From contig CAKTZI010000020.1 in assembly GCA_934635385.1 (NCBI GenBank), positions 1,820 through 65,819 on the forward strand: 64,000 nucleotides of DNA, in the 5' to 3' direction. Positions 1 to 64,000 of the stretch are shown here, piece by piece; positions within the stretch are counted from its first letter, which is position 1, and the number at the start of each line of letters is the position of its first letter. The notes under the pieces were generated by a model. It saw only the letters and a program-made list of their open reading frames with translations, was not told where the DNA came from and ran no database searches. The DNA is from an uncultured Kiritimatiellota bacterium (GTDB lineage: Bacteria > Verrucomicrobiota > Kiritimatiellia > RFP12 > UBA1067). Made by a program: the position numbers and the translations under genes.

Positions 1-443
1 CCGTATTCGGCCACAGCCGCGATGAGGTCTGATTCCAAGTCCAGTTCAAACAAGGGCGAGATGTCGGCATTGACCAGCATGTCAATGTCGAGATGGACAA
101 TGTTGCCCGTCGCGTCGGACAGGATCTGCGGCACGAAGATCGGCGTCCACGTGAAGACGTTCCAGCGCGACCCCGCACGGTTGAGAATCAGGTCCCTGTA
201 CGGTTCGAGGAACGGCTCGACGTTGTGGTAGCGAATCTTCGCGTTGAACGAATCAACGATTGCCTGCAGCTTCGCCTTGCTCTCCGGTGAATGTCCGCCA
301 AAGCCCTCGAAGACGTTGATGCGCAGCGGCGCTTCGCCGCGATAGCTGTTCAGCAGCGACCAGACGGTGACGCGCAGGAACTTCGCGCCGTTCTCATCGC
401 AGCTAAAGGCGATATCGCGGATGGGTGTCAATGTTGATTTCAT
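1..443 (-). CDS. Glycosyltransferase family 8 (LPS glycosyltransferase-like), 5' part only; gene continues beyond window start
   Basis: Reverse-complement translation from ATG (plus-strand cat ~441-443) gives MKSTLTPIRDIAFSCDENGAKFLRVTVWSLLNSYRGEAPLRINVFEGF..., the GT8 N-terminal signature (SCDENY-like). Not in the ORF track because it is truncated at the window edge. Confidence 0.55.
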   Translation of the reverse strand, partial: MKSTLTPIRDIAFSCDENGAKFLRVTVWSLLNSYRGEAPLRINVFEGFGGHSPESKAKLQAIVDSFNAKIRYHNVEPFLEPYRDLILNRAGSRWNVFTWTPIFVPQILSDATGNIVHLDIDMLVNADISPLFELDLESDLIAAVAEY

Positions 444-454
444 TCTTAATATTT

Positions 455-615
455 AACTCCGATCCGTATTGCTCTCGCTACCGCTCCGCAGAATAGGCGA
501 CCGAAAGCAGAGACATTCGCCGTGAACGGACTGGTGTGCGATTGTCTGGAGGCTGGCTTTTGCAAAGCCAGCATGAGCCTGCGAAGCGGTAGCGAGAGCA
601 ACAATCATCGGAGTT
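455..615. repeat. Long imperfect hairpin (about 30-bp arms aactccgatccgtattgctctcgctaccgct / agcggtagcgagagcaacaatcatcggagtt) with an internal GC palindrome gctggcttttgcaaagccagc. Member of a dispersed hairpin-repeat family (see 27757, 33029).
   Basis: Inverted repeat read directly in the intergenic region between the GT8 start and the DegT stop. Confidence 0.5.
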
Positions 616-617
616 AC

Positions 618-1772
618 TCACGATCCCAGGACTTCTTTCGCCGCCGCGAGGACTTTGGGCTGGTCAGGGGCGAGGCCGCAGTAGAGCGGCAGGCGCACGA
701 GCGTGTCCGCATAGCGGTCGCAGTTGGGAAGAGTTGGGCGTTGAGGGGTGAGGGTTGGGACGTGAGTCTGGGAATACTTCTTGTAGAACGCCGACGAATG
801 GAGCGGCAGGTAGTGGAAGACCGTCAGGATGTCCCGCGCCTTCATCTGCGCAATGAAGTCCGTCCGCGTCGCCAAGTCCGGGAACAGCAGATAGAACATG
901 TGCGCATTGTTCGTCGCGGAAGCGGGAAGGTTGGGAAGGTTTGGAAAGTTTGGTAGGTTGGGGAGGTTTGAGAAGAAATCCCAGTAGTTCTGCCAAAGCC
1001 GCTTGCGCTCGGCCTGGATCTCGTCGAGGTGCTCCAGCTGCGCCCAGAGGAACGCCGAGACGATTTCCGTCGGCAGGAAGGAGCTGCCCGTATCGACCCA
1101 GCCGTACTTGTTCACTTCGCCCCGGAAGAACTCGGCGCGGTTCGTGCCCTTCTCCCAGATGACCTCGGCACGGCGCACGAAACGCGCGTCGTTGACGACC
1201 AGCATCCCGCCCTCGCCCGAGATGATGTTCTTCGTCTCGTGGAACGAGAACGTCGCCAAATGCCCGATCGAACCCAGCGGCCGCTTGCCATAAAACGAAT
1301 CGATGGCCTGGGCGGCGTCTTCGACGACGAGCAGGCCGTGGCGGTTCGCGATGTCCATGATCGCGTCCATGTCGCAGGCGACGCCGGCGTAGTGGACGAC
1401 GACAATGACCTTCGTCTTCGGCGTGATCAGAGACTCGATCTGCGTCTCGTCGATGTTCGGCTGGTCGGCGCGGCTGTCCGCAAAGACGATCGTCGCACCC
1501 TGTCGCACGAACGCGAGCGCGGACGAGACGAACGTGTAGGACGGCACGATCACCTCGTCGCCCGGCCCGACTTCCGTCAGGATCGCCGCCATCTCCAGCG
1601 CGTCCGTGCACGACGTCGTGAGCAGGCACTTGCGGAATCCGTACCGCTTCTCGAAATAGGCCTGGCACTTCTGCGTAAATTCGCCGTTGCCGGAAATCTT
1701 GCCGTCCGCGACGGCCTGGCGGATGTACTCCGTCTCCTTCCCGGTCATGTAGGGTCTGTTGAAATGTATCAC
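618..1772 (-). CDS. DegT/DnrJ/EryC1/StrS-family PLP-dependent sugar aminotransferase
   Basis: 384-aa ORF with family hallmarks: N-terminal MIHFNRPYMTGKETEYIRQAV, SCTDALEMA, VIVPSYTFVSSA, HYAGVACDMD and a FSFHETKNI lysine motif. Confidence 0.9.
   Translation of the reverse strand: MIHFNRPYMTGKETEYIRQAVADGKISGNGEFTQKCQAYFEKRYGFRKCLLTTSCTDALEMAAILTEVGPGDEVIVPSYTFVSSALAFVRQGATIVFADSRADQPNIDETQIESLITPKTKVIVVVHYAGVACDMDAIMDIANRHGLLVVEDAAQAIDSFYGKRPLGSIGHLATFSFHETKNIISGEGGMLVVNDARFVRRAEVIWEKGTNRAEFFRGEVNKYGWVDTGSSFLPTEIVSAFLWAQLEHLDEIQAERKRLWQNYWDFFSNLPNLPNFPNLPNLPASATNNAHMFYLLFPDLATRTDFIAQMKARDILTVFHYLPLHSSAFYKKYSQTHVPTLTPQRPTLPNCDRYADTLVRLPLYCGLAPDQPKVLAAAKEVLGS
924..972. repeat. In-frame hexanucleotide tandem repeat (GGGAAGGTT-like, 5 units) inside the DegT gene, encoding NLPNLPNFPNLPNLP
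   Basis: ggaaggttgggaaggtttggaaagtttggtaggttggggaggttt read on the plus strand; on the coding strand it gives the NLP x5 insertion. Confidence 0.7.
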
Positions 1773-3019
1773 TTGACGAGTTCCTTGTAAACCGCCTGCG
1801 TTTTGCGTGACATTATATCAAAATCGCACAGGGCGCGGACGCCCTCGCGCCTCGTCGGACGCCGCGCCGCCGCCACCGCGTCGAGGATCTCCGCCGCGCC
1901 GCCGAACCGCCGCAGCAGACGGACGGGCCGGTTTATCGCCAGCGCCTCGGCGACCGAAAGCCCGAACGACTCAGGCTTCGTCACGTTGCCCGAAACCACC
2001 ACGTCCGCAAGCGACAGGCACTCGGGTATCCGCTCCTGCAGTCCCGCGAACACCACGCGGTCGGCGACGCCGAGCGACGCGGCCAGCGCCTTCAGCTCGG
2101 CTTCGTAGGCGCGATGCCGCCTGTCCGCGCCGCCGACGATGACGAGCTTCGTCTGCGGCGCGCGCAAGACATCGCCCCACGCCGCATCCGGCGTGACGTC
2201 AAGCGAACACGCGAGATCGCGGATCAGGTGGTCGAAGCCCTTGAGCGGCGTGAGGCGGCCGACGGCCATGACCACGCAGTCGCCCGCCGCAAGCCCCCAC
2301 GCGCGCCGCAAGTCGGCGACAACGCCCGCATCAACCTTCGCCGGATCAAACCGCGCAAAATCCACCGCCGGATGAACAACCCGAATTTTTCCCCTCAAGT
2401 CCCCCGCGTCCTCTGCGTCCTTCTTGTCCTGTGCGTCCTTTCTCATTCCCCCGTAATTCGCGACGAGGTAGTCGGCCAGGAACTGCGACGGCGTGATGAT
2501 GCGGTCGCCTTTCGTCATCACCGCCGAATAGCGCGAGACGGAATTGGCCCCATGCGCGTAGGTGATGAAAGGGAGAGAAGAAATAATCGAATCATCGAAT
2601 GGCCGAATGAGAGAATGAGAGAATCGTCGAATCATCGAATCGAGCTTGCGCGCGAGAACGAAGAGCCACGCCGGAACGCGCGAATGGGCGCAAACCAAAA
2701 GCCCTTGTCGCGCGTCCCTCGCGTCCCCCTTGTCCTGTGCGTCCTCTCTGTCCTGTGCGTCCTGTCCGTCTCCGCCCGCGATCTCCCGCAGCGCATGCCG
2801 CAGTTTCCAGGCGCGCGCAAGGGCCGTCAGCGGATTCTTCGCCTTGAGGTCAAGCGCGACGTGTTCGCCGCCGTCCGCGCGAATCCGCTCGACGAGGCGG
2901 CCGCCCTTCGAGATGACGACCGACCGCCACCCGGCACGGACAAGCGCGCGGTTGAGGTCGCAGACGACGGTCTCGACGCCGCCCTGCTCCATCGCCGGGA
3001 CAAGATGCACGACCGTCAT
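1769..3019 (-). CDS. Group-1 (GT4-type) glycosyltransferase; likely true start MTVVHLVPAMEQGG, and the ORF-track N-terminal extension is spurious
   Basis: GGVETVV N-terminus and an E-x7-E motif (ESFGLSVAEAL) near the C-terminus. Contains two low-complexity inserts (GQDAQDREDAQDKGDARDAR and RKDAQDKKDAEDAGDL) encoded by gtcctgtgcgtcct-type tandem repeats at ~2404-2446 and ~2710-2775. Confidence 0.75.
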   Translation of the reverse strand: MTVVHLVPAMEQGGVETVVCDLNRALVRAGWRSVVISKGGRLVERIRADGGEHVALDLKAKNPLTALARAWKLRHALREIAGGDGQDAQDREDAQDKGDARDARQGLLVCAHSRVPAWLFVLARKLDSMIRRFSHSLIRPFDDSIISSLPFITYAHGANSVSRYSAVMTKGDRIITPSQFLADYLVANYGGMRKDAQDKKDAEDAGDLRGKIRVVHPAVDFARFDPAKVDAGVVADLRRAWGLAAGDCVVMAVGRLTPLKGFDHLIRDLACSLDVTPDAAWGDVLRAPQTKLVIVGGADRRHRAYEAELKALAASLGVADRVVFAGLQERIPECLSLADVVVSGNVTKPESFGLSVAEALAINRPVRLLRRFGGAAEILDAVAAARRPTRREGVRALCDFDIMSRKTQAVYKELVK

Positions 3020-3026
3020 ACGTCCG

Positions 3027-3437
3027 TCAGCCCCTTTCGCCCTGCCGCAGCTCCTGAAGCTTCGTCCGAATCGCAGCAACCATCTCAGCGGGAGCGTCCA
3101 GCCCCTTGACCGCACACTCCATCGGACAAATCCCCATCCGCGTCCGATTGGCGATCTGCGGCACGATCCGCTCCGCCGTCGCCGAAACGCCGTTCGCCTG
3201 AAGGAACGCGGCCGCGCCCGCACTCATGAGCGTCGCAAAGACCGCCCGCGCGCCACCCGCCACGCAGATCGCCGCCGCCGCGCGTCCGATCACCTTGTCG
3301 CAGACGCATGCTCCCGCCAATCGATTCGCTTCATAGAGCGACAGGAGCGGGCCAATGCCGCGCCCCGACGCCTGCGCAACGATGACACCCGCGCGCGCAA
3401 CGACAACGGACGCCCCCTTTTCAAGGAGCGTCCTCAT
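3027..3437 (-). CDS. Small conserved hypothetical protein (DUF1893-like?), 136 aa from MRTLLEKGASVVV; the ORF-track upstream extension is spurious
   Basis: C-terminal 136 aa has a protein-like composition (CPMECAVKGLD motif). The upstream 190 aa is Arg/Gly-rich out-of-frame-like sequence that overlaps the next gene. Confidence 0.4.
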   Translation of the reverse strand: MRTLLEKGASVVVARAGVIVAQASGRGIGPLLSLYEANRLAGACVCDKVIGRAAAAICVAGGARAVFATLMSAGAAAFLQANGVSATAERIVPQIANRTRMGICPMECAVKGLDAPAEMVAAIRTKLQELRQGERG

Positions 3438-3478
3438 CTCCGACAGGAGACCGGCTTCGTCCGACGATTGCGGCACGG

Positions 3479-4092
3479 TCAGAATCCCGCGTTCGCGATC
3501 ACCATGATCGGCAGATTCGACTCGCACACGAGGTTCAGAAGCCCGACCTGCAGTCCGTTCAGGCGCTGCGTCGCGTTGACGACGCCGAGCTGGCAGCCCG
3601 TCAGCTCGTCTGCAAAATTGAACACGCCCAGCTGACAGCCCGTGAAGTTCAGCGAGGCGTTCAGCGCGCCGGCCGCCCAGCCCGTGAAGTCGGACTGGTT
3701 GGCGTTCGCGACCGCGAACTGGACGCCGGCCGAGTCGGCGTTGTTCCAGTTGAGCGCGGCGACCTGAAAGCCCGTAAAGGCCGTGTCGATCACCGCCAGC
3801 GCAGCCTGAAAGCCGACCGCCGAGAAGTGCGCTAGGCCGACAGCCGCGAACTGGACGCCGACGAGATTCTCCTGCGCGCCGACAAGCGAGACGTCCAATC
3901 CTTCGACATCCGCATGCGCCCCGTAGAAACCGCCCAGACGCAGTCCGTAGACGTCGCTCGCCGCAAACGGCATCTGAACGGGCGCGCAAAGGCCCAGCCC
4001 AAGGGGCGACCACGCCCACTCGCCGTCGTCGGCTCGGACATCGTTCACAAGGCTAAGCGCGGACGCGAACGCCGCGACGATCAGGGACTTCT

Positions 4093-4096
<4 letters not shown>
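3479..4096 (-). CDS. Secreted repeat protein (signal peptide [17 protein letters not shown]; repeats of ~13-20 aa rich in Q, G, N and F)
   Basis: 205-aa ORF. Repeated segments are [36 protein letters not shown] and [20 protein letters not shown]. Confidence 0.55.
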
Positions 4097-6738
<2,642 letters not shown>

Positions 6739-6767
6739 AGGCGTGTATTATAGCATTTTCGCGCGTC

Positions 6768-7265
6768 TTACGTCCGATGGATCTTCTCGTTCGCGGCAGC
6801 GACCTTGGCTTTCAGCTCCTCCTTGTGTGCGTGGAACTTCGCGCGCAGGCCGGCATCCGCCGTGCCGAGGATTTGCACGGCCAGGAGCGCCGCGTTCGTC
6901 GGTCCCGCGCTCCCGCAGGCGACCGTCGCGACAGGCACGCCGGACGGCATCTGCACCGTCGCGTAGAGCGCGTCGAGCCCGTTCAGCGCGCCGCCCGCGA
7001 CGGGAATGCCGATGACGGGCAGAACCGTCGCCGCCGCGAGGACGCCGCCGAGGTGCGCCGCGCCGCCAGCCGCCGCGATGATGACCTTGAGGCCACGCGC
7101 CTCCGCCGTCTTCGAATACTCGATCGCGACCTCCGGCGTGCGGTGCGCGCTGATGACGCGCGTCTCGTATGCGACGCCGAACGCCTCCAGCGTGGCGCAC
7201 GCCTTCTGGACGAGCGGCCAGTCCGAATCCGAGCCCATGACAATGCCGACAACAGCCTGTTCCAT
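6768..7265 (-). CDS. purE: N5-carboxyaminoimidazole ribonucleotide mutase
   Basis: 165 aa with [15 protein letters not shown] and GGAAHL motifs. Confidence 0.95.
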
Positions 7266-7298
7266 CTTTAAGTCCTTTCTTGGTTGGATAGAGGGAGA

Positions 7299-7310
7299 TT
7301 ATACCAAAAT
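7299..7310 (-). promoter_or_regulatory. Extended -10 promoter TTTTGGTATAAT for purE, followed by RBS AAAGGA then ATG
   Basis: Reverse complement reads TTTTGGTATAATctccctctatccaaccaagaAAGGActtaaagATGGAACAG. Confidence 0.55.
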
Positions 7311-8549
7311 GCCGTGCGCGAGACGGCGGGCGAGGACGGGCAGCCCCGGATCGCGCGCCCCGCACGTCACGAAACAGCCGAAGTCTCCGCGATGCGCCGC
7401 GCACCAGTCGAACGCTGCGTCGAGGTCGGCGACAAGCTCCACGCGCGCACCCGCCGCCGCGTTCGTCTGCGCCACCGTCGCGATAAGCGCATCCGAGTTG
7501 ATCGAACGATCCGTCGTGCCGCCCGCATCGTAGACGGGCAGCAGCAGCAGGTGATCCTGCGGACGAATCGTCTCCACGAACATCGCCGCGAGCGCGTCCT
7601 TCATCTTGCGGAGCGGCGCGTAGCCGTGCGGACGCCAAATCGCGCACACCCCCTGCGGATACTTCTCGGCAAGCGTCGTCCACATCGCCTTCAGTTTCTC
7701 CGGGTTGTGCGCGTAGTCGTCGTAGACGGCAGGTTCGGGAGGTTTGGAAGGTTCGGGAGGCGTGATGAGCTGCAGACGGCGCTCGACGCCACGGAACGTC
7801 CTCATCGCGGCAACCGCATCGGACAGCTTCACGCCCAGCGCAACCGCCATGCGCACCGCCAGCTCGGCATTCTGCCGATTGTGCCGCCCCGGCACCGGCA
7901 CTTCCAAACCTTCCAAACCTCCCGAACCTTTCCTCCCGTCCACCACCGGCCCTTTGCAGTCTTTCACGAACGCATCGAAGACCGCGTCCATCTCCTCCTT
8001 CGAGTAGTGGTCGGCGGAGGCGTTCGTGACAATCGCCGCGTAGGGGCTGAAGGCGACGAGCGACCTGTCGCTCTCGTCCACCTCGGCAACGGCGTATTCG
8101 CCGCGCCCGAAGCGCACCGCCCCGTCCCAGCCCGGCACGTTCGCGCCGTTGACGCACAGCGGATCGAGGCCGCACGCGGCGAGGATGTGGCCGAGCATCG
8201 CCGTCACCGTCGACTTGCCGCACGTGCCGACGACGGCGACGAGCCTGTGTCCCGCGAGCGTGCGGGCAAGGGCCTTGGCGCGGTGCGTGACGGGGATGCC
8301 GAGTTCATGCGCCTTGCGCAGGCCGGGGTTCGCCTCCTCGATGGCCGTCGAGACGATCACTTCGTCCGTCGCGGCGTCGACTCCGCTGCCGTCGTCAGGA
8401 AAGACCTTCACGCCGAGCGATTCGAGAAAGCGGATGTTCGGCGTGTCCAATGTACGGTCGGCGCCCGTCACCGTGTCGCCTAGCTTCACAAGCGCCGTCG
8501 CGAGCGCGCTCATGCCCACGCCGCCGATGCCGATCAGATGTCGCTTCAC
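7299..8549 (-). CDS. murC: UDP-N-acetylmuramate--L-alanine ligase (GTG start before HLIGIGGVGMSA)
   Basis: GIGGVGMS Rossmann N-terminus, GTCGKST P-loop, GRHNRQNAELA and DDYAHNP motifs. It lies inside an artefactual 1094-aa ORF. Two in-frame repeat inserts, PPEPSKPPEP and GSGGLEGLE, correspond to inverted copies of a GGTTCGGGAGGTTTGGAAGG repeat at 7751-7780 and 7901-7937. Confidence 0.9.
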   Translation of the reverse strand: MKRHLIGIGGVGMSALATALVKLGDTVTGADRTLDTPNIRFLESLGVKVFPDDGSGVDAATDEVIVSTAIEEANPGLRKAHELGIPVTHRAKALARTLAGHRLVAVVGTCGKSTVTAMLGHILAACGLDPLCVNGANVPGWDGAVRFGRGEYAVAEVDESDRSLVAFSPYAAIVTNASADHYSKEEMDAVFDAFVKDCKGPVVDGRKGSGGLEGLEVPVPGRHNRQNAELAVRMAVALGVKLSDAVAAMRTFRGVERRLQLITPPEPSKPPEPAVYDDYAHNPEKLKAMWTTLAEKYPQGVCAIWRPHGYAPLRKMKDALAAMFVETIRPQDHLLLLPVYDAGGTTDRSINSDALIATVAQTNAAAGARVELVADLDAAFDWCAAHRGDFGCFVTCGARDPGLPVLARRLAHGILV

Positions 8550-8560
8550 CGTCCGCCCTT

Positions 8561-9592
8561 TCAGCCGCCGGCCTTGACGAGACAGGCGAGGCCCAGGACG
8601 AAGAGCGCGAGCATCGCGGCGTTGAGGACGTGCGAACGTTTCGGCGCGCCGGCAAACTCCTTCCAGACGAGGATGCCCCACAGCGCGGAGACGAGCGTCG
8701 CACCCTGTCCGAGCGCATAGGAGATCGCCGCGCCCGCCGTGCCCGCCGTCACGAAGGAGAGCAGCGTGCCCGTCGCCCAGATCGCGCCGCCGAGGACGCC
8801 GACGAGATGGATCGGCAGCGAGCCCCTGAACCAGTCCGCCCCGCGCACCGGCTCGCCCGCGACAGGCTTCCGCATCGCGAGCGTGTTGAAGACGAAGTTC
8901 GAGGCGAAGACACCGCACGCGAAGACGAAGAACCCCGTGTAGGGCGTCAGCTTCCCGGCGGCGGGCGCTGCCGTGCCCTGAAGGAAGGAGAGGTCGACGA
9001 CGCGATTGACGAGCGGCGAGAACCAGCTCATCAGGAGGCCCGCGACAATCGCGAGGACGAGTCCCTTGCGCGTGTCGTTCGGCGCGTCGGACGCACCGCC
9101 GCCCGCCGTCTGCTTCGCCTTGAACGCAAGCGCGTTGCAGACGATCGACGCGACGATCAGCCCCAGCCCCGTCCAGATCAGCGCGGGTTCGCCCTTGCCG
9201 TCCACGAAGTAGTTCGCGACCGTGCCGCCCACGAGCGCGAGGCCGACGCCGACCGGGAACGCGACGGACATCCCCGCGACCGCAATCGCCGCCGCGAGCA
9301 GGATGTTGGAGGCGTTGAAGACGATGCCGCCGAGGAACGGCCACGCCCACGACGCGCCGAAGCTCGCCCGGAGGTTCGCCGCGAAGCCCCACGCGCCATG
9401 CGCGCCCGTCGAGCCCAGCGTCAGGCCCGCGAGGACGGAGAAGAGGAGAAGGCCGATCACGTAGTCCCAGTAGAAGAGCTCGTAGCGCCAGCTCTTGCCC
9501 GCGAGCTTCTGGGTGTTGCCCCAGGAGCCCCAGCAGAGCATGGTGACGACGCAGAGAAGGACGGCGAGCGTGTAGTTCGAGCAGTAGTACAT
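8561..9592 (-). CDS. GRP-family sugar (ribose/glucose) uptake permease, RbsU-like
   Basis: 343-aa polytopic membrane protein (MLCWGSWGN..., 10 predicted TM helices) immediately downstream of the ribokinase. Confidence 0.7.
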   Translation of the reverse strand: MYYCSNYTLAVLLCVVTMLCWGSWGNTQKLAGKSWRYELFYWDYVIGLLLFSVLAGLTLGSTGAHGAWGFAANLRASFGASWAWPFLGGIVFNASNILLAAAIAVAGMSVAFPVGVGLALVGGTVANYFVDGKGEPALIWTGLGLIVASIVCNALAFKAKQTAGGGASDAPNDTRKGLVLAIVAGLLMSWFSPLVNRVVDLSFLQGTAAPAAGKLTPYTGFFVFACGVFASNFVFNTLAMRKPVAGEPVRGADWFRGSLPIHLVGVLGGAIWATGTLLSFVTAGTAGAAISYALGQGATLVSALWGILVWKEFAGAPKRSHVLNAAMLALFVLGLACLVKAGG

Positions 9593-9595
9593 GGC

Positions 9596-10546
9596 TTAAT
9601 AGATCTCCTCTCGGAACGGAACGGACGACTGGGCGCCGGGGCGCGTGACGGCAAGCGCGGCGGCTTTCTGCGCAAAGGCGGCGGCATCCGCACAGCCCAT
9701 CCCCTCGGACAGCGCGACGACGAACGCGCCGTTGAACGTGTCGCCGGCGGCCACGCAGTCGACGGCCTTGACCTTCTTGGTCGGATAGATCCGGTCGTCG
9801 TCGCCACAGTAGACGCCCTTCGCGCCGAGCGTGATGAGGACGTGTTTCACGCCGCGCTTCAGGAACCAGTCGCGCGCCTTGCGCGCAGACGCGGCATCCG
9901 TCACCTTGACGCCTGTCAGGATCTCGGCCTCCGTCTCGTTCGGCGTGATCCAGTCGAGCCAGAGGTAGAGCATGCGCGGCAGCTTTCGCGCCGGCGCGGG
10001 GTTGAGGACGACCGGGACGCCCGCGAGGTGCGCCGTCCGCGCCGCCGTGAGCACCGTCTCGATGGGCGTCTCCAGCTGAAGGAGGAGCGCGGCGGCCCGC
10101 TTGATGTCGGACGTGAACGGCTTGATGTCCTCCGGCGAGAGCGTGCCATTCGCACCGAGCGCGACGGAGATCACGTTCTGCCCTTTCGCATCGACCATGA
10201 TGAGGGCGGTGCCGCTCGGCTCTATCGGATCGACGACAAGCCGCGCGTCGATGCCGTCCTCCTTGAGCCGCGCCGCCGTCTCGCGCCCGAAGAGGTCGTC
10301 GCCGACCTTGGCGATGAAGACGCAGGTGCCCGGACGTGCGGACAGCCGCGCGACGGCGACCGCCTGATTCGCGCCCTTTCCGCCCGGCGTCATCCGGAAG
10401 CGTCCGCCCGAGACCGTCTCGCCCGGCACGGGGATTTTCCGCCCCGCGATCACCATGTCGGTGTTCGTGGAGCCGAGAACGACAATTTTCTTGTGGCTCT
10501 TGCTGTGGCCCTTGCGAGCAACGGTCTTTTCCTTCGCGTTTTTCAT
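9596..10546 (-). CDS. rbsK: Ribokinase (PfkB family)
   Basis: KIVVLGSTNTDMV, GGKGANQAVA and the DTxGAGD-like motif CVAAGDTFNGAF. Confidence 0.85.
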   Translation of the reverse strand: MKNAKEKTVARKGHSKSHKKIVVLGSTNTDMVIAGRKIPVPGETVSGGRFRMTPGGKGANQAVAVARLSARPGTCVFIAKVGDDLFGRETAARLKEDGIDARLVVDPIEPSGTALIMVDAKGQNVISVALGANGTLSPEDIKPFTSDIKRAAALLLQLETPIETVLTAARTAHLAGVPVVLNPAPARKLPRMLYLWLDWITPNETEAEILTGVKVTDAASARKARDWFLKRGVKHVLITLGAKGVYCGDDDRIYPTKKVKAVDCVAAGDTFNGAFVVALSEGMGCADAAAFAQKAAALAVTRPGAQSSVPFREEIY

Positions 10547-10601
10547 GATGCGGTATTATCGCATATCCAGTCCGCTTTTGCAAGTGCCGCGCGTGACGGG
10601 A

Positions 10602-10613
10602 ATTTGGTATAAT
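10602..10613 (+). promoter_or_regulatory. Extended -10 promoter TTTGGTATAAT upstream of ogt
   Basis: gggaatttggtataatcagc read directly. Confidence 0.5.
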
Positions 10614-10659
10614 CAGCGCCAGATGACGGTGAAAAGAGATGAGACAGGGGAGCCGAAAT

Positions 10660-11193
10660 ATGGTCTACATTCAAAAGTATGCGTCGCCGGTGGGCGGCAT
10701 GTTGCTGGCGGCGGATGAGATCGGGTTGACGGGCGTGTGGTTCGACGGCGAGAAGTTCTTTGCCGACAACCTCCCGCCCGAACACGCGGAGAAGGATACC
10801 CCAACGCTGGCGGAGACCAAGCGCTGGCTGGACATCTACTTCAAGGGCAAGGAGCCGGACTTCACGCCGCCGCTGCATCCCGTCGGCTCGGCGTTCCGCC
10901 TGAAGGTCTGGGACATCCTTTTGAAGATTCCCTATGGACAGACCGTCACCTACGGCTGGATCGCCCGGCAGCTTGCGGCGCGTGAAGGTCTCGCGCGGAT
11001 GTCCGCACAGGCCGTTGGCGGCGCCGTGGGGCACAACGAGATCTCCATCATCATCCCGTGCCATCGGGTCGTGGGGACGAGCGGCAGCCTGACGGGATAC
11101 GCGGGCGGCATGGATCGGAAGATTGCCTTGCTGAAGACGGAACACGTTGACCTGAGCCGCTTCTTCGTCCCGAAGAAAGGGACTGCGCTGTAA
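10660..11193 (+). CDS. ogt: Methylated-DNA--protein-cysteine methyltransferase (start taken at MVYIQKY after RBS AGGGGAG)
   Basis: Active-site motif IIIPCHRVV, then GYAGGMDRKIALL. Confidence 0.85.
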   Translation: MVYIQKYASPVGGMLLAADEIGLTGVWFDGEKFFADNLPPEHAEKDTPTLAETKRWLDIYFKGKEPDFTPPLHPVGSAFRLKVWDILLKIPYGQTVTYGWIARQLAAREGLARMSAQAVGGAVGHNEISIIIPCHRVVGTSGSLTGYAGGMDRKIALLKTEHVDLSRFFVPKKGTAL

Positions 11194-11277
11194 CGTATGC
11201 GGCTGATCGGGAACACGATCGTGTAGTTTTTTAAGGAGGCATATCGAGATGAATGTCTGTCTCGTGGCGCTTGGCTG

Positions 11278-11313
11278 CCTCATTCTCACTTTTTTAAAAA
11301 AGTGAGAATGAGG
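11278..11313. repeat. 36-bp perfect palindrome CCTCATTCTCACTTTTTTAAAAAAGTGAGAATGAGG between convergent genes (copy 1 of 2)
   Basis: Read directly. The second copy at 16212-16255 is also between convergent genes. Confidence 0.8.
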
Positions 11314-11334
11314 GTATGAGGCCAACGAGGCCGA

Positions 11335-11760
11335 TCAGCTCAACGGACGGCCGTCTGCATCGGTGTCGATTGAGCAGATGTTGACCAAGATCCAGATTGC
11401 GAGAATGGGAAAGCCCACAAATCCGATGACGATGGACGAAGGAATACACGACAAAACAAGCACCACGAGCTGGGCGACACCCTGTCCTGCACGTCCGATG
11501 TAGAAGTTGTGAATGCCAAGCCAGCCAAGGCAAAGCCCCAACAGCACATAGGCCAGACGAGACTTGTTGCTCTTGTTGAGTTCGCGCTCGTGCCGCTCGC
11601 GTTCAATGCGCTCGATTCGCGAGAAGAACTGGTCTTGACGGTCTTCGTTCGCCTGCGCCTGCGATGTCCCATTCTTATTGGCAATTGGGTTTCCGCACTT
11701 CGGGCAAGATGCCGCCTTGTCAGACACGTCCGCACCACATTCACTGCATTTGATGAGCAT
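11335..11760 (-). CDS. N-terminal zinc-ribbon + TM2-domain membrane protein
   Basis: MLIKCSECGADVSDKAASCPKCG (CxxC...CxxC), then a TM2-like hairpin AYVLLGLCLGWLGIHNFYIGRAGQGVAQLVV. Confidence 0.65.
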   Translation of the reverse strand: MLIKCSECGADVSDKAASCPKCGNPIANKNGTSQAQANEDRQDQFFSRIERIERERHERELNKSNKSRLAYVLLGLCLGWLGIHNFYIGRAGQGVAQLVVLVLSCIPSSIVIGFVGFPILAIWILVNICSIDTDADGRPLS

Positions 11761-11838
11761 TTTTGTTTCTCCTTTATTTTGTTTTTATGAGAGCAATCTA
11801 ACGACAAGCTGTAGTTCTCCCGTTATTCCAAGGGAAGA

Positions 11839-12192
11839 TTAGGGCAGTCTCTCGTAGTTCTTGATATCTTGGCAGTCTGTAAGGCTGGGTGTTCTGATTC
11901 CCATGATTTTGTGGATATCCTTGTGGAGATTCTCCGTCTGATTTCTCATGCTGAACATCTGACAGCCATTTATGCCAAGAAGAATCACAATCAGCCACAA
12001 CGCTACCTTTGACCAAGTTCCTAAACCGCCGGTTCCAATAGGCTGATTCGTCGTGTTTCCTGGAGTTAACGGTATCGTTTCCTTGGCATTTTCATTTTGC
12101 TTTTGCTCGTCTTTAAGGATATCAAACACAAACAGCAGAACTGCAAATAACACGACGCTTATTACAACAATCCAAATTAAAGTAGCATTCAT
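11839..12192 (-). CDS. Small membrane protein (2 TM), hypothetical; start taken at MNATLIW after RBS GAAGGAGAAG
   Basis: Hydrophobic N- and C-terminal helices. Lower-GC region. Confidence 0.4.
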   Translation of the reverse strand: MNATLIWIVVISVVLFAVLLFVFDILKDEQKQNENAKETIPLTPGNTTNQPIGTGGLGTWSKVALWLIVILLGINGCQMFSMRNQTENLHKDIHKIMGIRTPSLTDCQDIKNYERLP

Positions 12193-12563
12193 TAGAACTC
12201 TTCTCCTTCTTTCCTGCACAACTGTGTTGTCGCCCCTCCCCTGTGCAGGAAAAGAAAGTGGCGCGCTTCAAATCACCACGTCTTAGGATAGGCATCGCCA
12301 AACGCCCGAGTAAAAACATGCATGATGAAACGCGCCACGTGTGAACCTCACACGCAGCGCGATCACCGTATTCCGCTTTTACTCTAATCTTTGGCGAAGT
12401 TTATCCTAAAGCGTCATACGCTGATTCGCGTACGCTGCACGGGTTAGGTTGCCCATCCCGCGCATCTCCCGCTCCTCGGTTGTGGACGCGACGAAGCGCA
12501 TTCCTCCCAAGTGGGAAGCCAGCCGCCCATTGGGCGCGACCGGTCTATTTAGTCAGTTCGCTT

Positions 12564-13004
12564 CTACGGATCTCCTTTCTCTGTTTCTGCAAAAGGGTTC
12601 AACAACGGAACGCCAGTATATCGCATGTCGCGTTCGTTTCGTGTCACGACCGTCATGCCATGCAGATCGGCAATCGCAACAATCATCGTATCAATAGCTG
12701 GTCGAGGATGTCCCTCTGCAGACGTACGAGCCATGATAATCGCCCACCGTTTCGCGGCTTCTTTATCGTACGGGAGAATCCGTGCGGCAAAGGCATCCTC
12801 AACATAGATGTGAAACCAACGCTCGAAAGCCGTGCGCCGATTGGAGGGCGGCAATTTCTGAAATCCCTCACAGAGTTCTCCAATTGTCACGGCTGAAAGG
12901 TATAACTCTTCGTCTGGAATTGCGGAGAACCATTCAACCACAGAAGGATTGGGCTGTGGTTTCATCATCTCACTGATGACGCAGGTGTCGAGAAGATACT
13001 TCAT
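12564..13004 (-). CDS. vapC: VapC-family PIN-domain toxin
   Basis: MKYLLDTCVISE...VTIGEL...DTMIVAIADLHGMTVVTRN, typical PIN acidic residues. The start overlaps the upstream antitoxin by 4 nt. Confidence 0.85.
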   Translation of the reverse strand: MKYLLDTCVISEMMKPQPNPSVVEWFSAIPDEELYLSAVTIGELCEGFQKLPPSNRRTAFERWFHIYVEDAFAARILPYDKEAAKRWAIIMARTSAEGHPRPAIDTMIVAIADLHGMTVVTRNERDMRYTGVPLLNPFAETEKGDP

Positions 13005-13255
13005 GACAAATCCACTGGACGCCCCATCTCCTCATGATTCCGTTCGCAAGGCAACTCGATACCGCCAAACGGGCAACTTCTCAGAGTCTCGAACAAGGTC
13101 GCTTTCTTCGGTTTCGCCGCCTCGTAGGAACGAAGCGAGATGACGACGACGGTTTGCGCGCCATCTCGCGAGACGAACTGAGGTTCGCCCGCCCACGCAC
13201 GGTCAAAAACCGTTTCCCACGAACTTGTCGCGTCTTTTATGGCCCACGCGCCCAT
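13001..13255 (-). CDS. Phd/YefM-like antitoxin (84 aa, from MGAWAIKDA); the ORF-track N-terminal extension is spurious
   Basis: Phd-like ...AGEPQFVSRDGAQTVVVISLRSYEAAKP. ATGA overlap with vapC. Confidence 0.6.
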   Translation of the reverse strand: MGAWAIKDATSSWETVFDRAWAGEPQFVSRDGAQTVVVISLRSYEAAKPKKATLFETLRSCPFGGIELPCERNHEEMGRPVDLS

Positions 13256-13443
13256 TGGCTTTGTACTCCTTCTCTTCTTTCCCCTTGTGGCATTCATTAT
13301 ACCATATTCTTGTGAGGCCCGTGCGAGGTGTAGACACGCCGTGAGGTCATCGCAGACATGGAAAACCGCATCGCCCCATTTCTCACGCCATTTTTCTTGC
13401 GCCAGTTTTTTCGTCGTGGCGAGCGCGGATATGGTATAATATG

Positions 13444-13548
13444 CCACATATGAAAACGGGAAATCCATTTGTCATTAAGGGCTACCGTGGCCCGACGTTC
13501 TTCTGCGACCGCGAGAAGGAGACGGCGAAACTGGTCGCGGCAATTTAA
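13444..13548 (+). pseudogene. 5' fragment (34 codons) of a DUF234-type ATPase gene with its own TGGTATAAT promoter
   Basis: atatggtataatatgccacatATGAAAACGGGAAATCCATTTGTCATTAAGGGCTACCGTGGCCCGACGTTCTTCTGCGACCGCGAG... gives MKTGNPFVIKGYRGPTFFCDREKETAKLVAAI*, the canonical N-terminus of this ATPase family, then stops. Confidence 0.45.
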
Positions 13549-13818
13549 TGAATCCAACGAAGACATCTACGTGTGTAGGCCAAGCCGTGCGATGAGCTGA
13601 ACACGACAAACTGTCACCTGTATGGCAACAACAAAGGGTGCGAAAGTGTGCCGTGCCCCCTGATGTGCCGGACGTTTTGATAAACGCATATTGATTCTTG
13701 TGCTTTTTGTGGATGAAATAACGGGATTAAGCACAAGAATCGGCCTATTTTGCCAGAACCATTGACCAAATGTCATGTAAATGGTATCATTTAGTCCGTT
13801 TCCGAGAAAGGAGGCAAT

Positions 13819-15231
13819 ATGGTTGGACGTTTTGAAGAGAGAGATGAACTGAATCGGCTCTATGAGTCGGGCGAGTCTGAGTTTGTCGCCGTCTATGGGC
13901 GCCGTCGTGTCGGAAAGACGTATCTTGTTCGAGAGACGTTTGGGGATCGCTTCTCGTTTTATCATACGGGGCTTCCGAATGCGCCTAAGAAACAGCAGCT
14001 GGCGTATTTCAAGAAATCGCTGGCCGAGGCCGGCTACAAGGGTGTTCAGCCCAAGGACTGGTTCACGGCGTTTTCGGCCCTGGGTGAGACGGTCGAGAAG
14101 TGTGGGATGCGTCGAAAGGTCATCTTCATCGACGAATTGCCGTGGCTGGATACGGCGAAGTCGGATTTCCTCATGGCGTTGGAGGCATTTTGGAACGAAT
14201 GGGCTTCCGCACGCAAAGACGTCTTGCTGATTGTCTGCGGGTCTGCGGCGGCGTGGATGGTCCAGAACCTCTTTCGCAATCGCGGCGGGCTTCACAACCG
14301 CGTGACGTCACGGATCTGCCTTCAGCCCTTTACACTCGACGAATGCTGGAAATTCGCCGAGGAAAGAGGCTTGAACATGAGTCGGTCGGATGTCGCCGAA
14401 TGCTACATGGCGTTCGGAGGAATCCCTTATTACTGGCGTTATCTGGTGCGAGGCTTGAGTCTTGCGCAGAACATCGACCGCCTGTGCTTCGCCATTGACG
14501 CGCCGTTGAGGCATGAGTTCGACGAGCTTTACGCTTCGCTTTTCAAAAACGCCGAAGCCTACAAGAAAGTCGTGACGGCCCTGGCCAAGAAAAAGGTCGG
14601 CATGACGCGAAGCGAACTCCTGTCGGCGTTGGGCGTTTTCCCGACGGGACGGATGACGGAGACGCTTGAGACGTTGGAGTCGAGCGGGTTCATCCGCAGC
14701 TACCGTTCGTACGGCGCCAAGAAAAAGAATGCGATTTATCAGCTGATCGACCCGTTTACGCTTTTCCATTTCCGATTTCTCGACGCACCTTCGTCGGATG
14801 AGCATTTCTGGGCCTCGACGTTGCTGTCGCCGGCGCAAGCCGCCTGGCAAGGGCTGGCGTTTGAACGACTGTGCCTGCTGCATCTTCGGCAGATCCGGCG
14901 GGCACTGGGCATTGATGCCGTCCATGTCGAAGCGTATGGCTGGAGCTTCAAGGGCGACGAGGCTTACCCGGACGGTGTTCAGATTGACTTGATCCTTGAC
15001 CGTGCGGACAATGTCATCAACGTCTGCGAACTGAAATATGCGACAGGAAGCTTCGTGATCGACAAGGCGTATGCGTGTGCCTTGGATCGGAAAGTGACGA
15101 CGTTTGCCGGTGTGACGAAAACGCGCAAGGCCGTCCACTTGACGATGATCACGGCAAATGGACTTCTCAAGAACACCTATTCGAGCCGCATTCAGACGGA
15201 GCTGACTCTTGCGGATCTGTTCGCGTACTGA
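13819..15231 (+). CDS. AAA+ ATPase with C-terminal DUF234-like domain (ATP-binding protein of the 'archaeal ATPase' family)
   Basis: Walker A VYGRRRVGKTYL, Walker B VIFIDELPWL. 470 aa. Confidence 0.8.
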   Translation: MVGRFEERDELNRLYESGESEFVAVYGRRRVGKTYLVRETFGDRFSFYHTGLPNAPKKQQLAYFKKSLAEAGYKGVQPKDWFTAFSALGETVEKCGMRRKVIFIDELPWLDTAKSDFLMALEAFWNEWASARKDVLLIVCGSAAAWMVQNLFRNRGGLHNRVTSRICLQPFTLDECWKFAEERGLNMSRSDVAECYMAFGGIPYYWRYLVRGLSLAQNIDRLCFAIDAPLRHEFDELYASLFKNAEAYKKVVTALAKKKVGMTRSELLSALGVFPTGRMTETLETLESSGFIRSYRSYGAKKKNAIYQLIDPFTLFHFRFLDAPSSDEHFWASTLLSPAQAAWQGLAFERLCLLHLRQIRRALGIDAVHVEAYGWSFKGDEAYPDGVQIDLILDRADNVINVCELKYATGSFVIDKAYACALDRKVTTFAGVTKTRKAVHLTMITANGLLKNTYSSRIQTELTLADLFAY

Positions 15232-15300
15232 CGTCTCTTTGAGGCATGAAGCTTAGCAACGCCGCAAATGGCGGTTCGTGATGAAAGGAGGCATATCGTG

Positions 15301-15420
15301 ATGAATGTCTGTCTCGTGGCACTTGGCAGCGCGCTGGGCGGTGTCGCCACGCTGTATGTCGGCCTCTCCGTCTTCGCCAGCCTCGCCGCCGTCGGCCTCG
15401 GCTACCTGCTGACGCGGTGA
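15301..15420 (+). CDS. 39-aa hydrophobic peptide MNVCLVALGSALGGVATLYVGLSVFASLAAVGLGYLLTR with strong SD AAAGGAGG; candidate small membrane or type-I-toxin-like peptide
   Basis: Below the ORF-track size cut-off. Degenerate paralogous copies at 11249-11305 (18 aa, runs into the palindrome) and about 37384-37422 on the minus strand (MTNVCLGHLLPR). Confidence 0.4.
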   Translation: MNVCLVALGSALGGVATLYVGLSVFASLAAVGLGYLLTR

Positions 15421-15434
15421 GGGGTTGGAGTCTT

Positions 15435-15470
15435 CGGGAACACGGTCGTGTAGCTTTTTGGTATAATTCG
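15435..15470 (+). promoter_or_regulatory. Promoter-operator CGGGAACACGGTCGTGTAGCTTTTTGGTATAATTCG (palindrome ACACGGTCGTGT over the -35 region; extended -10)
   Basis: Near-identical copy at 30328-30360 upstream of another PIN gene. Remnant (ACACGATCGTGT) at 11208-11226. Confidence 0.55.
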
Positions 15471-15487
15471 CGGCAAGGAGGTGAACG

Positions 15488-15727
15488 GTGAGTTACACAA
15501 TGATGATGGAACCTGACTTGAAGCGCAAAGCAGAAGCGTATGCCGCTCGGCAGGGAATGACGCTGGATGGGATCATCCGAGCCTATCTCGTCACGATCGT
15601 CGCGCATGAGACGCGCGGTGAACGCCGTGCGCGGGAACTTCATGAATTCATCGCCTCTCAGCCTAAGCTTGAAGGGACACCGTACAAGTTCAGCCGTCAG
15701 GATGCCTATGACGAGGAGATCGGCTGA
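15488..15727 (+). CDS. Putative RHH/Arc-like antitoxin (79 aa), GTG start after AAGGAGG
   Basis: LKRKAEAYAARQGMTLDGIIRAYLV ribbon-helix-helix-like N-terminus. Stop overlaps the start of the downstream PIN gene (ATGA). Confidence 0.5.
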   Translation: MSYTMMMEPDLKRKAEAYAARQGMTLDGIIRAYLVTIVAHETRGERRARELHEFIASQPKLEGTPYKFSRQDAYDEEIG

Positions 15728-16140
15728 TGCGGTCTTTCCTCGACACGAATGTTCTTGTCTACCTTGCAGATGCGCGTGATGCGCGGAAGCAAGGCATTGC
15801 CGAAGAGTTTGTGGAGGGCGCGATCGCCGAGCGGCTTGATTGCCGAATCTCAGTTCAGACCCTGACGGAATTCACGAATGTCTGCATCAAGAAATTGAAG
15901 TTGGACAGAAGCGTCATTTCCGTGTTCTTGGATTATTTCGATGACTTGCAGATGGTCAGAACCGATTCTGAGACCGTAAAAAATGCGTTGGAAATCAAGG
16001 CTCGGTACAATATCCAGTTTTATGATGCCATGATGATTTCCGCAGCACTTGCGTCTGGTTGCGAAGAGATTCTGTCCGAAGATCTGAATGACGGACAGAA
16101 CTACGGCGGAGTCGTCGCACACAATCCATTTAAGCGGTAA
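15727..16140 (+). CDS. vapC: VapC-family PIN-domain toxin
   Basis: MRSFLDTNVLVYL ... TEFTNV ... FYDAMMISAA. Confidence 0.8.
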   Translation: MRSFLDTNVLVYLADARDARKQGIAEEFVEGAIAERLDCRISVQTLTEFTNVCIKKLKLDRSVISVFLDYFDDLQMVRTDSETVKNALEIKARYNIQFYDAMMISAALASGCEEILSEDLNDGQNYGGVVAHNPFKR

Positions 16141-16211
16141 GCGTAAAACAGGCTGGTCTCATTGAGGGCAAAGATTCTGTGTCCACCACCTGCTCTCGCG
16201 GAGAGTGTCGC

Positions 16212-16255
16212 CCCTCCTCATTCTCACTTTTTTAAAAAAGTGAGAATGAGGAGGG
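16212..16255. repeat. 44-bp perfect palindrome CCCTCCTCATTCTCACTTTTTTAAAAAAGTGAGAATGAGGAGGG (copy 2)
   Basis: Read directly. Located between the convergent vapC (+) and the chitobiase-domain gene (-). Confidence 0.8.
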
Positions 16256-16506
16256 CTGCCAAACGGCTTCTCTTATGGCATCTCGACCGTAACCTTGAAG
16301 AAACGGTGCAAGGCGTTTGTCGGGTATTCCCATGTAGGCGAATCCAACGCATCCTTGCCCCAGACTTTGTAGGTGCGAAGCGTTTTCGTGCCGCCCTCAT
16401 TAAGATCCGGCGTCCACGTCACAATCGGCGCACCGTTTTCCATCTCAATGTGCGTTTCCAGTCGCGAAGCCGCATTTGTCGGATCTGTTCCCGCAACATA
16501 TTCATC

Positions 16507-17319
16507 TTAGACCGTCAGCGTATGTCCTGCACCATCGACTTTTCCGGATTTCGCCTTGGCGGCGGCTTCAAAGTCGCTTTCGCGTCCCAGTCCGTACTTG
16601 TCGAGCCAAGCGTAAGGGACTGGCGTTTCCGTCGTGAGCGTGTGCCCTGCGTAGAAATCTGTCGTCTTCGGCAACCACTGCACCTGGTCGAGCCAGACGC
16701 AATCCGGCGGCACATAGCCTGAGTCATCCTTCTGATACGTCCATTTGAACGTATGCTTGCCCGTGCCCACGACATCCAGCACAACCTGCTGCCAGTCCGT
16801 CACGCCCGCGAGCTTCGCAATCTCTGTCGAGCCGTTGAAGAACGCCGCATAGTCGTAATACTCGCCGTCGACGCTGGGTTCGCAAGCCGTCTTCCACCAG
16901 AACGAGAGCCGCCCCGCGCCATAGACGACCGCTTTCAGCGTGGTCAATTCGTCTTCGCCTATGTCACCGCTTCGCACCGCGCGCACGCCATCATGCGTCT
17001 CGTCCGTGACGACTGTCCACGGATGCGTCTTGTCGTTGTCCGGCATGACTTCCAACAGGTTCAGTGCCGGGCCTATCTCATTCTCCTTCGTAAAGGTCGC
17101 ACAGGCAACCTCCGAGTCCTTCCAATCGTCCTTCACGGCAATCGCCTTGACTGTCGTCGTCTGGTAGATGTCAAACGGCCTCTTGTAAAGTCGCCCGTTC
17201 GTCGCATTCGGCTCGCTTCCGTCAATCGTGTAGTAGATCGTCGCGCCGTCCGTCGCGCACGACAACTTTACCGTCTGTGAAGCAGAGGCAAATGAACCGC
17301 CTTTCACCAATTTCTCCAT
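16507..17319 (-). CDS. Chitobiase/beta-hexosaminidase C-terminal-domain (Fn3-like) protein, possibly a fragment of a larger surface-protein gene
   Basis: ATIYYTIDGSEPNATNGRLYKRPFDIYQTTTVKAIAV motif. No signal peptide and no clear RBS. Confidence 0.45.
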   Translation of the reverse strand: MEKLVKGGSFASASQTVKLSCATDGATIYYTIDGSEPNATNGRLYKRPFDIYQTTTVKAIAVKDDWKDSEVACATFTKENEIGPALNLLEVMPDNDKTHPWTVVTDETHDGVRAVRSGDIGEDELTTLKAVVYGAGRLSFWWKTACEPSVDGEYYDYAAFFNGSTEIAKLAGVTDWQQVVLDVVGTGKHTFKWTYQKDDSGYVPPDCVWLDQVQWLPKTTDFYAGHTLTTETPVPYAWLDKYGLGRESDFEAAAKAKSGKVDGAGHTLTV

Positions 17320-17466
17320 GTCAAATGAGACATTTTTAACAACAGGTGAGGATTCGTGTGGTATCTGCGGCGGTTACTAAACACAGAGCGGCCTCTGTGT
17401 TTCATGAAAACAGAGACTTTCGTGCGCGACAAGGCGAACGGAGGAAATGGTATAATTCGCCCCCTT

Positions 17467-18447
17467 ATGAAAATGCTGATGGTAGTGACAGCTCTGGTTC
17501 CTTGGATGGTCGGTGCGGCGGAGGCGGCGACCGATGTCTACGCACGGGAGACGGGCGCCTTTCTCGCGGCGCGGGACGGGCGCGTACAGGCCGCGCAGAT
17601 TGCGGCCATCCGTCGGGCGACAGCGGGCGAGGCGGACGACCTCAAGGCCGTCCGAACGGCGCGGAACACGTGGGCGCCCCTGCCGGACGGCGTGGAGGCC
17701 GAGATGCTGTCGCCGACGATGCGGCTCTATCGTCCGAAGGGCGGACGCGACTTGCCGCTTCTCATCTACCTGCACGGCGGCGGCTGGGTGATCGGCGGCC
17801 TCGCGAGCTGTTCGGCGTTCTGCGGCGCGGTCGCGGCGAAGGGTTCCGCCGTCCTCGCGCTCGACTACCCGCTTGCGCCGGAACATCCGTTCCCGGCCGC
17901 GCTCAACGACGTCTGCGCGGCCTTCCGCGCGGTCGTGTTCGATCCGGCGCGCTTTGGCGCGGACCCGACGCGGGTGTCGATTGGCGGCGACTCCTCGGGC
18001 GGAAACCTCGCGCTCGCGGCGGCGCTCGTCCTGCAGAAGGAGAACCTGAAGCCGCGCTCCCTCGTCCTCTATTACCCCGTCACCGAAGCGCGGGCGGACG
18101 GTTCGGCGTCATGGCGGACATTCGCGACGGGCTGCGGCATGGACGCGGCGTTCATGGACGCGTGCCTCGTGGCCTACCTGAACGGACACAATCCGGCGGA
18201 TCCGCTCGTCTCGCCCGCCTTCGCCTCGGACGGGCAGCTGCGCCGCCTTCCGCCCGTCCACATTCTCGGCGCGGATCGCGACGTGCTGCACGACCAGGGA
18301 CTGCGCTTCGCGCGGCGGCTGGGCGCGCTTGGATGTCCCGTGCGCGCGGAGGTGCTGCCCGGCAGCACGCACCTCTTCGTCACCGTCAAGGGCCAGCCCG
18401 CCGCCTTCGCGCGCGCCGTCGCATTCGCCGCCGAGGCGATGAGGTGA
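17467..18447 (+). CDS. Secreted alpha/beta-hydrolase fold esterase/lipase (HGGG family)
   Basis: Signal peptide MKMLMVVTALVPWMVGAAEA, oxyanion motif IYLHGGGW, nucleophile elbow GDSSGG. TGGTATAAT -10 lies only ~10 nt upstream of the ATG, which is leaderless-like. Confidence 0.8.
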   Translation: MKMLMVVTALVPWMVGAAEAATDVYARETGAFLAARDGRVQAAQIAAIRRATAGEADDLKAVRTARNTWAPLPDGVEAEMLSPTMRLYRPKGGRDLPLLIYLHGGGWVIGGLASCSAFCGAVAAKGSAVLALDYPLAPEHPFPAALNDVCAAFRAVVFDPARFGADPTRVSIGGDSSGGNLALAAALVLQKENLKPRSLVLYYPVTEARADGSASWRTFATGCGMDAAFMDACLVAYLNGHNPADPLVSPAFASDGQLRRLPPVHILGADRDVLHDQGLRFARRLGALGCPVRAEVLPGSTHLFVTVKGQPAAFARAVAFAAEAMR

Positions 18448-18464
18448 TGGCATGACGACATGCT

Positions 18465-19310
18465 TTGTGCGCCAGTTTTTTCATCATGGCAGATGAGGAT
18501 GCTGAAATGAAGGAACAGAGAATCGAATCGATAGATGGCGGGAAGGCTTTTGACTGGGGGCGCGTCTCGTCCGAATACGCGAAGTTCCGGGACATCTATC
18601 CGGCGGCGTTCTACCGCGCGATCCTCGACCGGGGGTTCTGTCGAGACGGGCAGCGGATTCTCGATCTCGGAACCGGGACGGGCGTGCTGCCGCGCAACCT
18701 GTACGCATTCGGCGGCAACTGGACGGGTGTGGACATTTCGGCGGAGCAGATTCGCGAGGCACGGCGGCTGTCGGCGGAAATGAAGATTGACTATCGCGTG
18801 GCGTCGGTGGAAGAGGTGGACTTTCCGCCGAAATCGTTTGACGTCATCACCGCGTGCCAATGCTTCTGGTATTTTCGCCACGAGCAGATCGCGCCTCGGC
18901 TGGCACGTCTCCTGAAGCCGAACGGTCGGTTGCTTGTCCTTTGCATGGAATGGCTACCGTATGAGGACGCGTTGGCGGGACGCAGTGAGGCATTGGTTCT
19001 CAAGTACAGCCCGAACTGGAGCGGCGCGGGAGCAACTGTTCTGCCCATTGCGATTCCCGATTGCTACAAGAGCGAGTTTGACATCGTGGGCCACGGCGAG
19101 TTTCGTCTGCCCGTCCACTTTACGCGCGAAACGTGGCACGGGCGCATGAAAGCCTGTCGTGGCGTCGGCGCGTCGCTCGCGGCGGACGAATTGGCGGCGT
19201 GGGAGGTGGAGCATCGGCAGCTGCTGTCCGAGACAGCACCATCGGAATTCGACGTTCTTCACTACGCCGCATGGGTTGAGTTGCGCGTACGGGATTTCCA
19301 TTGTCGTTGA
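18465..19310 (+). CDS. Class I SAM-dependent methyltransferase
   Basis: Motif I ILDLGTGTGVL, VDISAEQI. Confidence 0.8.
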   Translation: MCASFFIMADEDAEMKEQRIESIDGGKAFDWGRVSSEYAKFRDIYPAAFYRAILDRGFCRDGQRILDLGTGTGVLPRNLYAFGGNWTGVDISAEQIREARRLSAEMKIDYRVASVEEVDFPPKSFDVITACQCFWYFRHEQIAPRLARLLKPNGRLLVLCMEWLPYEDALAGRSEALVLKYSPNWSGAGATVLPIAIPDCYKSEFDIVGHGEFRLPVHFTRETWHGRMKACRGVGASLAADELAAWEVEHRQLLSETAPSEFDVLHYAAWVELRVRDFHCR

Positions 19311-19401
19311 ACGCGAAAGCGCGTTGTATCGTCTTGCCCCCATTGACTGGCGGTGATTGAAATGATACACTATTCGCAAATCGCGAATGAGAGGAGCGGC
19401 A

Positions 19402-19908
19402 ATGCTGAAAGGACAGGATCTTGTTGTGCTTGCGGCGCTGATGGGGAACGAGAACGATACCTTGCATGAGCCGTATGCGGAACTTGGCAGACGCACGTGC
19501 CTGAGTGCATCAGAGACACATGCCTCGGTCAAGCGTCTGCTGGCGGCTGCTTTGCTGGGCGGCGACCGTCGGGTGCGCAAGCGAAATGCCCTTGAGTTCT
19601 TGGTTCATGGGCTTCGCTATGCGTTTCCGTTGCGTCCGCTGGGAGAAACGGCGAAGGGGCTTGCGACAGCCTACGCGGCACCTGTGGCAAGCGGGGCATT
19701 TGCCTCGACAGGACTGAAGCCCGTGTGGCGTTCGCCAGGCGGCGAGGTGTTCGGACAGGCATTTGAGCCTCTTTATGCGACAGCGCCTCAGGCGGCGGCA
19801 AAAGACAGGGGGCTGTATGATCGACTCGCCGTATTGGACATGCTGCGGGGTGGCCGCTTGCGTGAACGCCAGTTTGCGGAAGTGAAACTTGGGGAGATGC
19901 TGTCATGA
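19402..19908 (+). CDS. AbiEi-like wHTH antitoxin/regulator (putative)
   Basis: N-terminal wHTH-like GQDLVVLAALMG...SASETHASVKRLL. 4-nt overlap with the downstream nucleotidyltransferase. Confidence 0.4.
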   Translation: MLKGQDLVVLAALMGNENDTLHEPYAELGRRTCLSASETHASVKRLLAAALLGGDRRVRKRNALEFLVHGLRYAFPLRPLGETAKGLATAYAAPVASGAFASTGLKPVWRSPGGEVFGQAFEPLYATAPQAAAKDRGLYDRLAVLDMLRGGRLRERQFAEVKLGEMLS

Positions 19909-20588
19909 ATGACATTGCCGCTTCGATTGCCGTCCTGAACAAAAGGCTTGAAGGCATGCCGTTTGACTATGCATTCCTGGGCGGCTCGGTCTTGTCGCTT
20001 CTTGTCGATGATGCGACGGCTGACGCTGTTCGCGTCACGAAGGATGTCGATGTCATTGCGGACGTGCGAACGAGAAAGGATTTCCATCAGGAAGAGCGCG
20101 AACTGGAGGCGCGAGGCTTTCGGCATGACATGAGCGAAGACGCACCAATTTGTCGTTGGCTTGCGGAAGGCATCGTCGTGGATGTCTTGCCCGTACGAGA
20201 AGAAGTTCTTGGCTGGAAGTCTCGTTGGTTCGAAGAGGCGTTGCGATCCGCAGGGACAATGCAAATAGAAGACCAGCAGGTTAAGGTGATTTCAGCACCC
20301 TATTTTATCGCCCTGAAACTTGAGGCGTTTGAGGATCGTGGGAAAGGCGATTTCATTTCCAGTACGGATTTCGAGGACGTGATTTGCCTTTTCAACGGAC
20401 GGCGTTCGCTTGTGGACGAGATACTTGCGGAGCCAACGGTTGGGCGAGAAATCGCTGAAAAGTTTAAACAGTACGTGCAAGAGCCGGAACTGGAAGATGC
20501 CGTCACGGGATTTGTTCAGACCGAAACGAACCCCGAAGGTCGATTTGAATGCATCATGGATGCGGTTCGGAGGCTCGCCCGCAATTAG
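19905..20588 (+). CDS. Nucleotidyltransferase-fold protein, AbiEii/DUF1814-like toxin (putative)
   Basis: FLGGSVLSLL ... TKDVDVIAD (GS...DxD NTase motif). Confidence 0.5.
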   Translation: MNDIAASIAVLNKRLEGMPFDYAFLGGSVLSLLVDDATADAVRVTKDVDVIADVRTRKDFHQEERELEARGFRHDMSEDAPICRWLAEGIVVDVLPVREEVLGWKSRWFEEALRSAGTMQIEDQQVKVISAPYFIALKLEAFEDRGKGDFISSTDFEDVICLFNGRRSLVDEILAEPTVGREIAEKFKQYVQEPELEDAVTGFVQTETNPEGRFECIMDAVRRLARN

Positions 20589-20829
20589 GCTTGTCAGGGG
20601 CCCAGTTTGTCAAATAGGGAAGACACTCTGTAGGTAGCTTGGCGGCCAACACGCTTGCGCGCGCATTCGCCCACGAGCCGGAAAATATGGTATACTACAA
20701 GTGCTTTTGAAGGAGTAGGCTAGGCAAACTGCCGAAACTGGAGAAGGCAAGACCATAGTTCGAGAACTGATTCGGGCGTCAAGCGACTACGTGTGCGCCG
20801 ACTTCCGCGTCCACCCTCGGATACCTTAA

Positions 20830-20990
20830 ATCAATTTGCAACTGCAAAGCGATCGCCTACCGAAATGTGAGAAGTTTCAAAACGGACGATACTGTGCAGG
20901 AAGCGCAATTGCGCTTCCTCTCATTGTGTTTCCGTTTGGGCATTTCTCACAGCCTCGGTAGAAGCACAAAGGGAGGGTTTCTTTTTTGTG
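20830..20990 (+). promoter_or_regulatory. Conserved structured 5' leader (copy A), a candidate cis-regulatory RNA with a terminator/antiterminator, upstream of the zinc-ribbon operon at 21089
   Basis: Homologous to 31172-31332. Shared TCAATTTGCAACTGCAAAGCGATCG box, a covarying hairpin GGAAGCGCAatTGCGCTTCC versus GGGAACGCAtaTGCGTTTCCC, and a terminal GAAGC...GTTTC + T6 hairpin. Confidence 0.5.
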
Positions 20991-21088
20991 TGATTGCCGA
21001 GCGGTGAAAGCAACGCGCCGCATCTTTCGGTCTGCATGGATGCGCCCGTAAAGCAACGCAGACAAGAGAGAAAGGTGAAAGGTAGGCC

Positions 21089-22594
21089 ATGTTTTGCACA
21101 CAGTGCGGTCAGGAAATCAACGACAAGGCGGTCATCTGCGTCAAATGCGGATGCGCCGTCACGCCACAGGCTGCGCAGCCGATTGCGCCAGAAGTCAAGT
21201 CTGCGGACGAACTCCCTGAGAAATGGACATGGGCGTTGGCCACCGTCCCAATTATCGTCTCGTGGATACTGGCAGGGCTGTTGCCGACGGTGTTCGAAAA
21301 TAGCGACCCATCCCGGCTCGCGCACATCACGACCGCCGCGACCATCCTCCTGAATCTCATTTTCCTGTCGCTTGACGTGAAAGTCCTGAAGAAAGCGGAA
21401 CGTGACATCGAGAAGGCCTTATGGCTTGGGTTCATCTTGATCCCGGTCTACCTTTTCGTACGCGCGGCGAAGTATTCAAAGAAATACGCTCCGGCCATTG
21501 TCTGGTGCGTCCTTTTCGTGCTTGACTTGGTTGCCACAACAGATGAATTGGAAGAAAAGCAAGATTCCGCTGAGCAGAACGCAACCTATAGTCTTGAGAG
21601 CAGGGGCGTTCCTGTTGCGCAGGATACGGCGAAAACAGGCGAGATTGAAGACGTGGCTGAAACGGTCAACGAAATCACGGAGAATATCTCGCAAGAGGTT
21701 GTCCCTCCGTCGGACGTTCAAGAAGTTGTCAGTCTGCGGGATTTCGCGGTTCGTGAACCCTATCGAAGCCGTCGCATTGGTGATTTGCGAAAAGGGGCCG
21801 CCTACAAGTATGAGGCCCATCCCGGATACATGGAATCATACAAGGTGTTGCAGGTGGTGTCTGACGGATGCATTCTCGCGATCATGGATGTCGGCGATGA
21901 TCCTGACTTCTCCGAATACACACAAGCCGTTATTTTGGTCAAGACGAAGCGTGAATATGTTGATGACCAGTACCTTGAATCTGGCGTTTACGCCTATCGC
22001 GGAACTTACACATACGAAACTACGTTAGGCGGGTCGAAGACCGTTCCCCAGTTTCAAGAGGTTCGGGTAGATTCTTCACGGGAACGGAAGCCTGCGTCCA
22101 CTTCGAAAATCAATCTGAAAACCATCGTCGCCCGTGAAGACGGAAATGTGGTCGGTATGTTTGGCGTACGGCTTGGTGTTAAGGCGAAGGCCCTGTCGGA
22201 GAAAGACGTTGGGGCGATTGGCAAGCCAATTGTCGTTCCTGAATCTCAGGGTGGCGGCCTTTTGTACAGGTACGACTATCGGGGGAATCGTGGCATTTGG
22301 GACATGTTTACATTCCAAACGGAAGGCGAAGACAGCCCGGTGTTTTGCGTGGAAGCGGTTAAGTCTTATGATAACGAGGCGATGGCGTTGTCCGGCGCGC
22401 AGAGTCTTCTTGTGTTGCTGAAGAACCGTTATGGCGTTTCCATGACGAAGAATCAAATGGCAACGAAAGTCCATGCCTGGTTTCAGATCCTTAAGCAACC
22501 GCACAACACCGTCCTCGCGACTGTAAAGGTGGCCGGAAAAGAAGGAACCTACCTTTTGTCCTATTCAATGATGGCGCTTCCCCCAGACACGTGA
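21089..22594 (+). CDS. N-terminal zinc-ribbon multi-TM membrane protein with a C-terminal globular domain (501 aa)
   Basis: MFCTQCGQEINDKAVICVKCG, then 4 TM segments. The C-terminal segment YLESGVYAYRGTYTYETT is shared with the lipoprotein at 27293. Confidence 0.6.
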   Translation: MFCTQCGQEINDKAVICVKCGCAVTPQAAQPIAPEVKSADELPEKWTWALATVPIIVSWILAGLLPTVFENSDPSRLAHITTAATILLNLIFLSLDVKVLKKAERDIEKALWLGFILIPVYLFVRAAKYSKKYAPAIVWCVLFVLDLVATTDELEEKQDSAEQNATYSLESRGVPVAQDTAKTGEIEDVAETVNEITENISQEVVPPSDVQEVVSLRDFAVREPYRSRRIGDLRKGAAYKYEAHPGYMESYKVLQVVSDGCILAIMDVGDDPDFSEYTQAVILVKTKREYVDDQYLESGVYAYRGTYTYETTLGGSKTVPQFQEVRVDSSRERKPASTSKINLKTIVAREDGNVVGMFGVRLGVKAKALSEKDVGAIGKPIVVPESQGGGLLYRYDYRGNRGIWDMFTFQTEGEDSPVFCVEAVKSYDNEAMALSGAQSLLVLLKNRYGVSMTKNQMATKVHAWFQILKQPHNTVLATVKVAGKEGTYLLSYSMMALPPDT

Positions 22595-22645
22595 AGCCAC
22601 GGATGATGCGAATCAGCACGAGAAACAAGAGCATCAGAAAACCAC

Positions 22646-22990
22646 TTGATTATGTTCTGCCGACACTGCGGACACGAAATCAATAGCAAAGCGGTCCTCT
22701 GCCTGAATTGCGGATGCGCCGTCGATTCTGCCGAGCCGATGCCGGAGGCGTCAGCCCAAGCCGCCGTTCGCCCGAACGAATGGCTGGCGGCCGTCCTCCT
22801 GTGCATCTTTCTCGGCTCTCTCGGAATCCACCGCTTCTACACGAAGAACACGGCGGTCGGTGCCGCGCAGCTCGTCCTTGGGCTGCTCACCTGTGGCGTC
22901 GTCAGCTGGATTTGGTCGTTCATCGACATGATCATGCTTTTGACCGGCAGCTACACAACGGGTGACGGTCGTTTCCTGACAAAAAACTAA
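22646..22990 (+). CDS. Zinc-ribbon + TM2-domain protein
   Basis: MFCRHCGHEINSKAVLCLNCG, then WLAAVLLCIFLGSLGIHRFYTKNTAVGAAQLVLGLLTCG (TM2 signature). Confidence 0.7.
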   Translation: MIMFCRHCGHEINSKAVLCLNCGCAVDSAEPMPEASAQAAVRPNEWLAAVLLCIFLGSLGIHRFYTKNTAVGAAQLVLGLLTCGVVSWIWSFIDMIMLLTGSYTTGDGRFLTKN

Positions 22991-23015
22991 ACACAACGAA
23001 AGAGAGGTAGGTAGT

Positions 23016-23375
23016 ATGTTCTGCAAGGAATGCGGAGCCCAAATCAATGACAAGGCGGCGATATGCCCTAAATGCGGTGTGCCGGTCGCGTCGGCCAAGC
23101 CGGCCTTGGCGGAAAAGGAGAAGGTCTCGAACCACATGATCGAGGCGATCATCGTGACGCTTTTCTGCTGTCTGCCGTTCGGCATCGTTTCAATCGTCTA
23201 TGCGTCGAAGGTCAACGCGCGGCTTGCGATAGGGGATGTCGAGGGCGCCAAGGCGGCTTCACGTTTGGCCAATCGGTGGCTGCTGACGGGCGCGGGCCTT
23301 GCCGGTGCCCTTGGCCTTCTGTGGGCGGCCTTGTGCGCGCTGGGCGTGGTGAGCGAGGAAATGCTGGCGCTGTAA
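23016..23375 (+). CDS. Zinc-ribbon + CD225/dispanin-like membrane protein
   Basis: MFCKECGAQINDKAAICPKCG, then TLFCCLPFGIVSIVYASKVN (CD225-like). Confidence 0.65.
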   Translation: MFCKECGAQINDKAAICPKCGVPVASAKPALAEKEKVSNHMIEAIIVTLFCCLPFGIVSIVYASKVNARLAIGDVEGAKAASRLANRWLLTGAGLAGALGLLWAALCALGVVSEEMLAL

Positions 23376-23399
23376 AAGGAGCGCACCAAGAGGGATCTG

Positions 23400-23813
23400 A
23401 TGTCGTTTGTCCCTGCGGATCGAACGTTGTGCGACACGTCGGGCGATTCTGCTCGGCGTGCCGCGCGGCGTCCAAGATGGTGGGCGTTCATGATTGCTGC
23501 GTTCGCGCTTGCCGCCCTCGCGTTCCTCTACTTTTGCAATCCCTCCGACGTGCCGTATTTCCCACGCTGTCCGTTTCTGGTGCTGACAGGTTACCAGTGT
23601 CCGGGATGCGGGACGCTGCGCGGTATCCACAGTCTGCTGCATTTCAGATTTCGGGACGCTTGGGGCTACAATCCGTTTCTGGTCGTCTCGATTCCCCTGA
23701 TCGCGGCACTTGTGCTGTCCCCTCGCTTTCGCAGAAGCCCGCATGTGTCCAAAACGGGTCTCACGGCAATTCTCGCCTATTGGCTGTTGCGTAATATGGG
23801 GCTTGGGAGATAG
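23400..23813 (+). CDS. DUF2752-like membrane protein (CPxCG motif)
   Basis: FPRCPFLVLTGYQCPGCGTLRG plus TM helices. Confidence 0.5.
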   Translation: MSFVPADRTLCDTSGDSARRAARRPRWWAFMIAAFALAALAFLYFCNPSDVPYFPRCPFLVLTGYQCPGCGTLRGIHSLLHFRFRDAWGYNPFLVVSIPLIAALVLSPRFRRSPHVSKTGLTAILAYWLLRNMGLGR

Positions 23814-23825
23814 TGTCATTAGCTG

Positions 23826-25400
23826 GGGTCTGACACCCGTGGTAGGGTACAAGTGGTAGGGTTCGGCGGATTGAGGGGCCTGTCCCCAATCTGAACCGCA
23901 GAAAACGTCGAGAAATCGGACATTTTGAGCAGATAGCCTAAAATGAGGTATAATGTAGAACAAGTTCCTTTTTCACGGTGGAGAAGGACTTGTTCCTTGA
24001 CAACTGGCTGGATGGCATACGACTTGCAAACATGCCGACGCGCGCCTGCGCCGCGAAGCGCCGCGCGCGTCGGCATGTTCACAAGTCTTTCCGCCGGAAG
24101 CGGAAGATCCTCCCATTTGGTACAATGTGAGCTGGAGCGCACTGGCCACGGTGGCCGTGCAAAACACAGACAGACAGGAGGAACCAAATGAACGGAGAGT
24201 ATCATGCCACAATCGGCATGGACGTGAGCGACCGCACGACGAAAGTCTGCGTCATGTCCAAGGAGGGCGGCGCGAGGCGCATCCTCGAGAAGACGACGAT
24301 ACCCACGACGGGGGACGGGCTCCGGGCGTACCTTTCCGGCAAGGGCGCGGACTGGCCGGTGGTGTTCGAGACCGGCGCGCACTGCCGCTGGATGAGGCGC
24401 GAGGTCGAGTCCCTCGGCATGAGGGCGATCGTCGCCAGCCCGTCGAGGCTGCGGATGGTGACGGAGTCCGACACGAAGGACGACCGCAACGACGCGAGGG
24501 ATCTTGCGAGGCTCGCCCTCGCCGACGCGGAGCTGCTGCACCCGGTGAGGCTGCGCGGCGAGCGGTGCCAGCAGGCGCTGCGGCTGCTGAAGGCGCGGGA
24601 CATGCTCGTGAAGGTCCGCACGATGCACGTGAACGAGCTCAGGGGGTTCGCGAAGTCCATGGGCTTCAGGCTGCCGGACTGCCCCGCCAACAGGGCGCAC
24701 GCCATGGACAGGTCCGGGCGGCCCGCCGACTTCGAGGCCGTCGCCTGGCCGCTGATGGGCGTGCTGGAGACGGTGGACGTCAAGACAAGGGCCTGCGAGG
24801 CCCAGGTCCGGGCGCTCGTTCGGCGGCTGATGGTCGAGGCGGCGCAGATTGCCCTGCGAAGCGCCGCGAAGGACACGGACGCGAAGCTCAGGGGCGAGCG
24901 GATGTGCGCCAGGGGCGGCAGGATCGCGAAGAGGAAGGCCCTCGTCGCGGTGGCGCGCTGCCTCGTGGTGACGGCGGCGGCGCTCCTGAAGAGGCCCGAC
25001 GCGAAGTACGTGCCGCTGTCCGAGGCGGCCAGGCGCGAGTTCGAGGCGATGCGCGCGTCTGAGGCGTAGCCCGTCCGGAGGGAGGCTGCGGACACGGGGC
25101 GAAGACGACGGTTTCGGCGAAAAGCAAAGATGTCGCGTCGCGGGAGAGTGCGGACTTGGATTCTGCATCATCGAATGCGCCAATGAGGCAGCACCCCCGC
25201 CGACGCATTATAAGGTGCGCGGGCGACGAAAGTCCCAGAGCGCGGATAGGAGAAGGACATCACCTGCTTTCGCGGCCTGCGGAATCGCTCCGCGATGGCC
25301 TATTGACTTTTGTTCTCATAGGAGGTCTGATGCGGAAAATTCTGTGAGCAAAAAGTGTCAGACCCCAATGGTGGGGTTCGCGTGGTAGGGTTTGCGGGCG
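23826..25400 (+). mobile_element. IS110-family insertion-sequence-like element (boundaries approximate) flanked by ~45-bp direct repeats
   Basis: Flanks gtctgacacccgtggtagggtacaagtggtagggttcggcgg (23828-) and gtcagaccccaatggtggggttcgcgtggtagggtttgcggg (25357-). About 360-nt structured non-coding left arm, then a DEDD-type transposase. Confidence 0.6.
24188..25069 (+). CDS. IS110-family (DEDD) transposase/recombinase, short (293 aa)
   Basis: N-terminal YHATIGMDVSDRTTKVCVM (the IGIDVSK motif), LVKVRTMHVNELRGFAKSMGFRL, and C-terminal ALVAVARCLVVTAAALLK. Confidence 0.7.
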   Translation: MNGEYHATIGMDVSDRTTKVCVMSKEGGARRILEKTTIPTTGDGLRAYLSGKGADWPVVFETGAHCRWMRREVESLGMRAIVASPSRLRMVTESDTKDDRNDARDLARLALADAELLHPVRLRGERCQQALRLLKARDMLVKVRTMHVNELRGFAKSMGFRLPDCPANRAHAMDRSGRPADFEAVAWPLMGVLETVDVKTRACEAQVRALVRRLMVEAAQIALRSAAKDTDAKLRGERMCARGGRIAKRKALVAVARCLVVTAAALLKRPDAKYVPLSEAARREFEAMRASEA

Positions 25401-25561
25401 CAGATGTTCGGATGCGATCGCGCGGTGTAAATGTCGTTCGGGCGGATGGCCAGCAAGATCGTCTTCGGTTATGGTATACTAAGGTTGTTTCGATTGGAGT
25501 GCTAATCGAATCGAAATCGACGGGAGTTGATGCCGAATCGACGCAATGAAAGGGTCTTAAG

Positions 25562-26515
25562 ATGAACGAGAAAAACCAGCTTGTGCTATTCAAGTCGAAA
25601 GACGGGCAAGTCAGCTTGCCCGTGACGCTGGAGCGCGAGACCGTCTGGCTTTCGCAGCGGCAGATGGCGGATCTGTTCGGGAAAGACCGAACGGTCATCG
25701 GACGTCATATCCGAAATGCGATAGATGAAGGTGAGATTGACGAGAAAGTGGTATGTGCAAATTTTGCACATACCACTCGTCACGGCGCGATGGAGGGACG
25801 TACTCAGAGCCAGAATGTCATTTACTACAATCTCGATGTCGTGATTTCGGTTGGCTATCGTGTGAAGTCGCAGCGCGGCGTCGAATTCCGGCGTTGGGCG
25901 ACGTCCGTGCTGCGCGACTATCTGCTCAAGGGCGCGGCTGTCAACGAAATGCGTCTGCGTCAGCTCGGACAGGCCGTCGAGGTGATGAAGCGCGTCTCGA
26001 ACCGACTGGACGCGGAACAGGTCTTGGATGTCGTCAAGGCGTACTCGTCGGCACTCGACCTTCTGGACGCCTACGACCATCAGACGGTTGGCAAGCCAAA
26101 AGCGCGGGCGCGCTCGGTCGAGCTGACTTACGCGGACTGTCGTGCGTTCATCGACAGCATGAAGTTCGCCGAGACGTCGCCGCTTTTCGGCAACGAGAAG
26201 GACGGCTCCTTCAAGTCAGCGTTGGGCGCGGTCTACCAGTCCTTCGGCGGAAAGGATCTCTATCCGTCGGCACAGGAGAAGGCGGCGAACCTGCTTTATC
26301 TCGTCACGAAGAACCACGGCTTCTCCGACGGGAACAAGCGCATCGCGGCTGGGCTCTTTCTCTATTTCCTCCAGCGCAACAGACTGCTGCTGCGCAAGGA
26401 CGGCTCCAAGCGCATCGCCGATTCGACGCTTGTCGCGCTGACGGTCATGATCGCCGAGTCGCGTCCGGCAGAAAAGGAAATGATGGTCAACCTCGTCATG
26501 ACCTTCTTGGCCTGA
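25562..26515 (+). CDS. RhuM-family N-terminal domain fused to a Fic/Doc domain
   Basis: RhuM-like VIYYNLDVVISVGYRVKSQRGVEFRRWATSVLRDYL. Doc-type motif HGFSDGNKR. Confidence 0.75.
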   Translation: MNEKNQLVLFKSKDGQVSLPVTLERETVWLSQRQMADLFGKDRTVIGRHIRNAIDEGEIDEKVVCANFAHTTRHGAMEGRTQSQNVIYYNLDVVISVGYRVKSQRGVEFRRWATSVLRDYLLKGAAVNEMRLRQLGQAVEVMKRVSNRLDAEQVLDVVKAYSSALDLLDAYDHQTVGKPKARARSVELTYADCRAFIDSMKFAETSPLFGNEKDGSFKSALGAVYQSFGGKDLYPSAQEKAANLLYLVTKNHGFSDGNKRIAAGLFLYFLQRNRLLLRKDGSKRIADSTLVALTVMIAESRPAEKEMMVNLVMTFLA

Positions 26516-26712
26516 GAAAAGAATGTGTCTGCCCCACTCTTGTCCGTCCTGTTTGAGTCTTGCGCAGAAAACGAAAGACCCGCCGTCGGCATCGCTCGTT
26601 GCGACGGTCTCGTTTTTGGTATAATTCACTGTGCACGGTTCGCTTGTACGGTTCCGCGTTTCATGTCATGAAGCGGAGCGTATGCGACGACAGACAATCA
26701 GGAGGCAACAAA

Positions 26713-27282
26713 ATGAGGAAGAACTTTGGGCCCAAGGCGTGGCTCTATCCGATGCCGGTGCTGATCATCGGCTCGTATGACGAAAACGGAATCGCGGATG
26801 CGATGAACGCGGCATGGGGCGGCATCTCGCTCGAAGACCGCATCTCGATCTGCGTGGACGATGCGCACAAGACGACAGCGAACGTGCTTGCGCGCAAGGC
26901 GTTCACGGTACACGTTGCGGATGTGAAGAACCTTGTCGCGTGCGACTACGTGGGGTGCGTCTCGGCAAACAAGGCGCCCAACAAGTTGGCGAAGACGGGA
27001 TGGACGGTCACAAAGAGCGCGTTTGTTGATGCGCCCGTGATCGAAGACCTGCCGATGGTGCTGGAATGCGAACTCGTGAGCTACGACAAGTCCGACTGCC
27101 GGATGGTCGGCAAGATCGTCAATGTCGGCATCGACGAGTCGGTCCTGACGCCCGACGGCAAAGTCGATGTCGCGCGACTCGCGCCAATCACATTCGATCC
27201 GGTCAACCACGTCTACCATAGGCTCGGTGAAACCGTCGGCACAGCGTTCAAGGCCGGACTCGCGTTGTCCGCCCGTGTGTAA
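26713..27282 (+). CDS. Flavin reductase-like FMN-binding split-barrel protein (start at MRKNFGPK after RBS CAGGAGG)
   Basis: WLYPMPVLIIGSYDENGIADAMNAAWGG is typical of this family. Confidence 0.7.
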   Translation: MRKNFGPKAWLYPMPVLIIGSYDENGIADAMNAAWGGISLEDRISICVDDAHKTTANVLARKAFTVHVADVKNLVACDYVGCVSANKAPNKLAKTGWTVTKSAFVDAPVIEDLPMVLECELVSYDKSDCRMVGKIVNVGIDESVLTPDGKVDVARLAPITFDPVNHVYHRLGETVGTAFKAGLALSARV

Positions 27283-27292
27283 GGGTACGCTA

Positions 27293-27724
27293 ATGATGAA
27301 GTGTGTTTCTGCTTTTGTGGTTGCCGCATTGATGGCGTGTGGCGGATGTGCCTCGTCACAGATGACGGCAGATGGTCGCCGAGTTGAAAATGTTTCGTTG
27401 CGGTCAATGTCGCACAATACGCATTCGCCAGAGGTTGGCAAGATTTATGTCCACAAAGGTGGACGAACCATGAATGTGATTCAGACTTTGGAGGAGGGGG
27501 TGTTGGTGCACCCCGTTGTGGGCGAGATGGAGTTTGAATGGAGAGGTATGGCTACAGTTAATGACAAGATGACTATTTACGTTGAGACCTCGCAAAAGTA
27601 TCTTGATGACGAATTCCTGAAAGTGGGCCTTTACGAATACGTCGGACGATACACTTACACGGTCATACACGATGTCCGACGAACAGTCCGTTGGTTTCGT
27701 GAAGTCAAATCTGCGACGGAGTGA
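27293..27724 (+). CDS. Putative lipoprotein (lipobox LMACGGC) sharing a C-terminal domain with the 21089 protein
   Basis: MMKCVSAFVVAALMACGGCASS. ...YLDDEFLKVGLYEYVGRYTYTVIHD parallels ...YVDDQYLESGVYAYRGTYTYETT. Confidence 0.5.
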   Translation: MMKCVSAFVVAALMACGGCASSQMTADGRRVENVSLRSMSHNTHSPEVGKIYVHKGGRTMNVIQTLEEGVLVHPVVGEMEFEWRGMATVNDKMTIYVETSQKYLDDEFLKVGLYEYVGRYTYTVIHDVRRTVRWFREVKSATE

Positions 27725-27756
27725 TATCCTATTGCTCCGGCATAAAAAGGATTGAT

Positions 27757-27860
27757 AAACTCCGATGATTGATGCTCTCGCGCGGCCTACGAGTAAAGGC
27801 AAATTCTATTCCGCGAACATTCGCGGCAAGTTCGACGGACGAAAGCTCCAATCCCAAACC
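27757..27860 (+). repeat. Composite remnant: hairpin-repeat left arm (as at 33029) joined directly to the 3' end of the KTSC gene (as at 34663-34735)
   Basis: aaactccgatgattgatgctctcgcgcggcctacg, then aaaggcaaattctattccgcgaacattcgcggcaagttcgacggacgaaagctc, near-identical to the end of the 34068 gene (KGKFYSANIRGKFDGRKL). Confidence 0.6.
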
Positions 27861-27986
27861 TATTCCGAGGCTGCGGTTGTTTTTAACACAGAGCGGCCTA
27901 CGGTCGGGCGATGAGAGACGACAGGGAGATACGCTTCGCGCCCTCTCCTTGCCCCACGAGGCGGCTCTGTGTTTCATCATCCGTTG

Positions 27987-28856
27987 TCAAAATGCGAGTA
28001 GCCGCGCCGGCGGAAGTTTGAGCGTGTCCAGCGCCGAGAACCAGGAGTCGAGGCTGAGAGCCTTGTCGTTGAAGTTGTTCGTGCCAAGGGAAATGAGACA
28101 ACCCGATTCGCGCGCGAACTTCAAGTAGCGCGGATGCTGTTGAAACGGCGACTCGGCTTGAACTTCCATCGCGATGCCCTTTTTCTTCGCTTTCGCGAAG
28201 AGGGCTTTCAGTCGTGCGTCCGTCCAAAGTTTGTCCCACTGGCTTTCAAGCGCTTTGGGGAGATAGGTCGGGTTCGCCAAGATGGTGATGGGTTCGTCCA
28301 ATATCTGCATGTTATGCGCGAAATAGCGTTCCATCCACGCTTCGGGATTGGGAATCGGAAAGTCTTCCCAGAGTTTCTGGCCGTCCATGATCAGCGCATC
28401 CGCGAGGATGAAGTCCAGTCGGCTGCGCGTGGCCGCATCGATCTGCCGATACCAGTCGCGGTCGTTGACCTGCGCGCCCACGCGGATGAGACGACCCTCC
28501 GCAAGGCCCCTTGCGCGGGCCGCGTCGATGAAGGCGTTGAGCTTTTCGTTCGTGTCGATCTCCCAGCCGCGTCCGTGATTGGCGATGAATGCGGACGCGA
28601 TGCCGGAGGCCCGTTCGCGCGCCAACGCATTCTCGACGGTCATGCCACCGCGCAGGTGGATGTGGAAATCGCAGAGTCGAAAACCTTGGCGCAGAAAAGC
28701 CTGCACATGTTCCGTTGTCGATTCCGGATAGAGCCAGGGCGCATCGGCCCTTGTGGCGTATTCGCAACCTGGCGGCGGACAGACGCATCCCGGAAAGGCC
28801 GCGACGGCGGAACACGTTCCGAGGATGCCCAACATTTGTCGACGTGTCACGTTCAT
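27987..28856 (-). CDS. Tat-signal secreted putative metal-dependent hydrolase (289 aa from MNVTRRQMLGILG)
   Basis: Twin-arginine motif TRRQML plus AVAAFPG. FHIHLRGG metal-binding-like motif. RBS AAAGGAGAA. The 670-aa ORF-track model is an upstream artefact. Confidence 0.5.
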   Translation of the reverse strand: MNVTRRQMLGILGTCSAVAAFPGCVCPPPGCEYATRADAPWLYPESTTEHVQAFLRQGFRLCDFHIHLRGGMTVENALARERASGIASAFIANHGRGWEIDTNEKLNAFIDAARARGLAEGRLIRVGAQVNDRDWYRQIDAATRSRLDFILADALIMDGQKLWEDFPIPNPEAWMERYFAHNMQILDEPITILANPTYLPKALESQWDKLWTDARLKALFAKAKKKGIAMEVQAESPFQQHPRYLKFARESGCLISLGTNNFNDKALSLDSWFSALDTLKLPPARLLAF

Positions 28857-28958
28857 TTTCTGTTCTCCTTTTGCGGTTAAAGAAACGTGGGCATTATACT
28901 CTCTCGGACACCTGTCGATCAATAGATTATTGTCCAAAAATATTGTATAATCTTCGCC

Positions 28959-29813
28959 ATGTTCATTGACCCGAAAAAGAACTTCTGGATAGAGGAGGCC
29001 GTGCTTTCGCCGTCCGCGCAGATTCCGTCGCACGTGCATCGCGACACATGGGAACTCAACTTCACCAAGTGCGGGAACGGCGTCCGCACGCTCGGCGACT
29101 CGACGGAACCGTTTGCCTGTGGCGATGTCGTCTTGACGCCGCCGCGCGTGAAGCACTTCTGGGACTTTCGTCCGTGGAAGAAGAAATTCTGCACCTACTG
29201 CGTCTTCATTCGCGAACGCTGGATTGATGAGTTGCAGCGAGTCATTCCGACGCTCACTATCGACTTTGCGCCGCTTCTGCGCACCCCAGTCTCCATTGTC
29301 GCGCACGGAAGTCTTCGTGCGAAGGCGCGAAAGATCCTTGAAACGCTCAGCGCACAAGGCGAGTCGGAACAGTCTCTCCGCATCGTGAAACTCCTCCTTC
29401 TTTTTTCGCAGGCCTCGGAGGATGCCGAGCGCATTCGGCATCCAGCGGTGCTTGCGCCCGAAGAGCAGGCGCGTGAGGACTTGCGGCTTTATTTCATTTG
29501 CAATTACATGCGCCCGATTCGGCTTGACGATGCGGCGCGAGAATTCGGGAAGAGCCGTAGCGGATTTTGCGACTATGTGAAACGCATCACGGGAAAGACG
29601 CTTGTCGAGTGCCTCATGGAAACGCGCATGGAGAAGGCGTGCGAACTGCTTGCGACGACGACGGCGTCCGTCGCCGAAATCGCCGTGCGAGTCGGAATTG
29701 AAGATGCGGCGTATTTCTCGCGCATCTTCTCGCGGCGCATGGGCATGAGCCCGCTGGGCTGGCGCAGACGCAAGAGCAAAGACATGGCACACTGCGAAAC
29801 TTCGTTGGCATGA
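28959..29813 (+). CDS. AraC-family transcriptional regulator with N-terminal cupin domain
   Basis: C-terminal HTH RLDDAAREFGKSRSGFCDYVKRITGKT...VAEIAVRVGIEDAAYFSRIFSRRMGMSP. Confidence 0.85.
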   Translation: MFIDPKKNFWIEEAVLSPSAQIPSHVHRDTWELNFTKCGNGVRTLGDSTEPFACGDVVLTPPRVKHFWDFRPWKKKFCTYCVFIRERWIDELQRVIPTLTIDFAPLLRTPVSIVAHGSLRAKARKILETLSAQGESEQSLRIVKLLLLFSQASEDAERIRHPAVLAPEEQAREDLRLYFICNYMRPIRLDDAAREFGKSRSGFCDYVKRITGKTLVECLMETRMEKACELLATTTASVAEIAVRVGIEDAAYFSRIFSRRMGMSPLGWRRRKSKDMAHCETSLA

Positions 29814-30327
29814 GTGCCACGCTTCGCACAGAGGTATATGTAAGACCAGTGAAACTTGTCCGACTTTCGTGTCCGTGCCACGTGCGGCATTTGTACCCGT
29901 CGGCGCGGCGCAGCCGCCTCGCGCGCGACAGCCCGGAAACCAGGGCTTCAGCATGAAAAGATGATTTTTTCTCTGTGCGACAGCAGTCGCATTGGGCACG
30001 TCGTCCCGCCAGCTCGCGCTCGCGCGTCGGAACGGGAAGCTGCTCGCTCGGTCTCGTCGTTCGGGTTTGCGCTTCTCGCCGAAGACAACCGACCGACTTC
30101 AGCCTGCCGTGCCTCGGCGAGACCACGGGCTGCGGGCGAGACCTCTCCGACGCCAGCAAACCCTCGCTCCTCACTCGCGCCACTTCCCGCCCCTCCGCGC
30201 GCGACACCGCACCTTCGATCTTGTCACGCGGAGCCGCAGAGTCTTGGCTACATTGAGAAGCGCAGATCGTGGCCAAAAGTGCGACGAACTGCCAAGCAGT
30301 AAGCGAATTGTTTCTCCGCGCGGAGGC

Positions 30328-30360
30328 TCGGGAACACGGTCGTGTAGTTTTGTGGTATAA
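30328..30360 (+). promoter_or_regulatory. Second copy of the promoter-operator CGGGAACACGGTCGTGTAGTTTTGTGGTATAAT
   Basis: Near-identical to 15435-15470. Confidence 0.55.
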
Positions 30361-30427
30361 TTCGCGTGTTCCTTGGGCGGCAGCGATTCTGCCCTTGGAT
30401 GTCGTAATCAATTATGTCGTGCTTCGC

Positions 30428-30862
30428 ATGAGAGTCTATCTCGACAACTGCTGTTACAATCGTCCGTTTGATCCACAAACGGATTTGCGCATTTGTCTCG
30501 AAACGATGGCGAAGATGCGTGTGCAAGCCCTGATGAAAAGCGGTGCTGTTGAATATGCTTGGAGCGATGCCCTTGATTACGAACTCGGTCAAAGCCCGAA
30601 CTATCAAGAGCCTGACATGATTGCGCCGTGGAGAGATGGTGCCGTTGTTGATGTCGCGACAGACGATGAATTGATTGACCGCGCCGAAAAAATCCAGTCA
30701 TACGGCATCAAGGCTATGGATGCCATGCACATTGCAAGTGCAGAATCTGCTGGATGTGACTGGTTCCTGACGACCGACAAGGGAATTCTTAAGAAATTGA
30801 GAATGCTTGGCGAAATGCGTATCGCCAATCCGATTGATTTTGTCACGGAGGATGCAAGATGA
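30428..30862 (+). CDS. PIN-domain nuclease (VapC-like, MRVYLDNCCYNRPFD family)
   Basis: N-terminal MRVYLDNCCYNRPFDPQTD and C-terminal acidic residues DAMHIASAE. True start is internal to the ORF-track model. Confidence 0.7.
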   Translation: MRVYLDNCCYNRPFDPQTDLRICLETMAKMRVQALMKSGAVEYAWSDALDYELGQSPNYQEPDMIAPWRDGAVVDVATDDELIDRAEKIQSYGIKAMDAMHIASAESAGCDWFLTTDKGILKKLRMLGEMRIANPIDFVTEDAR

Positions 30863-31077
30863 CGATGATTCCCGATAATGAACTTCGGACATTGTGCTTT
30901 AATGTCCTTGTTGATCGCGTTGGCTATCTTGACACGGAGCGGTTTGTGGCTATGATAAGCCGTTCAACGGAAGACTACACGTCATGGCATCAACGCCATT
31001 TCGGCAACGGGGAATCGGCAAGGGCCCTTGGCGAGAAAATCAAGGCATTCGCCGCAACAAAGCGGCAATGTGTCTGA
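30859..31077 (+). CDS. Hypothetical 72-aa protein translationally coupled (ATGA) to the PIN gene; possible cognate antitoxin or regulator
   Basis: 4-nt overlap with the PIN gene stop. Confidence 0.35.
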   Translation: MTMIPDNELRTLCFNVLVDRVGYLDTERFVAMISRSTEDYTSWHQRHFGNGESARALGEKIKAFAATKRQCV

Positions 31078-31171
31078 CGCAATCTGATTTAAATTTTCAA
31101 AACTGCACCCCGAAAGGAACCCAAAATAACAGTTTAAGCGAGAGGCGGAAGTAACGCACCGCCAAACCAAG

Positions 31172-31332
31172 TCAATTTGCAACTGCAAAGCGATCGTCTC
31201 TGGAAACGTAGGAACTTTCGAGACTGACGACACTTAGCAGGGAACGCATATGCGTTTCCCTCCTTTTGTGTTTCAGTCAGGGCAATTCCTACGGCCTCCA
31301 GAGAAACATGAAAAGAGGGTTTCTTTTTGTGT
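31172..31332 (+). promoter_or_regulatory. Conserved structured 5' leader (copy B) upstream of the SPFH/zinc-ribbon operon
   Basis: See copy A. Terminator-like GAAAC...GTTTC + T5. Confidence 0.5.
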
Positions 31333-31423
31333 CCGATTGCCACGCGGCGAACCGGCACGGAAAGGAGGATGGCCCGTTCTCGATCCGTGAGACAAGTCAC
31401 AGGGCAGAAACAAGGAAAATTCG

Positions 31424-32578
31424 ATGGCACTGATCGAGACGTTGAAATGGGACGGCGCGCCAAACGTGTTCGCGTTCCGCTACCCCAATTGCGAGCTGAC
31501 GACCAAATCGCAGGTTGTCGTCTACGAATCGCAGGAGGCCGTGTTCGTCAAGGACGGCCAGTTCTTCGAGCCGCTGGGGCCCGGTCGCCATATCCTTGAC
31601 GCGAAGAACTTCCCCTTCCTCACGCAGCTGGTCACGGGCCTCGTGACGGGCGGCGAGTCGCCGTTCAGCGCCGAGGTGTGGTTCGTCAACAAGGCCATTC
31701 CGCTGGACATCAAGTGGGGCACGTCCGAGCCGATCCAGGTCGAGGACCCGAAGTACCACGTCATGATGCCCGTGCGGGCCTACGGGCAGTACGGGCTGCA
31801 GATCGTGGACACGCAGAGGTTTCTCGCGAAGCTTGTCGGGCGCGTCCCCGTCTTCGTGACGAAGACCCTGAGCGCCTACTTCAGGGGAATCGTCATCACG
31901 TCGGTCAAGGACCGCATCGCCACCTACTTGGTGAACGAGGCCGTCTCGGTGCTGCAGATGGGAAGCCGACTGACGGAGGTGTCGTCCTTCCTTCAGGACG
32001 AGCTGACGAAAGAGCTGCAGGACTACGGCGTCCGCGTGGCGTCCTTCAAGGTCAACTCCATCACGGCGGACGAGAGCGACCCCGCCGTGGCGCAGCTGAA
32101 GCGGGCGTTGGCCAAGAAAGCCGAGATGGAGATCGTCGGCTACACCTATCAGCAGGAGAAGTCGTTTGACGTGATGAGCCGGGCGGCGGGCAACGAAGGA
32201 GGCGGCGCCAGCGCGTCCGTCATGCAGACGGGCATGGGACTTGGACTGGGGATGGGGTTGGGCGCACCGCTTGGCGGCGCGGCGGCTGGCCTGGCGACGC
32301 ATCTCCAGCTGGACGGCGGCGAAAAGTCCGTCTGCGGCACATGCGGCGCAACGCTGCCGGCGGCGGCGCGCTTCTGCCCGAACTGCGGTACGGCGCGCGA
32401 GTCCCGCAAGGCAGAAGGCTGTCGGTGCGCGAGATGCGGGATCGAGTGGGCGAAGCCGTCGCGCTTCTGCCCCAACTGCGGACTGGAGATGACGCCCGAA
32501 AAGCGGACGTGCCCCGCGTGCCAGACGGAACTGCCTCCTTCGGCGAAGTTCTGTCCCAACTGCGGAAAGGAGGCGTGA
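31424..32578 (+). CDS. SPFH/band-7 domain protein with a Gly-rich linker and four C-terminal zinc ribbons
   Basis: N-terminal SPFH-like region (MALIETLKWDG..., ~250 aa). Linker MGLGLGMGLGAPLGGAAAGLA. Four CxxC-x10-17-CxxC ribbons (CGTCG...CPNCG, CARCG...CPNCG, CPACQ...CPNCG). Confidence 0.75.
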   Translation: MALIETLKWDGAPNVFAFRYPNCELTTKSQVVVYESQEAVFVKDGQFFEPLGPGRHILDAKNFPFLTQLVTGLVTGGESPFSAEVWFVNKAIPLDIKWGTSEPIQVEDPKYHVMMPVRAYGQYGLQIVDTQRFLAKLVGRVPVFVTKTLSAYFRGIVITSVKDRIATYLVNEAVSVLQMGSRLTEVSSFLQDELTKELQDYGVRVASFKVNSITADESDPAVAQLKRALAKKAEMEIVGYTYQQEKSFDVMSRAAGNEGGGASASVMQTGMGLGLGMGLGAPLGGAAAGLATHLQLDGGEKSVCGTCGATLPAAARFCPNCGTARESRKAEGCRCARCGIEWAKPSRFCPNCGLEMTPEKRTCPACQTELPPSAKFCPNCGKEA

Positions 32579-32580
32579 GC

Positions 32581-33033
32581 ATGTTCTACAAACGGAGCAT
32601 CTGGGCGATCGTCGCCCTCGCGATGGCGCTTGCCGCCGCCACGTTGTTTGTGGTCAGGGAGGCCCCCTACTCACGGAACTTCTGGTTGGAGCTGACACTG
32701 CTGATGGTCGCGCTCGCGGCCGCCGGATGGCAGGGGGCGTGTTCCGTCGACCATCCGGGCTCGTCGCTGCCGTTTCCGCTGGCGAGTCTGCGTCTCACGC
32801 TGCGGTATGCCGTCTTCGTCCTGCTCATGGGCGTCCCCGTCCTCCTCGACATCAACATCCGGTTCAAGTACTATGCCCTGGCGCACGGCTTCGGACTGGG
32901 GCTTTGGCTGGCCGCGCTCATCGCCCTGCGGATGGGGACGCATGCGGTCGACGAGCAGGATGCATCAGACCGTCAGCGGACAAAGGCGCAGCGCGAACAT
33001 TCGATAGATTCATCACCAGAATATTGTAATTAA
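32581..33033 (+). CDS. Four-TM membrane protein, hypothetical
   Basis: Starts 3 nt after the SPFH gene stop. Hydrophobic helices. Confidence 0.45.
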   Translation: MFYKRSIWAIVALAMALAAATLFVVREAPYSRNFWLELTLLMVALAAAGWQGACSVDHPGSSLPFPLASLRLTLRYAVFVLLMGVPVLLDINIRFKYYALAHGFGLGLWLAALIALRMGTHAVDEQDASDRQRTKAQREHSIDSSPEYCN

Positions 33034-33077
33034 CTCCGATGATTATGGCTCTCGCGCGGCCTACGGCTCGGAGTTAA
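33029..33077. repeat. Hairpin repeat ttaactccgaTGATTATGGCTCTCGCGCGGCCTACGGCtcggagttaa
   Basis: Same family as 455-615 and 27757-27792. Confidence 0.55.
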
Positions 33078-33135
33078 ATTACCATTAGAAGGAATCACTA
33101 AATTACCGAAACAATAACTCATAAAGGCGAATCAC

Positions 33136-34062
33136 ATGAAGTGCGAATACTGCGAGAACGAAATCCCCGGATCAACAGCCAACTTCTGCCCTTTCTGCGG
33201 GGCGAAGGTTGAATGTGAGACGAAGGTTGAAATGCCGCCAGCAGCCCCCGTGGAGACATCTTGGCTGAAAGGCATGTCTTGTGGTGGCGTCAGCGTGCGG
33301 TGTGGCGACGCCAAGGAAAAGACGGAGGCCCTTGTCGGTTCTGACGATTCCGATACGTCACAGGAGGAAGAGATCCGCGCGTATATCCGCGACAAACGCC
33401 AATGCGGTTGGTTTGAAAGCGTCGATGTCGTCGCATACGGCTTTGTCCCGAATTCGGGTGAGACGGTCTATGCCCTTATTCCGAACGTGATGCTGAACGA
33501 GACGAGGAGCATCCGACGGTCACACACCGCCAAGTCCGGTTCCAGCAGTTACGACTACGAAGGGCAGTCCGAAAGCAAGACTTATTACGAGTTTCAGGAG
33601 GTGACGCGCGGACGGCTGTTCCTGACGAGCAAGCGAATCGTCTTCACGGGCGGACAGCAAGTGCGCAACATCCTATTTACCGATATCGTGTCCTTTGAGT
33701 CGGACTGGCAGGCAGACGAAGGCGCCCTGCAGATTTCGTCGTCCAAAAGAACGAAAACCATGCGTTTTACAGGGGCGAGCGTCTTTCTTTTCACAACGCT
33801 GTATCAGGCACTCCGCAACGAGAGATTCCGTGCGCTTCTGGAGTCGGGGCCAGAGGATGAACTGGTCGAAAAGTTCAAGGAGATGGGACTGTTCAAGCCG
33901 AAGCCAAAGCCACAACCTCTGCCTAAACCCAAACCGGTTCAAAAGACGCCGCAGAATGACGGGGACGGTTGCGGTATTGGCTGTTTTGTATTGTTCATTT
34001 TCGGAGCTATTTTTGCACTGATTTTAATTTACGAGATCTATCAGATGGGAACATCTAACTGA
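33136..34062 (+). CDS. Zinc-ribbon + bacterial PH-like domain + C-terminal TM anchor protein
   Basis: MKCEYCENEIPGSTANFCPFCG, a PH/GRAM-like segment LFLTSKRIVFTGGQQVRNILFTDIVSF, a KPKPKPQPLPKPKP linker and a C-terminal TM helix. Confidence 0.5.
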   Translation: MKCEYCENEIPGSTANFCPFCGAKVECETKVEMPPAAPVETSWLKGMSCGGVSVRCGDAKEKTEALVGSDDSDTSQEEEIRAYIRDKRQCGWFESVDVVAYGFVPNSGETVYALIPNVMLNETRSIRRSHTAKSGSSSYDYEGQSESKTYYEFQEVTRGRLFLTSKRIVFTGGQQVRNILFTDIVSFESDWQADEGALQISSSKRTKTMRFTGASVFLFTTLYQALRNERFRALLESGPEDELVEKFKEMGLFKPKPKPQPLPKPKPVQKTPQNDGDGCGIGCFVLFIFGAIFALILIYEIYQMGTSN

Positions 34063-34067
34063 ATGGA

Positions 34068-34712
34068 ATGACTATGGACTTGCCCTCTTACACACGCGGA
34101 AAAACGACGTATTACGACACGGCGGGGCTCTCGATCAGTGAGAGTATGGCAGTTGCCTTTCAGGCCGGCTTAAAAGGGAAAGGCTTCGAAGTCTTTGATT
34201 CAACCCAGATGGACTGCCCGAAATGGGTAGAGCAGATGGTGCTGGCGCGGCGACATCGAGAGGCGAAAGCGAACGAGTTTGCCCGTGCAAGGCAAACGTC
34301 GCAGGAGGATCTCTTCAAGCCAAAGATGCTCAGGATTGATTCTGAGCCGTCGCCGCAACGAGAGGCCACAGCCCCTGCGACGCCGCCGTGGACATGCGAA
34401 TATTGCGGTAAATCGAATGACGCGCAAGAGTCCGCTTGCCGTGGATGCGGCGCGCCGAATCCGCACGGCGAAACGTCAGCCGTTGCACCGAAGAAGGTTG
34501 ACGTCTTCATGGATGCGGTGGTCTCGTCCGTCATCGCCGCCATCGGCTATGACGAGTACGCGAAGCGACTCGTCGTGCGCTTCAAGTCCGGCGCGGCCTA
34601 CGAGTACCTGAACATCCCGAAATCGCTTTACGCCGAACTGATGGCGTCCGAGGCGAAAGGCAAGTTCTATTCAGCGAACATTCGCGGCAAGTTCGACGGA
34701 CGAAAGCTCTAA
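34068..34712 (+). CDS. RanBP2-type zinc-ribbon + KTSC-domain protein
   Basis: WTCEYCGKSNDAQESACRGCGAP, and a C-terminal KTSC-like IGYDEYAKRLVVRFKSGAAYEYLNIPKSLYAELMASEAKGKFYSANIRGKF. Confidence 0.6.
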   Translation: MTMDLPSYTRGKTTYYDTAGLSISESMAVAFQAGLKGKGFEVFDSTQMDCPKWVEQMVLARRHREAKANEFARARQTSQEDLFKPKMLRIDSEPSPQREATAPATPPWTCEYCGKSNDAQESACRGCGAPNPHGETSAVAPKKVDVFMDAVVSSVIAAIGYDEYAKRLVVRFKSGAAYEYLNIPKSLYAELMASEAKGKFYSANIRGKFDGRKL

Positions 34713-34728
34713 TCCCAAAAGAAGCTTC

Positions 34729-35184
34729 TTACGCCAAACTCTTCAGCAGCGCCGCGCACCCTTCGGCAACATCGTCGTAAGTCGCGTCGAAATTGCCGGT
34801 GTACCACGGGTCGGCGATGTCGCGCGCCTTCCCGGCGAACTCCAGCAGCCGGTGAATCTTCGGACGATCCTCCGGGTAGACGAGCCGCTTCAAGTCCGCG
34901 ATGTTGTAGGCGTCCATTCCGATGAGGAGGTCGTATTCGCGCGCCTTCGCCGCCGTCAGGAGCCACGCCGCGCGCGGCGCAAAGTGAATGCCCTGCTCGC
35001 GCAGCTTGGCGCGTGTGCCCGGATGGATGTCGTTGCCGATCTCGTCCGTATGCAGCGCGGCGGATTCGATTTCGATGTCCGTACGCCCCGCGCGGCGCAC
35101 GAGGTCTTTCATGACGAACTCCGCCATCGGCGAGCGGCAGATGTTCCCGTGGCAAAGGAAGAGGATTTTCAAAGATGGCTTCAT
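34729..35184 (-). CDS. Low-molecular-weight protein-tyrosine phosphatase
   Basis: P-loop LFLCHGNICRSPMAE and a DPWY motif. Confidence 0.85.
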   Translation of the reverse strand: MKPSLKILFLCHGNICRSPMAEFVMKDLVRRAGRTDIEIESAALHTDEIGNDIHPGTRAKLREQGIHFAPRAAWLLTAAKAREYDLLIGMDAYNIADLKRLVYPEDRPKIHRLLEFAGKARDIADPWYTGNFDATYDDVAEGCAALLKSLA

Positions 35185-35245
35185 CGTCCATATTATACCA
35201 CAATCGAACGCCCGCCCATCGTGACGGGCGGGCGTTCGTCGTCTG

Positions 35246-35839
35246 TCAGGCCTTGTAGCCGCACTTCGGGCAGACGCCGTTCTTGAGGGCGATGCCGCAG
35301 AGCGGACAGCGGTCGAGCGACAGGCGGGACGGGAACGACGCCGTCGCCGCGTTGACGCCGCTCGTGAAGGTGATCTTCACGATGTTGAGCTTGTCCTTCA
35401 GAAGCTCGTACACCATCTTGATGAACCCTTCGACGGTCATCGTCTCCTTCGTGACGACAAGTCGGCATTCGGGATAGGCGGTGCAGAGCTCCGTCTTGAA
35501 CGCGGGCCCTTTCATCGTGTTCGTCGGCGTCCCGTTGCGGATGCCCTCCTTTTCGTAGACGGCGAGCACGGCCGGCAGAAGCGGATCGTCCTCGCGCAAG
35601 ACGAGCGCGTGGTCGAAGTTCTTGAGAACCTCCCAGGCCGTCTTCTGGATCTCGTTGCAGGGGAAGACCATGTTGACGCCGGGATTGACCGAATCCTCGA
35701 CCTCGATGGTCAGTCCGCCGGTGTGCCCGTGCAAGTATCGGGCCTCGCCCCTGAATCCGTAGAAGCGGTGTGCATACTGGATGTCGAGGTGCGCGACGGA
35801 GCGGATGGTGGTGCAGGTGCAGTTCTTGTTCGTGTTCAT
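35246..35839 (-). CDS. 6-pyruvoyl-tetrahydropterin synthase/QueD-like protein with C-terminal zinc ribbon (start at MNTNKN)
   Basis: RFYGFRGEARYLHGHTGGL, a CxxxHGH-type zinc site. C-terminal CPLCG...CPKCG. Confidence 0.65.
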   Translation of the reverse strand: MNTNKNCTCTTIRSVAHLDIQYAHRFYGFRGEARYLHGHTGGLTIEVEDSVNPGVNMVFPCNEIQKTAWEVLKNFDHALVLREDDPLLPAVLAVYEKEGIRNGTPTNTMKGPAFKTELCTAYPECRLVVTKETMTVEGFIKMVYELLKDKLNIVKITFTSGVNAATASFPSRLSLDRCPLCGIALKNGVCPKCGYKA

Positions 35840-35972
35840 GAGCGTGTTCCTTTCTGTGTTTTGGGTTAAGCCGGGAGAGACGTTCGCCCGATGCCGCACA
35901 GAATACACTATTGCCCACGCACCTGTCCGTTGTAATTACAACAGGATCTCACCAAGATTTTAGGGAACGACA

Positions 35973-37292
35973 CTAAAGCTCACCGAGAATCCGCGCACGC
36001 GCCGCCCTGTATTCGCGGGCGGTGATGCTCTTGGCCGCGCGTAGCTCGTCCAGCTCCTTCAGACGCGCCCCCGCGCTGCGCGGCGCGCCCCCCGCCGGCG
36101 CGGTCGGACATTCGCCGCCTGCGCCGCCGCCTCCGAACGCAGGGATCGCCGCGACGGCCCGGCGAAGCCCTGCCACGTCCTCGTGATAGTAGTGGCGCGT
36201 CATGGCCGTCGACTCGTGTCCGACGATGGACTGCACGAAGTGGAGCGGGACGCCCGCGTTCGCCGCGAACGAGACGAACGTGTGCCGCAGCGAGTGGAAC
36301 GTCGCCTCCGGCGTTCTGTGCCGGCGTCCCTCGATCTTCACGCTCGTCGTGATGTTCGCCGCCCGGAAGATGCGCGCGAGCTCGTCGCTCACCTTGCTGC
36401 GCGACTGCTGATAGAGCGCGCAGACCTGCGGCAGCACGGGCCCCGACAGGACATTCGGCACGGGAGACTGCGCGTCCGTCGGGCCGGCGGCGACACCGCC
36501 GCACGCGAGCAGGGCCGCGCCGAGCGTCGGATGGATCGGGATCGTCACGGGCCGTCCGTGCGCATGGCATCTCGTCTTCTGCGGCACGACCTGAATGACG
36601 CCCGCACCGAGATGGACGTCCGCCCAGTCAAGACGGCAGCAGTCGCCAAGGCGCAGCCCCGTGTAGATGCCAATCAGGAAGAGCGTGTGCCATTCGTGGA
36701 AGGGATGCGGGGAGGGGGAATGGACGGCGTCATCCTTCTTTCGCGCGGCCGCGAGAAGCCGCTTCAGCTCGTCGACCGTCAGCTCGCGGCGGCTGTGGCT
36801 GTCGTCGGGACGCAGCCGGACGCCCTCCCACGGGTCGTCCGCGAGCCCGGCCTTGGCCGCCAGCGTCCGGAAGATCTCGCGCAGAACGCAGACGCGGTTG
36901 TTGTAGGTCGTGCCGCAGAGGTCGGCGCGAAGGCAGGCGAGGTATTCGGCGATCATGTCCGCCGTCACGCCGCCCAGGTCCTTGACCGGCAAGTAGAAAT
37001 GCTCCATCCATCTGGCGAAGTGCATCCAGACGTGCCGCTTGCCGTCGAGCGTGGCCTTGGCGAGCTCGTTGCGGTTCGGCGACCTGACGTATTCGAGCCA
37101 CACGTCCGCCAGCGGCAGGCGCCGCTCGCCGAGTCCGAAGGGGGAGAGAAAACGCTGCAGGACGCGCTCGGCCTGGTCGCGATCCTTCGTCCGCGTCGAC
37201 CGGCAGTACCGCTTGCCGTTGATTCCAACCCGCATCGTCCAGCGTCCGCTCTTCTCGCGCTGGAGGTTGCCCATGCCCTTCTCTCGTGCCAT
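35973..37292 (-). CDS. Tyrosine site-specific recombinase/integrase with SHOCT-like C-terminal tail
   Basis: Catalytic region HSLRHTFVSFAANAGVPLHFVQSIVGHESTAMTRHYYH (the R..H..R..Y arrangement). The tail KELDELRAAKSITAREYRAARARILGE is SHOCT-like. No tRNA was found adjacent. Confidence 0.85.
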   Translation of the reverse strand: MAREKGMGNLQREKSGRWTMRVGINGKRYCRSTRTKDRDQAERVLQRFLSPFGLGERRLPLADVWLEYVRSPNRNELAKATLDGKRHVWMHFARWMEHFYLPVKDLGGVTADMIAEYLACLRADLCGTTYNNRVCVLREIFRTLAAKAGLADDPWEGVRLRPDDSHSRRELTVDELKRLLAAARKKDDAVHSPSPHPFHEWHTLFLIGIYTGLRLGDCCRLDWADVHLGAGVIQVVPQKTRCHAHGRPVTIPIHPTLGAALLACGGVAAGPTDAQSPVPNVLSGPVLPQVCALYQQSRSKVSDELARIFRAANITTSVKIEGRRHRTPEATFHSLRHTFVSFAANAGVPLHFVQSIVGHESTAMTRHYYHEDVAGLRRAVAAIPAFGGGGAGGECPTAPAGGAPRSAGARLKELDELRAAKSITAREYRAARARILGEL

Positions 37293-37406
37293 TTCTTGCT
37301 CCTTTGAAGAGTTGAACGTTACGCCTTGGCTGAAATGGCAGGATTTATTTTAGCGGCTGATCTCAGCCCCTTCACCGCGGCAGCAGATGGCCGAGACAGA
37401 CATTCG

Positions 37407-37940
37407 TCATGAGACGCCGCCTTTTACCACGAACCGCCATTTGCGGCGTTGATCGCGCGCAGAGGCGTAGGCGATGCCGATGCGCGGCGTGCGCACGTAT
37501 TTCGGTGTGTAGCCGTCGTCCTCCAGCCAGAGGTCGGTCGAATCCGCAAAGCGCACACGGTTGAACGCGCGCGTGACGTGCAGGAGCTTCGTCAGCTTGC
37601 CGGGGCCGTCCGCACCCTCCACGCCGCGAATCAACACCGCTTCGGGATGATCCTTCGGACCCGTCACGACGTTGAGCAGCTCGTGCATGCCGTAGCACAG
37701 GTAGACGTAGGCGCAGCCGCCCGCCTCATACAGGACATCCGTTCGCGGCGTTCGCCCCCGGTGTGCATGGCAGGCCGTGTCCTCCTCGCCGAAGTAGGCT
37801 TCCGTCTCCGTGATGCGCCTCCGCAGAACCGTCCCGTCCGCCAGACGGCGGCAGAGGAATCTTCCGAGCAGGCGCGGCGCCAGCGCAATCGCATCGGCAG
37901 AGAAGTCCGTCAGGCGACTGGGAACTGAAAGCGATTTCAT
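37407..37940 (-). CDS. DNA-3-methyladenine glycosylase (Mpg/AAG family), start at MKSLSVPSRL
   Basis: ITETEAYFGEEDTACHA, YVYLCYGMH and LRGVEGADGPGKL motifs. The ORF-track N-terminal 148 aa is spurious. Confidence 0.8.
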   Translation of the reverse strand: MKSLSVPSRLTDFSADAIALAPRLLGRFLCRRLADGTVLRRRITETEAYFGEEDTACHAHRGRTPRTDVLYEAGGCAYVYLCYGMHELLNVVTGPKDHPEAVLIRGVEGADGPGKLTKLLHVTRAFNRVRFADSTDLWLEDDGYTPKYVRTPRIGIAYASARDQRRKWRFVVKGGVS

Positions 37941-37954
37941 AAGCGGCAGAGAAA

Positions 37955-40675
37955 TTAGAGGCCGTGTCGTCCGAAGCCCGTGACCGCTTTTCGCAGGATT
38001 CCGAGCGCCGCCGGGACAAGTGCGGAGGCGACGAAAAGCACCGCCCAGTCCGCCGGGCGCAGGGGCACGACGTCGAAGAGCCGCCCGCCGAACGTGACGA
38101 GCGCGGCCTGTCCGAGAAGGATCAGCAGGGCGACGCCCACGAAGACGCGGCAGCCCGCGAAGTCGAGCGGCGCGCCGCCGCCGAACGTCCGCACCCGGAA
38201 GACGTTCCAGAACTGCAGCAGCACGAAGAAGGTGAAGAAGACCGTCAGCTCGTAGGTACTCAGTCCTGTCGCGGCGACGGAGGGCGGCAGCAGCAGCGCC
38301 CGGATCTCGTGGCCCCGGAGGAAGGCGAGCGCGCCGAGCAGGATGGCCGTGAAGAGCGTCCCCGTCAGCACGAGGTCGATGCACATCGCGCGCGAGACGA
38401 TGAACGCCCCGCGCGGGCGCGGACGCTCGCGGAGGACGGCCTCGGACGGCGGCAGCGACGCCATCGCCATCGCCGCGAACGTGTCCATGATGAGGTTCAC
38501 CCAGAGCATCTGCGTGACGGAGAGCGGCGACTTCGTGCCGACGAACGCGCCGACGAGCACCGTCAGGCAGGCGACGACGTTCACGGTCGTCTGGAAGAGG
38601 ATGAAGCGCTGGATGTTGCGGTAGAGCGAGCGTCCCCAGACGACGGCGCGGACAATCGAGGCGAAGGAGTCGTCGAGGATCGTGACGTCCGACGCCTCCT
38701 TGGCGACGCTCGTGCCGTCGCCCATCGAGAGCCCGACGTGGGCGGCCTTGAGGGCGGGCGCGTCGTTTGTGCCGTCGCCCGTGACGGCGACGACCTCGCC
38801 GGCGCGGCGCAAGGCCTCGACGAGCCGCTTCTTGTCCAGCGGACGCGCCCGCGCGATGATCTTGAGCCGTCCGACGCGGCGGTCGAGCGCGGCATCGTCG
38901 AGCGCGGCGAATTCAGGCCCGGTGATGAGAGCGTCGTCGCCGTCGGCATCCGTCCAGAGCCCGATCTGGCGGGCGATCTCGCGGGCCGTGGCGGGCGTGT
39001 CGCCCGTGACGACCTTCACGGCGATGCCGGCGCCGAGGCAGTCCGCGATCGCCTTCGGCACGTCCGGGCGCACGGGGTCGGCGATGCCCACGAGGCCGAG
39101 GAACGCGAGCGGACCCCGGAGGCCGGAGAGCCCGTCGGCGGAAATCGGGCTCTCGCCGTCCGCCAGCTCCCGCCAGGCAAACCCCAGCGTCCGCAAGGCC
39201 CGGCCCTGGCAGTCGAGCAGCCGCGCGCGCACGGCGGCGTCCGACGCCGCGTCCGCCCCGCAGAAGCCAAGCACGATCTCCGGCGCGCCCTTCACGTAGA
39301 GGACGCGGCGGCCCGGACGCGCGGCGGACGCCACGACGCTGGCCATGTACTTGCGCTCCGTGCAGAACGGCAGCTCGGCCTCGTGCGGCGCCCGGGCGCG
39401 GAGCGCCCGGCAGTCGAGGCCCTGCCCGTGAAGCCAGAGGAGGAGCGCGCCCTCGGTCGGGTTCCCGAGCGGTTCGGGCGCGGACGGATCCGAGAGGTCG
39501 AGGGTCGCCGTCGCGTTCGCCGCCACGCCTTCGCAGACGAGCGCGCCGAGCGTCCCCGGCTCCGCCGAGAGGCGGACGCCCGCCTCCAGCCCGTCGAAGT
39601 GCGCCTCCTGCACGCGCATGCGGTTCTGGGTCAGCGTGCCCGTCTTGTCCGTGCAGATCACGGTCGCCGCGCCCATCGTCTCGCAGGCGTGGAGGCGGCG
39701 GACGAGGAGCTTGGCCCTGAACATCCGCCGCATGCTGTAGGCGAGGCTCAGCGTGACGGCCATCGGCAGGCCCTCCGGCACCGAGACGACGACGAGCGTG
39801 ACGGCCAGCATGAGCGACTGCAGGAGGTAGGCGAACAGGTGCGCGGGCGCGGTCGCCTGCCAGACGGCGAGGGGATCCGTCCCGAAGAAGGCGGCCAGGC
39901 GGCCGACAATGACGAGCGCGGCCAGGACGTAGCTGACGCGGGAGATCGCGCGGGCGAGGCCGGCGAGCTGCTCGTCCAGCGGCGTCTTCACGGAGTCGTC
40001 GATGCGGGCGGCCGCGAAGACCCGGCCGTTCTCCGTGCCGTCGCCGACGGCCGTCACGCGCATCGTGCCGTGGCCCTCCATCACCTTCGTGCCGCGCAGG
40101 ACGCGGTTCGAGGGAAACGTCGCCTCCGCGTCGAAGGCGCGCGGATCCGTCGTCTTGCGGCAGGCCGGCTCGCCCGTGAGGGACGACTCGTCCACGCTCA
40201 GGGCGACGGCCTCCAGCAGGTCGCCGTCCGCCGGGACCTCGCACCCGGTCGCGAGCGTGACGACATCGCCGACGACGACATCCCGGCGCGGGACGCGGCA
40301 CGGGCCGCCGGCGCGGACGACGTCGACCGGCTCGTCGTCGCTGACCTGGTTGAGGATGTCGAACGCCCGCTCCGCGCGCGTCTCGAAGAGGAAGGAGAGC
40401 CCCGTCGCGAGAAGGACGGCCGCGAAGATGCCGCCCGGCTCGAAGAAGACCGCCCAGCCCGCGCCCAGGGCCAGCCGCTCGTAGAGCGCGATGCCGGCGG
40501 ACAGCGCGCCCGCGACGAGCAGGATGACGATCAGCGGATCGCCAAGGCGCGCAAGGAACTTCCGCCACAGCGGCTCGCGCGAGGGCGGCGTGAGGACGTT
40601 CGTCCCGTGTTCCGCGCGGCTGCGCGCGACTTCGGCCTCCGTGAGGCCCTTTGCTGCATCTGTCTTCTCGTTCAT
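37955..40675 (-). CDS. P-type ATPase, Ca2+-transporting type (P2); start at MNEKTD
   Basis: ICTDKTGTLTQN phosphorylation motif, VTGDGTNDAPALK hinge and 10 TM helices. Confidence 0.9.
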   Translation of the reverse strand: MNEKTDAAKGLTEAEVARSRAEHGTNVLTPPSREPLWRKFLARLGDPLIVILLVAGALSAGIALYERLALGAGWAVFFEPGGIFAAVLLATGLSFLFETRAERAFDILNQVSDDEPVDVVRAGGPCRVPRRDVVVGDVVTLATGCEVPADGDLLEAVALSVDESSLTGEPACRKTTDPRAFDAEATFPSNRVLRGTKVMEGHGTMRVTAVGDGTENGRVFAAARIDDSVKTPLDEQLAGLARAISRVSYVLAALVIVGRLAAFFGTDPLAVWQATAPAHLFAYLLQSLMLAVTLVVVSVPEGLPMAVTLSLAYSMRRMFRAKLLVRRLHACETMGAATVICTDKTGTLTQNRMRVQEAHFDGLEAGVRLSAEPGTLGALVCEGVAANATATLDLSDPSAPEPLGNPTEGALLLWLHGQGLDCRALRARAPHEAELPFCTERKYMASVVASAARPGRRVLYVKGAPEIVLGFCGADAASDAAVRARLLDCQGRALRTLGFAWRELADGESPISADGLSGLRGPLAFLGLVGIADPVRPDVPKAIADCLGAGIAVKVVTGDTPATAREIARQIGLWTDADGDDALITGPEFAALDDAALDRRVGRLKIIARARPLDKKRLVEALRRAGEVVAVTGDGTNDAPALKAAHVGLSMGDGTSVAKEASDVTILDDSFASIVRAVVWGRSLYRNIQRFILFQTTVNVVACLTVLVGAFVGTKSPLSVTQMLWVNLIMDTFAAMAMASLPPSEAVLRERPRPRGAFIVSRAMCIDLVLTGTLFTAILLGALAFLRGHEIRALLLPPSVAATGLSTYELTVFFTFFVLLQFWNVFRVRTFGGGAPLDFAGCRVFVGVALLILLGQAALVTFGGRLFDVVPLRPADWAVLFVASALVPAALGILRKAVTGFGRHGL

Positions 40676-40684
40676 GGAAGAGTT

Positions 40685-40696
40685 ATTATACCAAAA
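40685..40696 (-). promoter_or_regulatory. Extended -10 promoter TTTTGGTATAAT, 9 nt upstream of the ATPase ATG (leaderless-like)
   Basis: Reverse complement reads ccTTTTGGTATAATaactcttccATGAACGAG. Confidence 0.55.
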
Positions 40697-40784
40697 GGGA
40701 TGATTTGGCGCAAATCTGACTAAATAAACGATTTTTGACATATTTCAATAACATATAGCCACAATAACCGCATAAAGGGATGAT

Positions 40785-40806
40785 AGGGATTTGTTAGAAT
40801 AAATCC
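40785..40806. terminator. Stem-loop GGGATTTgttagaatAAATCCC in the AT-rich junction just downstream of the giant ORF
   Basis: Inverted repeat read directly. No clear U-tract, so low confidence. Confidence 0.3.
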
Positions 40807-40850
40807 CATATCACCCAAATATGCCCATGTTTCTTGTGACTTTCTTGCGA

Positions 40851-43800
40851 CTATTTGCGCCTTTCCGCGCGGATTTTCTCAATCAGTTTTGCCTTGCCGC
40901 GCTCGATGTCGGAGAGCAATGAGGCATCGACTTCATGGCCCTCCTTCTCGTCCCTCATCGCCCTTGCCTCGTCCCTGCGGATCTGCGCAATGTCGGCGGC
41001 GATGTCCTCGCGCACGCCCTCGCGCATGAGCGGATTTTCGGCAACGATGCTGTCGAGCAGAAGCCTCCTGTTCTGTTCGTCGAGAAGCTCGTCTTTCTCG
41101 ATGGCGTCGTATTCTCTCTTGGAGTCCAGGAATCGATTGGAGAGAATGGCGTAATCGTCTTTGCGGTACGTCCCCTTGCCGATGCCGAACATCGTCAGCC
41201 CCGCGCCGAGGAATGCCGTAGCCCACGCACGGTCTTCAATGCCGTTCTCGTAGATGGAATGCCCCGCATCGCGGAGCGAGATCGGCGCAAACGACAGCAA
41301 CAGTTCGGCCGCGCCGTAGTCCTGCCCTGTGTAGTCCTTCCCGGACAGTGCGGAGAAAGCATTGCTCACGAGCGGCGTGAGACGGCCCTTTGCGAAATGG
41401 GCAACCTCTCCGAACATGTCGCGCACTTTGGCCTGTTTCCCAGTAGCAGTCTCGTATGCGCCCGTCACAAGTCGGTTGCCGAGGCGCAGAAACGCCACGG
41501 AGCCGCCCGTGAGGTCAAGCTGCGTGTGCCGTATGCGTGGTGCAACGAGCATTTGCAGCCGTTTCACGGGGCCGGCATGGGCGAATTCGTCCTTCTGGTC
41601 GTCGGTCGCGAACAATGCCGTGAGCAGAGAGCCAAGTAGAATCGCGCCAAGATTCGAGCGCACGAATTCGCCGAGCCCAATCCTCGACATTGTAAGACGT
41701 TCCTTGAACGTACCCGAACCGTCCTCTTCCGCACTTGCCGTCCACGAATGCCATACCTGATACCCGATGAGCCGCTTCAACTGCGAATCGACAAGGCCAG
41801 GAGCCCAGAACACTTTGCCAAGTATGCGCCGGTTGTCCTTTGAGAGCGTGCCGGAACCGTTCATGACGTTTATCATGTCGCAAAGCATCTTCTTCTGGAA
41901 TACGGTTGCCCCGCCGGGGAAGAGTTTCGGATCGTTGACGATCGTGGAATAGAGGCTTGCGGACACGGCGTTGATGTATGTCGCATAGAGCCGGTCAGAG
42001 TTCTCTATGGACGTGCCGTAGAACGGAATATCGGTAAAGCGGAGCGCCTTGCCGCCAATCGTAAACGGCTTGTCGATTGCGTCAAACAACTCCACGCGCT
42101 CGCCGCGACTGGTCGAATCGGAAACCTTCTTCCAACGAAGCCAGCCGTTGTCCACGGCCTCCTTCACGGAAGCGTCGGAGAGAAGATCGAGTTCTATGTT
42201 CTCCGCGTTGATCCTGCTCTTGAACGCCGAAATCGTCTTTGCGAAGTTCGCCGCAACGATTTTCGGATGCGCCATGAGGATCGTACCCGTCTGGTTGCCT
42301 ACCTGCGTGAAGTCGAGCGAAGCCGTAGCCATCTTCCACACGCCGTCCACGAAACGGTAGGCATCGCCCATGAAACGGACGAACTTGGGCTTGCGGGCAT
42401 CCGCAGCTTCACGCCGCAAGTCGGCAAGCTTGCGGTGGGCCCTGTTCATCTGCTCGGCCATCGCCTCGTACCGCTTCTGCATTTCCGGCGGCATGGGCGG
42501 CTGCGGCTTCTTCTGCGGGCGCAGGTCGCCACGGACAATGCGTTCGGCAAGACGCGCAATCGCCTTTTCGCGATTTGCCATCTTGCGAGCGTTGTAGGCG
42601 GAAAGCTCTTCCGGCGTCAGGCCGAACTCGTACTTCGCCTTTTTGAGTTCGCGAATCTGGTTGCGCACCTCGGACAGCCTTTCTCGCAGAGCGTCAAGCG
42701 TGGGCGACTCGGCCCTTGGACGCCTTGCCTTCTTCGAGAAGTCGCCGGAACGCGCGCGGTCGAGATCGGCCAGCGCGTGTTCAAGTTCCCTGCCGAGAAG
42801 CCGTTCCGCAAGCTTCACGCGCTGCGCATCGGTCATCCCATGTTCAGTCCTGAAAAGCTCGTCATAGGTCTTCTGGAGTTCGTCCTTCCGCTTTCTCAGT
42901 TCGCGCAGTTCGATGTCCTCCATCACCGTGCGCTCTCGCCCGGGGATCTTCTCCCCCGTCTCGATTGCACGTTCAAGGTCTGCGATGCGGTTCTTCACGC
43001 GCGTCTTTGCGGATTCGAGGACGCCCTTCAGCCTCCGTGCGTCGCGTCCCGCATCCGGGACCTCCTTCTTGCGCTCCTGTACCTGCTTCTGCAGGTTTCG
43101 CGTCGTGTCGGACGGCTCGTCGCGCACCATGCCCGTAAGGGGCGGCATGGTGTTATTCTCGTCCATCCAGTCCATCTGCCGCTTGAGGCGAGACTGGGAA
43201 CGCAGGTCGTTCATGAGGCGCTGCGCCTCGTAGCGGGATTGCCGGAAGTTGTGGCCGAATCCCGTGAGCGCGTCGCGTACCTGATTCTCGTCCACGCCGT
43301 CCATGAACGGCGAGATGTCCTCCACGATTGCCTTGATGCACTCGTCTTCCGTGATGTCGGGATTCTCGAAGCAGTGGTATTCTCCGATTGCGCGGAGCCA
43401 CTTGCCCCAAGCCGGGTACTGCTGATCGGAAAGTCCGACAAGTGTGCCGCCGACCTCCGCAGAGCCGACCTCGATCTGGGCAAGCGCGTCGTTGTAGTTC
43501 CGCATGACGCGCTTCACCTCGTCACCGGGATTGCGCTCCGCCACCTTGCGAATCCTGTCGCCTCGTTTGATCTGCTCGACAATCTTCTCCGCCTGTGCCT
43601 TCAAACGTGCGGTGGCGAGATCCCTCCCCTCTTCGTCAAGCGTGGCAAATCCGTTGGCAATCTCCCGAATCTTCGCGTCCATTTCAGGCGCGATCTTGTC
43701 GGCACCGCCGAGGATTGCGGCCACCTGTCCCGAAATGCCGGCATACGAGAAGTCCGTCTGGTCGATGAGTCCACGGTTCGAGCGCAGCCGACGGCCAGCC

Positions 43801-46800
43801 TCCGAAGAACTCCGCGTCAGCGCAAGCCCGGTCTCGTACATGAGCGACTTCGCCTGTGCGAGCTGGGACATGGCCTCGCCATATTCGCGCGCGACCTTCT
43901 TCTGATTCTCGCCAAAGCCAGCGTCACGTTCGTCTTGGGGAATCGCATTGAACGCATCAAGCGTCTCTTTGAGTCCGTTCACGACAGACTGCGCCGCGTT
44001 TACCGCCGCCTGGCGACGGCGGAACAGGACATTGAGCGCATTGTTCTCGTAATCCGCGATGTTGCGCGGGAACTTCGCCACCGCACGGGAGAGTTTCTCC
44101 ATGTAGGACGGATTCGACAAAAGGGCCTCTGCCTGTTCCCACGCCGTCTCGTCCGGCTTGCGGACATGCTTCGGCGGTTCCATCCCTGCAGCCTTTAGGG
44201 CGGTTGCAATCTCGTCGTTCGTCATGCCGTACACCTCGCGCATGACCTGCTCCGTCGGTGTCTTGTCCTCCGCTTCGGAGTATTTCTCCTCCGCTGGCGT
44301 AAGGTTCGGCGTGTCGAAGTCAACCTGTCCGACTGAAAGCGTATCGACGCTCGGATATTCGCCCTTGCTGTTCGGTTTCAGGTGCGGGCGCAAATCAGCG
44401 GTCTTCGTCGCGGCGTTCTTCGGGCGGGCAAAGTCCTCCGCGTCCATGAGCGGAATCAGTTCCCTGACGGTCGGCGCGGAAAAGCTCTTCGCGTCACTTT
44501 CACGACGTGCAACGTACTTCTGTCCGTTTCCGGACTTCGTGATGAGCCAGTTGCCGTATGCCGCCGCCTTGCGGTTCTCGACCGCCTGAATGACGAGTGG
44601 CGTGATGGCCCGCTCCAGTTCCGCTTGGCGTGTGCGCAGCTTGACGAGTTCATCGCGCATCCCCTCGTAATCCTTCTGCAACCTGTCGGCATCGGCGGAC
44701 ATCTTCTTCGCCTGCCTGTCCATGTCGGCCAGCGAGTTCTCGTAGGCTTTCGCAAAGTCGGGCGACACCGTCTCGAATATCTTGCCCTTGAACGCCGTCA
44801 TTGCAGCCTGGGAGAAGTCGGGAAGGAAGCCGGAGTAGTTTATCTCACGCGCAACACCGATCATGGGGACGGCGATGTTGAACTTCTCATCGCCCCACTT
44901 GTCGTAGGTCAACACAAGCTCAACGCCGTTGAAGTCGCCGAGGACGGTCTTGTCGTCGCGTCCGTAGCGGTCTTTCGTAAGTTGCTTCGCCATCTGGGCG
45001 GAGACATAATCCGCCATGTCCTTCACCTTCTCGATGGATCGGCCGTCCGGCGTGGAGAGGGCGAACGGCTTTCCCTCGTTCTTCTTGCGCCACTCCTTCA
45101 CGCCCTCCTGTTCCCTTGCGAATTCCTCGCGGCGACGCGCCAGAATTCGGCTGTTCGCTTCCGCCCTGTCCTTGTTTCTCCGTGCGGACGAGAGGACGGA
45201 TTCCGTGTTGAGTTCGAGCTTGTGGACGCGCTTCTTCACGTCGATGAGCTCCATGAGCGCCTTGTTTCCCGAAGCAAGGCCCATGAGCATGTCGCGATCC
45301 ATCGCGCTTTCGTCCATGTCAATCTCACGGACGGAATCGTCACCGTGCATCACCTGGTCGATGAGCTTTGATTTCACGCCGATCAGCTGGTGGTTCTTCG
45401 TCTCGTAGGAGCCGATGTTGGCGTTGCCCTTCGTGAGGTAGTAGAAAATCTGCCCTTCCTTGTAGGTGTTGCCGAAGCGGATGATTCGTCCGATTGCCTG
45501 TTCGTCTTCGGACGGCTTCCATCCCGGATGCAGAAGGTGTATCGCCGCAAGCCGTTCCTGCACATTCGTCCCCTCGCCCATCTTCGGGCGTGATCCGATG
45601 AGCACGCGGACTTCGCCACTCCTCACCTTCGCGAACAGGGCGCTCTTGTTCGCGTCCTTGTCGCCCTTTGACTTGTCGATGTCCTGTATGATGGCGATCT
45701 CGTCCCTCGGTATTCCAGCCGTCACAAGCAGGCTGCGGATTTCCTCGTTGAGGTTATACGCACCTCTCGCATAAGGCATATCCTGACCGCCCGTAATGTG
45801 TGCGGCTATGTACTCGTCCGTGCCACCACTGGCGCGATTGAAGATGTCCGTGAAGACAAGTTGCGCACCACGCTCCGCCACCGTCTCGTCGTACACCTTC
45901 TTGATTTCGGACACGGCGCGGATGATCTTGTTGCCTCCGTCCTCAAAACCAAGCAGCCGTGGCGTGAGGCAGGCGTTCTTCGCGATTCGTGTCAACGTCA
46001 GATACTTGTTGCGCTCCTCGCGGCTCGGTGGAGTTGCCGCCTCATGCGCCACCATTTCCATGATGCGCTCCTGTGCAGGCGACATATCCACGTCAATCAT
46101 GTGGTATTTCGGCTTTGGACGCGGAATGTCCAGCTGATCGGGGTTTACGATGTCCACGACGCTCCGAAGGAGTTTCATCAGTTCCGGGATGTTCACGAAC
46201 GCCGAAACCTTTTCCTTCTCCTTTACCGTCTTGCCGTCAAGCGAGAATTCGCTTTCCGTTGTAATGCGCCCGAACGCATCCACGAAATCGTCGAAGTGCT
46301 TCAGCCCCTGCTCTTCAAGTTTGTTGGGGGCAAGGTATTTCAGCATGACATACGCCTCGACTACGGGCGCGTTGGAGAGCGGCGTGCCCGTCGCGAACAC
46401 GACACCTCGGTCACCGCCGTGCAGGGACTGGACGTACTGCGTCTTCATCTCCATGTCAACCGCCCGCTGGCTGTCGCCCTGCGAGAGTCCACCCGTGCGC
46501 CCCTGCCGCGTGGTGATCGGCATTCCCTTGAAATTGTGCGCCTCGTCCACGAAGAGCTGGTCCACGCCCAGTTCCTCGAACGGCACGATCTGGCTGTCGT
46601 GGTTCTCCGCGTTCGCAAGCTGTTCAAGTTTCGCCTCCAGCCGTTCGAGTTTCTTCGTGGCCTGATCGACTGAAATCCTCTCCCCGGCTTCGCGCATCGC
46701 GGCGATTGCCTCGATGAGGTCTCTCCGCTGCGCCTCCATGAATTCCTTCTGATACTCGTCGGACATGGCGAGCTTCTTGGAGAACGTGGAATGCTTCACG

Positions 46801-49800
46801 ACGATTGCGTCCCAGTCCCCGTTCGCCACCTGGGCGAAGAACGCCCGGCGGTTTTCCGGCTTTACGTCGGCCTCAGCCATTTTCAGGATGTTCGCGTTCG
46901 GAAACGCCTCCACAAACTCGTTCGTGAACTGCTCCAGCATGTGGTTCGGAACCACGTACATCGGCTTCTTGAACAGTCCCAAATGCCGTCCGAGAACGCC
47001 GATGGACTGCATTTCAAGCGTCTTGCCAGCGCCTACACAATGCGCAAGGCAGAGCGAACTGCCGCCGAGAACGCCACGGGCGATCACGTCGGACTGGTAT
47101 TCGCGGCCCTTCTTCGGCTTCTTGGGGTCGCCGCCCTCGAAGAGCTTGCCCAGCGCCGCCTCGCTCATTCCTGCGGCGCGGAACGGGAGGATGTTGTTCG
47201 GCAACTTGATCTCCACCATGTCCGTCATGACCGCATTGTAGCGTTCGTACATCGGCTCCGCCCACCGCTCGCTTGCCTGGATGAACTGCGAGAACGCATG
47301 GTGCAGCTTCTCCGCCGCGAGCTTGTTCCCCTCGGTGCGCTTCTCGTTGAGATAGCGTTTCTTGTCGATGGGATCGGTCTCGTAGTGGTTCATCGAGCCG
47401 TGGTTCAGGACGCGGCTAACGAACTCCTGCGGCGACCAGCTCGTTTCGCCCCACGGGTCTTCGTTCATGATGCGCCCGAACTCGACATTCCACTGCCCCG
47501 TCACCTCGTTCCTGCCCAGCATGATGTGCATGGACTCGGAACCGAATGCGTCGCGCAGGAAATCCTTCATGCAGTCCGTATCGACCCATGTCGCGCCGAA
47601 CTTGATTTCCGCATCCTCCAGCCGCACCATCGGCGGCTGCACCTTTTCAAGCGCCTCAACGTTCGCGCGGTAGGATTCTTCGCCCGCCTCGACGGCGGCA
47701 CGCGCCGCCGCAAGCTTCGCGCGGACGCGCCCGGAGAGGTATTCCCACGACGGTTCGAGAAGCCCCGTCTGCGGATTCTCGAAAGCGTCGCCGCCCTCTT
47801 TCAGTTTTCTGACGGCTTCCTCGTCACCCACGCCCAGCAGTTCCGCGATTCGCGGCACGTTGATTGCGCCGGACTCCGAATAGGAGATTACGAGCGCGTC
47901 CTTCGGCGTGTCGGCCTTCGTCGCCCGCTGTCCGCGAGAGATGACGCGCTTCGTGAAGATGTCGGACTTCACCACTTTGGGCTTTCCGCTTTCGTCCTTC
48001 ACGATTCGCTCAAGGGCAAGCAGCCTGTTCCCGTCCGCCTTGTCGAGAAGCACGAACGGCGAAATCCACTTGTCGTGAAGTGTTCCGTTTGCCTTCACGA
48101 AGGTGTCGTAAGCCTCGTTCAGCTTCGCCTGAAGCGGGGCAAGATCGGTTTCCACGGAGTCATTGTCCGTCATCTGCGCATCGATCACGTCCCGCATGGC
48201 CTTCCGAAGCGAAAGCAGCCCGCCCATGATCCTGTCCGGGGTTCGCCCGCGCTTTTTGAGTTCCTTGGAGAGCGAACGGTCGTTCGGGAAGACAATCGGC
48301 TCCAGCATCTCGCCGCTCTTGATGAACGGCTTGCCGTCCTTCATCGTGACGCTGCCCTGTCGCAGTCCCTCTGCGTCGTAGACCGGCGTGTGGTCTTGGC
48401 GCTCCGCGACCGCCGCGCTCTTCAGGAGCGCGTCCTTGTCGATGCCGTCCAGCGCACGGCCGATGGCCTTGCCTATCTCAGACGACAGGTCGCCCGGCAG
48501 CACGTCGGGCATGGAGTACTTCAGAATCGGCCCGAACTGGCCGCTCGCAATCTCCATCGTGCCGACAACCTGCTCCGGGTGGTCTTGGAAGTAGCCGTTG
48601 TATGTCAGCGGCTTCTCGATCCGGCCTTTGCGGCGCACCCATTCTTCAGTCTTGCCGTATTCCACGCCCTTCTCAAACGCCGCGTTGTCGGGACGGCCCT
48701 GCACCTTCTGGACGATCACGAGGTCGCTTGCGACATCCGTTCCCGCGTTTTCGGAGAAGAACCCGTTGGGGAGGCGCACAGCACCGACAATCTGCCCACC
48801 GTGCTCCGTGAGGAACTGGCGGAGAATCGGGCTTGTCTTGTCGAGTGTGCCCGTCGATGTCAGGAACGCCATCACGCCGCCCGGCCGCAGCTTGGCAAGC
48901 GTCTTGGCGAAGAAGTAGTCGTGGATCTTGAACATCCTGGACGACAGCGAACGGTCGTTGATCGGTACGTCCGCATACGGCACGTTGTCGATCGCGAAGT
49001 CGAAGAACCCGTCGGGGAACTTCGTTTCCTCGAACCCGCCGATGTTCACGCGCTGGTTCGGGAAGAGGGCCTTGAGCATTTCGCCCGTCAGGACATCCTT
49101 CTCCACGAACTGCCAGCTGACCGGCTTCTCGTATTCGCCGGCCGCGCTCGCGAAGTTGCCCGTTCCGGCGGACGGGCCGAGGAACCGCCCGCCTTTCACG
49201 CCGAGGCGGCGAAGGTTCTCATGCAGCGCCCGGACGAAGTAGACTGGCGTGTAGAACGCCGTCGAGGCGGAAGCCTTTGCCGACTCGTATTCCTTGTCGT
49301 TGAGAAGCTGCCGAAGTTCCCTGTGAAGGCCGTACGCGCCCTGGCTGATTCCGTACCTGCGGAGAACGCCGGGTACGCGCTCCGGCTCGCCCGCACGTTC
49401 AAGGGCATATGCGCTTTCAAGCCCATACCCGAACATGTCCTCGCGCAATCCGCCCCATCCGACGAACTTGGCGAGCGTGGCCTGCTCTTCCGGGGTCGCC
49501 GCGTAGTCCCGCGCTTTCAGGTCGCGGATGAGCCTTATCGCGTCGAGATTGTTGCGGACGCGCTGTGCCGTCTTCTTTTCGAGGATCGCGTCCTCGACCG
49601 ATTTCGTCATGACGAAATCGCGGCGCGTGGGATTCGGCTTTGTCGCGTCTGCGGCCTTGGCGGCACGCTTCTTTACGTGCGATACTCCGCCCTGATTCCC
49701 ATCTCCTGCGCGATCTCGCCCAGTCTCGCGTTCGCCATCCTCGGATACCGAGCGATTTCCGACGGGGCCATTTCCTTCAGCAGACGCTCTGCCGGAGTCT

Positions 49801-52800
49801 CCTCCCCGTACTCCTTCCGTAGTTCCCTTGCCAGCCAATCCTTCATGCTGTCCGGGAATCGCCCCAAGTCGTTCACCGACCACTCGCGCATCGGGATTTT
49901 CAGGCCGTACCCGTCCACCGGCCAGTATTCCTCCGGATTGCTCCCCTCCTCCGTCGGAGGCGGGTTCAGCCGCAACCACTCCGTGCTGCCCTCTTCTATC
50001 TGCTCCATCATTAACCTCCTTGGCTTGTGCCTCTATTATACCAAAAATGCGCTCTGCCTCTGCGTCACTCACGCGGGCAAGCCCGCGTGCGCGAGCCACG
50101 GCGTTCCAGATGTCCTGAAGAACCGGCTTCGCACGTTCGTACTTCGCCGCGTCGCGCTCGTAGATGTAGGTGGCAAGGGCCTTGAAGTCCTTGTGCCCGC
50201 TCTCGACAAGCACATCGACGAGCTTACCAACGCCCGTGACGAGTTTCCCGAACTTCTCCGGGTTGAAGTCGGGCGTGTCGAAATCTACTTGCCCGCTTGC
50301 GCCTTTCGCGCCGCCTCCTGCAACGCCGCCCGTATTGCGGACACTCGCTTCCTCTCGTTCTCGGAGGTGTCCGAGGAAATAGTTTGCGCTTTCCCTGATT
50401 CTTGCATGGTCTGGATTTCCTTTCGCTTCAAGCTGTTTAAGTGTGATTTCAGGCGCACCGTCTACGGAATTATCGTAGATATGGAGATGTATTTTATCAC
50501 CATACGCATCGGAAAGCAACCGCAGGTTCTCGCGGCTCTTCACGTGCGAGTTGGCGAACGAGAGCGGCGAGACGATATGCCCGCCGTTCTTGACGCGCTG
50601 CGCGATGCCTTCCAACGCCTGTCCGGGAGTGCGGTAGACGAAATGTATCTCCGGCTTCTGCCCATTGGCAAGAATCGCGTCTATCTGCCTCTTCGCCACA
50701 TCGAGGTTGCCGAGCGTGGAATCTATCGTAAAATCATGGCTATCCCCAATCTTCGCGGCCACGGTCGATTTCCCCGCACCGTTTCCGCCTGCAAGGAATA
50801 CTACAGTTCCATCGCCCTTGCCCTTGCGCGTCTTCAGCAGACGCTGGAACTGCGCCTCCAACCGAGGCCCAACATAGCCCGTCCTGTCAACGTGCGTGCT
50901 CCAGTCCAACCGGTTGTAGCCCGGCATGGTCTTTCGCACCTCGTCGCCGCTCACGATTGTCGAATCCACGCCCAGTTCGGGGCTGTCGAAGTCGATTGCG
51001 TCGAGCGCGGCCTTCGCCTTGCGTTCAGCCGCCTCGTCCTTCATCCTGATGGACGGGGCTTTAGACGTCTTCGGCTTGGCAACATGTCGGGATTCCCGGC
51101 TGCTTGCCGATTCTGGCCGATTCAGGGCGTTTTCGTAGATTGCAACGGAGTTCTTCCCGTGGATCTCGTCAAAGTCCTTCCAGCTCACATGCAGTTGCGT
51201 TGCATTCCTGCGTGTACCGTCGCCGAAGATGTATGCCGAATACGCATTCCCCGATGTGTCCTCATAGCCAAATGACAAGTCCCCGCCCCTGCGCAGATAG
51301 ATGGCGTGGACTTTTGCGTTTGGATTGTTCTTCCGCCATTCAGCGAAAGCATCGCCCTGTTTTTTCGTGACGGCGTTTGCGGCTGGTTCGGGCTTCGTCT
51401 CCAGCTTCGCCGTCATCACCATGCCCATCGCCGCCGCCTCCTCCGGCGTGACGCGCTTCGTGATCTTCCGGCCGTTCTCCTCGATTTCCACGGTGACCTT
51501 GTGGTGCGCGTTCTCAATCGGAACGCCGCCGACTTTGAGCGGCTTGCCGTCCTCAACAGGCTTCGCGGGCTTTTCAGTTGTTAAGTCTTTCTGAACAACT
51601 GCCGTAGCGCCCGATTTCTGCCCCTCTGTGGGCTTCGCGGCTTTTGGACGCGCCGTTGCCTCCGTTTTCTTCGAATCGCTCACAGGGCCGTTTTCGCGCG
51701 TCTGTGGTAGGGGCATAACGCCAACGATTTCAGACCTGTCGAAGGTGTCTATCGCGTTATAGTTCCAGCCGTCCCGGTAGGACACCTTCACGCGGTTGCC
51801 GTCCACGGATACGATCGCGCCGCGAATCTTCTGCCGGGCGTTGATCTCGCCGCCCGTGTCGTGCTGGATGACCACTTCCCGATTGGGCGCAATGTCACCT
51901 TCCCTTGGTACGACGTAGCCATCGACCGGCTCTGTCGTGCCGTCCTTCTTCGTGAAGACGGCGACCTTGGGAGTCACAGGTTTCGGCCTCTGCGTCCGGT
52001 TGAACAGGTCTTCGCCCTCTGCGCCGCCGAGATCCATGAGAGACTGCCCGACTTCGCCCGCGCCGCCCTTCAACGGAGCGGCCTTGCGACGCTCGATTTC
52101 CTCCTTCTCCGTCCGCTTCCGTTTTTCCTCCGCGATCTGGTCGCCCGTGACGCGCTCCAGTTCAAGGTTCTCCTTCGGGACGATGCCGAGTTCCGCGTCA
52201 AGGGCTGCCTTGTCGGCTTCGTCGAGCCGCACGGCGTTGCGCCAATACTCCGCCCTTTCGAGCGCCTTTTGGCGTGCGTCGGCGAGCTGCTTCCTGTCCT
52301 TGGGGTTCCTGATGCCAAGTTCTTTCGCGTACGCCTTGTTGAGGTCGAGTCGACCGCCCTTCTGCATGGCCGTCTGAAGGACGTTCGCAATGCGCCCGTA
52401 CTCGTTCGCCTTTTCGACGCGCTTGGCGGCGCGCTTCTCCTCCAGGGCCAGCAGCTTCAGGTCCTCTTCCGACGTGAAGAGGTCGAGCTGCATTTCCCCG
52501 CCCGTCGCTGGGGCCTTGCGGCTTTTCGCCTCTTCGGACAGTGAACGCGCCACGATGGCGAGCCTATCGCCCCGCAGTCCCTCCAGCGCCTTTTTGACGA
52601 GGATCTTCTGGACGGCTCCGTTGCGCGGATGGGCGTTCCTCGGCGCGGCCTTGGCGATGATTCCGGCCTGTTCGACCGAAATCAGCCCATCGGCTCCGCT
52701 TCCGCTCCAGTCAACTGCCGCCCGAGTGCCTTCCGTAGCACCTTCGTAAAGCTCGAATGCGAGTCTGCCCTTGCTCCGCGAGAGGAATCCGGCGGATTCG

Positions 52801-55800
52801 GCTGCGGCTCTTGACGGCTTGGCGTTTTCAAAGTATCTGACATAATCCTTTACACTTCCTTTCTCATCGATGATGTTTGAGATTGCGTCCAAATTGCGCA
52901 TGTCCTCCGGCGTATAGCCGTCCTTCTCGTAGAACAGGCGCGCCAGGATGTCCTTCTTGCCCGTCCGCTTGGCGAGGTCGAACCTGTGGCGACCCGTCAC
53001 GAGTTCCTTCGTCCCGTCCCTGCGGACATAGACGACCACGGCGTTCTCCGCGCTCTCGAAGTATTCCCCCTTGAGTTCCTGCCCCTTCACGACGCCCGTC
53101 TTCGGGTCTGCGCCCTCCTTGAACTGCGTGTCGGGAAGGGAAACGTCGCCGACGGGAACGCGCACCGGCTCCTGGTTGTCGTGCATGACGCGCAGGAAGT
53201 CGTGTTCCGTCCGCATGGCCGGGGAGATGCCGTCCGTTGCCGCACCTACATCCGGCTTTGCAGTTTTCGCGCCCGCTGCCGCCGCCGCTTCATTTCGCTG
53301 AACTTCTTGGCCTTTCGCCCGCCCGTCCATTCCGGCATTCTCGACCGGCTGTGTTTCATCGGCTCCATTCCCTGTCTCATCCTTTACCTCCGTGTTTGTC
53401 TCTTTGTGCCCTTCCACCGGGAAGAACTCAAACCTTTCGGGCGTGTCCGCACGTCCCGCCGCAACGCCGCCCTCGCCCTTCGCCGCCTCGCGCCACCGTT
53501 TCATCATCACCTTCACGTCGGCGGACGAATACGTCTTGCGCAGATTCATCTTCCGCGCCGCGTCGTTCACCTTGCTGACGAGCTTGTCGAGTTTTGACGG
53601 CTCCGCGTCAAGGTTCGCCGAGGCATAGTGCGCGAACACCTCGGCGAGATTCCCGTTCACGCCCTCCATCGTGCCGCACGTGGCCGGGAAAAGCCCGTCC
53701 ACGATCTGCCTCTTGAACGCATCGAACTCCTTTGCGCGGATGTTCTCCGCGAATTCGACCGCGCCCGATTTCCCGAACTCGCCATTCGGCCCGCCATGCC
53801 CGACGATCTCGTGCGCGAGAATGCGCGGGATGTCGCCTACCTCCTGAACGTTGTCGAGAATCACGACCGCCGTTCCGTCCGACGTGTAGAAAGCGTCCCT
53901 GTCCTGCACTGCCGGATTGAGCAGCTGGCTGGCATCGTTCAGCCCAAGGCAAGTGCCGTCCCGTGCGATGCCGTCCGCGAACGCCTGTGCTGCGTCCGCC
54001 ATCGTGTTGAAGTAGACGACGTTCTTCTTGCCGTACTTCGCCGCCCGCTCGTTCTCGATGACCTGCCGCTTGCGCTGACGGTCGAGGGCGGTGTACTGCC
54101 CCATGAGGGCAAGTTCCCGTGCTTTTTCGACGGCCTCGCCAAGCGTGGCGGCTCCGTCGCTGTCGCCCGTGTCGTTGTGGACGGAGAAAGTCCCGTCCGC
54201 CTCCTCCATGATCGTCACGCCCGTGTTGGGGTCATGCGCAAGGTTGCTGACGTTCTCCTTGCCCGTCCTGTTGTCGCGCCACTTCATCGGAACAAGTCCG
54301 GGCTTCCCGTCGGCAGTCTGCGGGAGGCTGAAGCTGACAGGTTCAACCCCGAACTCGCTCTTCATCTTCCTGGCGAGAGCCTGCGACGGGGTGACGACCT
54401 TTCCCGTCTCCGCGTCGATTGTCGGCTTTTCGGGTATGACCGCGCGTTCCGGCTGCGCGTTCGCCGCGTCGCGAAACTTTGCGTTCAGCGTGTCGCCAAG
54501 GAAGTTCGCGACGCGCGGATCGAAAAGAATGTCAGTCGCGAGCTTCGCGTCCGGCGGAAGCCCCGCCTTGTCGCACAGTTCCTGAAACTTACGCACTGCC
54601 TCTTTCGTCGGCTTCCAGTCGGGGGCGGGGGCGCGGCCTTTCGCCGCCTCGCCCGTCGTGCCCGCTTCGAAGTCCGCCGCCGGCTTCGCGTGCGCCTTTG
54701 CGGTGTCGATTCCCTCCTGGACAAACCGCTTCAGGGCCATCATGCCGTCGGGATTCAGCCTTGCCAGCAAGAGACGGCCTTCCGGCATCTTGGCGGCTTC
54801 CCGGACGACCTTCTCGTAGTCACGCGCACCCTTGACGCGGGCGTTCAGGACGCGCCCGGCGCCCATGATCGCGCCAATCGCGACACCATCGCGAACGCCT
54901 TTCAATCCCTCGATGGTGATCTCCCCAAGGTCGAGGTCGTGTCCGCTGGCGAGTTGGCGGAATGCCGTATCGCCCGCACCTTGTGCGCCCATGAGACCGC
55001 CCGCTTCAAGCGCGGCAACACCCTGGTTCAGGAACTCACGCTTCGCGTTGAACCGCCCCATTGCCTTGGAAAGCCCGCCGAACGTGAACTTCTCGACGGG
55101 CTGGACGGGGACGATGCCCTTGCCGTTCATCCAGCGGCGGAACGGCGCATAGTAGAATGCCGCCGTCATCGCACCGTCGAAGAGGGCGCTGCCGCCCGCG
55201 ATGTCCTCCGCCGCCTTGCCCGTCTTGCCGCTTTCCAACGCCGTGCTGCGCGTCTGCTGGTATGCGTCGGCGGACGACATGGCAATCATCGTCGGGCCAA
55301 GGTACGCGAACTGCGCGATGCCGGATGCCGCGCCCTCCAGCCAGTCCACCACCGCGCTTCCCGAATTGCCGACGGGTGTCTTCTCGTCCAGCCAGTTGCG
55401 GATCCGCTTCGCGTCACGTATGGCCATGTTGCCGACAGCCGTCCCCTCTCGGCCATTCTCCACCATGAGGGAATGTTCCTGGTGCATTCCCTCCTTCCCG
55501 GCTATCGGGGCTTCCCACCTGAAATACTTTTCAAGGTTCTCGCGCACGGACGGATCGCGCTTCGCCATGCGCTTTACCTTCTCGTCGATGTTCACGCGCC
55601 CCAGCCAAGCATCAAACGATTCGCCCTCCTTCTTCGCCATCGGGTCGTCGGCCATGAATGCGTGACGCGCGTCTTCGTCCACGCCGCCAGCCGCCGTGCC
55701 GACAAGGTTGATGAGACCGGCGGCCATCTTGCCCGCCGTGTTCACGACGGTGCGGGGGACGCTCCGCCATCCCGCGCTTTTTCCCGTGCGCTCACCGTTC

Positions 55801-56600
55801 CCCGCGCGATTCCCCGCGACATACGCCAATGCCTCGCGCATTTCCTCGGGCGACTTGGACTCCTTGCGGATGCGCTCGATCTGCCAGTCCTCCAGCCCCG
55901 CTTCCTTTGCGACCCCGGCAAGGGCATCCTCGTCGCTTTTTCCGTTGCGCGGCACGCGCTTGCGACCGATCGGCTGGCCCATCGTGTTGTACGCCATCTC
56001 GTCCGACTCGTCCGTGCCGCGTTTCCATTCGGCAACGGCATCTGCCGTGTCGCCGTTCGCAAGCCGCTCCATGAGCGTGATCCTGTCCGGCTCGGTGCGT
56101 TTTTTGTGCTCATAGGCAACGCCCCGGTCTCGCCTGATCTCGTCCGAAACGTCGTCCCAGTGTTCGTGAAGCCAGTCGTTCCATTTCGACTGGTTGTCCT
56201 TCATGTGGGCATCGTGGACTTCCTGCGCCATCTTCTGCGCGGAAGCCTCGTCATCCGCCATGCCCCAATGCTCGCCCGTCTCGGCGTAGTGTCGGACGGC
56301 ATCCTCCTGCGAGAGTTCCTTCCCGCCGACAACCGTCGGCACGACGGCGAACTTGCCGTCTTCATGCCGAACGAGCATGGACGATGTGGTGGAGTAGCCG
56401 TTCATCTTTCCGTCCTTGTCGCGGCGAAGGAGAACCCTGCGGCCCTCGTTGCGAAGGTTTCCGCCCCACTGGTTCTTCTCGCCGTCGGGAAGCCTTTCAT
56501 TCCCACCGTCGCCGTCCTCACAGCTCAGAGGTTCAACCTCGCCAAAATCATCCGCCGCCTCAACAGGCTCGATTTCGCCCCACTCTTCGTTGTCATTCAT
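40851..56600 (-). CDS. Giant 5249-codon ORF. A polyvalent protein (HExxH zincin motif, ParB-like, zeta-toxin-like P-loop, N6-adenine MTase, SNF2 helicase, ~1500-aa coiled-coil C-terminal region). It may really be two genes (A: 56600 to ~50050; C: 49610 to 40851) joined by a no-stop read-through across the embedded gene region.
   Basis: Strong RBS AAGGAGG 8 nt before the ATG at 56600. Motifs located in DNA: HEIVGH 53797-53814, VTGRHRF 52981-53000, GGNGAGKST 50764-50790, NVPYAD 48966-48983, SNF2 motif I GAGKTLEMQ 47008-47034, DEAH 46526-46551, QAIGRIIR 45481-45510. Strong GC3 codon bias throughout except 49611-50045. Confidence 0.7.
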   Translation of the reverse strand: MNDNEEWGEIEPVEAADDFGEVEPLSCEDGDGGNERLPDGEKNQWGGNLRNEGRRVLLRRDKDGKMNGYSTTSSMLVRHEDGKFAVVPTVVGGKELSQEDAVRHYAETGEHWGMADDEASAQKMAQEVHDAHMKDNQSKWNDWLHEHWDDVSDEIRRDRGVAYEHKKRTEPDRITLMERLANGDTADAVAEWKRGTDESDEMAYNTMGQPIGRKRVPRNGKSDEDALAGVAKEAGLEDWQIERIRKESKSPEEMREALAYVAGNRAGNGERTGKSAGWRSVPRTVVNTAGKMAAGLINLVGTAAGGVDEDARHAFMADDPMAKKEGESFDAWLGRVNIDEKVKRMAKRDPSVRENLEKYFRWEAPIAGKEGMHQEHSLMVENGREGTAVGNMAIRDAKRIRNWLDEKTPVGNSGSAVVDWLEGAASGIAQFAYLGPTMIAMSSADAYQQTRSTALESGKTGKAAEDIAGGSALFDGAMTAAFYYAPFRRWMNGKGIVPVQPVEKFTFGGLSKAMGRFNAKREFLNQGVAALEAGGLMGAQGAGDTAFRQLASGHDLDLGEITIEGLKGVRDGVAIGAIMGAGRVLNARVKGARDYEKVVREAAKMPEGRLLLARLNPDGMMALKRFVQEGIDTAKAHAKPAADFEAGTTGEAAKGRAPAPDWKPTKEAVRKFQELCDKAGLPPDAKLATDILFDPRVANFLGDTLNAKFRDAANAQPERAVIPEKPTIDAETGKVVTPSQALARKMKSEFGVEPVSFSLPQTADGKPGLVPMKWRDNRTGKENVSNLAHDPNTGVTIMEEADGTFSVHNDTGDSDGAATLGEAVEKARELALMGQYTALDRQRKRQVIENERAAKYGKKNVVYFNTMADAAQAFADGIARDGTCLGLNDASQLLNPAVQDRDAFYTSDGTAVVILDNVQEVGDIPRILAHEIVGHGGPNGEFGKSGAVEFAENIRAKEFDAFKRQIVDGLFPATCGTMEGVNGNLAEVFAHYASANLDAEPSKLDKLVSKVNDAARKMNLRKTYSSADVKVMMKRWREAAKGEGGVAAGRADTPERFEFFPVEGHKETNTEVKDETGNGADETQPVENAGMDGRAKGQEVQRNEAAAAAGAKTAKPDVGAATDGISPAMRTEHDFLRVMHDNQEPVRVPVGDVSLPDTQFKEGADPKTGVVKGQELKGEYFESAENAVVVYVRRDGTKELVTGRHRFDLAKRTGKKDILARLFYEKDGYTPEDMRNLDAISNIIDEKGSVKDYVRYFENAKPSRAAAESAGFLSRSKGRLAFELYEGATEGTRAAVDWSGSGADGLISVEQAGIIAKAAPRNAHPRNGAVQKILVKKALEGLRGDRLAIVARSLSEEAKSRKAPATGGEMQLDLFTSEEDLKLLALEEKRAAKRVEKANEYGRIANVLQTAMQKGGRLDLNKAYAKELGIRNPKDRKQLADARQKALERAEYWRNAVRLDEADKAALDAELGIVPKENLELERVTGDQIAEEKRKRTEKEEIERRKAAPLKGGAGEVGQSLMDLGGAEGEDLFNRTQRPKPVTPKVAVFTKKDGTTEPVDGYVVPREGDIAPNREVVIQHDTGGEINARQKIRGAIVSVDGNRVKVSYRDGWNYNAIDTFDRSEIVGVMPLPQTRENGPVSDSKKTEATARPKAAKPTEGQKSGATAVVQKDLTTEKPAKPVEDGKPLKVGGVPIENAHHKVTVEIEENGRKITKRVTPEEAAAMGMVMTAKLETKPEPAANAVTKKQGDAFAEWRKNNPNAKVHAIYLRRGGDLSFGYEDTSGNAYSAYIFGDGTRRNATQLHVSWKDFDEIHGKNSVAIYENALNRPESASSRESRHVAKPKTSKAPSIRMKDEAAERKAKAALDAIDFDSPELGVDSTIVSGDEVRKTMPGYNRLDWSTHVDRTGYVGPRLEAQFQRLLKTRKGKGDGTVVFLAGGNGAGKSTVAAKIGDSHDFTIDSTLGNLDVAKRQIDAILANGQKPEIHFVYRTPGQALEGIAQRVKNGGHIVSPLSFANSHVKSRENLRLLSDAYGDKIHLHIYDNSVDGAPEITLKQLEAKGNPDHARIRESANYFLGHLREREEASVRNTGGVAGGGAKGASGQVDFDTPDFNPEKFGKLVTGVGKLVDVLVESGHKDFKALATYIYERDAAKYERAKPVLQDIWNAVARARGLARVSDAEAERIFGIIEAQAKEVNDGADRRGQHGVVAAEPASDGGGEQSGGILAGGRVRPENPDARVVGERLGAIPGQHEGLAGKGTTEGVRGGDSGRASAEGNGPVGNRSVSEDGERETGRDRAGDGNQGGVSHVKKRAAKAADATKPNPTRRDFVMTKSVEDAILEKKTAQRVRNNLDAIRLIRDLKARDYAATPEEQATLAKFVGWGGLREDMFGYGLESAYALERAGEPERVPGVLRRYGISQGAYGLHRELRQLLNDKEYESAKASASTAFYTPVYFVRALHENLRRLGVKGGRFLGPSAGTGNFASAAGEYEKPVSWQFVEKDVLTGEMLKALFPNQRVNIGGFEETKFPDGFFDFAIDNVPYADVPINDRSLSSRMFKIHDYFFAKTLAKLRPGGVMAFLTSTGTLDKTSPILRQFLTEHGGQIVGAVRLPNGFFSENAGTDVASDLVIVQKVQGRPDNAAFEKGVEYGKTEEWVRRKGRIEKPLTYNGYFQDHPEQVVGTMEIASGQFGPILKYSMPDVLPGDLSSEIGKAIGRALDGIDKDALLKSAAVAERQDHTPVYDAEGLRQGSVTMKDGKPFIKSGEMLEPIVFPNDRSLSKELKKRGRTPDRIMGGLLSLRKAMRDVIDAQMTDNDSVETDLAPLQAKLNEAYDTFVKANGTLHDKWISPFVLLDKADGNRLLALERIVKDESGKPKVVKSDIFTKRVISRGQRATKADTPKDALVISYSESGAINVPRIAELLGVGDEEAVRKLKEGGDAFENPQTGLLEPSWEYLSGRVRAKLAAARAAVEAGEESYRANVEALEKVQPPMVRLEDAEIKFGATWVDTDCMKDFLRDAFGSESMHIMLGRNEVTGQWNVEFGRIMNEDPWGETSWSPQEFVSRVLNHGSMNHYETDPIDKKRYLNEKRTEGNKLAAEKLHHAFSQFIQASERWAEPMYERYNAVMTDMVEIKLPNNILPFRAAGMSEAALGKLFEGGDPKKPKKGREYQSDVIARGVLGGSSLCLAHCVGAGKTLEMQSIGVLGRHLGLFKKPMYVVPNHMLEQFTNEFVEAFPNANILKMAEADVKPENRRAFFAQVANGDWDAIVVKHSTFSKKLAMSDEYQKEFMEAQRRDLIEAIAAMREAGERISVDQATKKLERLEAKLEQLANAENHDSQIVPFEELGVDQLFVDEAHNFKGMPITTRQGRTGGLSQGDSQRAVDMEMKTQYVQSLHGGDRGVVFATGTPLSNAPVVEAYVMLKYLAPNKLEEQGLKHFDDFVDAFGRITTESEFSLDGKTVKEKEKVSAFVNIPELMKLLRSVVDIVNPDQLDIPRPKPKYHMIDVDMSPAQERIMEMVAHEAATPPSREERNKYLTLTRIAKNACLTPRLLGFEDGGNKIIRAVSEIKKVYDETVAERGAQLVFTDIFNRASGGTDEYIAAHITGGQDMPYARGAYNLNEEIRSLLVTAGIPRDEIAIIQDIDKSKGDKDANKSALFAKVRSGEVRVLIGSRPKMGEGTNVQERLAAIHLLHPGWKPSEDEQAIGRIIRFGNTYKEGQIFYYLTKGNANIGSYETKNHQLIGVKSKLIDQVMHGDDSVREIDMDESAMDRDMLMGLASGNKALMELIDVKKRVHKLELNTESVLSSARRNKDRAEANSRILARRREEFAREQEGVKEWRKKNEGKPFALSTPDGRSIEKVKDMADYVSAQMAKQLTKDRYGRDDKTVLGDFNGVELVLTYDKWGDEKFNIAVPMIGVAREINYSGFLPDFSQAAMTAFKGKIFETVSPDFAKAYENSLADMDRQAKKMSADADRLQKDYEGMRDELVKLRTRQAELERAITPLVIQAVENRKAAAYGNWLITKSGNGQKYVARRESDAKSFSAPTVRELIPLMDAEDFARPKNAATKTADLRPHLKPNSKGEYPSVDTLSVGQVDFDTPNLTPAEEKYSEAEDKTPTEQVMREVYGMTNDEIATALKAAGMEPPKHVRKPDETAWEQAEALLSNPSYMEKLSRAVAKFPRNIADYENNALNVLFRRRQAAVNAAQSVVNGLKETLDAFNAIPQDERDAGFGENQKKVAREYGEAMSQLAQAKSLMYETGLALTRSSSEAGRRLRSNRGLIDQTDFSYAGISGQVAAILGGADKIAPEMDAKIREIANGFATLDEEGRDLATARLKAQAEKIVEQIKRGDRIRKVAERNPGDEVKRVMRNYNDALAQIEVGSAEVGGTLVGLSDQQYPAWGKWLRAIGEYHCFENPDITEDECIKAIVEDISPFMDGVDENQVRDALTGFGHNFRQSRYEAQRLMNDLRSQSRLKRQMDWMDENNTMPPLTGMVRDEPSDTTRNLQKQVQERKKEVPDAGRDARRLKGVLESAKTRVKNRIADLERAIETGEKIPGRERTVMEDIELRELRKRKDELQKTYDELFRTEHGMTDAQRVKLAERLLGRELEHALADLDRARSGDFSKKARRPRAESPTLDALRERLSEVRNQIRELKKAKYEFGLTPEELSAYNARKMANREKAIARLAERIVRGDLRPQKKPQPPMPPEMQKRYEAMAEQMNRAHRKLADLRREAADARKPKFVRFMGDAYRFVDGVWKMATASLDFTQVGNQTGTILMAHPKIVAANFAKTISAFKSRINAENIELDLLSDASVKEAVDNGWLRWKKVSDSTSRGERVELFDAIDKPFTIGGKALRFTDIPFYGTSIENSDRLYATYINAVSASLYSTIVNDPKLFPGGATVFQKKMLCDMINVMNGSGTLSKDNRRILGKVFWAPGLVDSQLKRLIGYQVWHSWTASAEEDGSGTFKERLTMSRIGLGEFVRSNLGAILLGSLLTALFATDDQKDEFAHAGPVKRLQMLVAPRIRHTQLDLTGGSVAFLRLGNRLVTGAYETATGKQAKVRDMFGEVAHFAKGRLTPLVSNAFSALSGKDYTGQDYGAAELLLSFAPISLRDAGHSIYENGIEDRAWATAFLGAGLTMFGIGKGTYRKDDYAILSNRFLDSKREYDAIEKDELLDEQNRRLLLDSIVAENPLMREGVREDIAADIAQIRRDEARAMRDEKEGHEVDASLLSDIERGKAKLIEKIRAERRK
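45400..47300 (-). other. SNF2-family helicase domain of the giant ORF
   Basis: Motifs I, II (DEAHNF), III (TGTPLSN) and VI (QAIGRIIRFG). Confidence 0.75.
48400..49610 (-). other. N6-adenine DNA methyltransferase domain (DarB/Ddm-like) beginning MTKSVEDAILEKKTAQRVRNNLDAI...LAKFVGWGGL
   Basis: NVPY catalytic motif, and TGTLDKTS after the AdoMet region. Confidence 0.7.
49673..50011 (-). CDS. Embedded 112-aa gene in an alternative frame within the giant ORF, with its own promoter and SD; hypothetical protein
   Basis: TTTTGGTATAAT (50035-50046), then AAGGAGGTTAATG ATG. MMEQIEEGSTEWLRLNPPPTEEGSNPEEYWPVDGYGLKIPMREW.... GC3 bias supports this frame over the giant-ORF frame in the same interval. Confidence 0.6.
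   Translation of the reverse strand: MMEQIEEGSTEWLRLNPPPTEEGSNPEEYWPVDGYGLKIPMREWSVNDLGRFPDSMKDWLARELRKEYGEETPAERLLKEMAPSEIARYPRMANARLGEIAQEMGIRAEYRT
50035..50046 (-). promoter_or_regulatory. Extended -10 promoter TTTTGGTATAAT internal to the giant ORF (translated there as ...ERIFGIIE...)
   Basis: Read directly. Followed 14 nt later by SD AAGGAGG. Confidence 0.55.
50400..50900 (-). other. Zeta-toxin/AAA_33-like P-loop kinase domain of the giant ORF
   Basis: VVFLAGGNGAGKSTVAAKIG. Confidence 0.55.
52800..53100 (-). other. ParB-like (ParB/Srx fold) domain of the giant ORF
   Basis: VVYVRRDGTKELVTGRHRFDLAKRTG. Confidence 0.55.
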
Positions 56601-56618
56601 CCGAAAGCCTCCTTGTGA

Positions 56619-57872
56619 TTATTCCGCAACGCCACCAGCACCAACCATTTCAGGTTCGCCCTGCGTCCCATCATCGTAAACGGGAATTCGCCTTGACCGA
56701 TCCTTGTTGTATCGGTAGCCCTTCAAAGTCTTCTGCCCTTCTTTTGACGGTTTTTCGCCCTGAGGATTCTTCGCTTCACTGTCGTCTGCGCCACCGCCAA
56801 ACGCATCGGATAAAATCCGCGTAAGGGATGTCTGGAATTGCACGGCCTGATCGTCGCTGAGTTTCAGCCCACGCTTGATGTCGGTCATGTTCTTGGCCAC
56901 GGATGCCGCAAGGCGTGCATTTGCCGTGTCGTTCTTTGAACTGGCACGGGCATTCCGCCCCTGTTCTTCATCCTTGCGCTGTGCGAGGCGGTCGCGCTCC
57001 AACTGCATTCGCTCTTCGCTCATGCCGCCGCCCTTGTTCGAACCCATGAACTCCTTGACATCCCCGAAGTAGGATGTCAGCGCGGAACTTCTAATCTCGG
57101 CGTTCAGCGGATTGTCGATCTCCACGAGCGGTCGGCCAGATTGCTGGTCTATCTGCGCCTGTCCGTTGCCGTCGAGCGCGTACCTCACGAAATGCAATTT
57201 GCCGTCCGAGAACGGCTTGCCCGTCGTCGGGTCAACCGTCCCGATGTAGTTGTATTCCCGGCCCTCGTCGAGCATCCCGCCCTCCAGCAGTTCCTTGTTG
57301 AACTGGTCCACCTGCTTCCGCGTGACGATGCCGTTCTGGAGCTGTGCGAGAATGGCCATGTTGCCGTAGCTGCCCTCCATCGCGGCCTTGCGGTTCGCCA
57401 TCTGCGCGTCTTCCTCCTCCTTGAGGCGGAAATAGGAGTCGAGCTTCGCGTTTCGCTCCTCGAACGCCAGCCGCCGGTTCTCGATTTCCTGCGCATCCCG
57501 CTCCATCTGCTGCATCTTGATGGCATCGTCCCACGACTTCGCATGTTCCATGTCGCCGCGCCTGTCGGCGTATTCGCGCTTCTTCTGCGCCTGCACCTCG
57601 TCGAACTGGCGGACACCCTCCTCGCGGTTCGCCGCCCGCTCCTCCATCTGCGCGTCGAACTGACGCGCGCCCTCGGCACGTGCCGCTTCGGCTGCCGCCT
57701 GTTTTTCGTCGAACTGGCGGGCGTTCTCCTCCCGGTTCGCGTCCGCCTGTGCGGCCTGCATGTCCTGTCCGCGCCGTGCGGTCGCGGCGTTCATCGCCGC
57801 GATCGCCCTCTGGCGCTCGTCGTCCTTGATGTTCTTCCCGAAAGAGAAGTTTGCTACCTGAAAACCTGCCAT
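56619..57872 (-). CDS. Phage-module coiled-coil protein with ARQFD-type tandem repeats (scaffold or internal-virion-like), hypothetical
   Basis: Three ~48-nt DNA repeats (tcgtcgaactggcgg...) around 57590-57760. Q/E/R/A-rich. Confidence 0.45.
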   Translation of the reverse strand: MAGFQVANFSFGKNIKDDERQRAIAAMNAATARRGQDMQAAQADANREENARQFDEKQAAAEAARAEGARQFDAQMEERAANREEGVRQFDEVQAQKKREYADRRGDMEHAKSWDDAIKMQQMERDAQEIENRRLAFEERNAKLDSYFRLKEEEDAQMANRKAAMEGSYGNMAILAQLQNGIVTRKQVDQFNKELLEGGMLDEGREYNYIGTVDPTTGKPFSDGKLHFVRYALDGNGQAQIDQQSGRPLVEIDNPLNAEIRSSALTSYFGDVKEFMGSNKGGGMSEERMQLERDRLAQRKDEEQGRNARASSKNDTANARLAASVAKNMTDIKRGLKLSDDQAVQFQTSLTRILSDAFGGGADDSEAKNPQGEKPSKEGQKTLKGYRYNKDRSRRIPVYDDGTQGEPEMVGAGGVAE

Positions 57873-57884
57873 TGCCTTTTCTCC

Positions 57885-59171
57885 TTATGATGCGAACAAG
57901 TAGTAGGAACCCGCAAGCTGCGCGTACTGGTCGAACATCCCGGCGTAGTACGACCCCAGCGTGTTCTGCTGGTCGGCGACTCTCGCCGCCGCGTTGAACT
58001 CCGTGCTGTTCAGGTTGCCGGATGCGTTCGCCGCGCTGATGCGGTTCGCCGTCGCGTTGTTGACGGCGTTCGCCGCGCCGATTGCGAGGTTGCCGCTGGC
58101 CGTCGTGAGCTGCCCCGCCGCCGTGAGCGCGTTCGACTGCGCCGCCCGGAGGTTGCCCGCCGTCGCGTTCGCGTTTGCCGCCGAAACCTGAAGCTGACCC
58201 TTGTTGACGAGGACGCCCGCCGCAGAGCTGATTGCGTTCGCCCCCGCGCCCTGCGCGTTGACGCCCTGCGAGACGATGGACGCGCCGGTCGCGCCAAGCG
58301 CGTTCGCGTCCGCGACGGCCCCGCGCATGGCCTCGAAGTAGTCCTTGTTGGAACTCATGCGCGTCTTGGTCTTCATCGCCGCGAGCGCGGTGGCAAGGGC
58401 CTGTCCCGCCTGCTGCATGGTCGCCGCGCTCTGTCCGCTTCCCGCGCTCACGCCGCGCCGCGCCAAGGCCCGCTCGTTCGCCGCCATCTGAGTCTCGTGG
58501 GCCGTCCGCGTGTCGTTTGCCGCCATCGAGACGGCGAGCGAGGGGTCGAGGGCGGCCAGCACCTGCGCATACGTCCCGGCGAGCCCGCCGGCCGACTTGT
58601 CGAGGCCGAGGATCGAGAGGCCCGTGTTGATGTAGCTGTTGCCCGAATCGACGAGGCCGCTCCCCTCGCCGAACATCGTCTCGCCCATCTCCCGGAGAAG
58701 CGGCTCGTATTCGCCGAGCGCAGTCGCCGTGTTGGTGATGTCGGTGGCGTTCTGCCGGACGTCGTTCACGGAATTCGTGATGTCCGATGCCGCCGCCTTG
58801 GCCTCTTCCGCGTACTGGTTGATCTTCCCGTAGCTCTCCGTGGCGTTCTTCAGGTAGCCGTCGATGCCCGCGTCCCCGTTGATGATGCCGTCGAGGGCGG
58901 AGCGAAGCCCGGCGTTGTTCTTCTGAAGGTTCCCGTAGGCGGTGTCGAGCGTCCCCTGCGCCTTTCCGAGTGCGTCTTCCGTCGCGTTGCGGTAGGCGTT
59001 TGCCGCAGCGGCGGCAGATGCCGCCGTGTTCAGCGTGCGGGACGAGCCCCACCCGAACATGCCGCCCTCATGCCACTCTTCGAGGTTGTTGGTCGTGGTG
59101 TCGCGCCGCACGGTCGTTCCCGTCGCGCCGGTGTATCTCGTCTCGTAGACTTTTGGAAGTGTGACTGCCAT
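57885..59171 (-). CDS. Phage-module structural protein, A/N/S/T-rich (tail or internal protein-like), hypothetical
   Basis: 428 aa, low-complexity segment NAxxAxxN. Confidence 0.4.
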   Translation of the reverse strand: MAVTLPKVYETRYTGATGTTVRRDTTTNNLEEWHEGGMFGWGSSRTLNTAASAAAAANAYRNATEDALGKAQGTLDTAYGNLQKNNAGLRSALDGIINGDAGIDGYLKNATESYGKINQYAEEAKAAASDITNSVNDVRQNATDITNTATALGEYEPLLREMGETMFGEGSGLVDSGNSYINTGLSILGLDKSAGGLAGTYAQVLAALDPSLAVSMAANDTRTAHETQMAANERALARRGVSAGSGQSAATMQQAGQALATALAAMKTKTRMSSNKDYFEAMRGAVADANALGATGASIVSQGVNAQGAGANAISSAAGVLVNKGQLQVSAANANATAGNLRAAQSNALTAAGQLTTASGNLAIGAANAVNNATANRISAANASGNLNSTEFNAAARVADQQNTLGSYYAGMFDQYAQLAGSYYLFAS

Positions 59172-59191
59172 TTCTTCGGCCTCCTTTTCCG

Positions 59192-59371
59192 CTATCGGTT
59201 GGCGATGACCTGCTTCAGCTGCTGCACCTCCGTGCGCAGGTCCCGCACCTTCCTGTCATATGTCTCCTTCAGGAATGTCTGGTTCTCAAGCAGAAGGAGT
59301 ATGGCCTTCTGCACCTTCGGCTCCTTTATGCCGACGATGGAAATTGCCGCATTGAACTTCTTGGCGCTCAT
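59192..59371 (-). CDS. Small phage-module protein (59 aa from MSAKKFNAAISIVGIKEPKVQK), hypothetical
   Basis: The rest of the ORF-track model 59192-59644 is Arg/Gly-rich off-frame-like sequence. Confidence 0.3.
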   Translation of the reverse strand: MSAKKFNAAISIVGIKEPKVQKAILLLLENQTFLKETYDRKVRDLRTEVQQLKQVIANR

Positions 59372-61317
59372 TTCAGGCCCTCCATGCTTGACGCGACGGA
59401 AACGTGGTTTATCCGCGCGGCCCCCTGCACCTTGAACGCGAAATACTTCTCGATCCGCATGGCCGGAATCTGCCTCGGCCTCTGGCTTGTGATCGAGAGC
59501 GTCAGCGCGTGCGCCCCCTCCCCGAAGCACCCGTTGGGGGATGTGGCCGTCATGAGCGTCAACGTCACGGGGTACTTGTCCGAATAGATGCGCACGTTCC
59601 GCAGGACGAGGAACTGCGCCCCGACGTAGACCTTGCTCCGCCACTCGAACGTCTTAGCCTCCGCGCCGTCGTTCCACGCCTTGACAAACGAATCGCTGCG
59701 CGTGAAGTCCGCGTAGTAGGCCCCGCCGGACGCTGTGACGGTCTCCACCGTCAGTACCGCGCCGTTGGAATCGACCGGCACAAACGCGCCGTTCACCTTC
59801 CTGAACCACCCGCCGAACGCATAGCCGGGCTTCGGCGCAGCCGCAAGAACGACCTTGCGCCCGACATAGCAGGCCGCTTCCGCCACGCCACCGATCGAGT
59901 AGTAGGAGAGCATCCCCGTGGCGAATATCGACAGCTCCCCCATCGCGCCCGTGTTGCCGTCCACGAAAAGCGCCTGTACGCGGGCATAGCCCTCCGCCTG
60001 GACTTTCGTGAACACGAGCCGCACGAGCATGCTGTCGCGCATGACGAAACGGCCGCTGCGCGAGTCGGGATTGTTCGCATCGTATGTCCACACCGTGCTC
60101 CAGGTGTCGCTTTCGCTGTCGGCCATGACATCCACGCGCACGGGCGTCCAGACGTAGGTGATCCCGTCCTCCACGCTCGTCCCGTCATCGAGGACATGGA
60201 AAGCAATGTAGCGGCCGTTGCCGATCACCCACTTGTCCGGGTTCGTCAGGTTCGGTTCCGTGTCGATGGAAAGCCCGAACGCGAGCGAGCCGGACGGAAG
60301 CGAAGCCGCAATCACGTTGTCGCCGCTCTTGATGCCATAGGACACCGTAATCGTCCCGGAAGTCCGCATGACGTATTTCGCCGTGTACTTCGACGAGAGG
60401 TCGTTGCGGTTTATCGTGATCGAGAGGGCGGACGACACGAACGTGGAATCGTTCAGATACCATCCGCTGAACGTGTAGGTTTCGTCGGTGTCGTCGGCGG
60501 TCAGGGTGTAGGTCGTCCCCTTGTAGATGTTGAACGACTGCGCGGCAAGCGTCGTCACCTCCTCGTGTACGGACGCGGACGCGGCGCTCGTCAGCGTCAC
60601 CTTGCCGACCTCAACGGTCGGGTCTGTCGCGTTCGCGACGCACAGGGCGAGCGTCACCTTGTCCTTCTCCGAGATCGCGAAGTCCACGCTTGCCGCATTG
60701 GACGGCATTGCGAACGAGATCTGCGATTCGGTTATTGAAGGATCGGCAATCCCGCTTGACGTTATCGCCCCGATCGACCCGCCGAATGCCGCGACCGCCC
60801 TGACGATCACGGGCCGCGCCTCGCGAACCTGCGCGTTCCACGACGAGCTGGAGATCGACTCCTCCGTTCCGCCGTCCACCTGCACGTAGACCGTCGCAAA
60901 GGACGTGTCCCCGCTCTTCGTCACGGTCAGCGCATTCGATGTCGAGACGAGGTGCGGGACAAACGTCAGCTCGCTGTTCCCGCCAAGGACGGCCGCATAG
61001 ACGGTGTAGTAGTATTGCCCCGTCCCGCCGGCCTCCGCCGCATACTGTGCGCCGCCGGCCGTGAAGTAGTCCACCCGGTTCTGCCCGACATACGCCTCCT
61101 TGATCTGGCAGTAGACGTTCACGGATGTCTCGGCATCGAACCGCAGCGCGGCGGAAGACGGCGACACGTCGCACAGCGTCGGATCGTTCGTCGATGTCCT
61201 GATGACGCACTCGACGAGCGCGAAGTAGAGCGAAACCGTCGCGTTCGCGCCGCTCGTCATCGAGTAGGCGTACGCGCCGCCCTCCTCGTACTCTTCGAGG
61301 TTGTCCGACTTCGACAC
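59368..61317 (-). CDS. Phage-module structural protein with InlB-B-repeat/Ig-like domains (tail/baseplate or receptor-binding-like)
   Basis: VVLAAAPKPGYAFGGWF B-repeat motif. Beta-rich and S/T-rich. Confidence 0.5.
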   Translation of the reverse strand: MSKSDNLEEYEEGGAYAYSMTSGANATVSLYFALVECVIRTSTNDPTLCDVSPSSAALRFDAETSVNVYCQIKEAYVGQNRVDYFTAGGAQYAAEAGGTGQYYYTVYAAVLGGNSELTFVPHLVSTSNALTVTKSGDTSFATVYVQVDGGTEESISSSSWNAQVREARPVIVRAVAAFGGSIGAITSSGIADPSITESQISFAMPSNAASVDFAISEKDKVTLALCVANATDPTVEVGKVTLTSAASASVHEEVTTLAAQSFNIYKGTTYTLTADDTDETYTFSGWYLNDSTFVSSALSITINRNDLSSKYTAKYVMRTSGTITVSYGIKSGDNVIAASLPSGSLAFGLSIDTEPNLTNPDKWVIGNGRYIAFHVLDDGTSVEDGITYVWTPVRVDVMADSESDTWSTVWTYDANNPDSRSGRFVMRDSMLVRLVFTKVQAEGYARVQALFVDGNTGAMGELSIFATGMLSYYSIGGVAEAACYVGRKVVLAAAPKPGYAFGGWFRKVNGAFVPVDSNGAVLTVETVTASGGAYYADFTRSDSFVKAWNDGAEAKTFEWRSKVYVGAQFLVLRNVRIYSDKYPVTLTLMTATSPNGCFGEGAHALTLSITSQRPRQIPAMRIEKYFAFKVQGAARINHVSVASSMEGLK

Positions 61318-62814
61318 CTACGAGATGCCGTAATGCGCGTTCGGTTTGACGGACAGCTTGATGTAGTCCGTTCCGTCGGCGCGGAGATAGCCGGTATTGG
61401 CGAGCTGCGCACCGCTCTGCTTGCTGTACCGCCCGGAGATCGTCGCGGAACCGTTCGACCCCGCCGACGCCGTGACGGGCCATGCGTTCTGCGTGAGCAT
61501 GCAGGTGATGGCGACATTCCCCGTCAGCGTGTCAGCCGTGTAGGTGTTGCCGCTGACCGCCGTCCCGTTCACGTACCAGGATGCGACCGTCGGGGCTTCG
61601 TAGTCCGCCCGCGACGACGCGAAGTAGAACGTGTAGGTCGTCCCCTGCACGAGCGTCTTGCTCGTCGTCCCCACGGCATCGATGTAGACCTCGCCCCATT
61701 CGGGATGATCCGCAATGGAGGCCGAAATCGTGTAGGTCGATGCCGTGATGTTGAACGACGCGGCCTTTGTCAGCGCGACGATCGTCCCGTTGATGTTCGC
61801 CGCGCTGCTTCCGTAGATGGAATTCACGCCGCTTGTCTGCGAAATGAACCCGTTGCCCGTGGAGAACACGTAGCCGGACGCGCACGACGCGCTGGCTGAC
61901 ACGTTGGAGCCGTGTTCCACGTAGAGCGTTCCGCTTCCCGAAAGCGAAATCGGGGAGGCCGATGCCGTGACATAGTTTCCGGTCGAATGGTGGCGGACGT
62001 AGGAAACTGTCGAACTCGACACGCCCGTGCCCTTGTTGATCGTCAGGGCGTGTTTCTCGCCGTAGTTCACCACAAACGACGTGGCGTTATTTGTGGGCTT
62101 CGCATTTGCGGTCGTTGCGGCATTCGAAGCGAACGAGACATTGCCGTCGGCTATTTCGGAACCGTCCATCGCGATTCCGTTGTAGAAATAGACCTGATGC
62201 CAGTTCTTGATCGTCGAAGCACACGCGGTCGCGACGACCTTCACGTTCGGGAGCGATGCCGTGCTTGTGTCGTTCGTGCTGCACGTATAGCTTACCGAAG
62301 CCGCATTTGCGTCCCGCGTGGTGGAAACCGAGCCCGCGACCAGCACATCATTGACGTACAGTGCGACATTGCCAACCTGAACATTGTTCACCTTGGCAGA
62401 CGAAGCCGTGAACGTGAGCACGTAATACTGAGCGTCATAGGTCGTGGAGTTCCTGCTCGTATTAAACGTGTACCCGCCATACGACCCGCTGATCCAATAG
62501 GACGTGTTGTCCGCGAAAGTCGGATTCCAGTTGGCGTACTTCTGCTTTGCCTCATTTAATGCGTTTGTTTCAAACAGGTTTGTCGCGCTAACCTGTGTCG
62601 ATACGCTAATCTCCAAGCCGTTGGCATCGATGGAATAGGCTTTTGCCGTAATGTAGGCAGTATACCCGCTGCTCCCCTTGCTTGTGAACTGGTTGGTTAT
62701 CGTCTTGCTCTGGAAACCCGTCCCGACCTGCAGGCCGGTGTAGATGAGTCCAGCGGGCCCCATTGTGTTCAGGGCGATGCACTGCTTTGTGGAAGGTGTC
62801 AATGCCATCGTCAC
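61318..62814 (-). CDS. S/T/N-rich tail-fiber-like structural protein
   Basis: 498 aa, about 35% S/T/N/G, no TM. Confidence 0.45.
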   Translation of the reverse strand: MTMALTPSTKQCIALNTMGPAGLIYTGLQVGTGFQSKTITNQFTSKGSSGYTAYITAKAYSIDANGLEISVSTQVSATNLFETNALNEAKQKYANWNPTFADNTSYWISGSYGGYTFNTSRNSTTYDAQYYVLTFTASSAKVNNVQVGNVALYVNDVLVAGSVSTTRDANAASVSYTCSTNDTSTASLPNVKVVATACASTIKNWHQVYFYNGIAMDGSEIADGNVSFASNAATTANAKPTNNATSFVVNYGEKHALTINKGTGVSSSTVSYVRHHSTGNYVTASASPISLSGSGTLYVEHGSNVSASASCASGYVFSTGNGFISQTSGVNSIYGSSAANINGTIVALTKAASFNITASTYTISASIADHPEWGEVYIDAVGTTSKTLVQGTTYTFYFASSRADYEAPTVASWYVNGTAVSGNTYTADTLTGNVAITCMLTQNAWPVTASAGSNGSATISGRYSKQSGAQLANTGYLRADGTDYIKLSVKPNAHYGIS

Positions 62815-63950
62815 TCCCCCGCAAGATAAAGCTTGTCATTCTCCACGTCCGTGAAGACGCAGGAGCAGTAGTCATCATGCTCCGTGATGATCGGCTTGCC
62901 GCCCGTGTCGAAGTCAATCACGAACGCCCGGCGCATTCCATCCACGAGCGTGAACCAGCAGAAGAGCGCGTTGTCGTAGGCGGTCATCATGCACGACGCA
63001 GGGTTGAGCGCAGACCACGAAACCTTGTCCCAGTAAAGCCGCGTGATGACGGTCGAAGTCAGCGAATCCTCCGAGAGGACGCAGATGCCGTCCTGGGAGG
63101 CATAGTAAACCTTACCCTCGAACGTGCAGATCGAACGCGCCGAGACACAGGCCTGCTCCGAGACGATCTGCGCCGCCGTCATGCCCTCCGGGGCCGTCCC
63201 CGAAATCGCCCATGGGTAGCCCTTCGTGAGGATGAACGCCGTGTTGCCGGCCACCGCGATTCCGATTGCGAAGTCGCGGATCGTGTAGCGGTAGGCATCC
63301 GGGAAGCTCGTGGGAAGCCCCACGTCCGAGAAGCACACGCAACGCGGATTGGAGCGGAGGAAGCCGACGTAGAAGTTGCCGGGCATCTGCGTCATCCATG
63401 TCAGGTCTGCGGGCGTGGAGGTGATGTTCGGGGCCTCTTCGGAAACGCTTTCGTCGTTGATGTTGATCTTCAGTTTCGTCTCGAACGCGCCCTGCGTCCC
63501 CGCCGTGATCTTCTGCTCGCAGACGAATCTCACGGTGTCGCTCGTCTCTCCCGTCACGCTCATGTAGAGCCGCCGCGCCACGACCCAATCGGGAATCGTG
63601 TACTGCGCCGTGGCGTGGGCGACCCCGACCCAGTTGATCTTCTGGTTGTTGTTGTAGTCGAACTCGATCATGTTGCCGTCCGCGTCCGTCGCCACATTCG
63701 ACTGTCCGCTCTCGTAGCCGTATTCGTCCACAAAGGTCTGGAAGAAGTACGTGTGGCGGATCGTGTTCGGGTCGAGTTCGACGCTGTTCACGCCCTCCGG
63801 GTGGTCGTCCGTCCAGTATTTCACCTCGACGGACGGCGGAATCTCCTTGAAGAGCGGATGCCGGTCGTATGTCTTGGCATTCCGGGAAGAGACCAACACA
63901 CACGGCTGGTTCTCGCCATTCGCGTCGCTGATGCCCGTTTCGCCGGACAC
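62811..63950 (-). CDS. Phage-module structural protein, hypothetical
   Basis: 379-aa ORF translationally coupled to the downstream gene (4-nt overlap). Confidence 0.4.
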   Translation of the reverse strand: MSGETGISDANGENQPCVLVSSRNAKTYDRHPLFKEIPPSVEVKYWTDDHPEGVNSVELDPNTIRHTYFFQTFVDEYGYESGQSNVATDADGNMIEFDYNNNQKINWVGVAHATAQYTIPDWVVARRLYMSVTGETSDTVRFVCEQKITAGTQGAFETKLKININDESVSEEAPNITSTPADLTWMTQMPGNFYVGFLRSNPRCVCFSDVGLPTSFPDAYRYTIRDFAIGIAVAGNTAFILTKGYPWAISGTAPEGMTAAQIVSEQACVSARSICTFEGKVYYASQDGICVLSEDSLTSTVITRLYWDKVSWSALNPASCMMTAYDNALFCWFTLVDGMRRAFVIDFDTGGKPIITEHDDYCSCVFTDVENDKLYLAGE

Positions 63951-64000
63951 GAACAGGCGGAAGCGGTCGTCGTCGTTGATGTTGGACGGCGCGACCTGCA

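Follow-up and report, generated by a model that had tools for sequence, protein, structure and literature searches.

Tandem repeats in three envelope-sugar genes

Tandem Repeats Finder (TRF), combined with the ORF map, identified six short tandem arrays in the window (the whole 64-kb stretch of DNA that was analysed), all within three minus-strand genes encoding a DegT/WecE-type sugar aminotransferase, a GT4-family glycosyltransferase and a MurC-like Mur ligase (Table 1). The DegT protein scores 539 bits against the NCBIfam model for dTDP-4-amino-4,6-dideoxygalactose transaminase (cut-off 375), and the MurC-like protein scores 269.9 bits against NCBIfam murC, under the cut-off of 335.1. All three host ORFs are intact and each array is translated in frame. 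The arrays are 30-60 nt long and imperfect (74-87% matches), with 9-nt units in five of the six and a period of 8 only at GT4 site B. Two MITE-like elements, separate from the arrays, lie at 454-616 and about 33028-33075.

Table 1. Host genes, tandem arrays and the conserved MurC spacer in the window
Feature	Position	Strand	Description and basis
DegT/WecE-type sugar aminotransferase gene	618..1772	-	ORF, 384 aa; Pfam PF01041, E 7e-81
Array 1, DegT/WecE	924-968	-	TRF: GGGAAGGTT x5.0, 83% matches
GT4-family glycosyltransferase gene, 3 arrays	1769..3019	-	ORF, 416 aa; Pfam Glycos_transf_1 + Glyco_transf_4; orthologue alignment
Array 2, GT4 site C	2406-2439	-	TRF: GCGTCCTCT x3.8
Array 3, GT4 site B	2582-2641	-	TRF: period 8, x7.5
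Array 4, GT4 site A	2721-2770	-	TRF: 9/18-nt period
MurC-like Mur ligase gene, 2 arrays	7299..8549	-	ORF, 416 aa; Pfam Mur_ligase N, M, C domains
Array 5, MurC site 2	7727-7760	-	TRF: CGGGAGGTT x3.8
Conserved spacer between MurC arrays	7761..7900	-	encodes VPVPGRHNRQNAELAV...RTFRGVERRLQLIT; alignment A1
Array 6, MurC site 1	7901-7930	-	TRF: CTTCCAAAC x3.3, reverse complement of CGGGAGGTT

Chance is excluded as the source of these arrays. In 30 block-shuffled replicates of the window, no array reached a threshold passed by five of the six real ones, and matches to the motif exceeded those in every shuffle (15 versus a mean of 4.6; in a second count, 11 versus 2.9). All close matches (0-1 mismatch, together with two 2-mismatch matches inside arrays) fall in the three genes, in the first 8 kb, and the other 2-mismatch matches are scattered over the window. 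The initial annotation of this DNA, which described in-frame short tandem DNA repeats in three enzymes, is thereby confirmed, and the ORF translations reproduce the peptides that it listed, namely NLPNLPNFPNLPNLP, DAQDK-type tracts, PPEPSKPPEP and GSGGLEGLE, all in an unbroken reading frame. The DegT unit, which it read as a hexamer, is a 9-mer according to TRF. Its argument that a unit length divisible by three precludes ON/OFF switching is valid for the 9-nt arrays but does not extend to the period-8 array of GT4, nor to the clade at large, in which periods 7 and 8 together are the commonest.

Arrays in the DegT and GT4 genes

The DegT array (coding strand AACCTTCCC-like, translated NLPNLPNFPNLPNLP) is situated in the linker before ATNNAHMFY, with five units in the window and 6.7 in L089 (L numbers are our labels for the loci compared). 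In the alignment with E. coli WecE (4piw) there is a one-residue gap over this segment, so that the lengths are about equal, and Kiritimatiellae orthologues have at the same position either a non-repetitive linker of ~17 aa or different repeats. The tract is therefore not a net insertion, as first proposed, but a same-length replacement of an ancestral loop. The array unit is similar to the codons of the ancestral P(K/N)LPV(I/V)P segment (CCAAACCTCCC in L006), and LPNLPNLP-like linkers are also present in 80%-identical lineages (P0198, P0200, P0203 and P0206). Because of the ancestral length, the unit-like ancestral codons and the LPN-type linkers of other lineages, the DegT array may have originated in place, from ancestral LPxIP codons. 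A G-rich stretch of the same gene (720-775, TLTPQRPTLPN), in which TRF detects no repeat in the window, is a variable site that holds an array of 21-nt period in L089.

The GT4 gene has three array sites. The two repeats reported previously, at ~2404-2446 and ~2710-2775, correspond to sites C and A, and site B was missing from that list. Site C, a 9-nt array with a GAC GCA CAG GAC AAG-like coding strand, translated as RKDAQDKKDAEDAGD, is occupied only in the window, in L001, in L005 and, by a shorter array, in L089; the orthologue alignment shows it to be absent from L006-L008, L011 and L016. Site A has the unit family and orientation of site C, is translated as GQDAQDREDAQDKGDARDA, and constitutes a net insertion of ~20 aa relative to L006-L008 and beyond. 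Beyond the closest relatives, neither A nor C is present. The 60 nt of site B (7.5 units of 8 nt, GC 0.40) are translated as SMIRRFSHSLIRPFDDSIIS, and the unit at this site changes among relatives: the window has the period-8 CATTCGAT type, which is also found in L006-L008, whereas L089 has CCAAACCTY; L011 has TCAAACCT, L082 has AATCAGTC, and L005 has nothing.

The paired arrays of the MurC-like gene

MurC site 1 (coding GGTTCGGGAGGTTTGGAAGGTTTGGAAG, translated GSGGLEGLE) immediately precedes PGRHNRQNA, and site 2 (coding CCTCCCGAACCTTCCAAACCTCCCGAACCT, translated PPEPSKPPEP) follows GVERRLQ. The opposite orientation of the two copies, already recognized in the initial annotation, is evident from their reverse-complementary TRF units: the inverted alignment scores 24 and the direct one 5, and the pair makes up a 29-nt inverted repeat whose arms are 93% complementary and lie 141 nt apart. 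In the window, the spacer is contained within a predicted 26-bp stem. In an AlphaFold model of the protein, residues 211-220 have a pLDDT of 57 and residues 251-270 one of 66-70, all coil, so both arrays are predicted to occupy low-confidence coil loops. The placement of the two copies in loops flanking GRHNxxNA is thus accurate for site 1, directly before the motif, but site 2 lies ~47 residues downstream.

We compared 81 MurC-like orthologues from Kiritimatiellae MAGs. In about 50 of them the site 2 loop is an ancestral, non-repeat segment of 6 aa (RYGTRV-like), and site 1 is likewise a non-repeat GETYR or ~10 aa. Non-repeat intermediate insertions also exist at site 2 (e.g., RHTPPGASPAV). 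Many orthologues keep (x-L-E)n at site 1 while using other DNA units, a hint that the peptide itself is under selection there. Unit numbers differ between relatives, from 3.3 in the window to 5.9 in L089 at site 1 and from 3.8 to 8 in both L004 and L089 at site 2; with the DegT counts, this bears out the expected variation in length.

Sites 1 and 2 are reverse-complementary in three unit families: GGTTTGGAA in the window, L004, L089 and L084; GATTGTTC in L082; and GGTTGCGR in L083. A fourth, decayed case is found in L008. These cases fall in two sub-clades of the gene tree, and the predicted stems reach 26-64 base pairs (z -5.8 to -11.8, six genomes). That the arms pair in each of three separate families suggests that they evolve together. 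Complementarity is not universal: four array-bearing orthologues (L002, L085, L087 and L088) have non-complementary MurC arrays (z about 0), L003 has only a single array in this gene, and the lengths of the arms are unmatched (3.3 vs 3.8, 4.1 vs 8 and 9.1 vs 4.6 units).

We also considered that site 2 could have been copied, in inverted form, from site 1 and the adjoining VDGR codons. The PAVY codons do resemble the reverse complement of the VDGR codons, and extra complementarity of these flanks would have linked site 2 to a template switch from site 1. It is not significant, however, as complementarity within a genome is not greater than between genomes (permutation p 0.14), and the resemblance remains a hint only.

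Unit families are defined at the DNA level

The unit CCAAACCTY is read as NLP in DegT, as SKP/PEP at MurC site 2 and as QTF/QTS in the GT4 gene of L089, and in antisense as GLE at MurC site 1. A single genome therefore carries one unit family in several genes, read in each of the three frames and from either strand, and this recurrence defines the family at the DNA level; the tracts are, as first described, DNA repeats that happen to be translated. Near-identical stretches of 20-29 nt are found at three window sites in different frames and orientations. The CCAAACCTY family occupies three sites in the 64-kb window and, within 21 kb of L089, four sites distributed over three genes. Other families recur within relatives as well, such as CCTCATC in three genes of L088, GAGAAGTG in two genes of L051 and AGGTGA in two genes of L085, and pairs of arrays share a family three times as often within one locus as between loci (33% vs 10.8%).

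When public metagenome contigs were scanned for CCAAACCTTCCAAACCTYCC, more than 120 heterogeneous matches came back, mostly non-coding and many of them from an unrelated dispersed element of peat metagenomes; the scan was uninformative on this genome. At none of the arrays did the flanks reveal terminal inverted repeats, a target-site duplication or a conserved sequence; there is no direct sign of array mobility, and no associated enzyme gene was found.

Distribution in the Kiritimatiellae

The closest relative is L089, the MurC-like protein of which is 94% identical in amino acid sequence (alignment A1). Among relatives, the arrays of the array-bearing clade have units of 7-9 nt, often with one strand lacking G, at the same loop positions. 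Their density is 16.7 per 100 kb against 3.0 in other Kiritimatiellae loci, figures that are biased because the relatives' loci were collected around the MurC-like gene. The arrays have a GC content of 0.53, against 0.63 in their flanks, and about 40 of 45 are in ORFs, as are all six in the window. On a given strand of the DegT and MurC arrays the minority letter (G or C) occurs 0-4 times, and most clade arrays are alike in this; at GT4 sites A and C it is instead A that the plus strand lacks. The G-poor strand shows no clear bias towards the sense strand (20 vs 12). Some relatives have perfect arrays, such as CCTCATC x10.4 in L088 (13723-13795).

All 81 MurC-like orthologues and all examined DegT and GT4 orthologues are in frame. 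Identical alleles recur in independent samples: P0001 is found on 6 contigs, and the DegT protein and GT4 allele of the window are identical on the independent Logan contig L001. The initial annotation took the tracts to be inserted rather than ancestral; this agrees with the absence of the MurC and GT4 tracts from more distant orthologues, but not with the DegT linker, the length of which is ancestral. A segment of L006-L008, PLDAWRFGPLE, looks like an array decayed into ordinary protein sequence. In other relatives the same loops hold in-frame insertions of a true palindromic, REP/MITE-like type (L005, at MurC site 1 and in DegT; L007, in DegT). The orthologue sequences show in-loop repeat arrays to be characteristic of a whole clade of gut and rumen Kiritimatiellae. 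Our search of the literature for repeats in Kiritimatiellae found no paper.

Origin and maintenance of the arrays

We consider it somewhat probable that the tracts are neutral or selfish dispersed repeat DNA, which persists only where the frame is preserved and the loop is tolerant. Short tandem repeats of lineage-specific families would settle in a few loop positions of conserved enzymes, where replication slippage would lengthen or shorten the arrays. Polymerase template switching or ectopic gene conversion would copy or homogenise them between sites; the homogenisation of inverted-repeat arms by template switching is an established mutational process (PMC8604942, PMC7202029). Such copying could give rise to the inverted copies that the MurC-like gene carries at a distance of 140-160 nt, to direct copies in GT4 and in the MurC-like gene of L082, and to members of one family kilobases apart. 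Purifying selection would remove variants that break the frame or fall outside a tolerant loop, and the peptides would be passengers, the repeat DNA decaying in some lineages to ordinary protein sequence. A purely random coloniser would not be expected to produce the distribution in the window, because all six arrays are in three envelope-sugar genes.

That the arrays are artefacts of assembly or sequencing has next to no probability. These are metagenome assemblies, in which repeats can collapse or be mis-joined, but arrays of 30-60 nt are shorter than assembly k-mers, the DegT and GT4 alleles recur in an independent Logan assembly (L001), and related arrays in open ORFs come from dozens of independent assemblies of different projects; we rejected this reading on the independent assemblies. 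It is also unlikely that slippage built every tract out of the sequence already present at its site, in loops where flexible linkers are tolerated or favoured, the likeness of units between genes reflecting a common mutational and compositional bias instead of copying. The DegT tract, with its ancestral length, its unit-like LPxIP codons and the LPN-type repeats that recur in other lineages, accords with this, as do the persistence of (xLE)n at MurC site 1 across different DNA units and the non-repeat intermediates at MurC site 2. Growth in place does not readily account for the near-identical 20-29-nt stretches that three sites share despite differing in frame and orientation, for MurC arms that are complementary through three different units, or for a threefold excess of family sharing within loci. 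The four CCAAACCTY sites of L089 include one, GT4 site B, at which the relatives' unit is unrelated, suggesting that the family arrived there without a local precursor.

Envelope-sugar genes are a classic setting for contingency loci, and all six arrays reside in such genes; on this view the repeats would be kept because slippage switches surface-polysaccharide enzymes between variants, or ON and OFF, in the gut. Copy number varies among relatives, and gain or loss of a single unit would break the frame at the period-8 GT4 site B and in the perfect 7-/8-nt arrays that many relatives have. We nevertheless regard this explanation as very unlikely. The 9-nt arrays are unable to shift the frame, the imperfection of the window arrays lowers slippage, no OFF allele was seen among the 81 MurC-like and the examined DegT and GT4 orthologues across assemblies, identical alleles persist in independent samples, and the MurC-like ligase is cytoplasmic and conserved across the class. 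A switching role is thus unlikely for the 9-mers, and the GT4 8-mer is a candidate only. The inverted MurC pair could alternatively be a functional structure, an mRNA stem or a DNA cruciform or recombination substrate selected for pairing. The predicted stems in six genomes, and complementarity retained through three unrelated units in two sub-clades, point in that direction; this reading is nonetheless highly improbable, given the non-complementary arrays of four relatives, the single array of L003, the unmatched arms, the lack of any Rfam match for a structured RNA in the window, and the ability of template-switch homogenisation to explain the pattern without a function (PMC8604942).

A further proposition, which we think quite unlikely, is that the arrays are not passive and that the MurC arms have been rewritten jointly at least two times, implying either an active, repeat-specific homogenising process or selection for a long-range stem of 26-64 bp. 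Its bolder version would have a dedicated enzyme of the clade write G-free short repeats into genes. Were selection for the stem real, coding tandem repeats would have given rise to an mRNA or DNA structural switch enclosing the 141-nt segment from PGxHNxxNA to GVERRLQ.

If the tracts are dispersed repeat DNA, as we favour, a common gut and rumen clade tolerates dispersed 7-9-nt tandem repeats in conserved enzymes, a type of repeat that is depleted from coding sequence in other bacteria. It would then provide a second natural system, beyond Rickettsia, in which repeat DNA creates or remodels protein loops, and its orthologous sites with unit replacement at short distances would suit tests of template switching and ectopic conversion. 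In practical terms, the tracts lower profile-HMM scores (as for the MurC-like ligase), make protein lengths vary, and are possible strain markers in metagenomes.

Comparison with known systems

Conserved proteins of Plasmodium falciparum, an AT-rich eukaryote, contain low-complexity insertions that are mostly triplet-based Asn/Lys runs. In both systems, conserved enzymes are interrupted at loops by lineage-wide tracts that vary in length and owe their dynamics to repeats at the DNA level. The Kiritimatiellae differ in being high-GC bacteria with 7-9-nt units that belong to discrete families common to several genes. Classical contingency tracts are perfect repeats of 1-7 nt that toggle the frame in surface-structure genes of host-adapted bacteria. 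The location of the tandem repeats in envelope-sugar genes of a gut bacterium, their varying unit number and the potential of 7/8-nt units to shift the frame are reminiscent of these loci; in contrast, the main window arrays are imperfect, always in frame and, in five of six cases, built of 9-nt units.

Comparable repeats are the dispersed G-rich heptamers, such as GGGAATC in Xanthomonas and GGGGAYT in Nostoc, and the cyanobacterial STRR sequences (PMC4692102). Like our arrays, these have strand-asymmetric 6-9-nt units (one strand G-rich, the other G-poor), lie in either orientation with widely differing numbers of units and belong to high-GC or large genomes, over which they are dispersed. 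Those repeats are enriched in non-coding DNA and depleted from ORFs (PMC4692102), whereas the Kiritimatiellae arrays are mostly in ORFs, and several unrelated families coexist and replace one another at one site. The behaviour of the MurC arms resembles quasipalindrome mutagenesis by template switching, in which nearby inverted arms in coding sequence stay complementary while changing; the known cases have short arms and spacers of tens of nt (PMC8604942, PMC7202029, PMC7954356), whereas the MurC arms are tandem arrays of 30-100 nt with ~141-160 nt of essential coding sequence between them.

Rickettsia palindromic elements (RPEs), to which the initial annotation likened the tracts, are described in the summary of Ogata et al. 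given in PMC10969869 as selfish repeat DNA lying in frame in protein-coding genes. They are about 150 bp long (about 100-150 bp for RPE-like in-frame MITEs), with internal palindromy and a family-specific conserved peptide. In both systems repeat DNA, dispersed in Rickettsia and probably so here, is found inside unrelated conserved enzymes, the frame is kept, the positions are compatible with the fold (here, intact ORFs, orthologue comparisons and coil of low pLDDT) and presence varies between related genomes. The window tracts are nevertheless not elements of the Rickettsia type: they are direct tandem arrays of 30-60 nt with 8-9-nt units, without a palindrome in any single array and without a conserved peptide in a fixed frame, using all frames and both strands with rapid turnover of the unit. 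An inverted repeat arises only when the two MurC arrays are considered as a pair, and their spacer is conserved coding sequence. We likewise rejected membership in MITEs or REPs, for lack of terminal inverted repeats and target-site duplication. The RPE analogy is apt for the clade, because relatives carry palindromic REP/MITE-like in-frame insertions at the same loops, but not for the window tracts, the likeness of which is one of behaviour and not of membership. By this analogy, the tracts can be viewed as a bacterial parallel, of a less common kind, to the repeat DNA that Rickettsia carries within its genes.

Short tandem arrays within three genes

Tandem Repeats Finder identified six short arrays inside three genes of the window, which encode a DegT/WecE-type aminotransferase, a GT4 glycosyltransferase and a MurC-like Mur ligase. 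Thirty block shuffles of the window yielded no arrays at a threshold met by five of the six real ones, and the counts of the unit motifs exceeded those in every shuffle. Close matches to the motifs (zero or one mismatch, plus two 2-mismatch matches in arrays) are confined to the three array genes; other 2-mismatch matches are spread throughout the window. The repeats reported in the initial annotation are thus real, and its translations of the tracts agree with ours, but the unit it described as a hexamer is a 9-mer. Both GT4 arrays that it listed were recovered, while a third, of period 8, had been overlooked; and of the two MurC arrays, said to flank the GRHN motif, the second instead follows GVERRLQ, about 47 residues from PGRHNRQNA.

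Features of the window
Feature	Position	Strand	Description
MITE-like element	454-616		163 bp; 38-nt terminal inverted arms TAACTCCGAT...ATCGGAGTTA, 87% complementary
DegT/WecE-type sugar aminotransferase	618-1772	minus	ORF and family search
DegT array	924-968		GGGAAGGTT x5
GT4 glycosyltransferase	1769-3019	minus	
GT4 site C array	2406-2439		GCGTCCTCT x3.8
GT4 site B array	2582-2641		period 8, x7.5, GC 0.40
GT4 site A array	2721-2770		period 9/18
DUF1893 protein	within first 8.6 kb	minus	
Protein without family match	3479-4096	minus	205-aa ORF, no Pfam family
GyrA	within first 8.6 kb	minus	
PurE	within first 8.6 kb	minus	
MurC-like Mur ligase	7299-8549	minus	short, 416 aa; murC model (NCBIfam)
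MurC site 2 array	7727-7760		CGGGAGGTT x3.8
MurC site 1 array	7901-7930		CTTCCAAAC x3.3
Palindrome, two copies	11278-11313, 16212-16255		(CCCTC)CTCATTCTCACTTTTTT/AAAAAAGTGAGAATGAG(GAGGG)
Low-GC stretch	about 11000-35000		GC 64-70% to 50-59%
Short hairpin	about 33028-33075		TTAACTCCGA...TCGGAGTTAA
Intergenic array	40830-40865		period 11, TTTCTTGCGAC x3.4, GC 0.42

All genes listed for the window's first 8.6 kb are on the minus strand. The MurC-like ligase scores 269.9 bits (in two stretches) against the NCBIfam murC model, below the cut-off of 335.1, and its gene adjoins GT4 and DegT genes in several relatives (L082, L084, L085, L088), leaving it uncertain whether this ligase acts as the housekeeping MurC. 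The 205-aa ORF lies between the DUF1893 and GyrA genes, a position kept in the relatives L001 and L089. The intergenic array is the sole low-GC short array in the window beyond the three genes.

Ancestral state and distribution

We compared 80 loci encoding MurC-like relatives, all from uncultured Kiritimatiellae of human, ruminant and other gut samples (some records carry the labels Lentisphaerae or Verrucomicrobia, and there are a few mislabelled bins). About 50 of 81 orthologues have short loops free of repeats at both sites (at site 1, GETYR or about 10 aa; at site 2, a turn of 6 aa resembling RYGTRV), so the MurC arrays are derived. GT4 sites A and C are restricted to the window and its nearest relatives. 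The arrays are a derived feature of one clade, which on the gene tree comprises two sub-clades.

The insertion proposed in the initial annotation therefore holds for MurC and for GT4 sites A and C, but not for DegT. E. coli WecE (4piw) aligns across the DegT tract with one single-residue gap, the linker of Kiritimatiellae orthologues, about 17 aa long and ending LPxIP, is not repetitive, the ancestral linker codons resemble the repeat unit (CCA AAC CTC CCC in L006, for example), and LPNLPNLP-like linkers are seen in other DegT lineages too, indicating that this tract is a same-length overwrite with no net insertion, which may have grown in place.

Among 120 close homologues, MurC-like proteins range from 399 to 453 aa, with the variation concentrated at three fixed positions occupied by repetitive, mutually unrelated peptides; the underlying DNA consists of arrays of 7-9 nt units (period frequency 8 > 9 > 7). 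Clade arrays have a GC content of 0.53, versus 0.63 in their flanks, and one strand is usually nearly G-free. Array density is 16.7 per 100 kb in the array-bearing clade versus 3.0 in other Kiritimatiellae loci, figures biased by the centring of the sampled loci on the MurC-like gene. About 40 of 45 arrays in this clade lie inside ORFs, close to the proportion of a bacterial genome that is coding; the arrays thus do not avoid coding sequence. The two array positions, residues 211-220 and 251-270, are coil throughout in an AlphaFold model of the window's MurC-like protein, and there the pLDDT, 84.8 on average for the model, drops to 57 and 66-70 respectively.

Other kinds of repeat were seen as well, some of them at the same loops. 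True palindromic REP/MITE-like elements of 10-nt units lie in frame at MurC site 1 of L005 (termini TTTTTAACCACGGAT...ATTCGTGGTTAAAAA) and in DegT of L005 and L007. At MurC site 1 of L058 (locus match 8001-9332), another kind of in-frame repeat comprises two tandem 57-nt units, each with a hairpin GCGACAGGAGTGTCGC, translated ...ATGVSRPLCSVDASNGG ATGVSRPHCSIDASNGG... The more distant Kiritimatiellae locus L036 contains several pairs of inverted 9-nt arrays (3339-3403, 3614-3698, 4668-4735; for example ACAGGATTA x2.9 then AATCCTGTA x2.9), palindromes made of tandem units and in part within open frames. In the window, the 163-bp element immediately 3' of the DegT stop codon shares its termini with the short hairpin, and the two look like a small MITE family, for which Rfam gave no match. 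The palindrome, perfect and without a loop, is present twice, 5 kb apart, and its arm motif CTCATTCTC also occurs within the period-8 GT4 array (…TCTCATTCTCTCATTC…). The low-GC stretch, about 24 kb long with GC briefly high again near 17-19, 24-25 and 32-33 kb, may be an island that was acquired horizontally or that differs in composition.

Turnover and shared unit families

The closest relative, L089, has the window's gene order and a MurC-like protein 94% identical to that of the window in our alignment of these proteins (the best local alignment by BLASTP gives 88%). The unit-number variation anticipated in the initial annotation is evident between the two: L089 has 5.9 units at MurC site 1 (window, 3.3), 8 at site 2 (3.8), 6.7 in DegT (5) and a shorter GT4 site C. 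At GT4 site B the unit itself is replaced, being CCAAACCTY in L089 and of the period-8 CATTCGAT type in the window and L006-L008; across genomes this site is either empty or occupied by one of five unit types.

CCAAACCTY is read as NLP in DegT, SKP/PEP at MurC site 2, QTF/QTS in the GT4 of L089 and, antisense, GLE at MurC site 1, and is used in all three frames and on both strands, a pattern that marks the family as one defined at the DNA level. Families likewise recur in three genes of L088 (CCTCATC), two of L051 (GAGAAGTG) and two of L085 (AGGTGA). Family sharing amounts to 33% of array pairs within one locus versus 10.8% between loci, the latter still including orthologous sites, which tells against the arrays having arisen solely in place and independently.

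A DegT-like gene of L088 (13723-13795) has 10.4 near-perfect units of the CCTCATC heptamer, translated SSLIPHP whatever the frame, and further arrays of this family lie at L088 2129-2158 and 5217-5250 and L089 6206-6253. The heptamer occurs in at least four genes of this pair of genomes, and L002 and L087 carry it at MurC site 2. Within the clade it is the best candidate for frame-shifting slippage. Among the metagenome contigs L091-L205, dozens from peat and soil (such as L092, L094, L113, L114) carry agaaaagctt(CCAAACCTT)2CCaaagtRcRct, sometimes twice per contig. This element is dispersed, belongs to an unrelated organism and includes the same 9-mer.

Coupled inverted arrays in the MurC-like gene

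The most unusual feature is that the two MurC arrays of the window together make up an inverted repeat, whose 29-nt arms lie 141 nt apart and are 93% complementary. Sites 1 and 2 are mutually reverse-complementary in three unit families, namely GGTTTGGAA (window, L004, L089, L084), GATTGTTC (L082, where site 3 is additionally a direct copy of site 2) and GGTTGCGR (L083), with inverted scores of 24-42 versus about 5 for direct; L008 is a decayed fourth case. Complementary cases are found in both sub-clades, so the arms changed unit jointly at least twice. A test for whether the PAVY codons of site 2 represent the VDGR flank of site 1 copied in inverted orientation was not significant (p 0.14).

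Origin of the arrays

In RNA folding, a conserved 141-160 nt is enclosed by predicted stems of 26-64 base pairs (z -5.8 to -11.8), and one rival explanation is that such a stem of the MurC-like gene is functional. Pairing is not universal: sites 1 and 2 hold unrelated arrays in L002, L085, L087 and L088, L003 has a single array, and the arm lengths of inverted pairs are unmatched. Polymerase template switching is known to homogenise the arms of inverted repeats (PMC8604942, PMC7202029), and would account for the arm pattern with no function needed. Contingency loci are another rival, given that envelope-sugar genes house all six arrays and that the period of one is 8; against this, the repeats of the arrays are imperfect and out-of-frame alleles were not seen among orthologues. 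The initial annotation had discounted ON/OFF switching on the grounds that the unit is a multiple of three, which is true of the 9-mers, as they cannot shift the frame, but not of GT4 site B. In-place evolution of low-complexity loops is plausible for DegT, but fits poorly with the shared families and with unit replacement at GT4 site B. Assembly artefact was ruled out by independent assemblies.

In the best-supported explanation, the arrays are dispersed, short and strand-asymmetric tandem repeats whose DNA behaves, inside genes, like a neutral or selfish sequence. Unit number would be altered by slippage, template switching or ectopic conversion would copy and homogenise arrays at nearby sites, and probably between distant sites too, and selection would retain solely in-frame variants in tolerant loops. 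We infer both this copying mechanism and the absence of function, whereas the presence of the arrays, their reading frame, loop position, derived state and turnover, the sharing of unit families and the complementarity of the arms are observed.

Comparison with known systems

As the initial annotation suggested, the tracts resemble Rickettsia palindromic elements (RPEs) in being in-frame repeat DNA inside conserved enzymes (PMC10969869), but the likeness fails for the features that define RPEs: a size of about 150 bp, an internal palindrome and a conserved peptide. We found no description of in-gene short tandem repeats in Kiritimatiellae in the literature. The tracts are like the G-rich heptamer repeats known from Xanthomonas and Nostoc (PMC4692102) in unit size, strand asymmetry and variability of unit number, and probably in being dispersed; those repeats, however, avoid coding sequence, whereas the Kiritimatiellae tracts do not.

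Follow-up and report, generated by a model that had tools for sequence, protein, structure and literature searches.

Mutually exclusive conserved folds in a family of structured RNA leaders, probably transcription attenuators, of gut Kiritimatiellaeota

The 64,000-nucleotide stretch of DNA analyzed here (the window), from an uncultured Kiritimatiellota bacterium, encodes two copies of a structured RNA on its + strand, about 10 kb apart and each located in the 5' leader of an operon. The element is part of a family, of which at least 44 copies were found in metagenome-assembled genomes (MAGs) of gut Kiritimatiellaeota, Verrucomicrobia and Lentisphaerae and in metagenomes, with several copies per genome. 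The family conserves two folds that exclude each other, one of them ending in a U-tract, as well as its position and orientation relative to the genes that follow. We regard the element as probably a cis-acting leader that works by transcription attenuation and represents a new class; it would impose conditional intrinsic termination on the downstream operon.

The two copies map to positions 20827-20987 (copy A) and 31168-31329 (copy B), and searches with nhmmer and a covariance model, with filters off, located no third copy in the window. They can be aligned over approximately 20827-21010 and 31168-31351, with 75% identity over 183 nt, and fold with energies of -70.1 and -69.1 kcal/mol (z of about -7 against shuffled sequence), in agreement with a sequence-only reading that had described them as homologous structured leaders. 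That reading had also recognized the architecture of a riboswitch or attenuator built around an unfamiliar motif, and both parts of this description hold. The complete window matched zero families of Rfam 15 at gathering thresholds, neither copy being assigned to a known family, and the best hits around copies A and B at E <= 10 (E of 1.1-7; 13-16 bits against thresholds of 35-140) amount to noise. T-box leaders, ANTAR targets, known riboswitches, 6S RNA and sRNAs were excluded on the same grounds, since their scores fall below Rfam 15 gathering thresholds. A literature search on riboswitches and noncoding RNA in Kiritimatiell* found no paper describing the leader family, blastn against plasmid records did not return the element, and the 11 matches of a 17-nt box pattern in viral contigs were all due to chance, with no similarity beyond the pattern. 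By these searches, the leader family is previously undescribed.

In copy A, the unit as a whole spans ~300 nt, with its own putative promoter and 5' domain, and reaches ~140 nt further 5' than the ~160 nt originally assigned to it. The predicted promoter is an extended -10 element, TG-G-TATACT (20688-20696, + strand; family consensus TGnTATAAT), of which the T, G, T, A, T, A and T are invariant in 26 copies, always with the same spacing to the RNA. A generic -35/-10 scan made no call at this site, because a -35 match is absent. From the position of this block, we infer that transcription of copy A starts at ~20700. The RNA would then begin with a 5' hairpin (P0, 20700-20752), seen in single-sequence folds, that varies in length and sequence across the family and aligns poorly, followed by a 5' domain (20758-20822) in which helix P1 (20758-20764 with 20816-20822) surrounds hairpin P2 (20777-20803). 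Pairing in P1 amounts to 98-99%, and 2-3 of its pairs covary; P2 has 5-7 covarying pairs. A tRNA or tmRNA origin was considered for the CCACCC...GGAU segment of this region, which is the P1 3' strand, and set aside after ARAGORN reported nothing in the window.

Next comes a 25-nt box (20831-20855) that contains hairpin P3, UUUGC (20835-39)-AACU-GCAAA (20844-48), followed by GCGAUCG. The box sequence TCAATTTGCAACTGCAAAGCGATCG occurs exactly twice in the window (20831-20855 and 31172-31196), with 0 occurrences expected from shuffles, so that the identity of the box in both copies, part of the original description, is confirmed. The P3 stem does not vary at all across 40 distinct sequences and hence receives no covariation support; most family members were gathered with an exact 19-21-nt box pattern, and the invariance of the box is therefore in part an artefact of collection. 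Homologs collected without recourse to the box retain the half-sites TTGCA/TGCAA, and the loop between them widens from 2 to 4 nt. Most copies have a 2-nt spacer, and loci L066, L068, L063, L062 and L019b have one of 4 nt (TAGC, ATGC, ACGC, GCAC).

Immediately downstream of the box, positions 20856-20962 form a hairpin of ~107 nt with conserved internal loops (P4-P7), identified by covariation and minimum free energy (MFE) folding, which we take to be the antiterminator. Across 38 distinct full copies, 97.5% of the cells of P1-P3 and the long hairpin are paired, against 84.4% in shuffles, and 25-28 pairs covary with both sides changed; 0 of 500 shuffles did as well, and slid-alignment controls of the conserved fold reached just 36-50% pairing. 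Copies A and B alone differ on both sides of 10 predicted pairs with pairing kept. Among these are the compensatory changes in the arms of the apical hairpin, GGAAGCGCA/TGCGCTTCC in one copy and GGGAACGCA/TGCGTTTCC in the other, which had earlier been noticed to change in concert. The + strand is the RNA strand, scoring 174 bits with the covariance model against 32-36 bits on the - strand, and G-U pairs are frequent.

The second fold (20918-20988) pairs 20918-20933 CCUCUCAUUGUGUUUC with 20962-20977 GAAGCACAAAGGGAGG in a 16-bp helix, the T-stem, directly followed by a U-tract (20978-20988), and most likely constitutes the terminator. The T-stem is 94.7-95.4% paired, five of its pairs are changed on both sides (one, for instance, is U-A in 19 and C-G in 13), and at least 6 U are present in the 10 nt after it in 38 of 38 copies. 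An unbiased column-pair scan recovered P1 and the T-stem independently. The loop of the T-stem, at 28 nt, is unusually large for a terminator, and a generic terminator scan did not report the stem, as it demands a loop of 3-8 nt. The sequence-only reading had assigned these parts differently. The complementarity that it noted between TTGTGTTTC and the later GAAGCACA/GAAACATG is real and falls within the 16-nt complementarity, but its label as an antiterminator is not supported, the stem immediately before the U-tract being the probable terminator and the ~107-nt hairpin the probable antiterminator. The small terminal hairpin GAAGC...GTTTC, proposed as a covarying terminator, is weak and lacks conservation: its closing C-G pair is found in only 9 of 38 members, and it shows zero compensatory changes.

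The two folds share a strand. The pyrimidine-rich CCUCUCUUUGUGUUUC pairs either inside the long hairpin, as the 3' strand of its top, or in the T-stem with the purine-rich GAAACACAAAGAGAGG, and the two pairings are mutually exclusive. In each of the 38 copies, MFE folding yields the long hairpin; forcing the T-stem to form costs 4.9-23.1 kcal/mol (mean 11.4) and abolishes the hairpin. Within the shared strand, one position covaries with its partner in the hairpin (C-G 17, U-A 15), yet leaves an A-C mismatch in the T-stem, whereas a neighboring position covaries with its T-stem partner only. Since separate positions covary for the long hairpin and for the T-stem, both folds are under selection.

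Two further structures overlap the 5' strand of the long hairpin. The local hairpin GAAAU-N7-GUUUC (20862-20878) has U..G or C..A at its positions 5 and 13 in 37 of 38 copies, in five haplotype classes, and is contained in the nascent-transcript MFE fold of 24 of the 38; it is possibly part of an anti-antiterminator. The helix Alt (20842-20899) would join CUGC (20842-45) and AUCGCC (20852-57) to GACGAU (20885-90) and GCAG (20896-99), and overlaps the P3 3' strand and the P6/P7 5' strand. It shows up in the fold forced to hold the terminator and is 94.5% paired, with four pairs that carry one compensatory change each; 3 of 500 shuffles were as good, and we treat Alt as a possible, tentative alternative helix. 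After the U-tract, a tail, GUGUGAUUGCCGAGCGGUGA (20989-21008), is conserved in most copies, and the column-pair scan found no covarying partner for it.

Copy B, with a covariance-model score of 173.7 bits, lacks the P1/P2 domain of copy A and carries in place of P0-P2 a short alternative 5' region (type B, 31100-31168, + strand) with the hairpin GGCGG...CCGCC. This region is shared with L062 and L063, which lie upstream of orthologous SPFH operons. No conserved promoter was seen in type B copies, copy B included, and the nearest promoter-like site to copy B is at 30929-30956. The box (P3, 31172-31196) exactly duplicates that of copy A, and the long hairpin (31197-31304) is supported by folding and by the compensatory changes between A and B. 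From sequence and alignment, the terminator fold (31259-31329) pairs 31259-31274 with 31303-31318 (15 of 16 pairs), ahead of a U-tract at 31319-31329. The conserved tail is followed here by an optional third module (GCACGGAAAGGAGGAUGGCCCGUUC...CACAGGGCA; together 31330-31412) that also occurs after the terminator in 6 other loci.

Both copies precede operons on the same strand. Operon A (21089-23813), delineated by Pfam matches and gene calls, encodes a 501-aa zinc-ribbon membrane protein (21089-22594), a zinc-ribbon-TM2 protein (22652-22990), a zinc-ribbon-CD225 protein (23016-23375) and a DUF2752 protein (23490-23813). Operon B (31424-34712), delineated by Pfam matches and a gene order repeated in homologs, encodes an SPFH (Band_7_1)-double-zinc-ribbon protein (31424-32578), a 150-aa membrane protein (32581-33033), a 308-aa zinc-ribbon protein (33136-34062) and a KTSC-domain protein (34068-34712). 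The two clusters had been described as paralogous; a short zinc-ribbon motif is in fact the sole feature that their proteins have in common, and gene families of operons A and B are co-operonic in other genomes. The distance from the end of the U-tract to the first ORF, 101 nt in copy A and 95 nt in copy B, fits the 80-100 nt estimated initially.

Across the family, the longest ORF within 350 nt downstream is co-oriented with the element in 32 of 40 copies, and 5 of the remaining 8 are followed by small co-oriented ORFs beginning 36-92 nt downstream, while upstream genes are co-oriented in merely two thirds or so of cases. Start codons lie 36-110 nt past the U-tract, with AGGA or AAGG upstream of most, and sequence conservation extends beyond the U-tract. 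Downstream products are heterogeneous, being mostly envelope or membrane proteins. The element also precedes SPFH-zinc-ribbon operons with proteins that share 90%, 61% and 57% identity with those of the window, and was found there without the box pattern; it is absent upstream of the more distant SPFH operons examined. In a more distant relative (L074), genes for an ECF-type sigma factor and a Ser/Thr kinase stand directly upstream of the SPFH operon. No candidate RNA-binding regulator is encoded beside the copies.

Several other roles were considered and rejected. The eight proteins of the two clusters had no PADLOC or NCBIfam match that would indicate a defense-system cargo. A coding function of the element, as a type I toxin or a leader peptide, is contradicted by the lack of a conserved frame and by indels that are not multiples of three; possible upstream ORFs past the terminator shift frame or differ in length, between 13 and 76 codons. 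Against a retron or other RNA-guided mobile-element RNA, a reverse transcriptase is missing downstream, and the IS110 transposase gene (24188-25069) lies at a distance of 3 kb and is lacking at other loci. An invertible promoter was discarded because of the placement of the inverted repeats, which are not found on either side of the promoter.

Under the attenuation reading, copy A would be transcribed from its strong extended -10 promoter into an RNA of ~290 nt, arranged from 5' to 3' as the variable hairpin, the 5' domain, the near-invariant box hairpin and the switch. In the antiterminator fold, the ~107-nt hairpin would form and leave GAAACACAAAGAGAGG unpaired, and the polymerase would read into the operon; in the terminator fold, CCUCUCUUUGUGUUUC and GAAACACAAAGAGAGG would pair in the 16-bp stem ahead of the U-tract and transcription would stop. 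The default state is probably ON, since the long hairpin is both thermodynamically favored and transcribed first. Because the antiterminator is favored by ~11 kcal/mol on average, termination would require an additional mechanism, at which we can only guess. An effector might keep the 5' strand of the hairpin off its partner until the terminator has formed. Small molecules, proteins and other RNAs are all conceivable in this role, and candidate contact points are the box, the local hairpin (GAAAY-N7-RUUUC in the family) and the tentative helix between the box 3' flank and GACGAU...GCAG.

Some of the same features would also be expected of a family of trans-acting sRNAs of ~290 nt with their own promoter and Rho-independent terminator, for which the box would be the seed and gene proximity incidental. 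Such a family would account for the conserved promoter, the U-tract terminator, the multiple copies per genome, the heterogeneous neighbors and the single near-invariant motif, which is typical of sRNA seeds. An autonomous unit, however, should be placed independently of the gene that follows, whereas the orientation and distance of the ORF are fixed here, with a co-oriented ORF beginning within ~110 nt in nearly all copies and the linkage to the SPFH operon retained across 57-90% protein identity. The promoter is moreover confined to type A copies, conservation goes past the terminator, and the read-through fold, which exceeds the terminating one in stability in all 38 copies, is itself selected, all of which makes an sRNA family quite unlikely. 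Unlikely too, if somewhat less so, is that the element is a dispersed recombining promoter repeat, of a 'mobile promoter' or MITE-like kind, which would simply drive transcription of accessory genes and stabilize their transcripts, whose hairpins serve RNA stability or processing and whose terminator-like stem is not regulatory. Terminal inverted repeats are lacking, the hairpins being internal only, no transposase is associated with the element, and the sole flanking 12-nt match (20655-66 with 21040-51) is missing in copies with other downstream sequence. Two exclusive helices kept by compensatory changes, with a U-tract in all copies, are hard to explain for a passive stabilizer, as is vertical retention before one operon family. 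On the other hand, the element is multi-copy, many contigs end at it, partial copies have differing break points, at an orthologous site it is 77.5% identical against 90-92% for the flanks, and both window copies reside in a low-GC island with integrase, IS110 transposase and toxin-antitoxin genes. The partial copies and the divergence faster than that of the flanks show that recombination as a repeat is part of the element's behavior as well.

The box could alternatively be a DNA operator, the palindrome TTTGCA-N2-TGCAAA, defining the regulon of a dimeric transcription factor, with RNA structure as a secondary feature. Its perfect 6+6 inverted half-sites are invariant instead of covarying, but their spacing is not fixed: the 4-nt spacer of box-independent homologs is tolerated by a hairpin loop and usually not by a dimeric DNA-binding protein. 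The site would lie ~135 nt past the predicted transcription start, and the covarying helices would be left unexplained, so that we judge an operator very improbable. Local duplication followed by functionless drift, which two copies 10 kb apart in one island might have suggested, is refuted by a family of over 40 copies, spread across many MAGs, in which 25-28 pairs covary, together with unrelated flanks and downstream genes, and retains a negligible probability.

A more specific proposal, possible though doubtful, is that the element represents a riboswitch of a new class, with an aptamer made up of the box region, the local hairpin and the flanking helix, which would answer a global small-molecule signal through kinetically controlled termination and switch off a whole regulon of membrane and envelope genes in uncultured gut Kiritimatiellae. 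Because the downstream genes are heterogeneous, the ligand cannot be deduced from gene content; a second messenger or an envelope-stress metabolite would be examples of such a signal. The regulon would comprise SPFH-zinc-ribbon, TM2, CD225, DUF2752, SHOCT, DUF805, MBOAT and lipoprotein genes, and the leader would fill the place that an ECF sigma factor takes for the same operon in other lineages. If the attenuation reading is right, the family is an undescribed class of large regulatory RNA, one whose covariation is unusually clear and in which two or more conserved folds compete. Its regulon would consist of membrane proteins about which little is understood, in gut Kiritimatiellae represented here by MAGs and metagenomes only. 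It would offer a handle on the signals to which the ubiquitous small zinc-ribbon and TM2-type membrane proteins respond and on gene regulation in the phylum. With a switch core of ~160 nt and a readout of terminated versus read-through RNA, ligands or partners could be screened in vitro without culture.

Among known systems, the c-di-GMP-I (GEMM) riboswitches are a second-messenger class that precedes many unrelated genes. The element resembles these and other intrinsic-terminator riboswitches in its constitutive-looking promoter, covarying stems and invariant junctions or loops, in its exclusive antiterminator and terminator folds, and in its several copies per genome ahead of heterogeneous, often surface-related genes. 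It differs from the riboswitches in Rfam in having no sequence or structure match to them and in that its most conserved part is a hairpin stem that does not covary; the ~107-nt antiterminator with conserved internal loops is unusually long, and the 5' domain is exchangeable (types A and B). With trp and pyr attenuators, BglG/LicT-RAT and lambda N-boxB it shares overlapping alternative helices (possibly P3, Alt, the long hairpin and the T-stem) ending in a terminator, and, as in protein-dependent antitermination leaders, a short invariant hairpin sits just 5' of the switch and could be a protein-binding site. It differs from them in that no leader peptide is conserved, frames shifting between copies, and the signatures of RAT, ANTAR and T-box systems are absent by Rfam. 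For the SPFH (YdjI) operon, an internal Rho-independent terminator is reported (PMC8581546). Operon B resembles it in encoding an SPFH-domain protein alongside small membrane proteins, the window protein being compared at the level of Pfam Band_7_1 only; the YdjI operon is regulated by a sigma factor, in contrast to the leader RNA proposed here. Promoters can also reside in dispersed intergenic repeats that form hairpins, among them Correia elements of Neisseria, ERIC, RUP and BOX. The element is like them multi-copy and intergenic, forms long hairpins on transcription, possibly carries a promoter and has partial copies, but it lacks terminal inverted repeats and is oriented strictly toward the downstream gene, its helices are maintained by compensatory changes, and it possesses a second, mutually exclusive fold with a U-tract.

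Alignment of the two leader copies with blastn revealed 75% identity over 183 nt, spanning approximately positions 20827-21010 for copy A and 31168-31351 for copy B, and the 25-nt box TCAATTTGCAACTGCAAAGCGATCG was found to occur exactly twice in the 64 kb (20831 and 31172) and never in shuffled sequences. Each copy folds at approximately -70 kcal/mol, about 7 SD better than dinucleotide shuffles, and in a joint fold 10 pairs are altered on both sides between the copies with pairing kept. These results substantiate the sequence-only reading of two homologous structured leaders sharing an identical box, with hairpin arms that changed in concert. The RNA was assigned to the + strand because of the covariance-model scores (174 bits, versus 32-36 bits on the - strand) and the many G-U pairs. 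No third copy was detected in the window using nhmmer profiles or the covariance model with filters off. A further zinc-ribbon-TM2 gene (141 aa; 11335-11760, - strand; gene call in locus L001) is located 9 kb before copy A, and no leader copy was found near it.

The sequence-only reading had proposed a comparison with Rfam and a search for further metagenomic copies with a test of covariation. Rfam 15 yielded no match at gathering thresholds in the whole window, with noise only around the copies, and neither copy was assigned to a known family; a literature search on the element found no paper. Searching species-representative genomes for the exact 19-nt box pattern returned 26 true copies and 6 chance matches, and a metagenome scan contributed 15 more loci, all of them true copies, whereas viral contigs and plasmid records gave no match. 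The true copies derive from metagenome-assembled genomes titled Kiritimatiellaeota (Hadza gut), Verrucomicrobia/Verrucomicrobiota and Lentisphaeraceae, as well as from some bins named as Firmicutes or Bacteroidetes, which are probably contaminated. Ten element-bearing contigs (L022, L026, L028, L030, L031, L032, L035, L038, L039 and L041) are filed under the bin names Faecalibacterium, Gemmiger, Limosilactobacillus gorillae, Lachnospira hominis, Alistipes onderdonkii, Azospirillum and Anaerovoracaceae, all labelled 'H07xxx-L1_cleanbin'; they are probable binning contaminants because their sequence resembles that of Kiritimatiellaeota and Verrucomicrobia contigs. The window stems from a gut-type metagenome assembly, and its flanks match Verrucomicrobia bacterium UBA1629 at 90-92% identity.

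Structures were derived with RNAalifold from 26, and later 38, distinct full copies. The consensus fold comprises the box hairpin (P3) followed by a single long hairpin (P4-P7, 20856-20962), with standard pairs in 97.5% of cells, versus 84.4% in shuffles and 36-50% with slid partners, and the family shows two-sided changes in 25 covarying pairs (211 cells), a figure reached by no shuffle. The 3' strand of the upper hairpin, CCUCUCUUUGUGUUUC (20918-20933), is also complementary to GAAACACAAAGAGAGG (20962-20977), immediately 5' of the U-tract. The resulting 16-bp T-stem is 94.7-95.4% paired, with five compensatory pairs (e.g. U-A 19 / C-G 13), and in 38/38 copies at least six U fall within the next 10 nt. 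When all column pairs were scanned without bias, the helices recovered were exactly P1 of the 5' domain, those of the hairpin, and the T-stem; no other meaningful pairing emerged. On the shared strand, one position covaries with the base opposite it in the hairpin (C-G 17 / U-A 15), yet leaves 14 copies with an A-C mismatch in the T-stem; 3 nt upstream lies a position that has no partner in the hairpin and covaries with its T-stem partner only. Each fold hence carries its own covariation signal. Forcing the T-stem abolishes the hairpin at a cost of 4.9-23.1 kcal/mol (mean 11.4), and the two folds cannot coexist; the minimum free energy (MFE) structure is the hairpin fold in all 38 copies. Given these competing, mutually exclusive folds with separate signals, we interpret the long hairpin as antiterminator and the T-stem with its U-tract as terminator. 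The complementarity previously noted between TTGTGTTTC and GAAGCACA is real, but on this reading its assignment is reversed, from antiterminator to the probable terminator stem before the U-tract, and the small terminator hairpin GAAGC...GTTTC proposed earlier was not upheld, its closing pair being present in only 9/38 copies with no compensatory change.

Evidence on how the switch might flip is weaker. Within the 5' strand of the long hairpin, positions 5 and 13 of a GAAAY-N7-RUUUC segment (20862-20878) are U..G or C..A in 37/38 copies, in five haplotype classes, the signature of an isosteric wobble pair at the end of a local hairpin stem; copy B, with C..C, is the exception. A candidate alternative helix (Alt), in which the 3' flank of the box (CUGC...AUCGUC) pairs with GACGAU...GCAG of the hairpin 5' strand and encloses the local hairpin, shows 94.5% pairing and four pairs with one compensatory change each, a level reached by 3/500 shuffles, and it overlaps the box hairpin on that hairpin's 3' strand. 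Both Alt and the local hairpin are present in the terminator-forced fold, and the nascent-transcript MFE contains the local hairpin in 24/38 copies. Together these features suggest, as a model, a relay of box hairpin, Alt, long hairpin and T-stem, in which stabilization of Alt and the local hairpin would lead to termination and stabilization of the box hairpin to read-through.

When the 300 nt preceding the box were aligned, nearly all copies, copy A included, proved to share approximately 140 nt beyond the 5' limit originally reported. This region opens with an invariant TG-n-TATA-n-T block (20688-20696) that, judging from its conservation, may be an extended -10 promoter; a generic -35/-10 scan called no promoter there. 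The block is followed by P0, a hairpin of varying length, and by P1, in which AGUUCGGG (20758-64) pairs with CCCGGAU (20816-22) to close a 5' domain containing the hairpin P2; P1 and P2 both covary. Upstream of copy B, within a 72-aa ORF and 215 nt ahead of the box, a near-consensus (11/12) sigma-70-type site, TTGACA-16-TATGAT (30929-30956), could drive the short type-B leader, itself devoid of the conserved TGnTATAAT.

The position of the element points to a leader. The longest ORF within 350 nt downstream is co-oriented with it in 32/40 copies, small co-oriented ORFs start 36-92 nt downstream in five of the remaining eight, and the genes upstream share its orientation in no more than about two thirds of cases. 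Most start codons are located 36-110 nt past the U-tract, with AGGA/AAGG upstream. Beyond the U-tract runs a conserved tail, G(C)GAUUGCCGnGCGG (20989-21008 and 31330-31347), for which no covarying partner was found anywhere in the element, followed in seven copies (copy B and those of L022, L028, L029, L037, L050 and L054) by an optional third module, GCGACACGGAAAGGAGAAUGGCCCGUUCGAC...ACAGGGC (31345-31412), between tail and gene. This module holds an SD-like run and an AUG, opening uORFs of 13-76 codons in which only the first 4-5 residues (MARS/T) are conserved. Downstream products are heterogeneous (SHOCT in 5/30, DUF805 in 3, zinc ribbon in 3, PD40/PEGA in 2, MBOAT in 2, and single cases including DNA methylase, glycosyltransferase, beta-lactamase-fold protein, He_PIG, ankyrin, FRG-CBS, radical SAM and SPFH), and many have a signal peptide or lipobox at the N terminus.

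We conclude that the element represents a genuine family of structured RNAs, and its terminator/antiterminator leader anatomy makes a cis-acting attenuator or riboswitch the most likely function, which we hold with moderate confidence; the competing exclusive folds and the U-tract in 38/38 copies agree with the architecture first proposed. Duplication with drift, set beside the covariation in 25 pairs, is a negligible prospect. A DNA operator is improbable. The box stem shows no variation at all among copies, so covariation is uninformative on it, and this invariance is partly due to copies having been found by the box pattern; five copies found without the pattern keep the half-sites TTGCA/TGCAA, while their middle changes from 2 to 4 nt (TAGC, ATGC, ACGC, GCAC) and GCGATCG is replaced by GTGGTCG or GCAGTCG. 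A hairpin loop would accommodate the longer middle more readily than would an operator bound by a dimeric protein. The constraint on the stem sequence is compatible with a specific binding partner, with several alternative pairings, or with both.

Two further alternatives retain somewhat more weight, both well short of the attenuator or riboswitch: a promoter-bearing repeat without sensing, to which we assign a small but real chance, and, slightly less plausible, a trans-acting sRNA, to be set beside the orientation of the downstream genes. Repeat behaviour is evident. Partial copies with differing break points comprise a 5' half alone (L036b, L036:3611-3721), a fragment running from the mid-5' domain as far as the beginning of the long hairpin (L048b, L048:7234-7332) and a 5' half with box (L051:2108-2289); contigs often end at the element; and at the UBA1629 site orthologous to copy A the element is 77.5% identical, versus 90-92% for flanking genes. 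Both copies also sit in a lower-GC island with integrase, IS110 transposase and toxin-antitoxin genes. The element has no terminal inverted repeats, and we interpret this behaviour as copies of a regulatory cassette recombining with one another, which does not count against function.

The stretch holding both copies (10000-37300) looks like a genomic island, with a GC content of 0.51-0.63 versus 0.66-0.72 on either side. It encodes a tyrosine integrase (35973-37292, - strand) carrying a SHOCT motif at its C terminus, an IS110-family transposase ORF (24188-25069) whose only domain is DEDD, and the toxin-antitoxin-type genes AbiEii (19905-20588), Fic/RhuM (25562-26515) and PIN (30269-30862). The L036 and L048 fragments directly follow a 91-92% identical homolog of the Fic/RhuM gene, and no partial-element remnant was found beside the window gene. 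Relative to window positions 17452-20991, contig L029 (DCMF01000006.1) has, at the orthologous site after AbiEii, flanking genes of 90-92% identity, an element of only 77.5% identity and a different downstream gene, and it lacks the methyltransferase gene at 18465-19310.

Linkage was assessed independently of the box pattern by retrieving homologs of the SPFH-double-zinc-ribbon protein with their contigs. The 90% and 61% identical homologs carry the core with the short type-B 5' region of copy B, and a 57% identical homolog carries the full type-A element with TATAAT. Since the type-B form recurs, copy B represents a conserved variant rather than a damaged copy, and the core of approximately 160 nt, the extent first described, appears to be the common functional unit, copy A being larger. 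Neither nhmmer nor the covariance model found the element at more distant SPFH operons (at most 57% identity, other lineages). One such operon in a Lentisphaeria genome (L074/L075:382-2540; SPFH-zinc-ribbon, 225-aa and TM2 genes) is preceded instead by genes for an ECF-type sigma factor and a Ser/Thr protein kinase. In some homologs a small ORF of 95-103 aa lies between leader and SPFH gene (L066:2553-2840 and L064:1696-2007, 48% identical to each other, with no Pfam family); it is missing in the window. The gene clusters behind the two copies, described earlier as paralogous, are not paralogs, because only zinc-ribbon motifs are common to both. Genes for TM2 and DUF2752 proteins, the families of cluster A, come after the SPFH gene in the distant operons, and the two clusters appear to be members of one functional system, for which a common leader would be sensible. 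In Bacillus subtilis, sigma-W controls the SPFH protein of a membrane-stress operon (PMC8581546), and the window operon may be likened to it in that both encode an SPFH protein.

Follow-up and report, generated by a model that had tools for sequence, protein, structure and literature searches.

Two conserved operons of zinc-ribbon membrane proteins follow a shared candidate leader RNA in a Kiritimatiellota genome

Gene content of the two clusters

The window, that is, the whole stretch of 64 kb of DNA that was analysed, contains two operons of inner-membrane-associated proteins whose cytoplasmic ends carry zinc ribbons, modules of approximately 22 residues with four cysteines. The genes and features are listed in Table 1. 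Cluster 1 (21089-23813) comprises four genes in the same orientation with short gaps between them. Both clusters lie inside a low-GC island of approximately 26 kb with an integrase at its end. Candidate systems of PADLOC are found in the island as well (PDC-S27, PDC-S23 and, immediately ahead of cluster 1, PDC-M21A/B), along with PIN and Fic modules and an IS110 element, and segments of the island have been duplicated and deleted. Of the ORFs of 60 aa or longer in the 64-kb window, eight have the pattern CxxC-x7-20-CxxC, and all of these lie within 11.3-35.9 kb.

Table 1. Genes, gene remnant and RNA leaders of the two clusters, with positions in the window.
Feature	Description	Position	Strand	Family, basis or location
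T	DKA-type zinc ribbon and TM2	11335-11760	-	left edge of the island
Leader copy 1	structured RNA leader	20829-21006 (paired core 20842-21004)	+	upstream of cluster 1
A	N-terminal zinc ribbon, four TM segments and a fused region of ~350 aa	21089-22594	+	
B	N-terminal zinc ribbon and TM2	22652-22990	+	PF05154
C	N-terminal zinc ribbon and CD225/dispanin with a conserved CC motif	23016-23375	+	PF04505
D	DUF2752 membrane protein	23400-23813 (called gene may start at 23490)	+	PF10825
Lipoprotein	predicted lipoprotein; one of its domains is also present in the fused region of A	27167-27724	+	BLASTP
Remnant	remnant of a second copy of cluster 2	27755-27858	+	sequence identity to cluster 2
Leader copy 2	structured RNA leader	31170-31349 (paired core 31183-31347)	+	upstream of cluster 2
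E	soluble SPFH (Band_7_1), Gly-rich linker and three C-terminal zinc ribbons	31424-32578	+	PF13421
F	4TM protein, short form of the family accompanying E-type genes	32581-33033	+	
G	N-terminal CEYC zinc ribbon, PH-like domain, linker rich in Pro and Lys, C-terminal TM anchor	33136-34062	+	
H	N-terminal region of ~105 aa, CEYC zinc ribbon and KTSC	34068-34712	+	PF13619

The domains originally predicted for the four genes of cluster 1 were borne out, and the additional ribbon-TM2 gene was present on the minus strand. The TM2 scores were 54.5 bits for B and 39.4 bits for T (gathering cut-off 27.9), while C matched CD225 with 70.6 bits (gathering score 27.1) and D matched DUF2752 with 69 bits (gathering score 27). 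The C protein has two hydrophobic segments, the first of which carries a double-cysteine motif; these cysteines, C51 and C52, are nearly invariant among 84 homologues of the CD225 protein. The D protein carries the invariant motif FPRCPF..LTG..CPGCG..R..H, in which C27, C37, C40 and H47 are invariant. The predicted structure of D is all-helical (pLDDT 90); no structural relatives of the model were found, and the DUF2752 profile had no match in the PDB by sequence.

Only six homologues of A were found, which marks this protein as a strain-level mosaic that tells little about function. Its 4TM module is common to GYF_2-4TM proteins; a comparison with the F family showed no relation. Residues 279-326 of A are shared with the predicted lipoprotein of the island (BLASTP, 40% identity over 48 aa, E=5e-9), and a relative of A in the locus L004 (88% identical) is a short form having only the ribbon and the four TM segments. 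The globular C-terminal part of A is a strain-specific fusion. As the four TM segments would place the fused domain in the cytoplasm and its relatives are lipoproteins, the fusion may be non-functional.

In cluster 2, the E protein matched Band_7_1 with 136 bits (cut-off 24; E=1.5e-39) over residues 18-235. Its ribbons begin at residues 304, 335 and 363, after the Gly-rich stretch, so that three of them were found instead of the four originally counted; the rest of the proposed make-up of this cluster (SPFH, 4TM, ribbon/PH-like/TM and ribbon/KTSC proteins) was upheld. No TM or hydrophobic segment was found in E, and a sequence search of the PDB gave no match. More than 2,700 homologues of E were found. 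E forms 42 clusters at 70% identity, which argues against the loci being one recently spread mobile element. The F protein matched no Pfam family, and neither a TPM domain nor any consistent Pfam match was present in F and 20 of its relatives; proteins of the F family sometimes carry a coiled coil. No OB-fold or NfeD signature was detected in F. The H protein matched KTSC with 66 bits.

The structural model of G (pLDDT 84) has strands across residues 111-213 and a helix at residues 216-227. These elements make up a seven-stranded beta sandwich capped by a C-terminal helix, that is, a predicted PH-like fold. The PDB matches of the model are PH-like domains (among them DENND3, GRK2 and MTMR6; best Foldseek E value 4.7e-4), and relatives of G showed weak, sub-threshold sequence matches to Vps36-GLUE, GRAM and bPH_3.

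The deleted remnant of cluster 2 proved to be real as well. Its positions 27755-27791 match 33029-33065 (89%) and 27795-27858 match 34656-34719 (95%). It fuses the region just past F to the final 60 nt of H and has lost G and most of H.

Conservation of the gene neighbourhoods

Both clusters are conserved gene neighbourhoods that recur in many other bacteria. Of the 80 species-level loci, 60 have a CD225 gene immediately upstream of DUF2752, and in eight more the CD225 gene stands at another place in the locus. All of the proteins encoded next to DUF2752 were CD225 proteins by Pfam (84/84), 42 of them with GYF_2 and 19 with Zn_Ribbon_1; the N-terminal module of the CD225 protein is either a zinc ribbon or GYF_2. 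It should be noted that for most CD225-DUF2752 pairs, notably those of Bacteroidota, no SPFH gene was present within 4 kb.

The E gene adjoins F in 64 of 70 loci, F being directly downstream in 61 and directly upstream in three. At least one ribbon-bearing membrane ORF was found downstream of E in 55 of 57 loci as compared with 2 of 47 upstream, and the density of such ORFs was 0.47 per kb downstream of E versus 0.03 per kb for the upstream side or the opposite strand. G-like genes come after F in L084, L090 and L176, and in the same three loci ribbon-KTSC genes are the last in the operon. Since the linkage is conserved, the homologues are not scattered singly, and the refutation proposed with the original prediction fails.

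Several mixed operons support a single system too. TM2, DUF2752, E and F follow one another in L100, while in L103/L104 the order is E, F, ribbon genes and DUF2752. E-F-ribbon-TM2 operons were found in L088, L094, L110 and L120, and a TM2 gene lies near E-F in L180. Meanwhile, the two clusters of the window are not paralogous gene for gene, as had been proposed; they have only the leader and the ribbon motif in common.

The relatives of these operons are embedded among housekeeping genes. The synteny dtd-deoC...uvrA was seen in Bacteroidales, and gyrase, DnaB, TsaD, YchF and RuvC genes form the context in the PVC relatives. In addition, rpsO-pnp and gyrA-folP adjoin E-F in relatives.

Zinc ribbon subtypes

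All the ribbons had been described as one common N-terminal type, which did not hold. Three subtypes were distinguished: CxxCGxxIxDKAxxCxKCG in A, B, C and T; xFCPxCG in E; and ribbons with a CEYC first knuckle in G and H. Their positions vary too, the ribbons of E being C-terminal and that of H internal (aa 110-127) and RanBP-like. Over 72 nt at their 5' ends, the genes A, B and C share 68-81% DNA identity, which suggests that their ribbons were recently copied from one another.

The CEYC knuckle was present in 58 of 78 partner ribbons (74%), in none of the 241 ribbons of E itself and in none of the 28 DUF2752-linked ribbons. We also considered that E and its partners might carry matched ribbon pairs. 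The likeness between E and partner ribbons was 8.81 within a locus versus 8.49±0.72 between loci, and 651 of 2000 shuffles gave values as high; because the ribbons are no more alike within than between loci, the idea was dropped. As the ribbon subtype of cluster 1 differs from the ribbons of SPFH operons, what connects it to E is the shared leader and a few mixed operons.

A structured RNA leader upstream of both operons

The claim of a leader RNA shared by the two clusters was confirmed. Approximately 180 nt upstream of each cluster are common to both, the copies being 74-78% identical, and approximately 165 nt of this region are structured (folding z=-6.0 for copy 1). In an alignment of five sequences, 92.7% of the cells were paired versus 36-55% when the partners were slid, and 26 pairs were altered on both sides versus 2-7 in the slid controls. 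These covariation values were reached by none of 500 shuffles. The leader was found upstream of both operon types, namely in the window (two copies), L004, L176, L177, L084/L085 and L093; no copy was found at T.

When the whole window was searched against Rfam with gathering thresholds, no match to the leader was obtained, and the region 20700-21100 gave none at E<=1 either. A scan of the leaders for sigma-70 promoters revealed nothing convincing, and the one terminator call in the leader corresponded to its apical hairpin. The leader is a previously undescribed candidate cis-regulatory RNA, which would tie both modules into one regulon in gut Kiritimatiellia.

Comparison with known systems

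The closest known system is PspA-YdjGHI of B. subtilis. The membrane localisation of YdjI, a soluble protein with SPFH and a zinc finger, requires the membrane proteins YdjG and YdjH (PMC8581546), and YdjG combines two ribbons with a TM segment (PMC11237479). E and YdjI are alike in having a soluble SPFH domain, a low-complexity linker and one or more C-terminal zinc ribbons, and in both systems the SPFH gene stands beside genes for membrane proteins. The constant partner here, however, is the new 4TM family F, in contrast to YdjH with its TPM domain; E carries three ribbons; the partners, among them PH-like, KTSC and TM2 proteins, bear the CEYC ribbon; and control would lie with a structured RNA leader, where Bacillus has a sigma-W promoter. 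G combines a ribbon with a C-terminal TM segment and may be a counterpart of YdjG; its middle part is PH-like, whereas that of YdjG has been described as NTF2/YpeB-like (PMC11237479). No pspA was found among the called genes at approximately 10.6-47 kb of the window or in L084-L088, L176, L179 and L180.

The C protein resembles the CD225/dispanin proteins (IFITM, PRRT2 and the mycobacterial IFITM-like proteins) in passing the Pfam threshold and in its two hydrophobic segments and double-cysteine motif, which is palmitoylated in IFITM3 (PMC3282796). It differs from them in the N-terminal zinc ribbon (GYF_2 in other species) and in the conserved downstream partner DUF2752. We know of no eukaryotic counterpart of DUF2752.

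The same shared-tag logic can be seen in SHOCT (Eberhardt et al. 2013), a short terminal module whose most frequent carriers are PF13421 SPFH proteins and which also accompanies TM2 and bacterial PH domains (PMC3581485). In the present system the tag is a Cys4 zinc ribbon, whereas SHOCT is a two-helix domain, and the latter showed no self-association in the sole published test. Flotillin and SPFH-NfeD systems (YuaF/YqiJ, HflK/C-FtsH) likewise combine an SPFH gene and a small integral membrane partner in one operon; E itself, however, lacks a membrane anchor, F and NfeD are unrelated and no protease is linked. The TcaA protein of S. aureus also has a zinc ribbon at its cytoplasmic N-terminus followed by a TM segment, but the match of T to it covers only the ribbon (16 bits against a cut-off of 550) and the membrane and extracellular parts are unrelated.

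Proposed function and alternative explanations

Operon 2 is a YdjI-type SPFH scaffold module consisting of E, its near-constant neighbour F and the accessory proteins G and H. In operon 1, the widely conserved pairing of a CD225 (IFITM-like) hairpin protein with DUF2752 has here been joined by ribbon-TM2 and ribbon-4TM genes. By analogy with the systems above, the most likely function would be that of a module of ribbon-tagged proteins that organises the membrane or acts in envelope stress. A role in the envelope or membrane, which was one half of the original functional proposal, is plausible because E has the architecture of B. subtilis YdjI; the other half, phage defence, was not supported in view of the housekeeping contexts and the near absence from viral contigs.

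A defence role would mean that CD225, TM2 and SPFH proteins alter the inner membrane and thereby block genome entry or trigger membrane-based abortive infection, i.e., act in anti-phage defence or superinfection exclusion. Such a reading draws on the location of both clusters in the island with its candidate systems and terminal integrase, on the fact that phages encode KTSC proteins and ribbon-TM2 proteins (the phage family phrog_10292 matches B, and T at 1e-21), on an Imm_superinfect match in one partner of an E operon, and on the restriction of virus entry by eukaryotic CD225 proteins (PMC7665892). However, the PADLOC v2 models matched none of A-H or the lipoprotein and gave one weak, ribbon-only match for T (E=0.004), and homologous operons stand among housekeeping genes. 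Five loci for E and none for DUF2752 were present in 2.9 million viral contigs, indicating that this is not a phage module. The phage-defence role thus has little support and is improbable; as a reading taken only from the neighbours in the island of this genome (PDC-M21, PDC-S23 and PDC-S27), it is not supported. That the small membrane proteins belong to a type I toxin-antitoxin system was rejected because of their length (112-141 aa) and their conservation as multi-gene operons in core-genome contexts. No recognised toxin or defence system corresponds to the one described here. In line with the original statement that it corresponds to none that can be named, NCBIfam gave nothing useful for the ten proteins and no mention of DUF2752 was found in the literature searched.

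It is also rather improbable that E works like HflK/C, stomatin-NfeD or flotillin as a cage for the turnover or assembly of membrane proteins, the ribbon-tagged proteins being substrates or regulators and not membrane modifiers. E is a bona fide SPFH protein, its variable partner set resembles a set of clients and its membrane partner is nearly always adjacent, as in SPFH-NfeD pairs, in which an SPFH gene has an adjacent membrane partner. Band-7 proteins with YqiJ/YuaF are an example (PMC11237479). Against a cage speak the lack of protease, NfeD and AAA+ genes in the operons examined and of an OB-fold or NfeD signature in F. Least probable of all, and already largely refuted by the neighbourhood statistics, is the explanation that there is no joint system, only unrelated small membrane proteins with a generic ribbon that were juxtaposed by local duplication in a mobile island. 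The PF13240-type ribbons are indeed short and very common, those of A, B and C look recently copied, the island has undergone segmental duplication and deletion, and A is a recent mosaic. Yet adjacency has been kept over dozens of species and environments, each operon type has its own ribbon subtypes, and the covarying leader is common to both operon types in several genomes.

The explanation that we prefer, two ribbon-tagged operons forming one membrane-organising system, has as a whole about an even chance of being correct. In such a system, the two operons would be switched on together, since both follow the same leader. F would anchor the SPFH oligomer beneath the membrane, and the ribbons would serve as docking tags by which small membrane-hairpin proteins are brought into the SPFH scaffold or next to it; in other lineages, GYF_2 or SHOCT may replace the ribbon in this capacity. 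CD225 would have its dedicated partner in DUF2752. If PspA-YdjGHI and IFITM are taken as analogues, the output may be a changed local organisation of the membrane or its protection under envelope stress.

For the bacterial CD225/IFITM-like proteins with their conserved 'palmitoylation' cysteines (PMC3282796), DUF2752, as a partner conserved across phyla, provides a concrete two-gene system to test. In a more speculative version, which we consider a long shot, the Cys-x9-CPGC-x6-His of DUF2752 might act on or pair with the double cysteine of CD225 through lipidation, metal bridging or disulfide exchange. The pair would then be a prokaryotic forerunner of palmitoylation-controlled IFITM function. 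It would combine with the SPFH-F scaffold and the CEYC-ribbon clients of this scaffold into a riboregulated toolkit for inner-membrane remodelling on demand against envelope damage or phage entry. As for the soluble YdjI-type SPFH proteins, the way in which they find the membrane and their clients is known from a single Bacillus operon; the widespread E-F core with its interchangeable ribbon-tagged partners and diagnostic CEYC ribbon suggests a general docking rule.

Gene Content of the Two Clusters

ORF calling, Pfam searches, hydropathy analysis and motif scans bore out the eight cluster genes and every domain assigned to them. Cluster 1 comprises A (zinc ribbon, four transmembrane (TM) segments and a fused part), B (ribbon-TM2), C (ribbon-CD225) and D (DUF2752); cluster 2 comprises E (Band_7_1 SPFH domain with ribbons), F (four TM segments), G (ribbon, PH-like domain, TM segment) and H (ribbon-KTSC). 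The further ribbon-TM2 gene, T, was confirmed on the minus strand by ORF, Pfam and motif scans. For G, the PH-like domain is predicted by an AlphaFold model (pLDDT 84), whose PDB matches were PH-like domains (best Foldseek E-value 4.7e-4); relatives of G gave weak GLUE, GRAM and bPH_3 profile matches.

The original prediction was less exact on other points. E carries three ribbons, not four; its ribbons are C-terminal and that of H internal, so that not all are N-terminal as proposed; and the motif scan found three ribbon subtypes instead of one. The clusters had been called paralogous, but they have no paralogous genes between them and hold in common only the ribbon motif and a ~180-nt upstream region, the leader correctly noted as shared. 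The proposed cluster-2 remnant also stands: 27755-27858 is a deletion junction from another cluster-2 copy. The observation is real, though imprecisely described. Conserved linkage and the shared leader lend partial support to a coherent, uncharacterised membrane system, but the genes are better described as two conserved modules, joined by one RNA leader in this lineage.

Gene A (21089-22594) is a mosaic. Its four-TM module is found elsewhere behind GYF_2 domains and its middle domain in lipoproteins, among them the product of 27167-27724, while the 88%-identical relative at locus L004 consists of the ribbon and four TM segments only. The fused C-terminal domains are predicted to be cytoplasmic, provided that the four predicted TM segments are correct; their homologues belong to lipoproteins with signal peptides (P0002 and the product of 27167-27724). 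A recent deletion may have created this fusion and left it with doubtful function.

Conservation of the CD225-DUF2752 Pair

The DUF2752 profile was scanned against one genome per species and the best 80 loci were kept. A CD225 gene lay directly upstream of DUF2752 on the same strand in 60 of them, confirming conserved linkage for cluster 1, and elsewhere in the locus in 8; the other 12 had no CD225 gene, and in 3 of these ribbon-TM2 took the upstream position. All 84 neighbouring genes were CD225 by Pfam, with an N-terminal GYF_2 domain in 42 and a zinc ribbon in 19, indicating that the cytoplasmic module is interchangeable. In PVC relatives the order is ribbon-TM2, ribbon-CD225, further ribbon genes and DUF2752, flanked by housekeeping genes (e.g., gyrase, DnaB, TsaD, YchF, RuvC), and in Bacteroidales the pair lies within dtd-deoC...uvrA synteny. 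In DUF2752, the Cys, Cys-Pro-Gly-Cys and His residues do not vary; its model is confidently predicted as helical, and no structural relative of the model was found. The literature searched held no mention of DUF2752.

Conservation of the SPFH Operon

More than 2,700 homologues of E have the same SPFH-plus-ribbon architecture. The survey covered 86 loci drawn from metagenomes and assemblies, which group into 42 clusters at 70% identity; the F family was defined iteratively and counted over the 70 loci with enough sequence. An F-family gene came immediately after E in 61 and immediately before it in 3, and linkage is therefore conserved here also (64/70). Members of this family have four TM segments and often a coiled coil at the C terminus; no Pfam family matches them. 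ORFs combining a ribbon and a TM segment reached a density of 0.47 per kb on the same strand downstream of E, versus 0.03 per kb upstream or on the opposite strand; 55 of 57 loci had one downstream versus 2 of 47 upstream. These partners are diverse: ribbon-TM2, G-like ribbon-PH-TM, ribbon-KTSC, DUF4190, Imm_superinfect and many family-less proteins with a C-terminal ribbon. The C[ED][YFW]C first knuckle (CEYC type) was present in 58/78 partner ribbons of E operons, in 0/241 of E's own ribbons and in 0/28 DUF2752-adjacent ribbons. In the window, G and H have it, and A, B, C and T lack it.

In L179 (1213-3346) and L180 (1999-3850), two independent loci whose E-type genes encode a single ribbon, an ECF-like sigma factor gene (Sigma70_r2) and one for a Ser/Thr kinase lie just upstream, with a toxin-antitoxin pair between them and E-F. 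By analogy with sigma-W control of ydjI, they may act as a regulator. Many short F-family proteins (loci L127, L130, L150, L169 and others) end in a conserved ...PKRGGF/L tail; Bacillus subtilis YdjG ends ...MGGGF, as read from primers in PMC8581546. The two endings could serve as a common C-terminal motif for docking.

Links between the Modules

Mixed operons were found with the orders TM2-DUF2752-E-F (L100), E-F, ribbon genes and DUF2752 (L103/L104) and E-F-ribbon-TM2 (L088, L094, L110, L120); in L180, TM2 is close to E-F. The shared upstream region, a conserved structured RNA with strong covariation, also ties the modules together: operons of the cluster-1 type follow it in the window, L004 and L177, and those of the cluster-2 type in the window, L176, L084/L085 and L093. 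The leader (~165-180 nt) opens with TTTGCAA-N2-4-(C)TGCAAA, a palindrome that does not vary; after it come a long hairpin in three parts and then another hairpin, rich in A/U. Among five sequences, 92.7% of cells were paired versus 36-55% with partners slid, and both-side changes affected 26 pairs versus 2-7 in slid controls; 0 of 500 shuffles attained the observed values. Seven sequences gave compensatory changes in 25 of 60 pairs. Invariant G-U pairs point to RNA on the sense strand. Both window copies fold far better than shuffled sequence (z=-6.0 and -5.2), and the leader matched no Rfam family.

Proposed Mechanism

The modules are kin to YdjI-type SPFH systems and bacterial dispanins and are not a categorically new system. 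Within the literature searched, the CD225-DUF2752 pair, the F family with CEYC-ribbon partners and the leader RNA appear to be undescribed. B. subtilis YdjI, a homologue of E by architecture, is soluble and requires the membrane proteins YdjG (two ribbons and a TM segment) and YdjH for membrane targeting and PspA recruitment (PMC8581546, PMC11237479). SHOCT, a short terminal module, likewise occurs on PF13421 proteins and on TM2 or bacterial PH proteins (PMC3581485).

The proposal sets out from the observed operon compositions, conserved linkage, operon-type-specific ribbon subtypes and shared leader. F would hold E beneath the membrane, and the ribbons, CEYC type above all, would dock small membrane proteins onto the E-F scaffold. 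DUF2752 would be CD225's dedicated partner, the leader may induce both operons together, and the outcome could be local membrane organisation or stress protection. Several points weaken this mechanism: a within-locus ribbon-ribbon similarity signal was looked for and none was found, ribbon subtypes differ between the two operons, most CD225-DUF2752 pairs have no SPFH gene near them, and pspA and a TPM partner are both absent.

Genomic Island and Phage Defence

The window (G+C ~60%; no tRNA or Rfam matches) has identical protein copies in human-gut metagenome contigs only, and the closest DUF2752 relatives are in MAGs of Kiritimatiellia, Lentisphaerae and Verrucomicrobia. Both clusters lie in a lower-G+C region (roughly 51-63%) at ~11.3-37.3 kb, with flanks of 60-72%. 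It also holds an IS110 transposase, three PIN genes, a RhuM-Fic gene and the PADLOC candidate systems PDC-S27, PDC-M21A/B and PDC-S23.

Coordinates of island features and leader copies
Feature	Position	Remark
PDC-S27 match	13819-15231	PADLOC candidate defence system, E=5e-190
PDC-M21A/B match	19387-20588	AbiEii-like pair immediately upstream of cluster 1; strong match
IS110 element	24188-25069	
PDC-S23 match	25562-26515	RhuM-Fic; strong match
Tyrosine integrase	35973-37292	End of low-G+C region
Leader, window	20829-21006; 31170-31349	
Leader, elsewhere	L004:2391-2570; L176:526-709; L177:3582-3758; L084:4412-4591; L093:568-721	

The suggested defence-island context holds for this island, and it favours a phage-defence system, as does the fact that phages encode ribbon-TM2 and KTSC families. 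However, the proteins match no PADLOC model except for one weak, ribbon-only match of T, their relatives are located in core-genome contexts, and viral contigs almost never carry the genes. We consider a defence system unlikely.

The DUF2752 operon of the related locus L177 likewise has a RhuM gene behind it, and the IS110 element therefore looks inserted into conserved synteny. The perfect 36-nt palindrome CCTCATTCTCACTTTTTTAAAAAAGTGAGAATGAGG occurs at 11278-11313 and 16216-16251, and short duplicated segments lie by PIN/toxin-antitoxin genes (11207-11278 versus 15285-15472 and 30328-30366); both are signs of segmental duplication inside the island. Adjoining cluster 2, and neighbouring a gene for a low-molecular-weight phosphatase (34729-35184), is a minus-strand 6-pyruvoyl-tetrahydropterin synthase (PTPS/QueD-like) gene with an extra C-terminal zinc ribbon (CPLCG...CPKCG; 35246-35908). 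Just beyond the island, a giant minus-strand gene of ~5,249 aa (~40850-56600) with Zeta_toxin, winged-helix and helicase domains sits where the AT skew is strongly negative.
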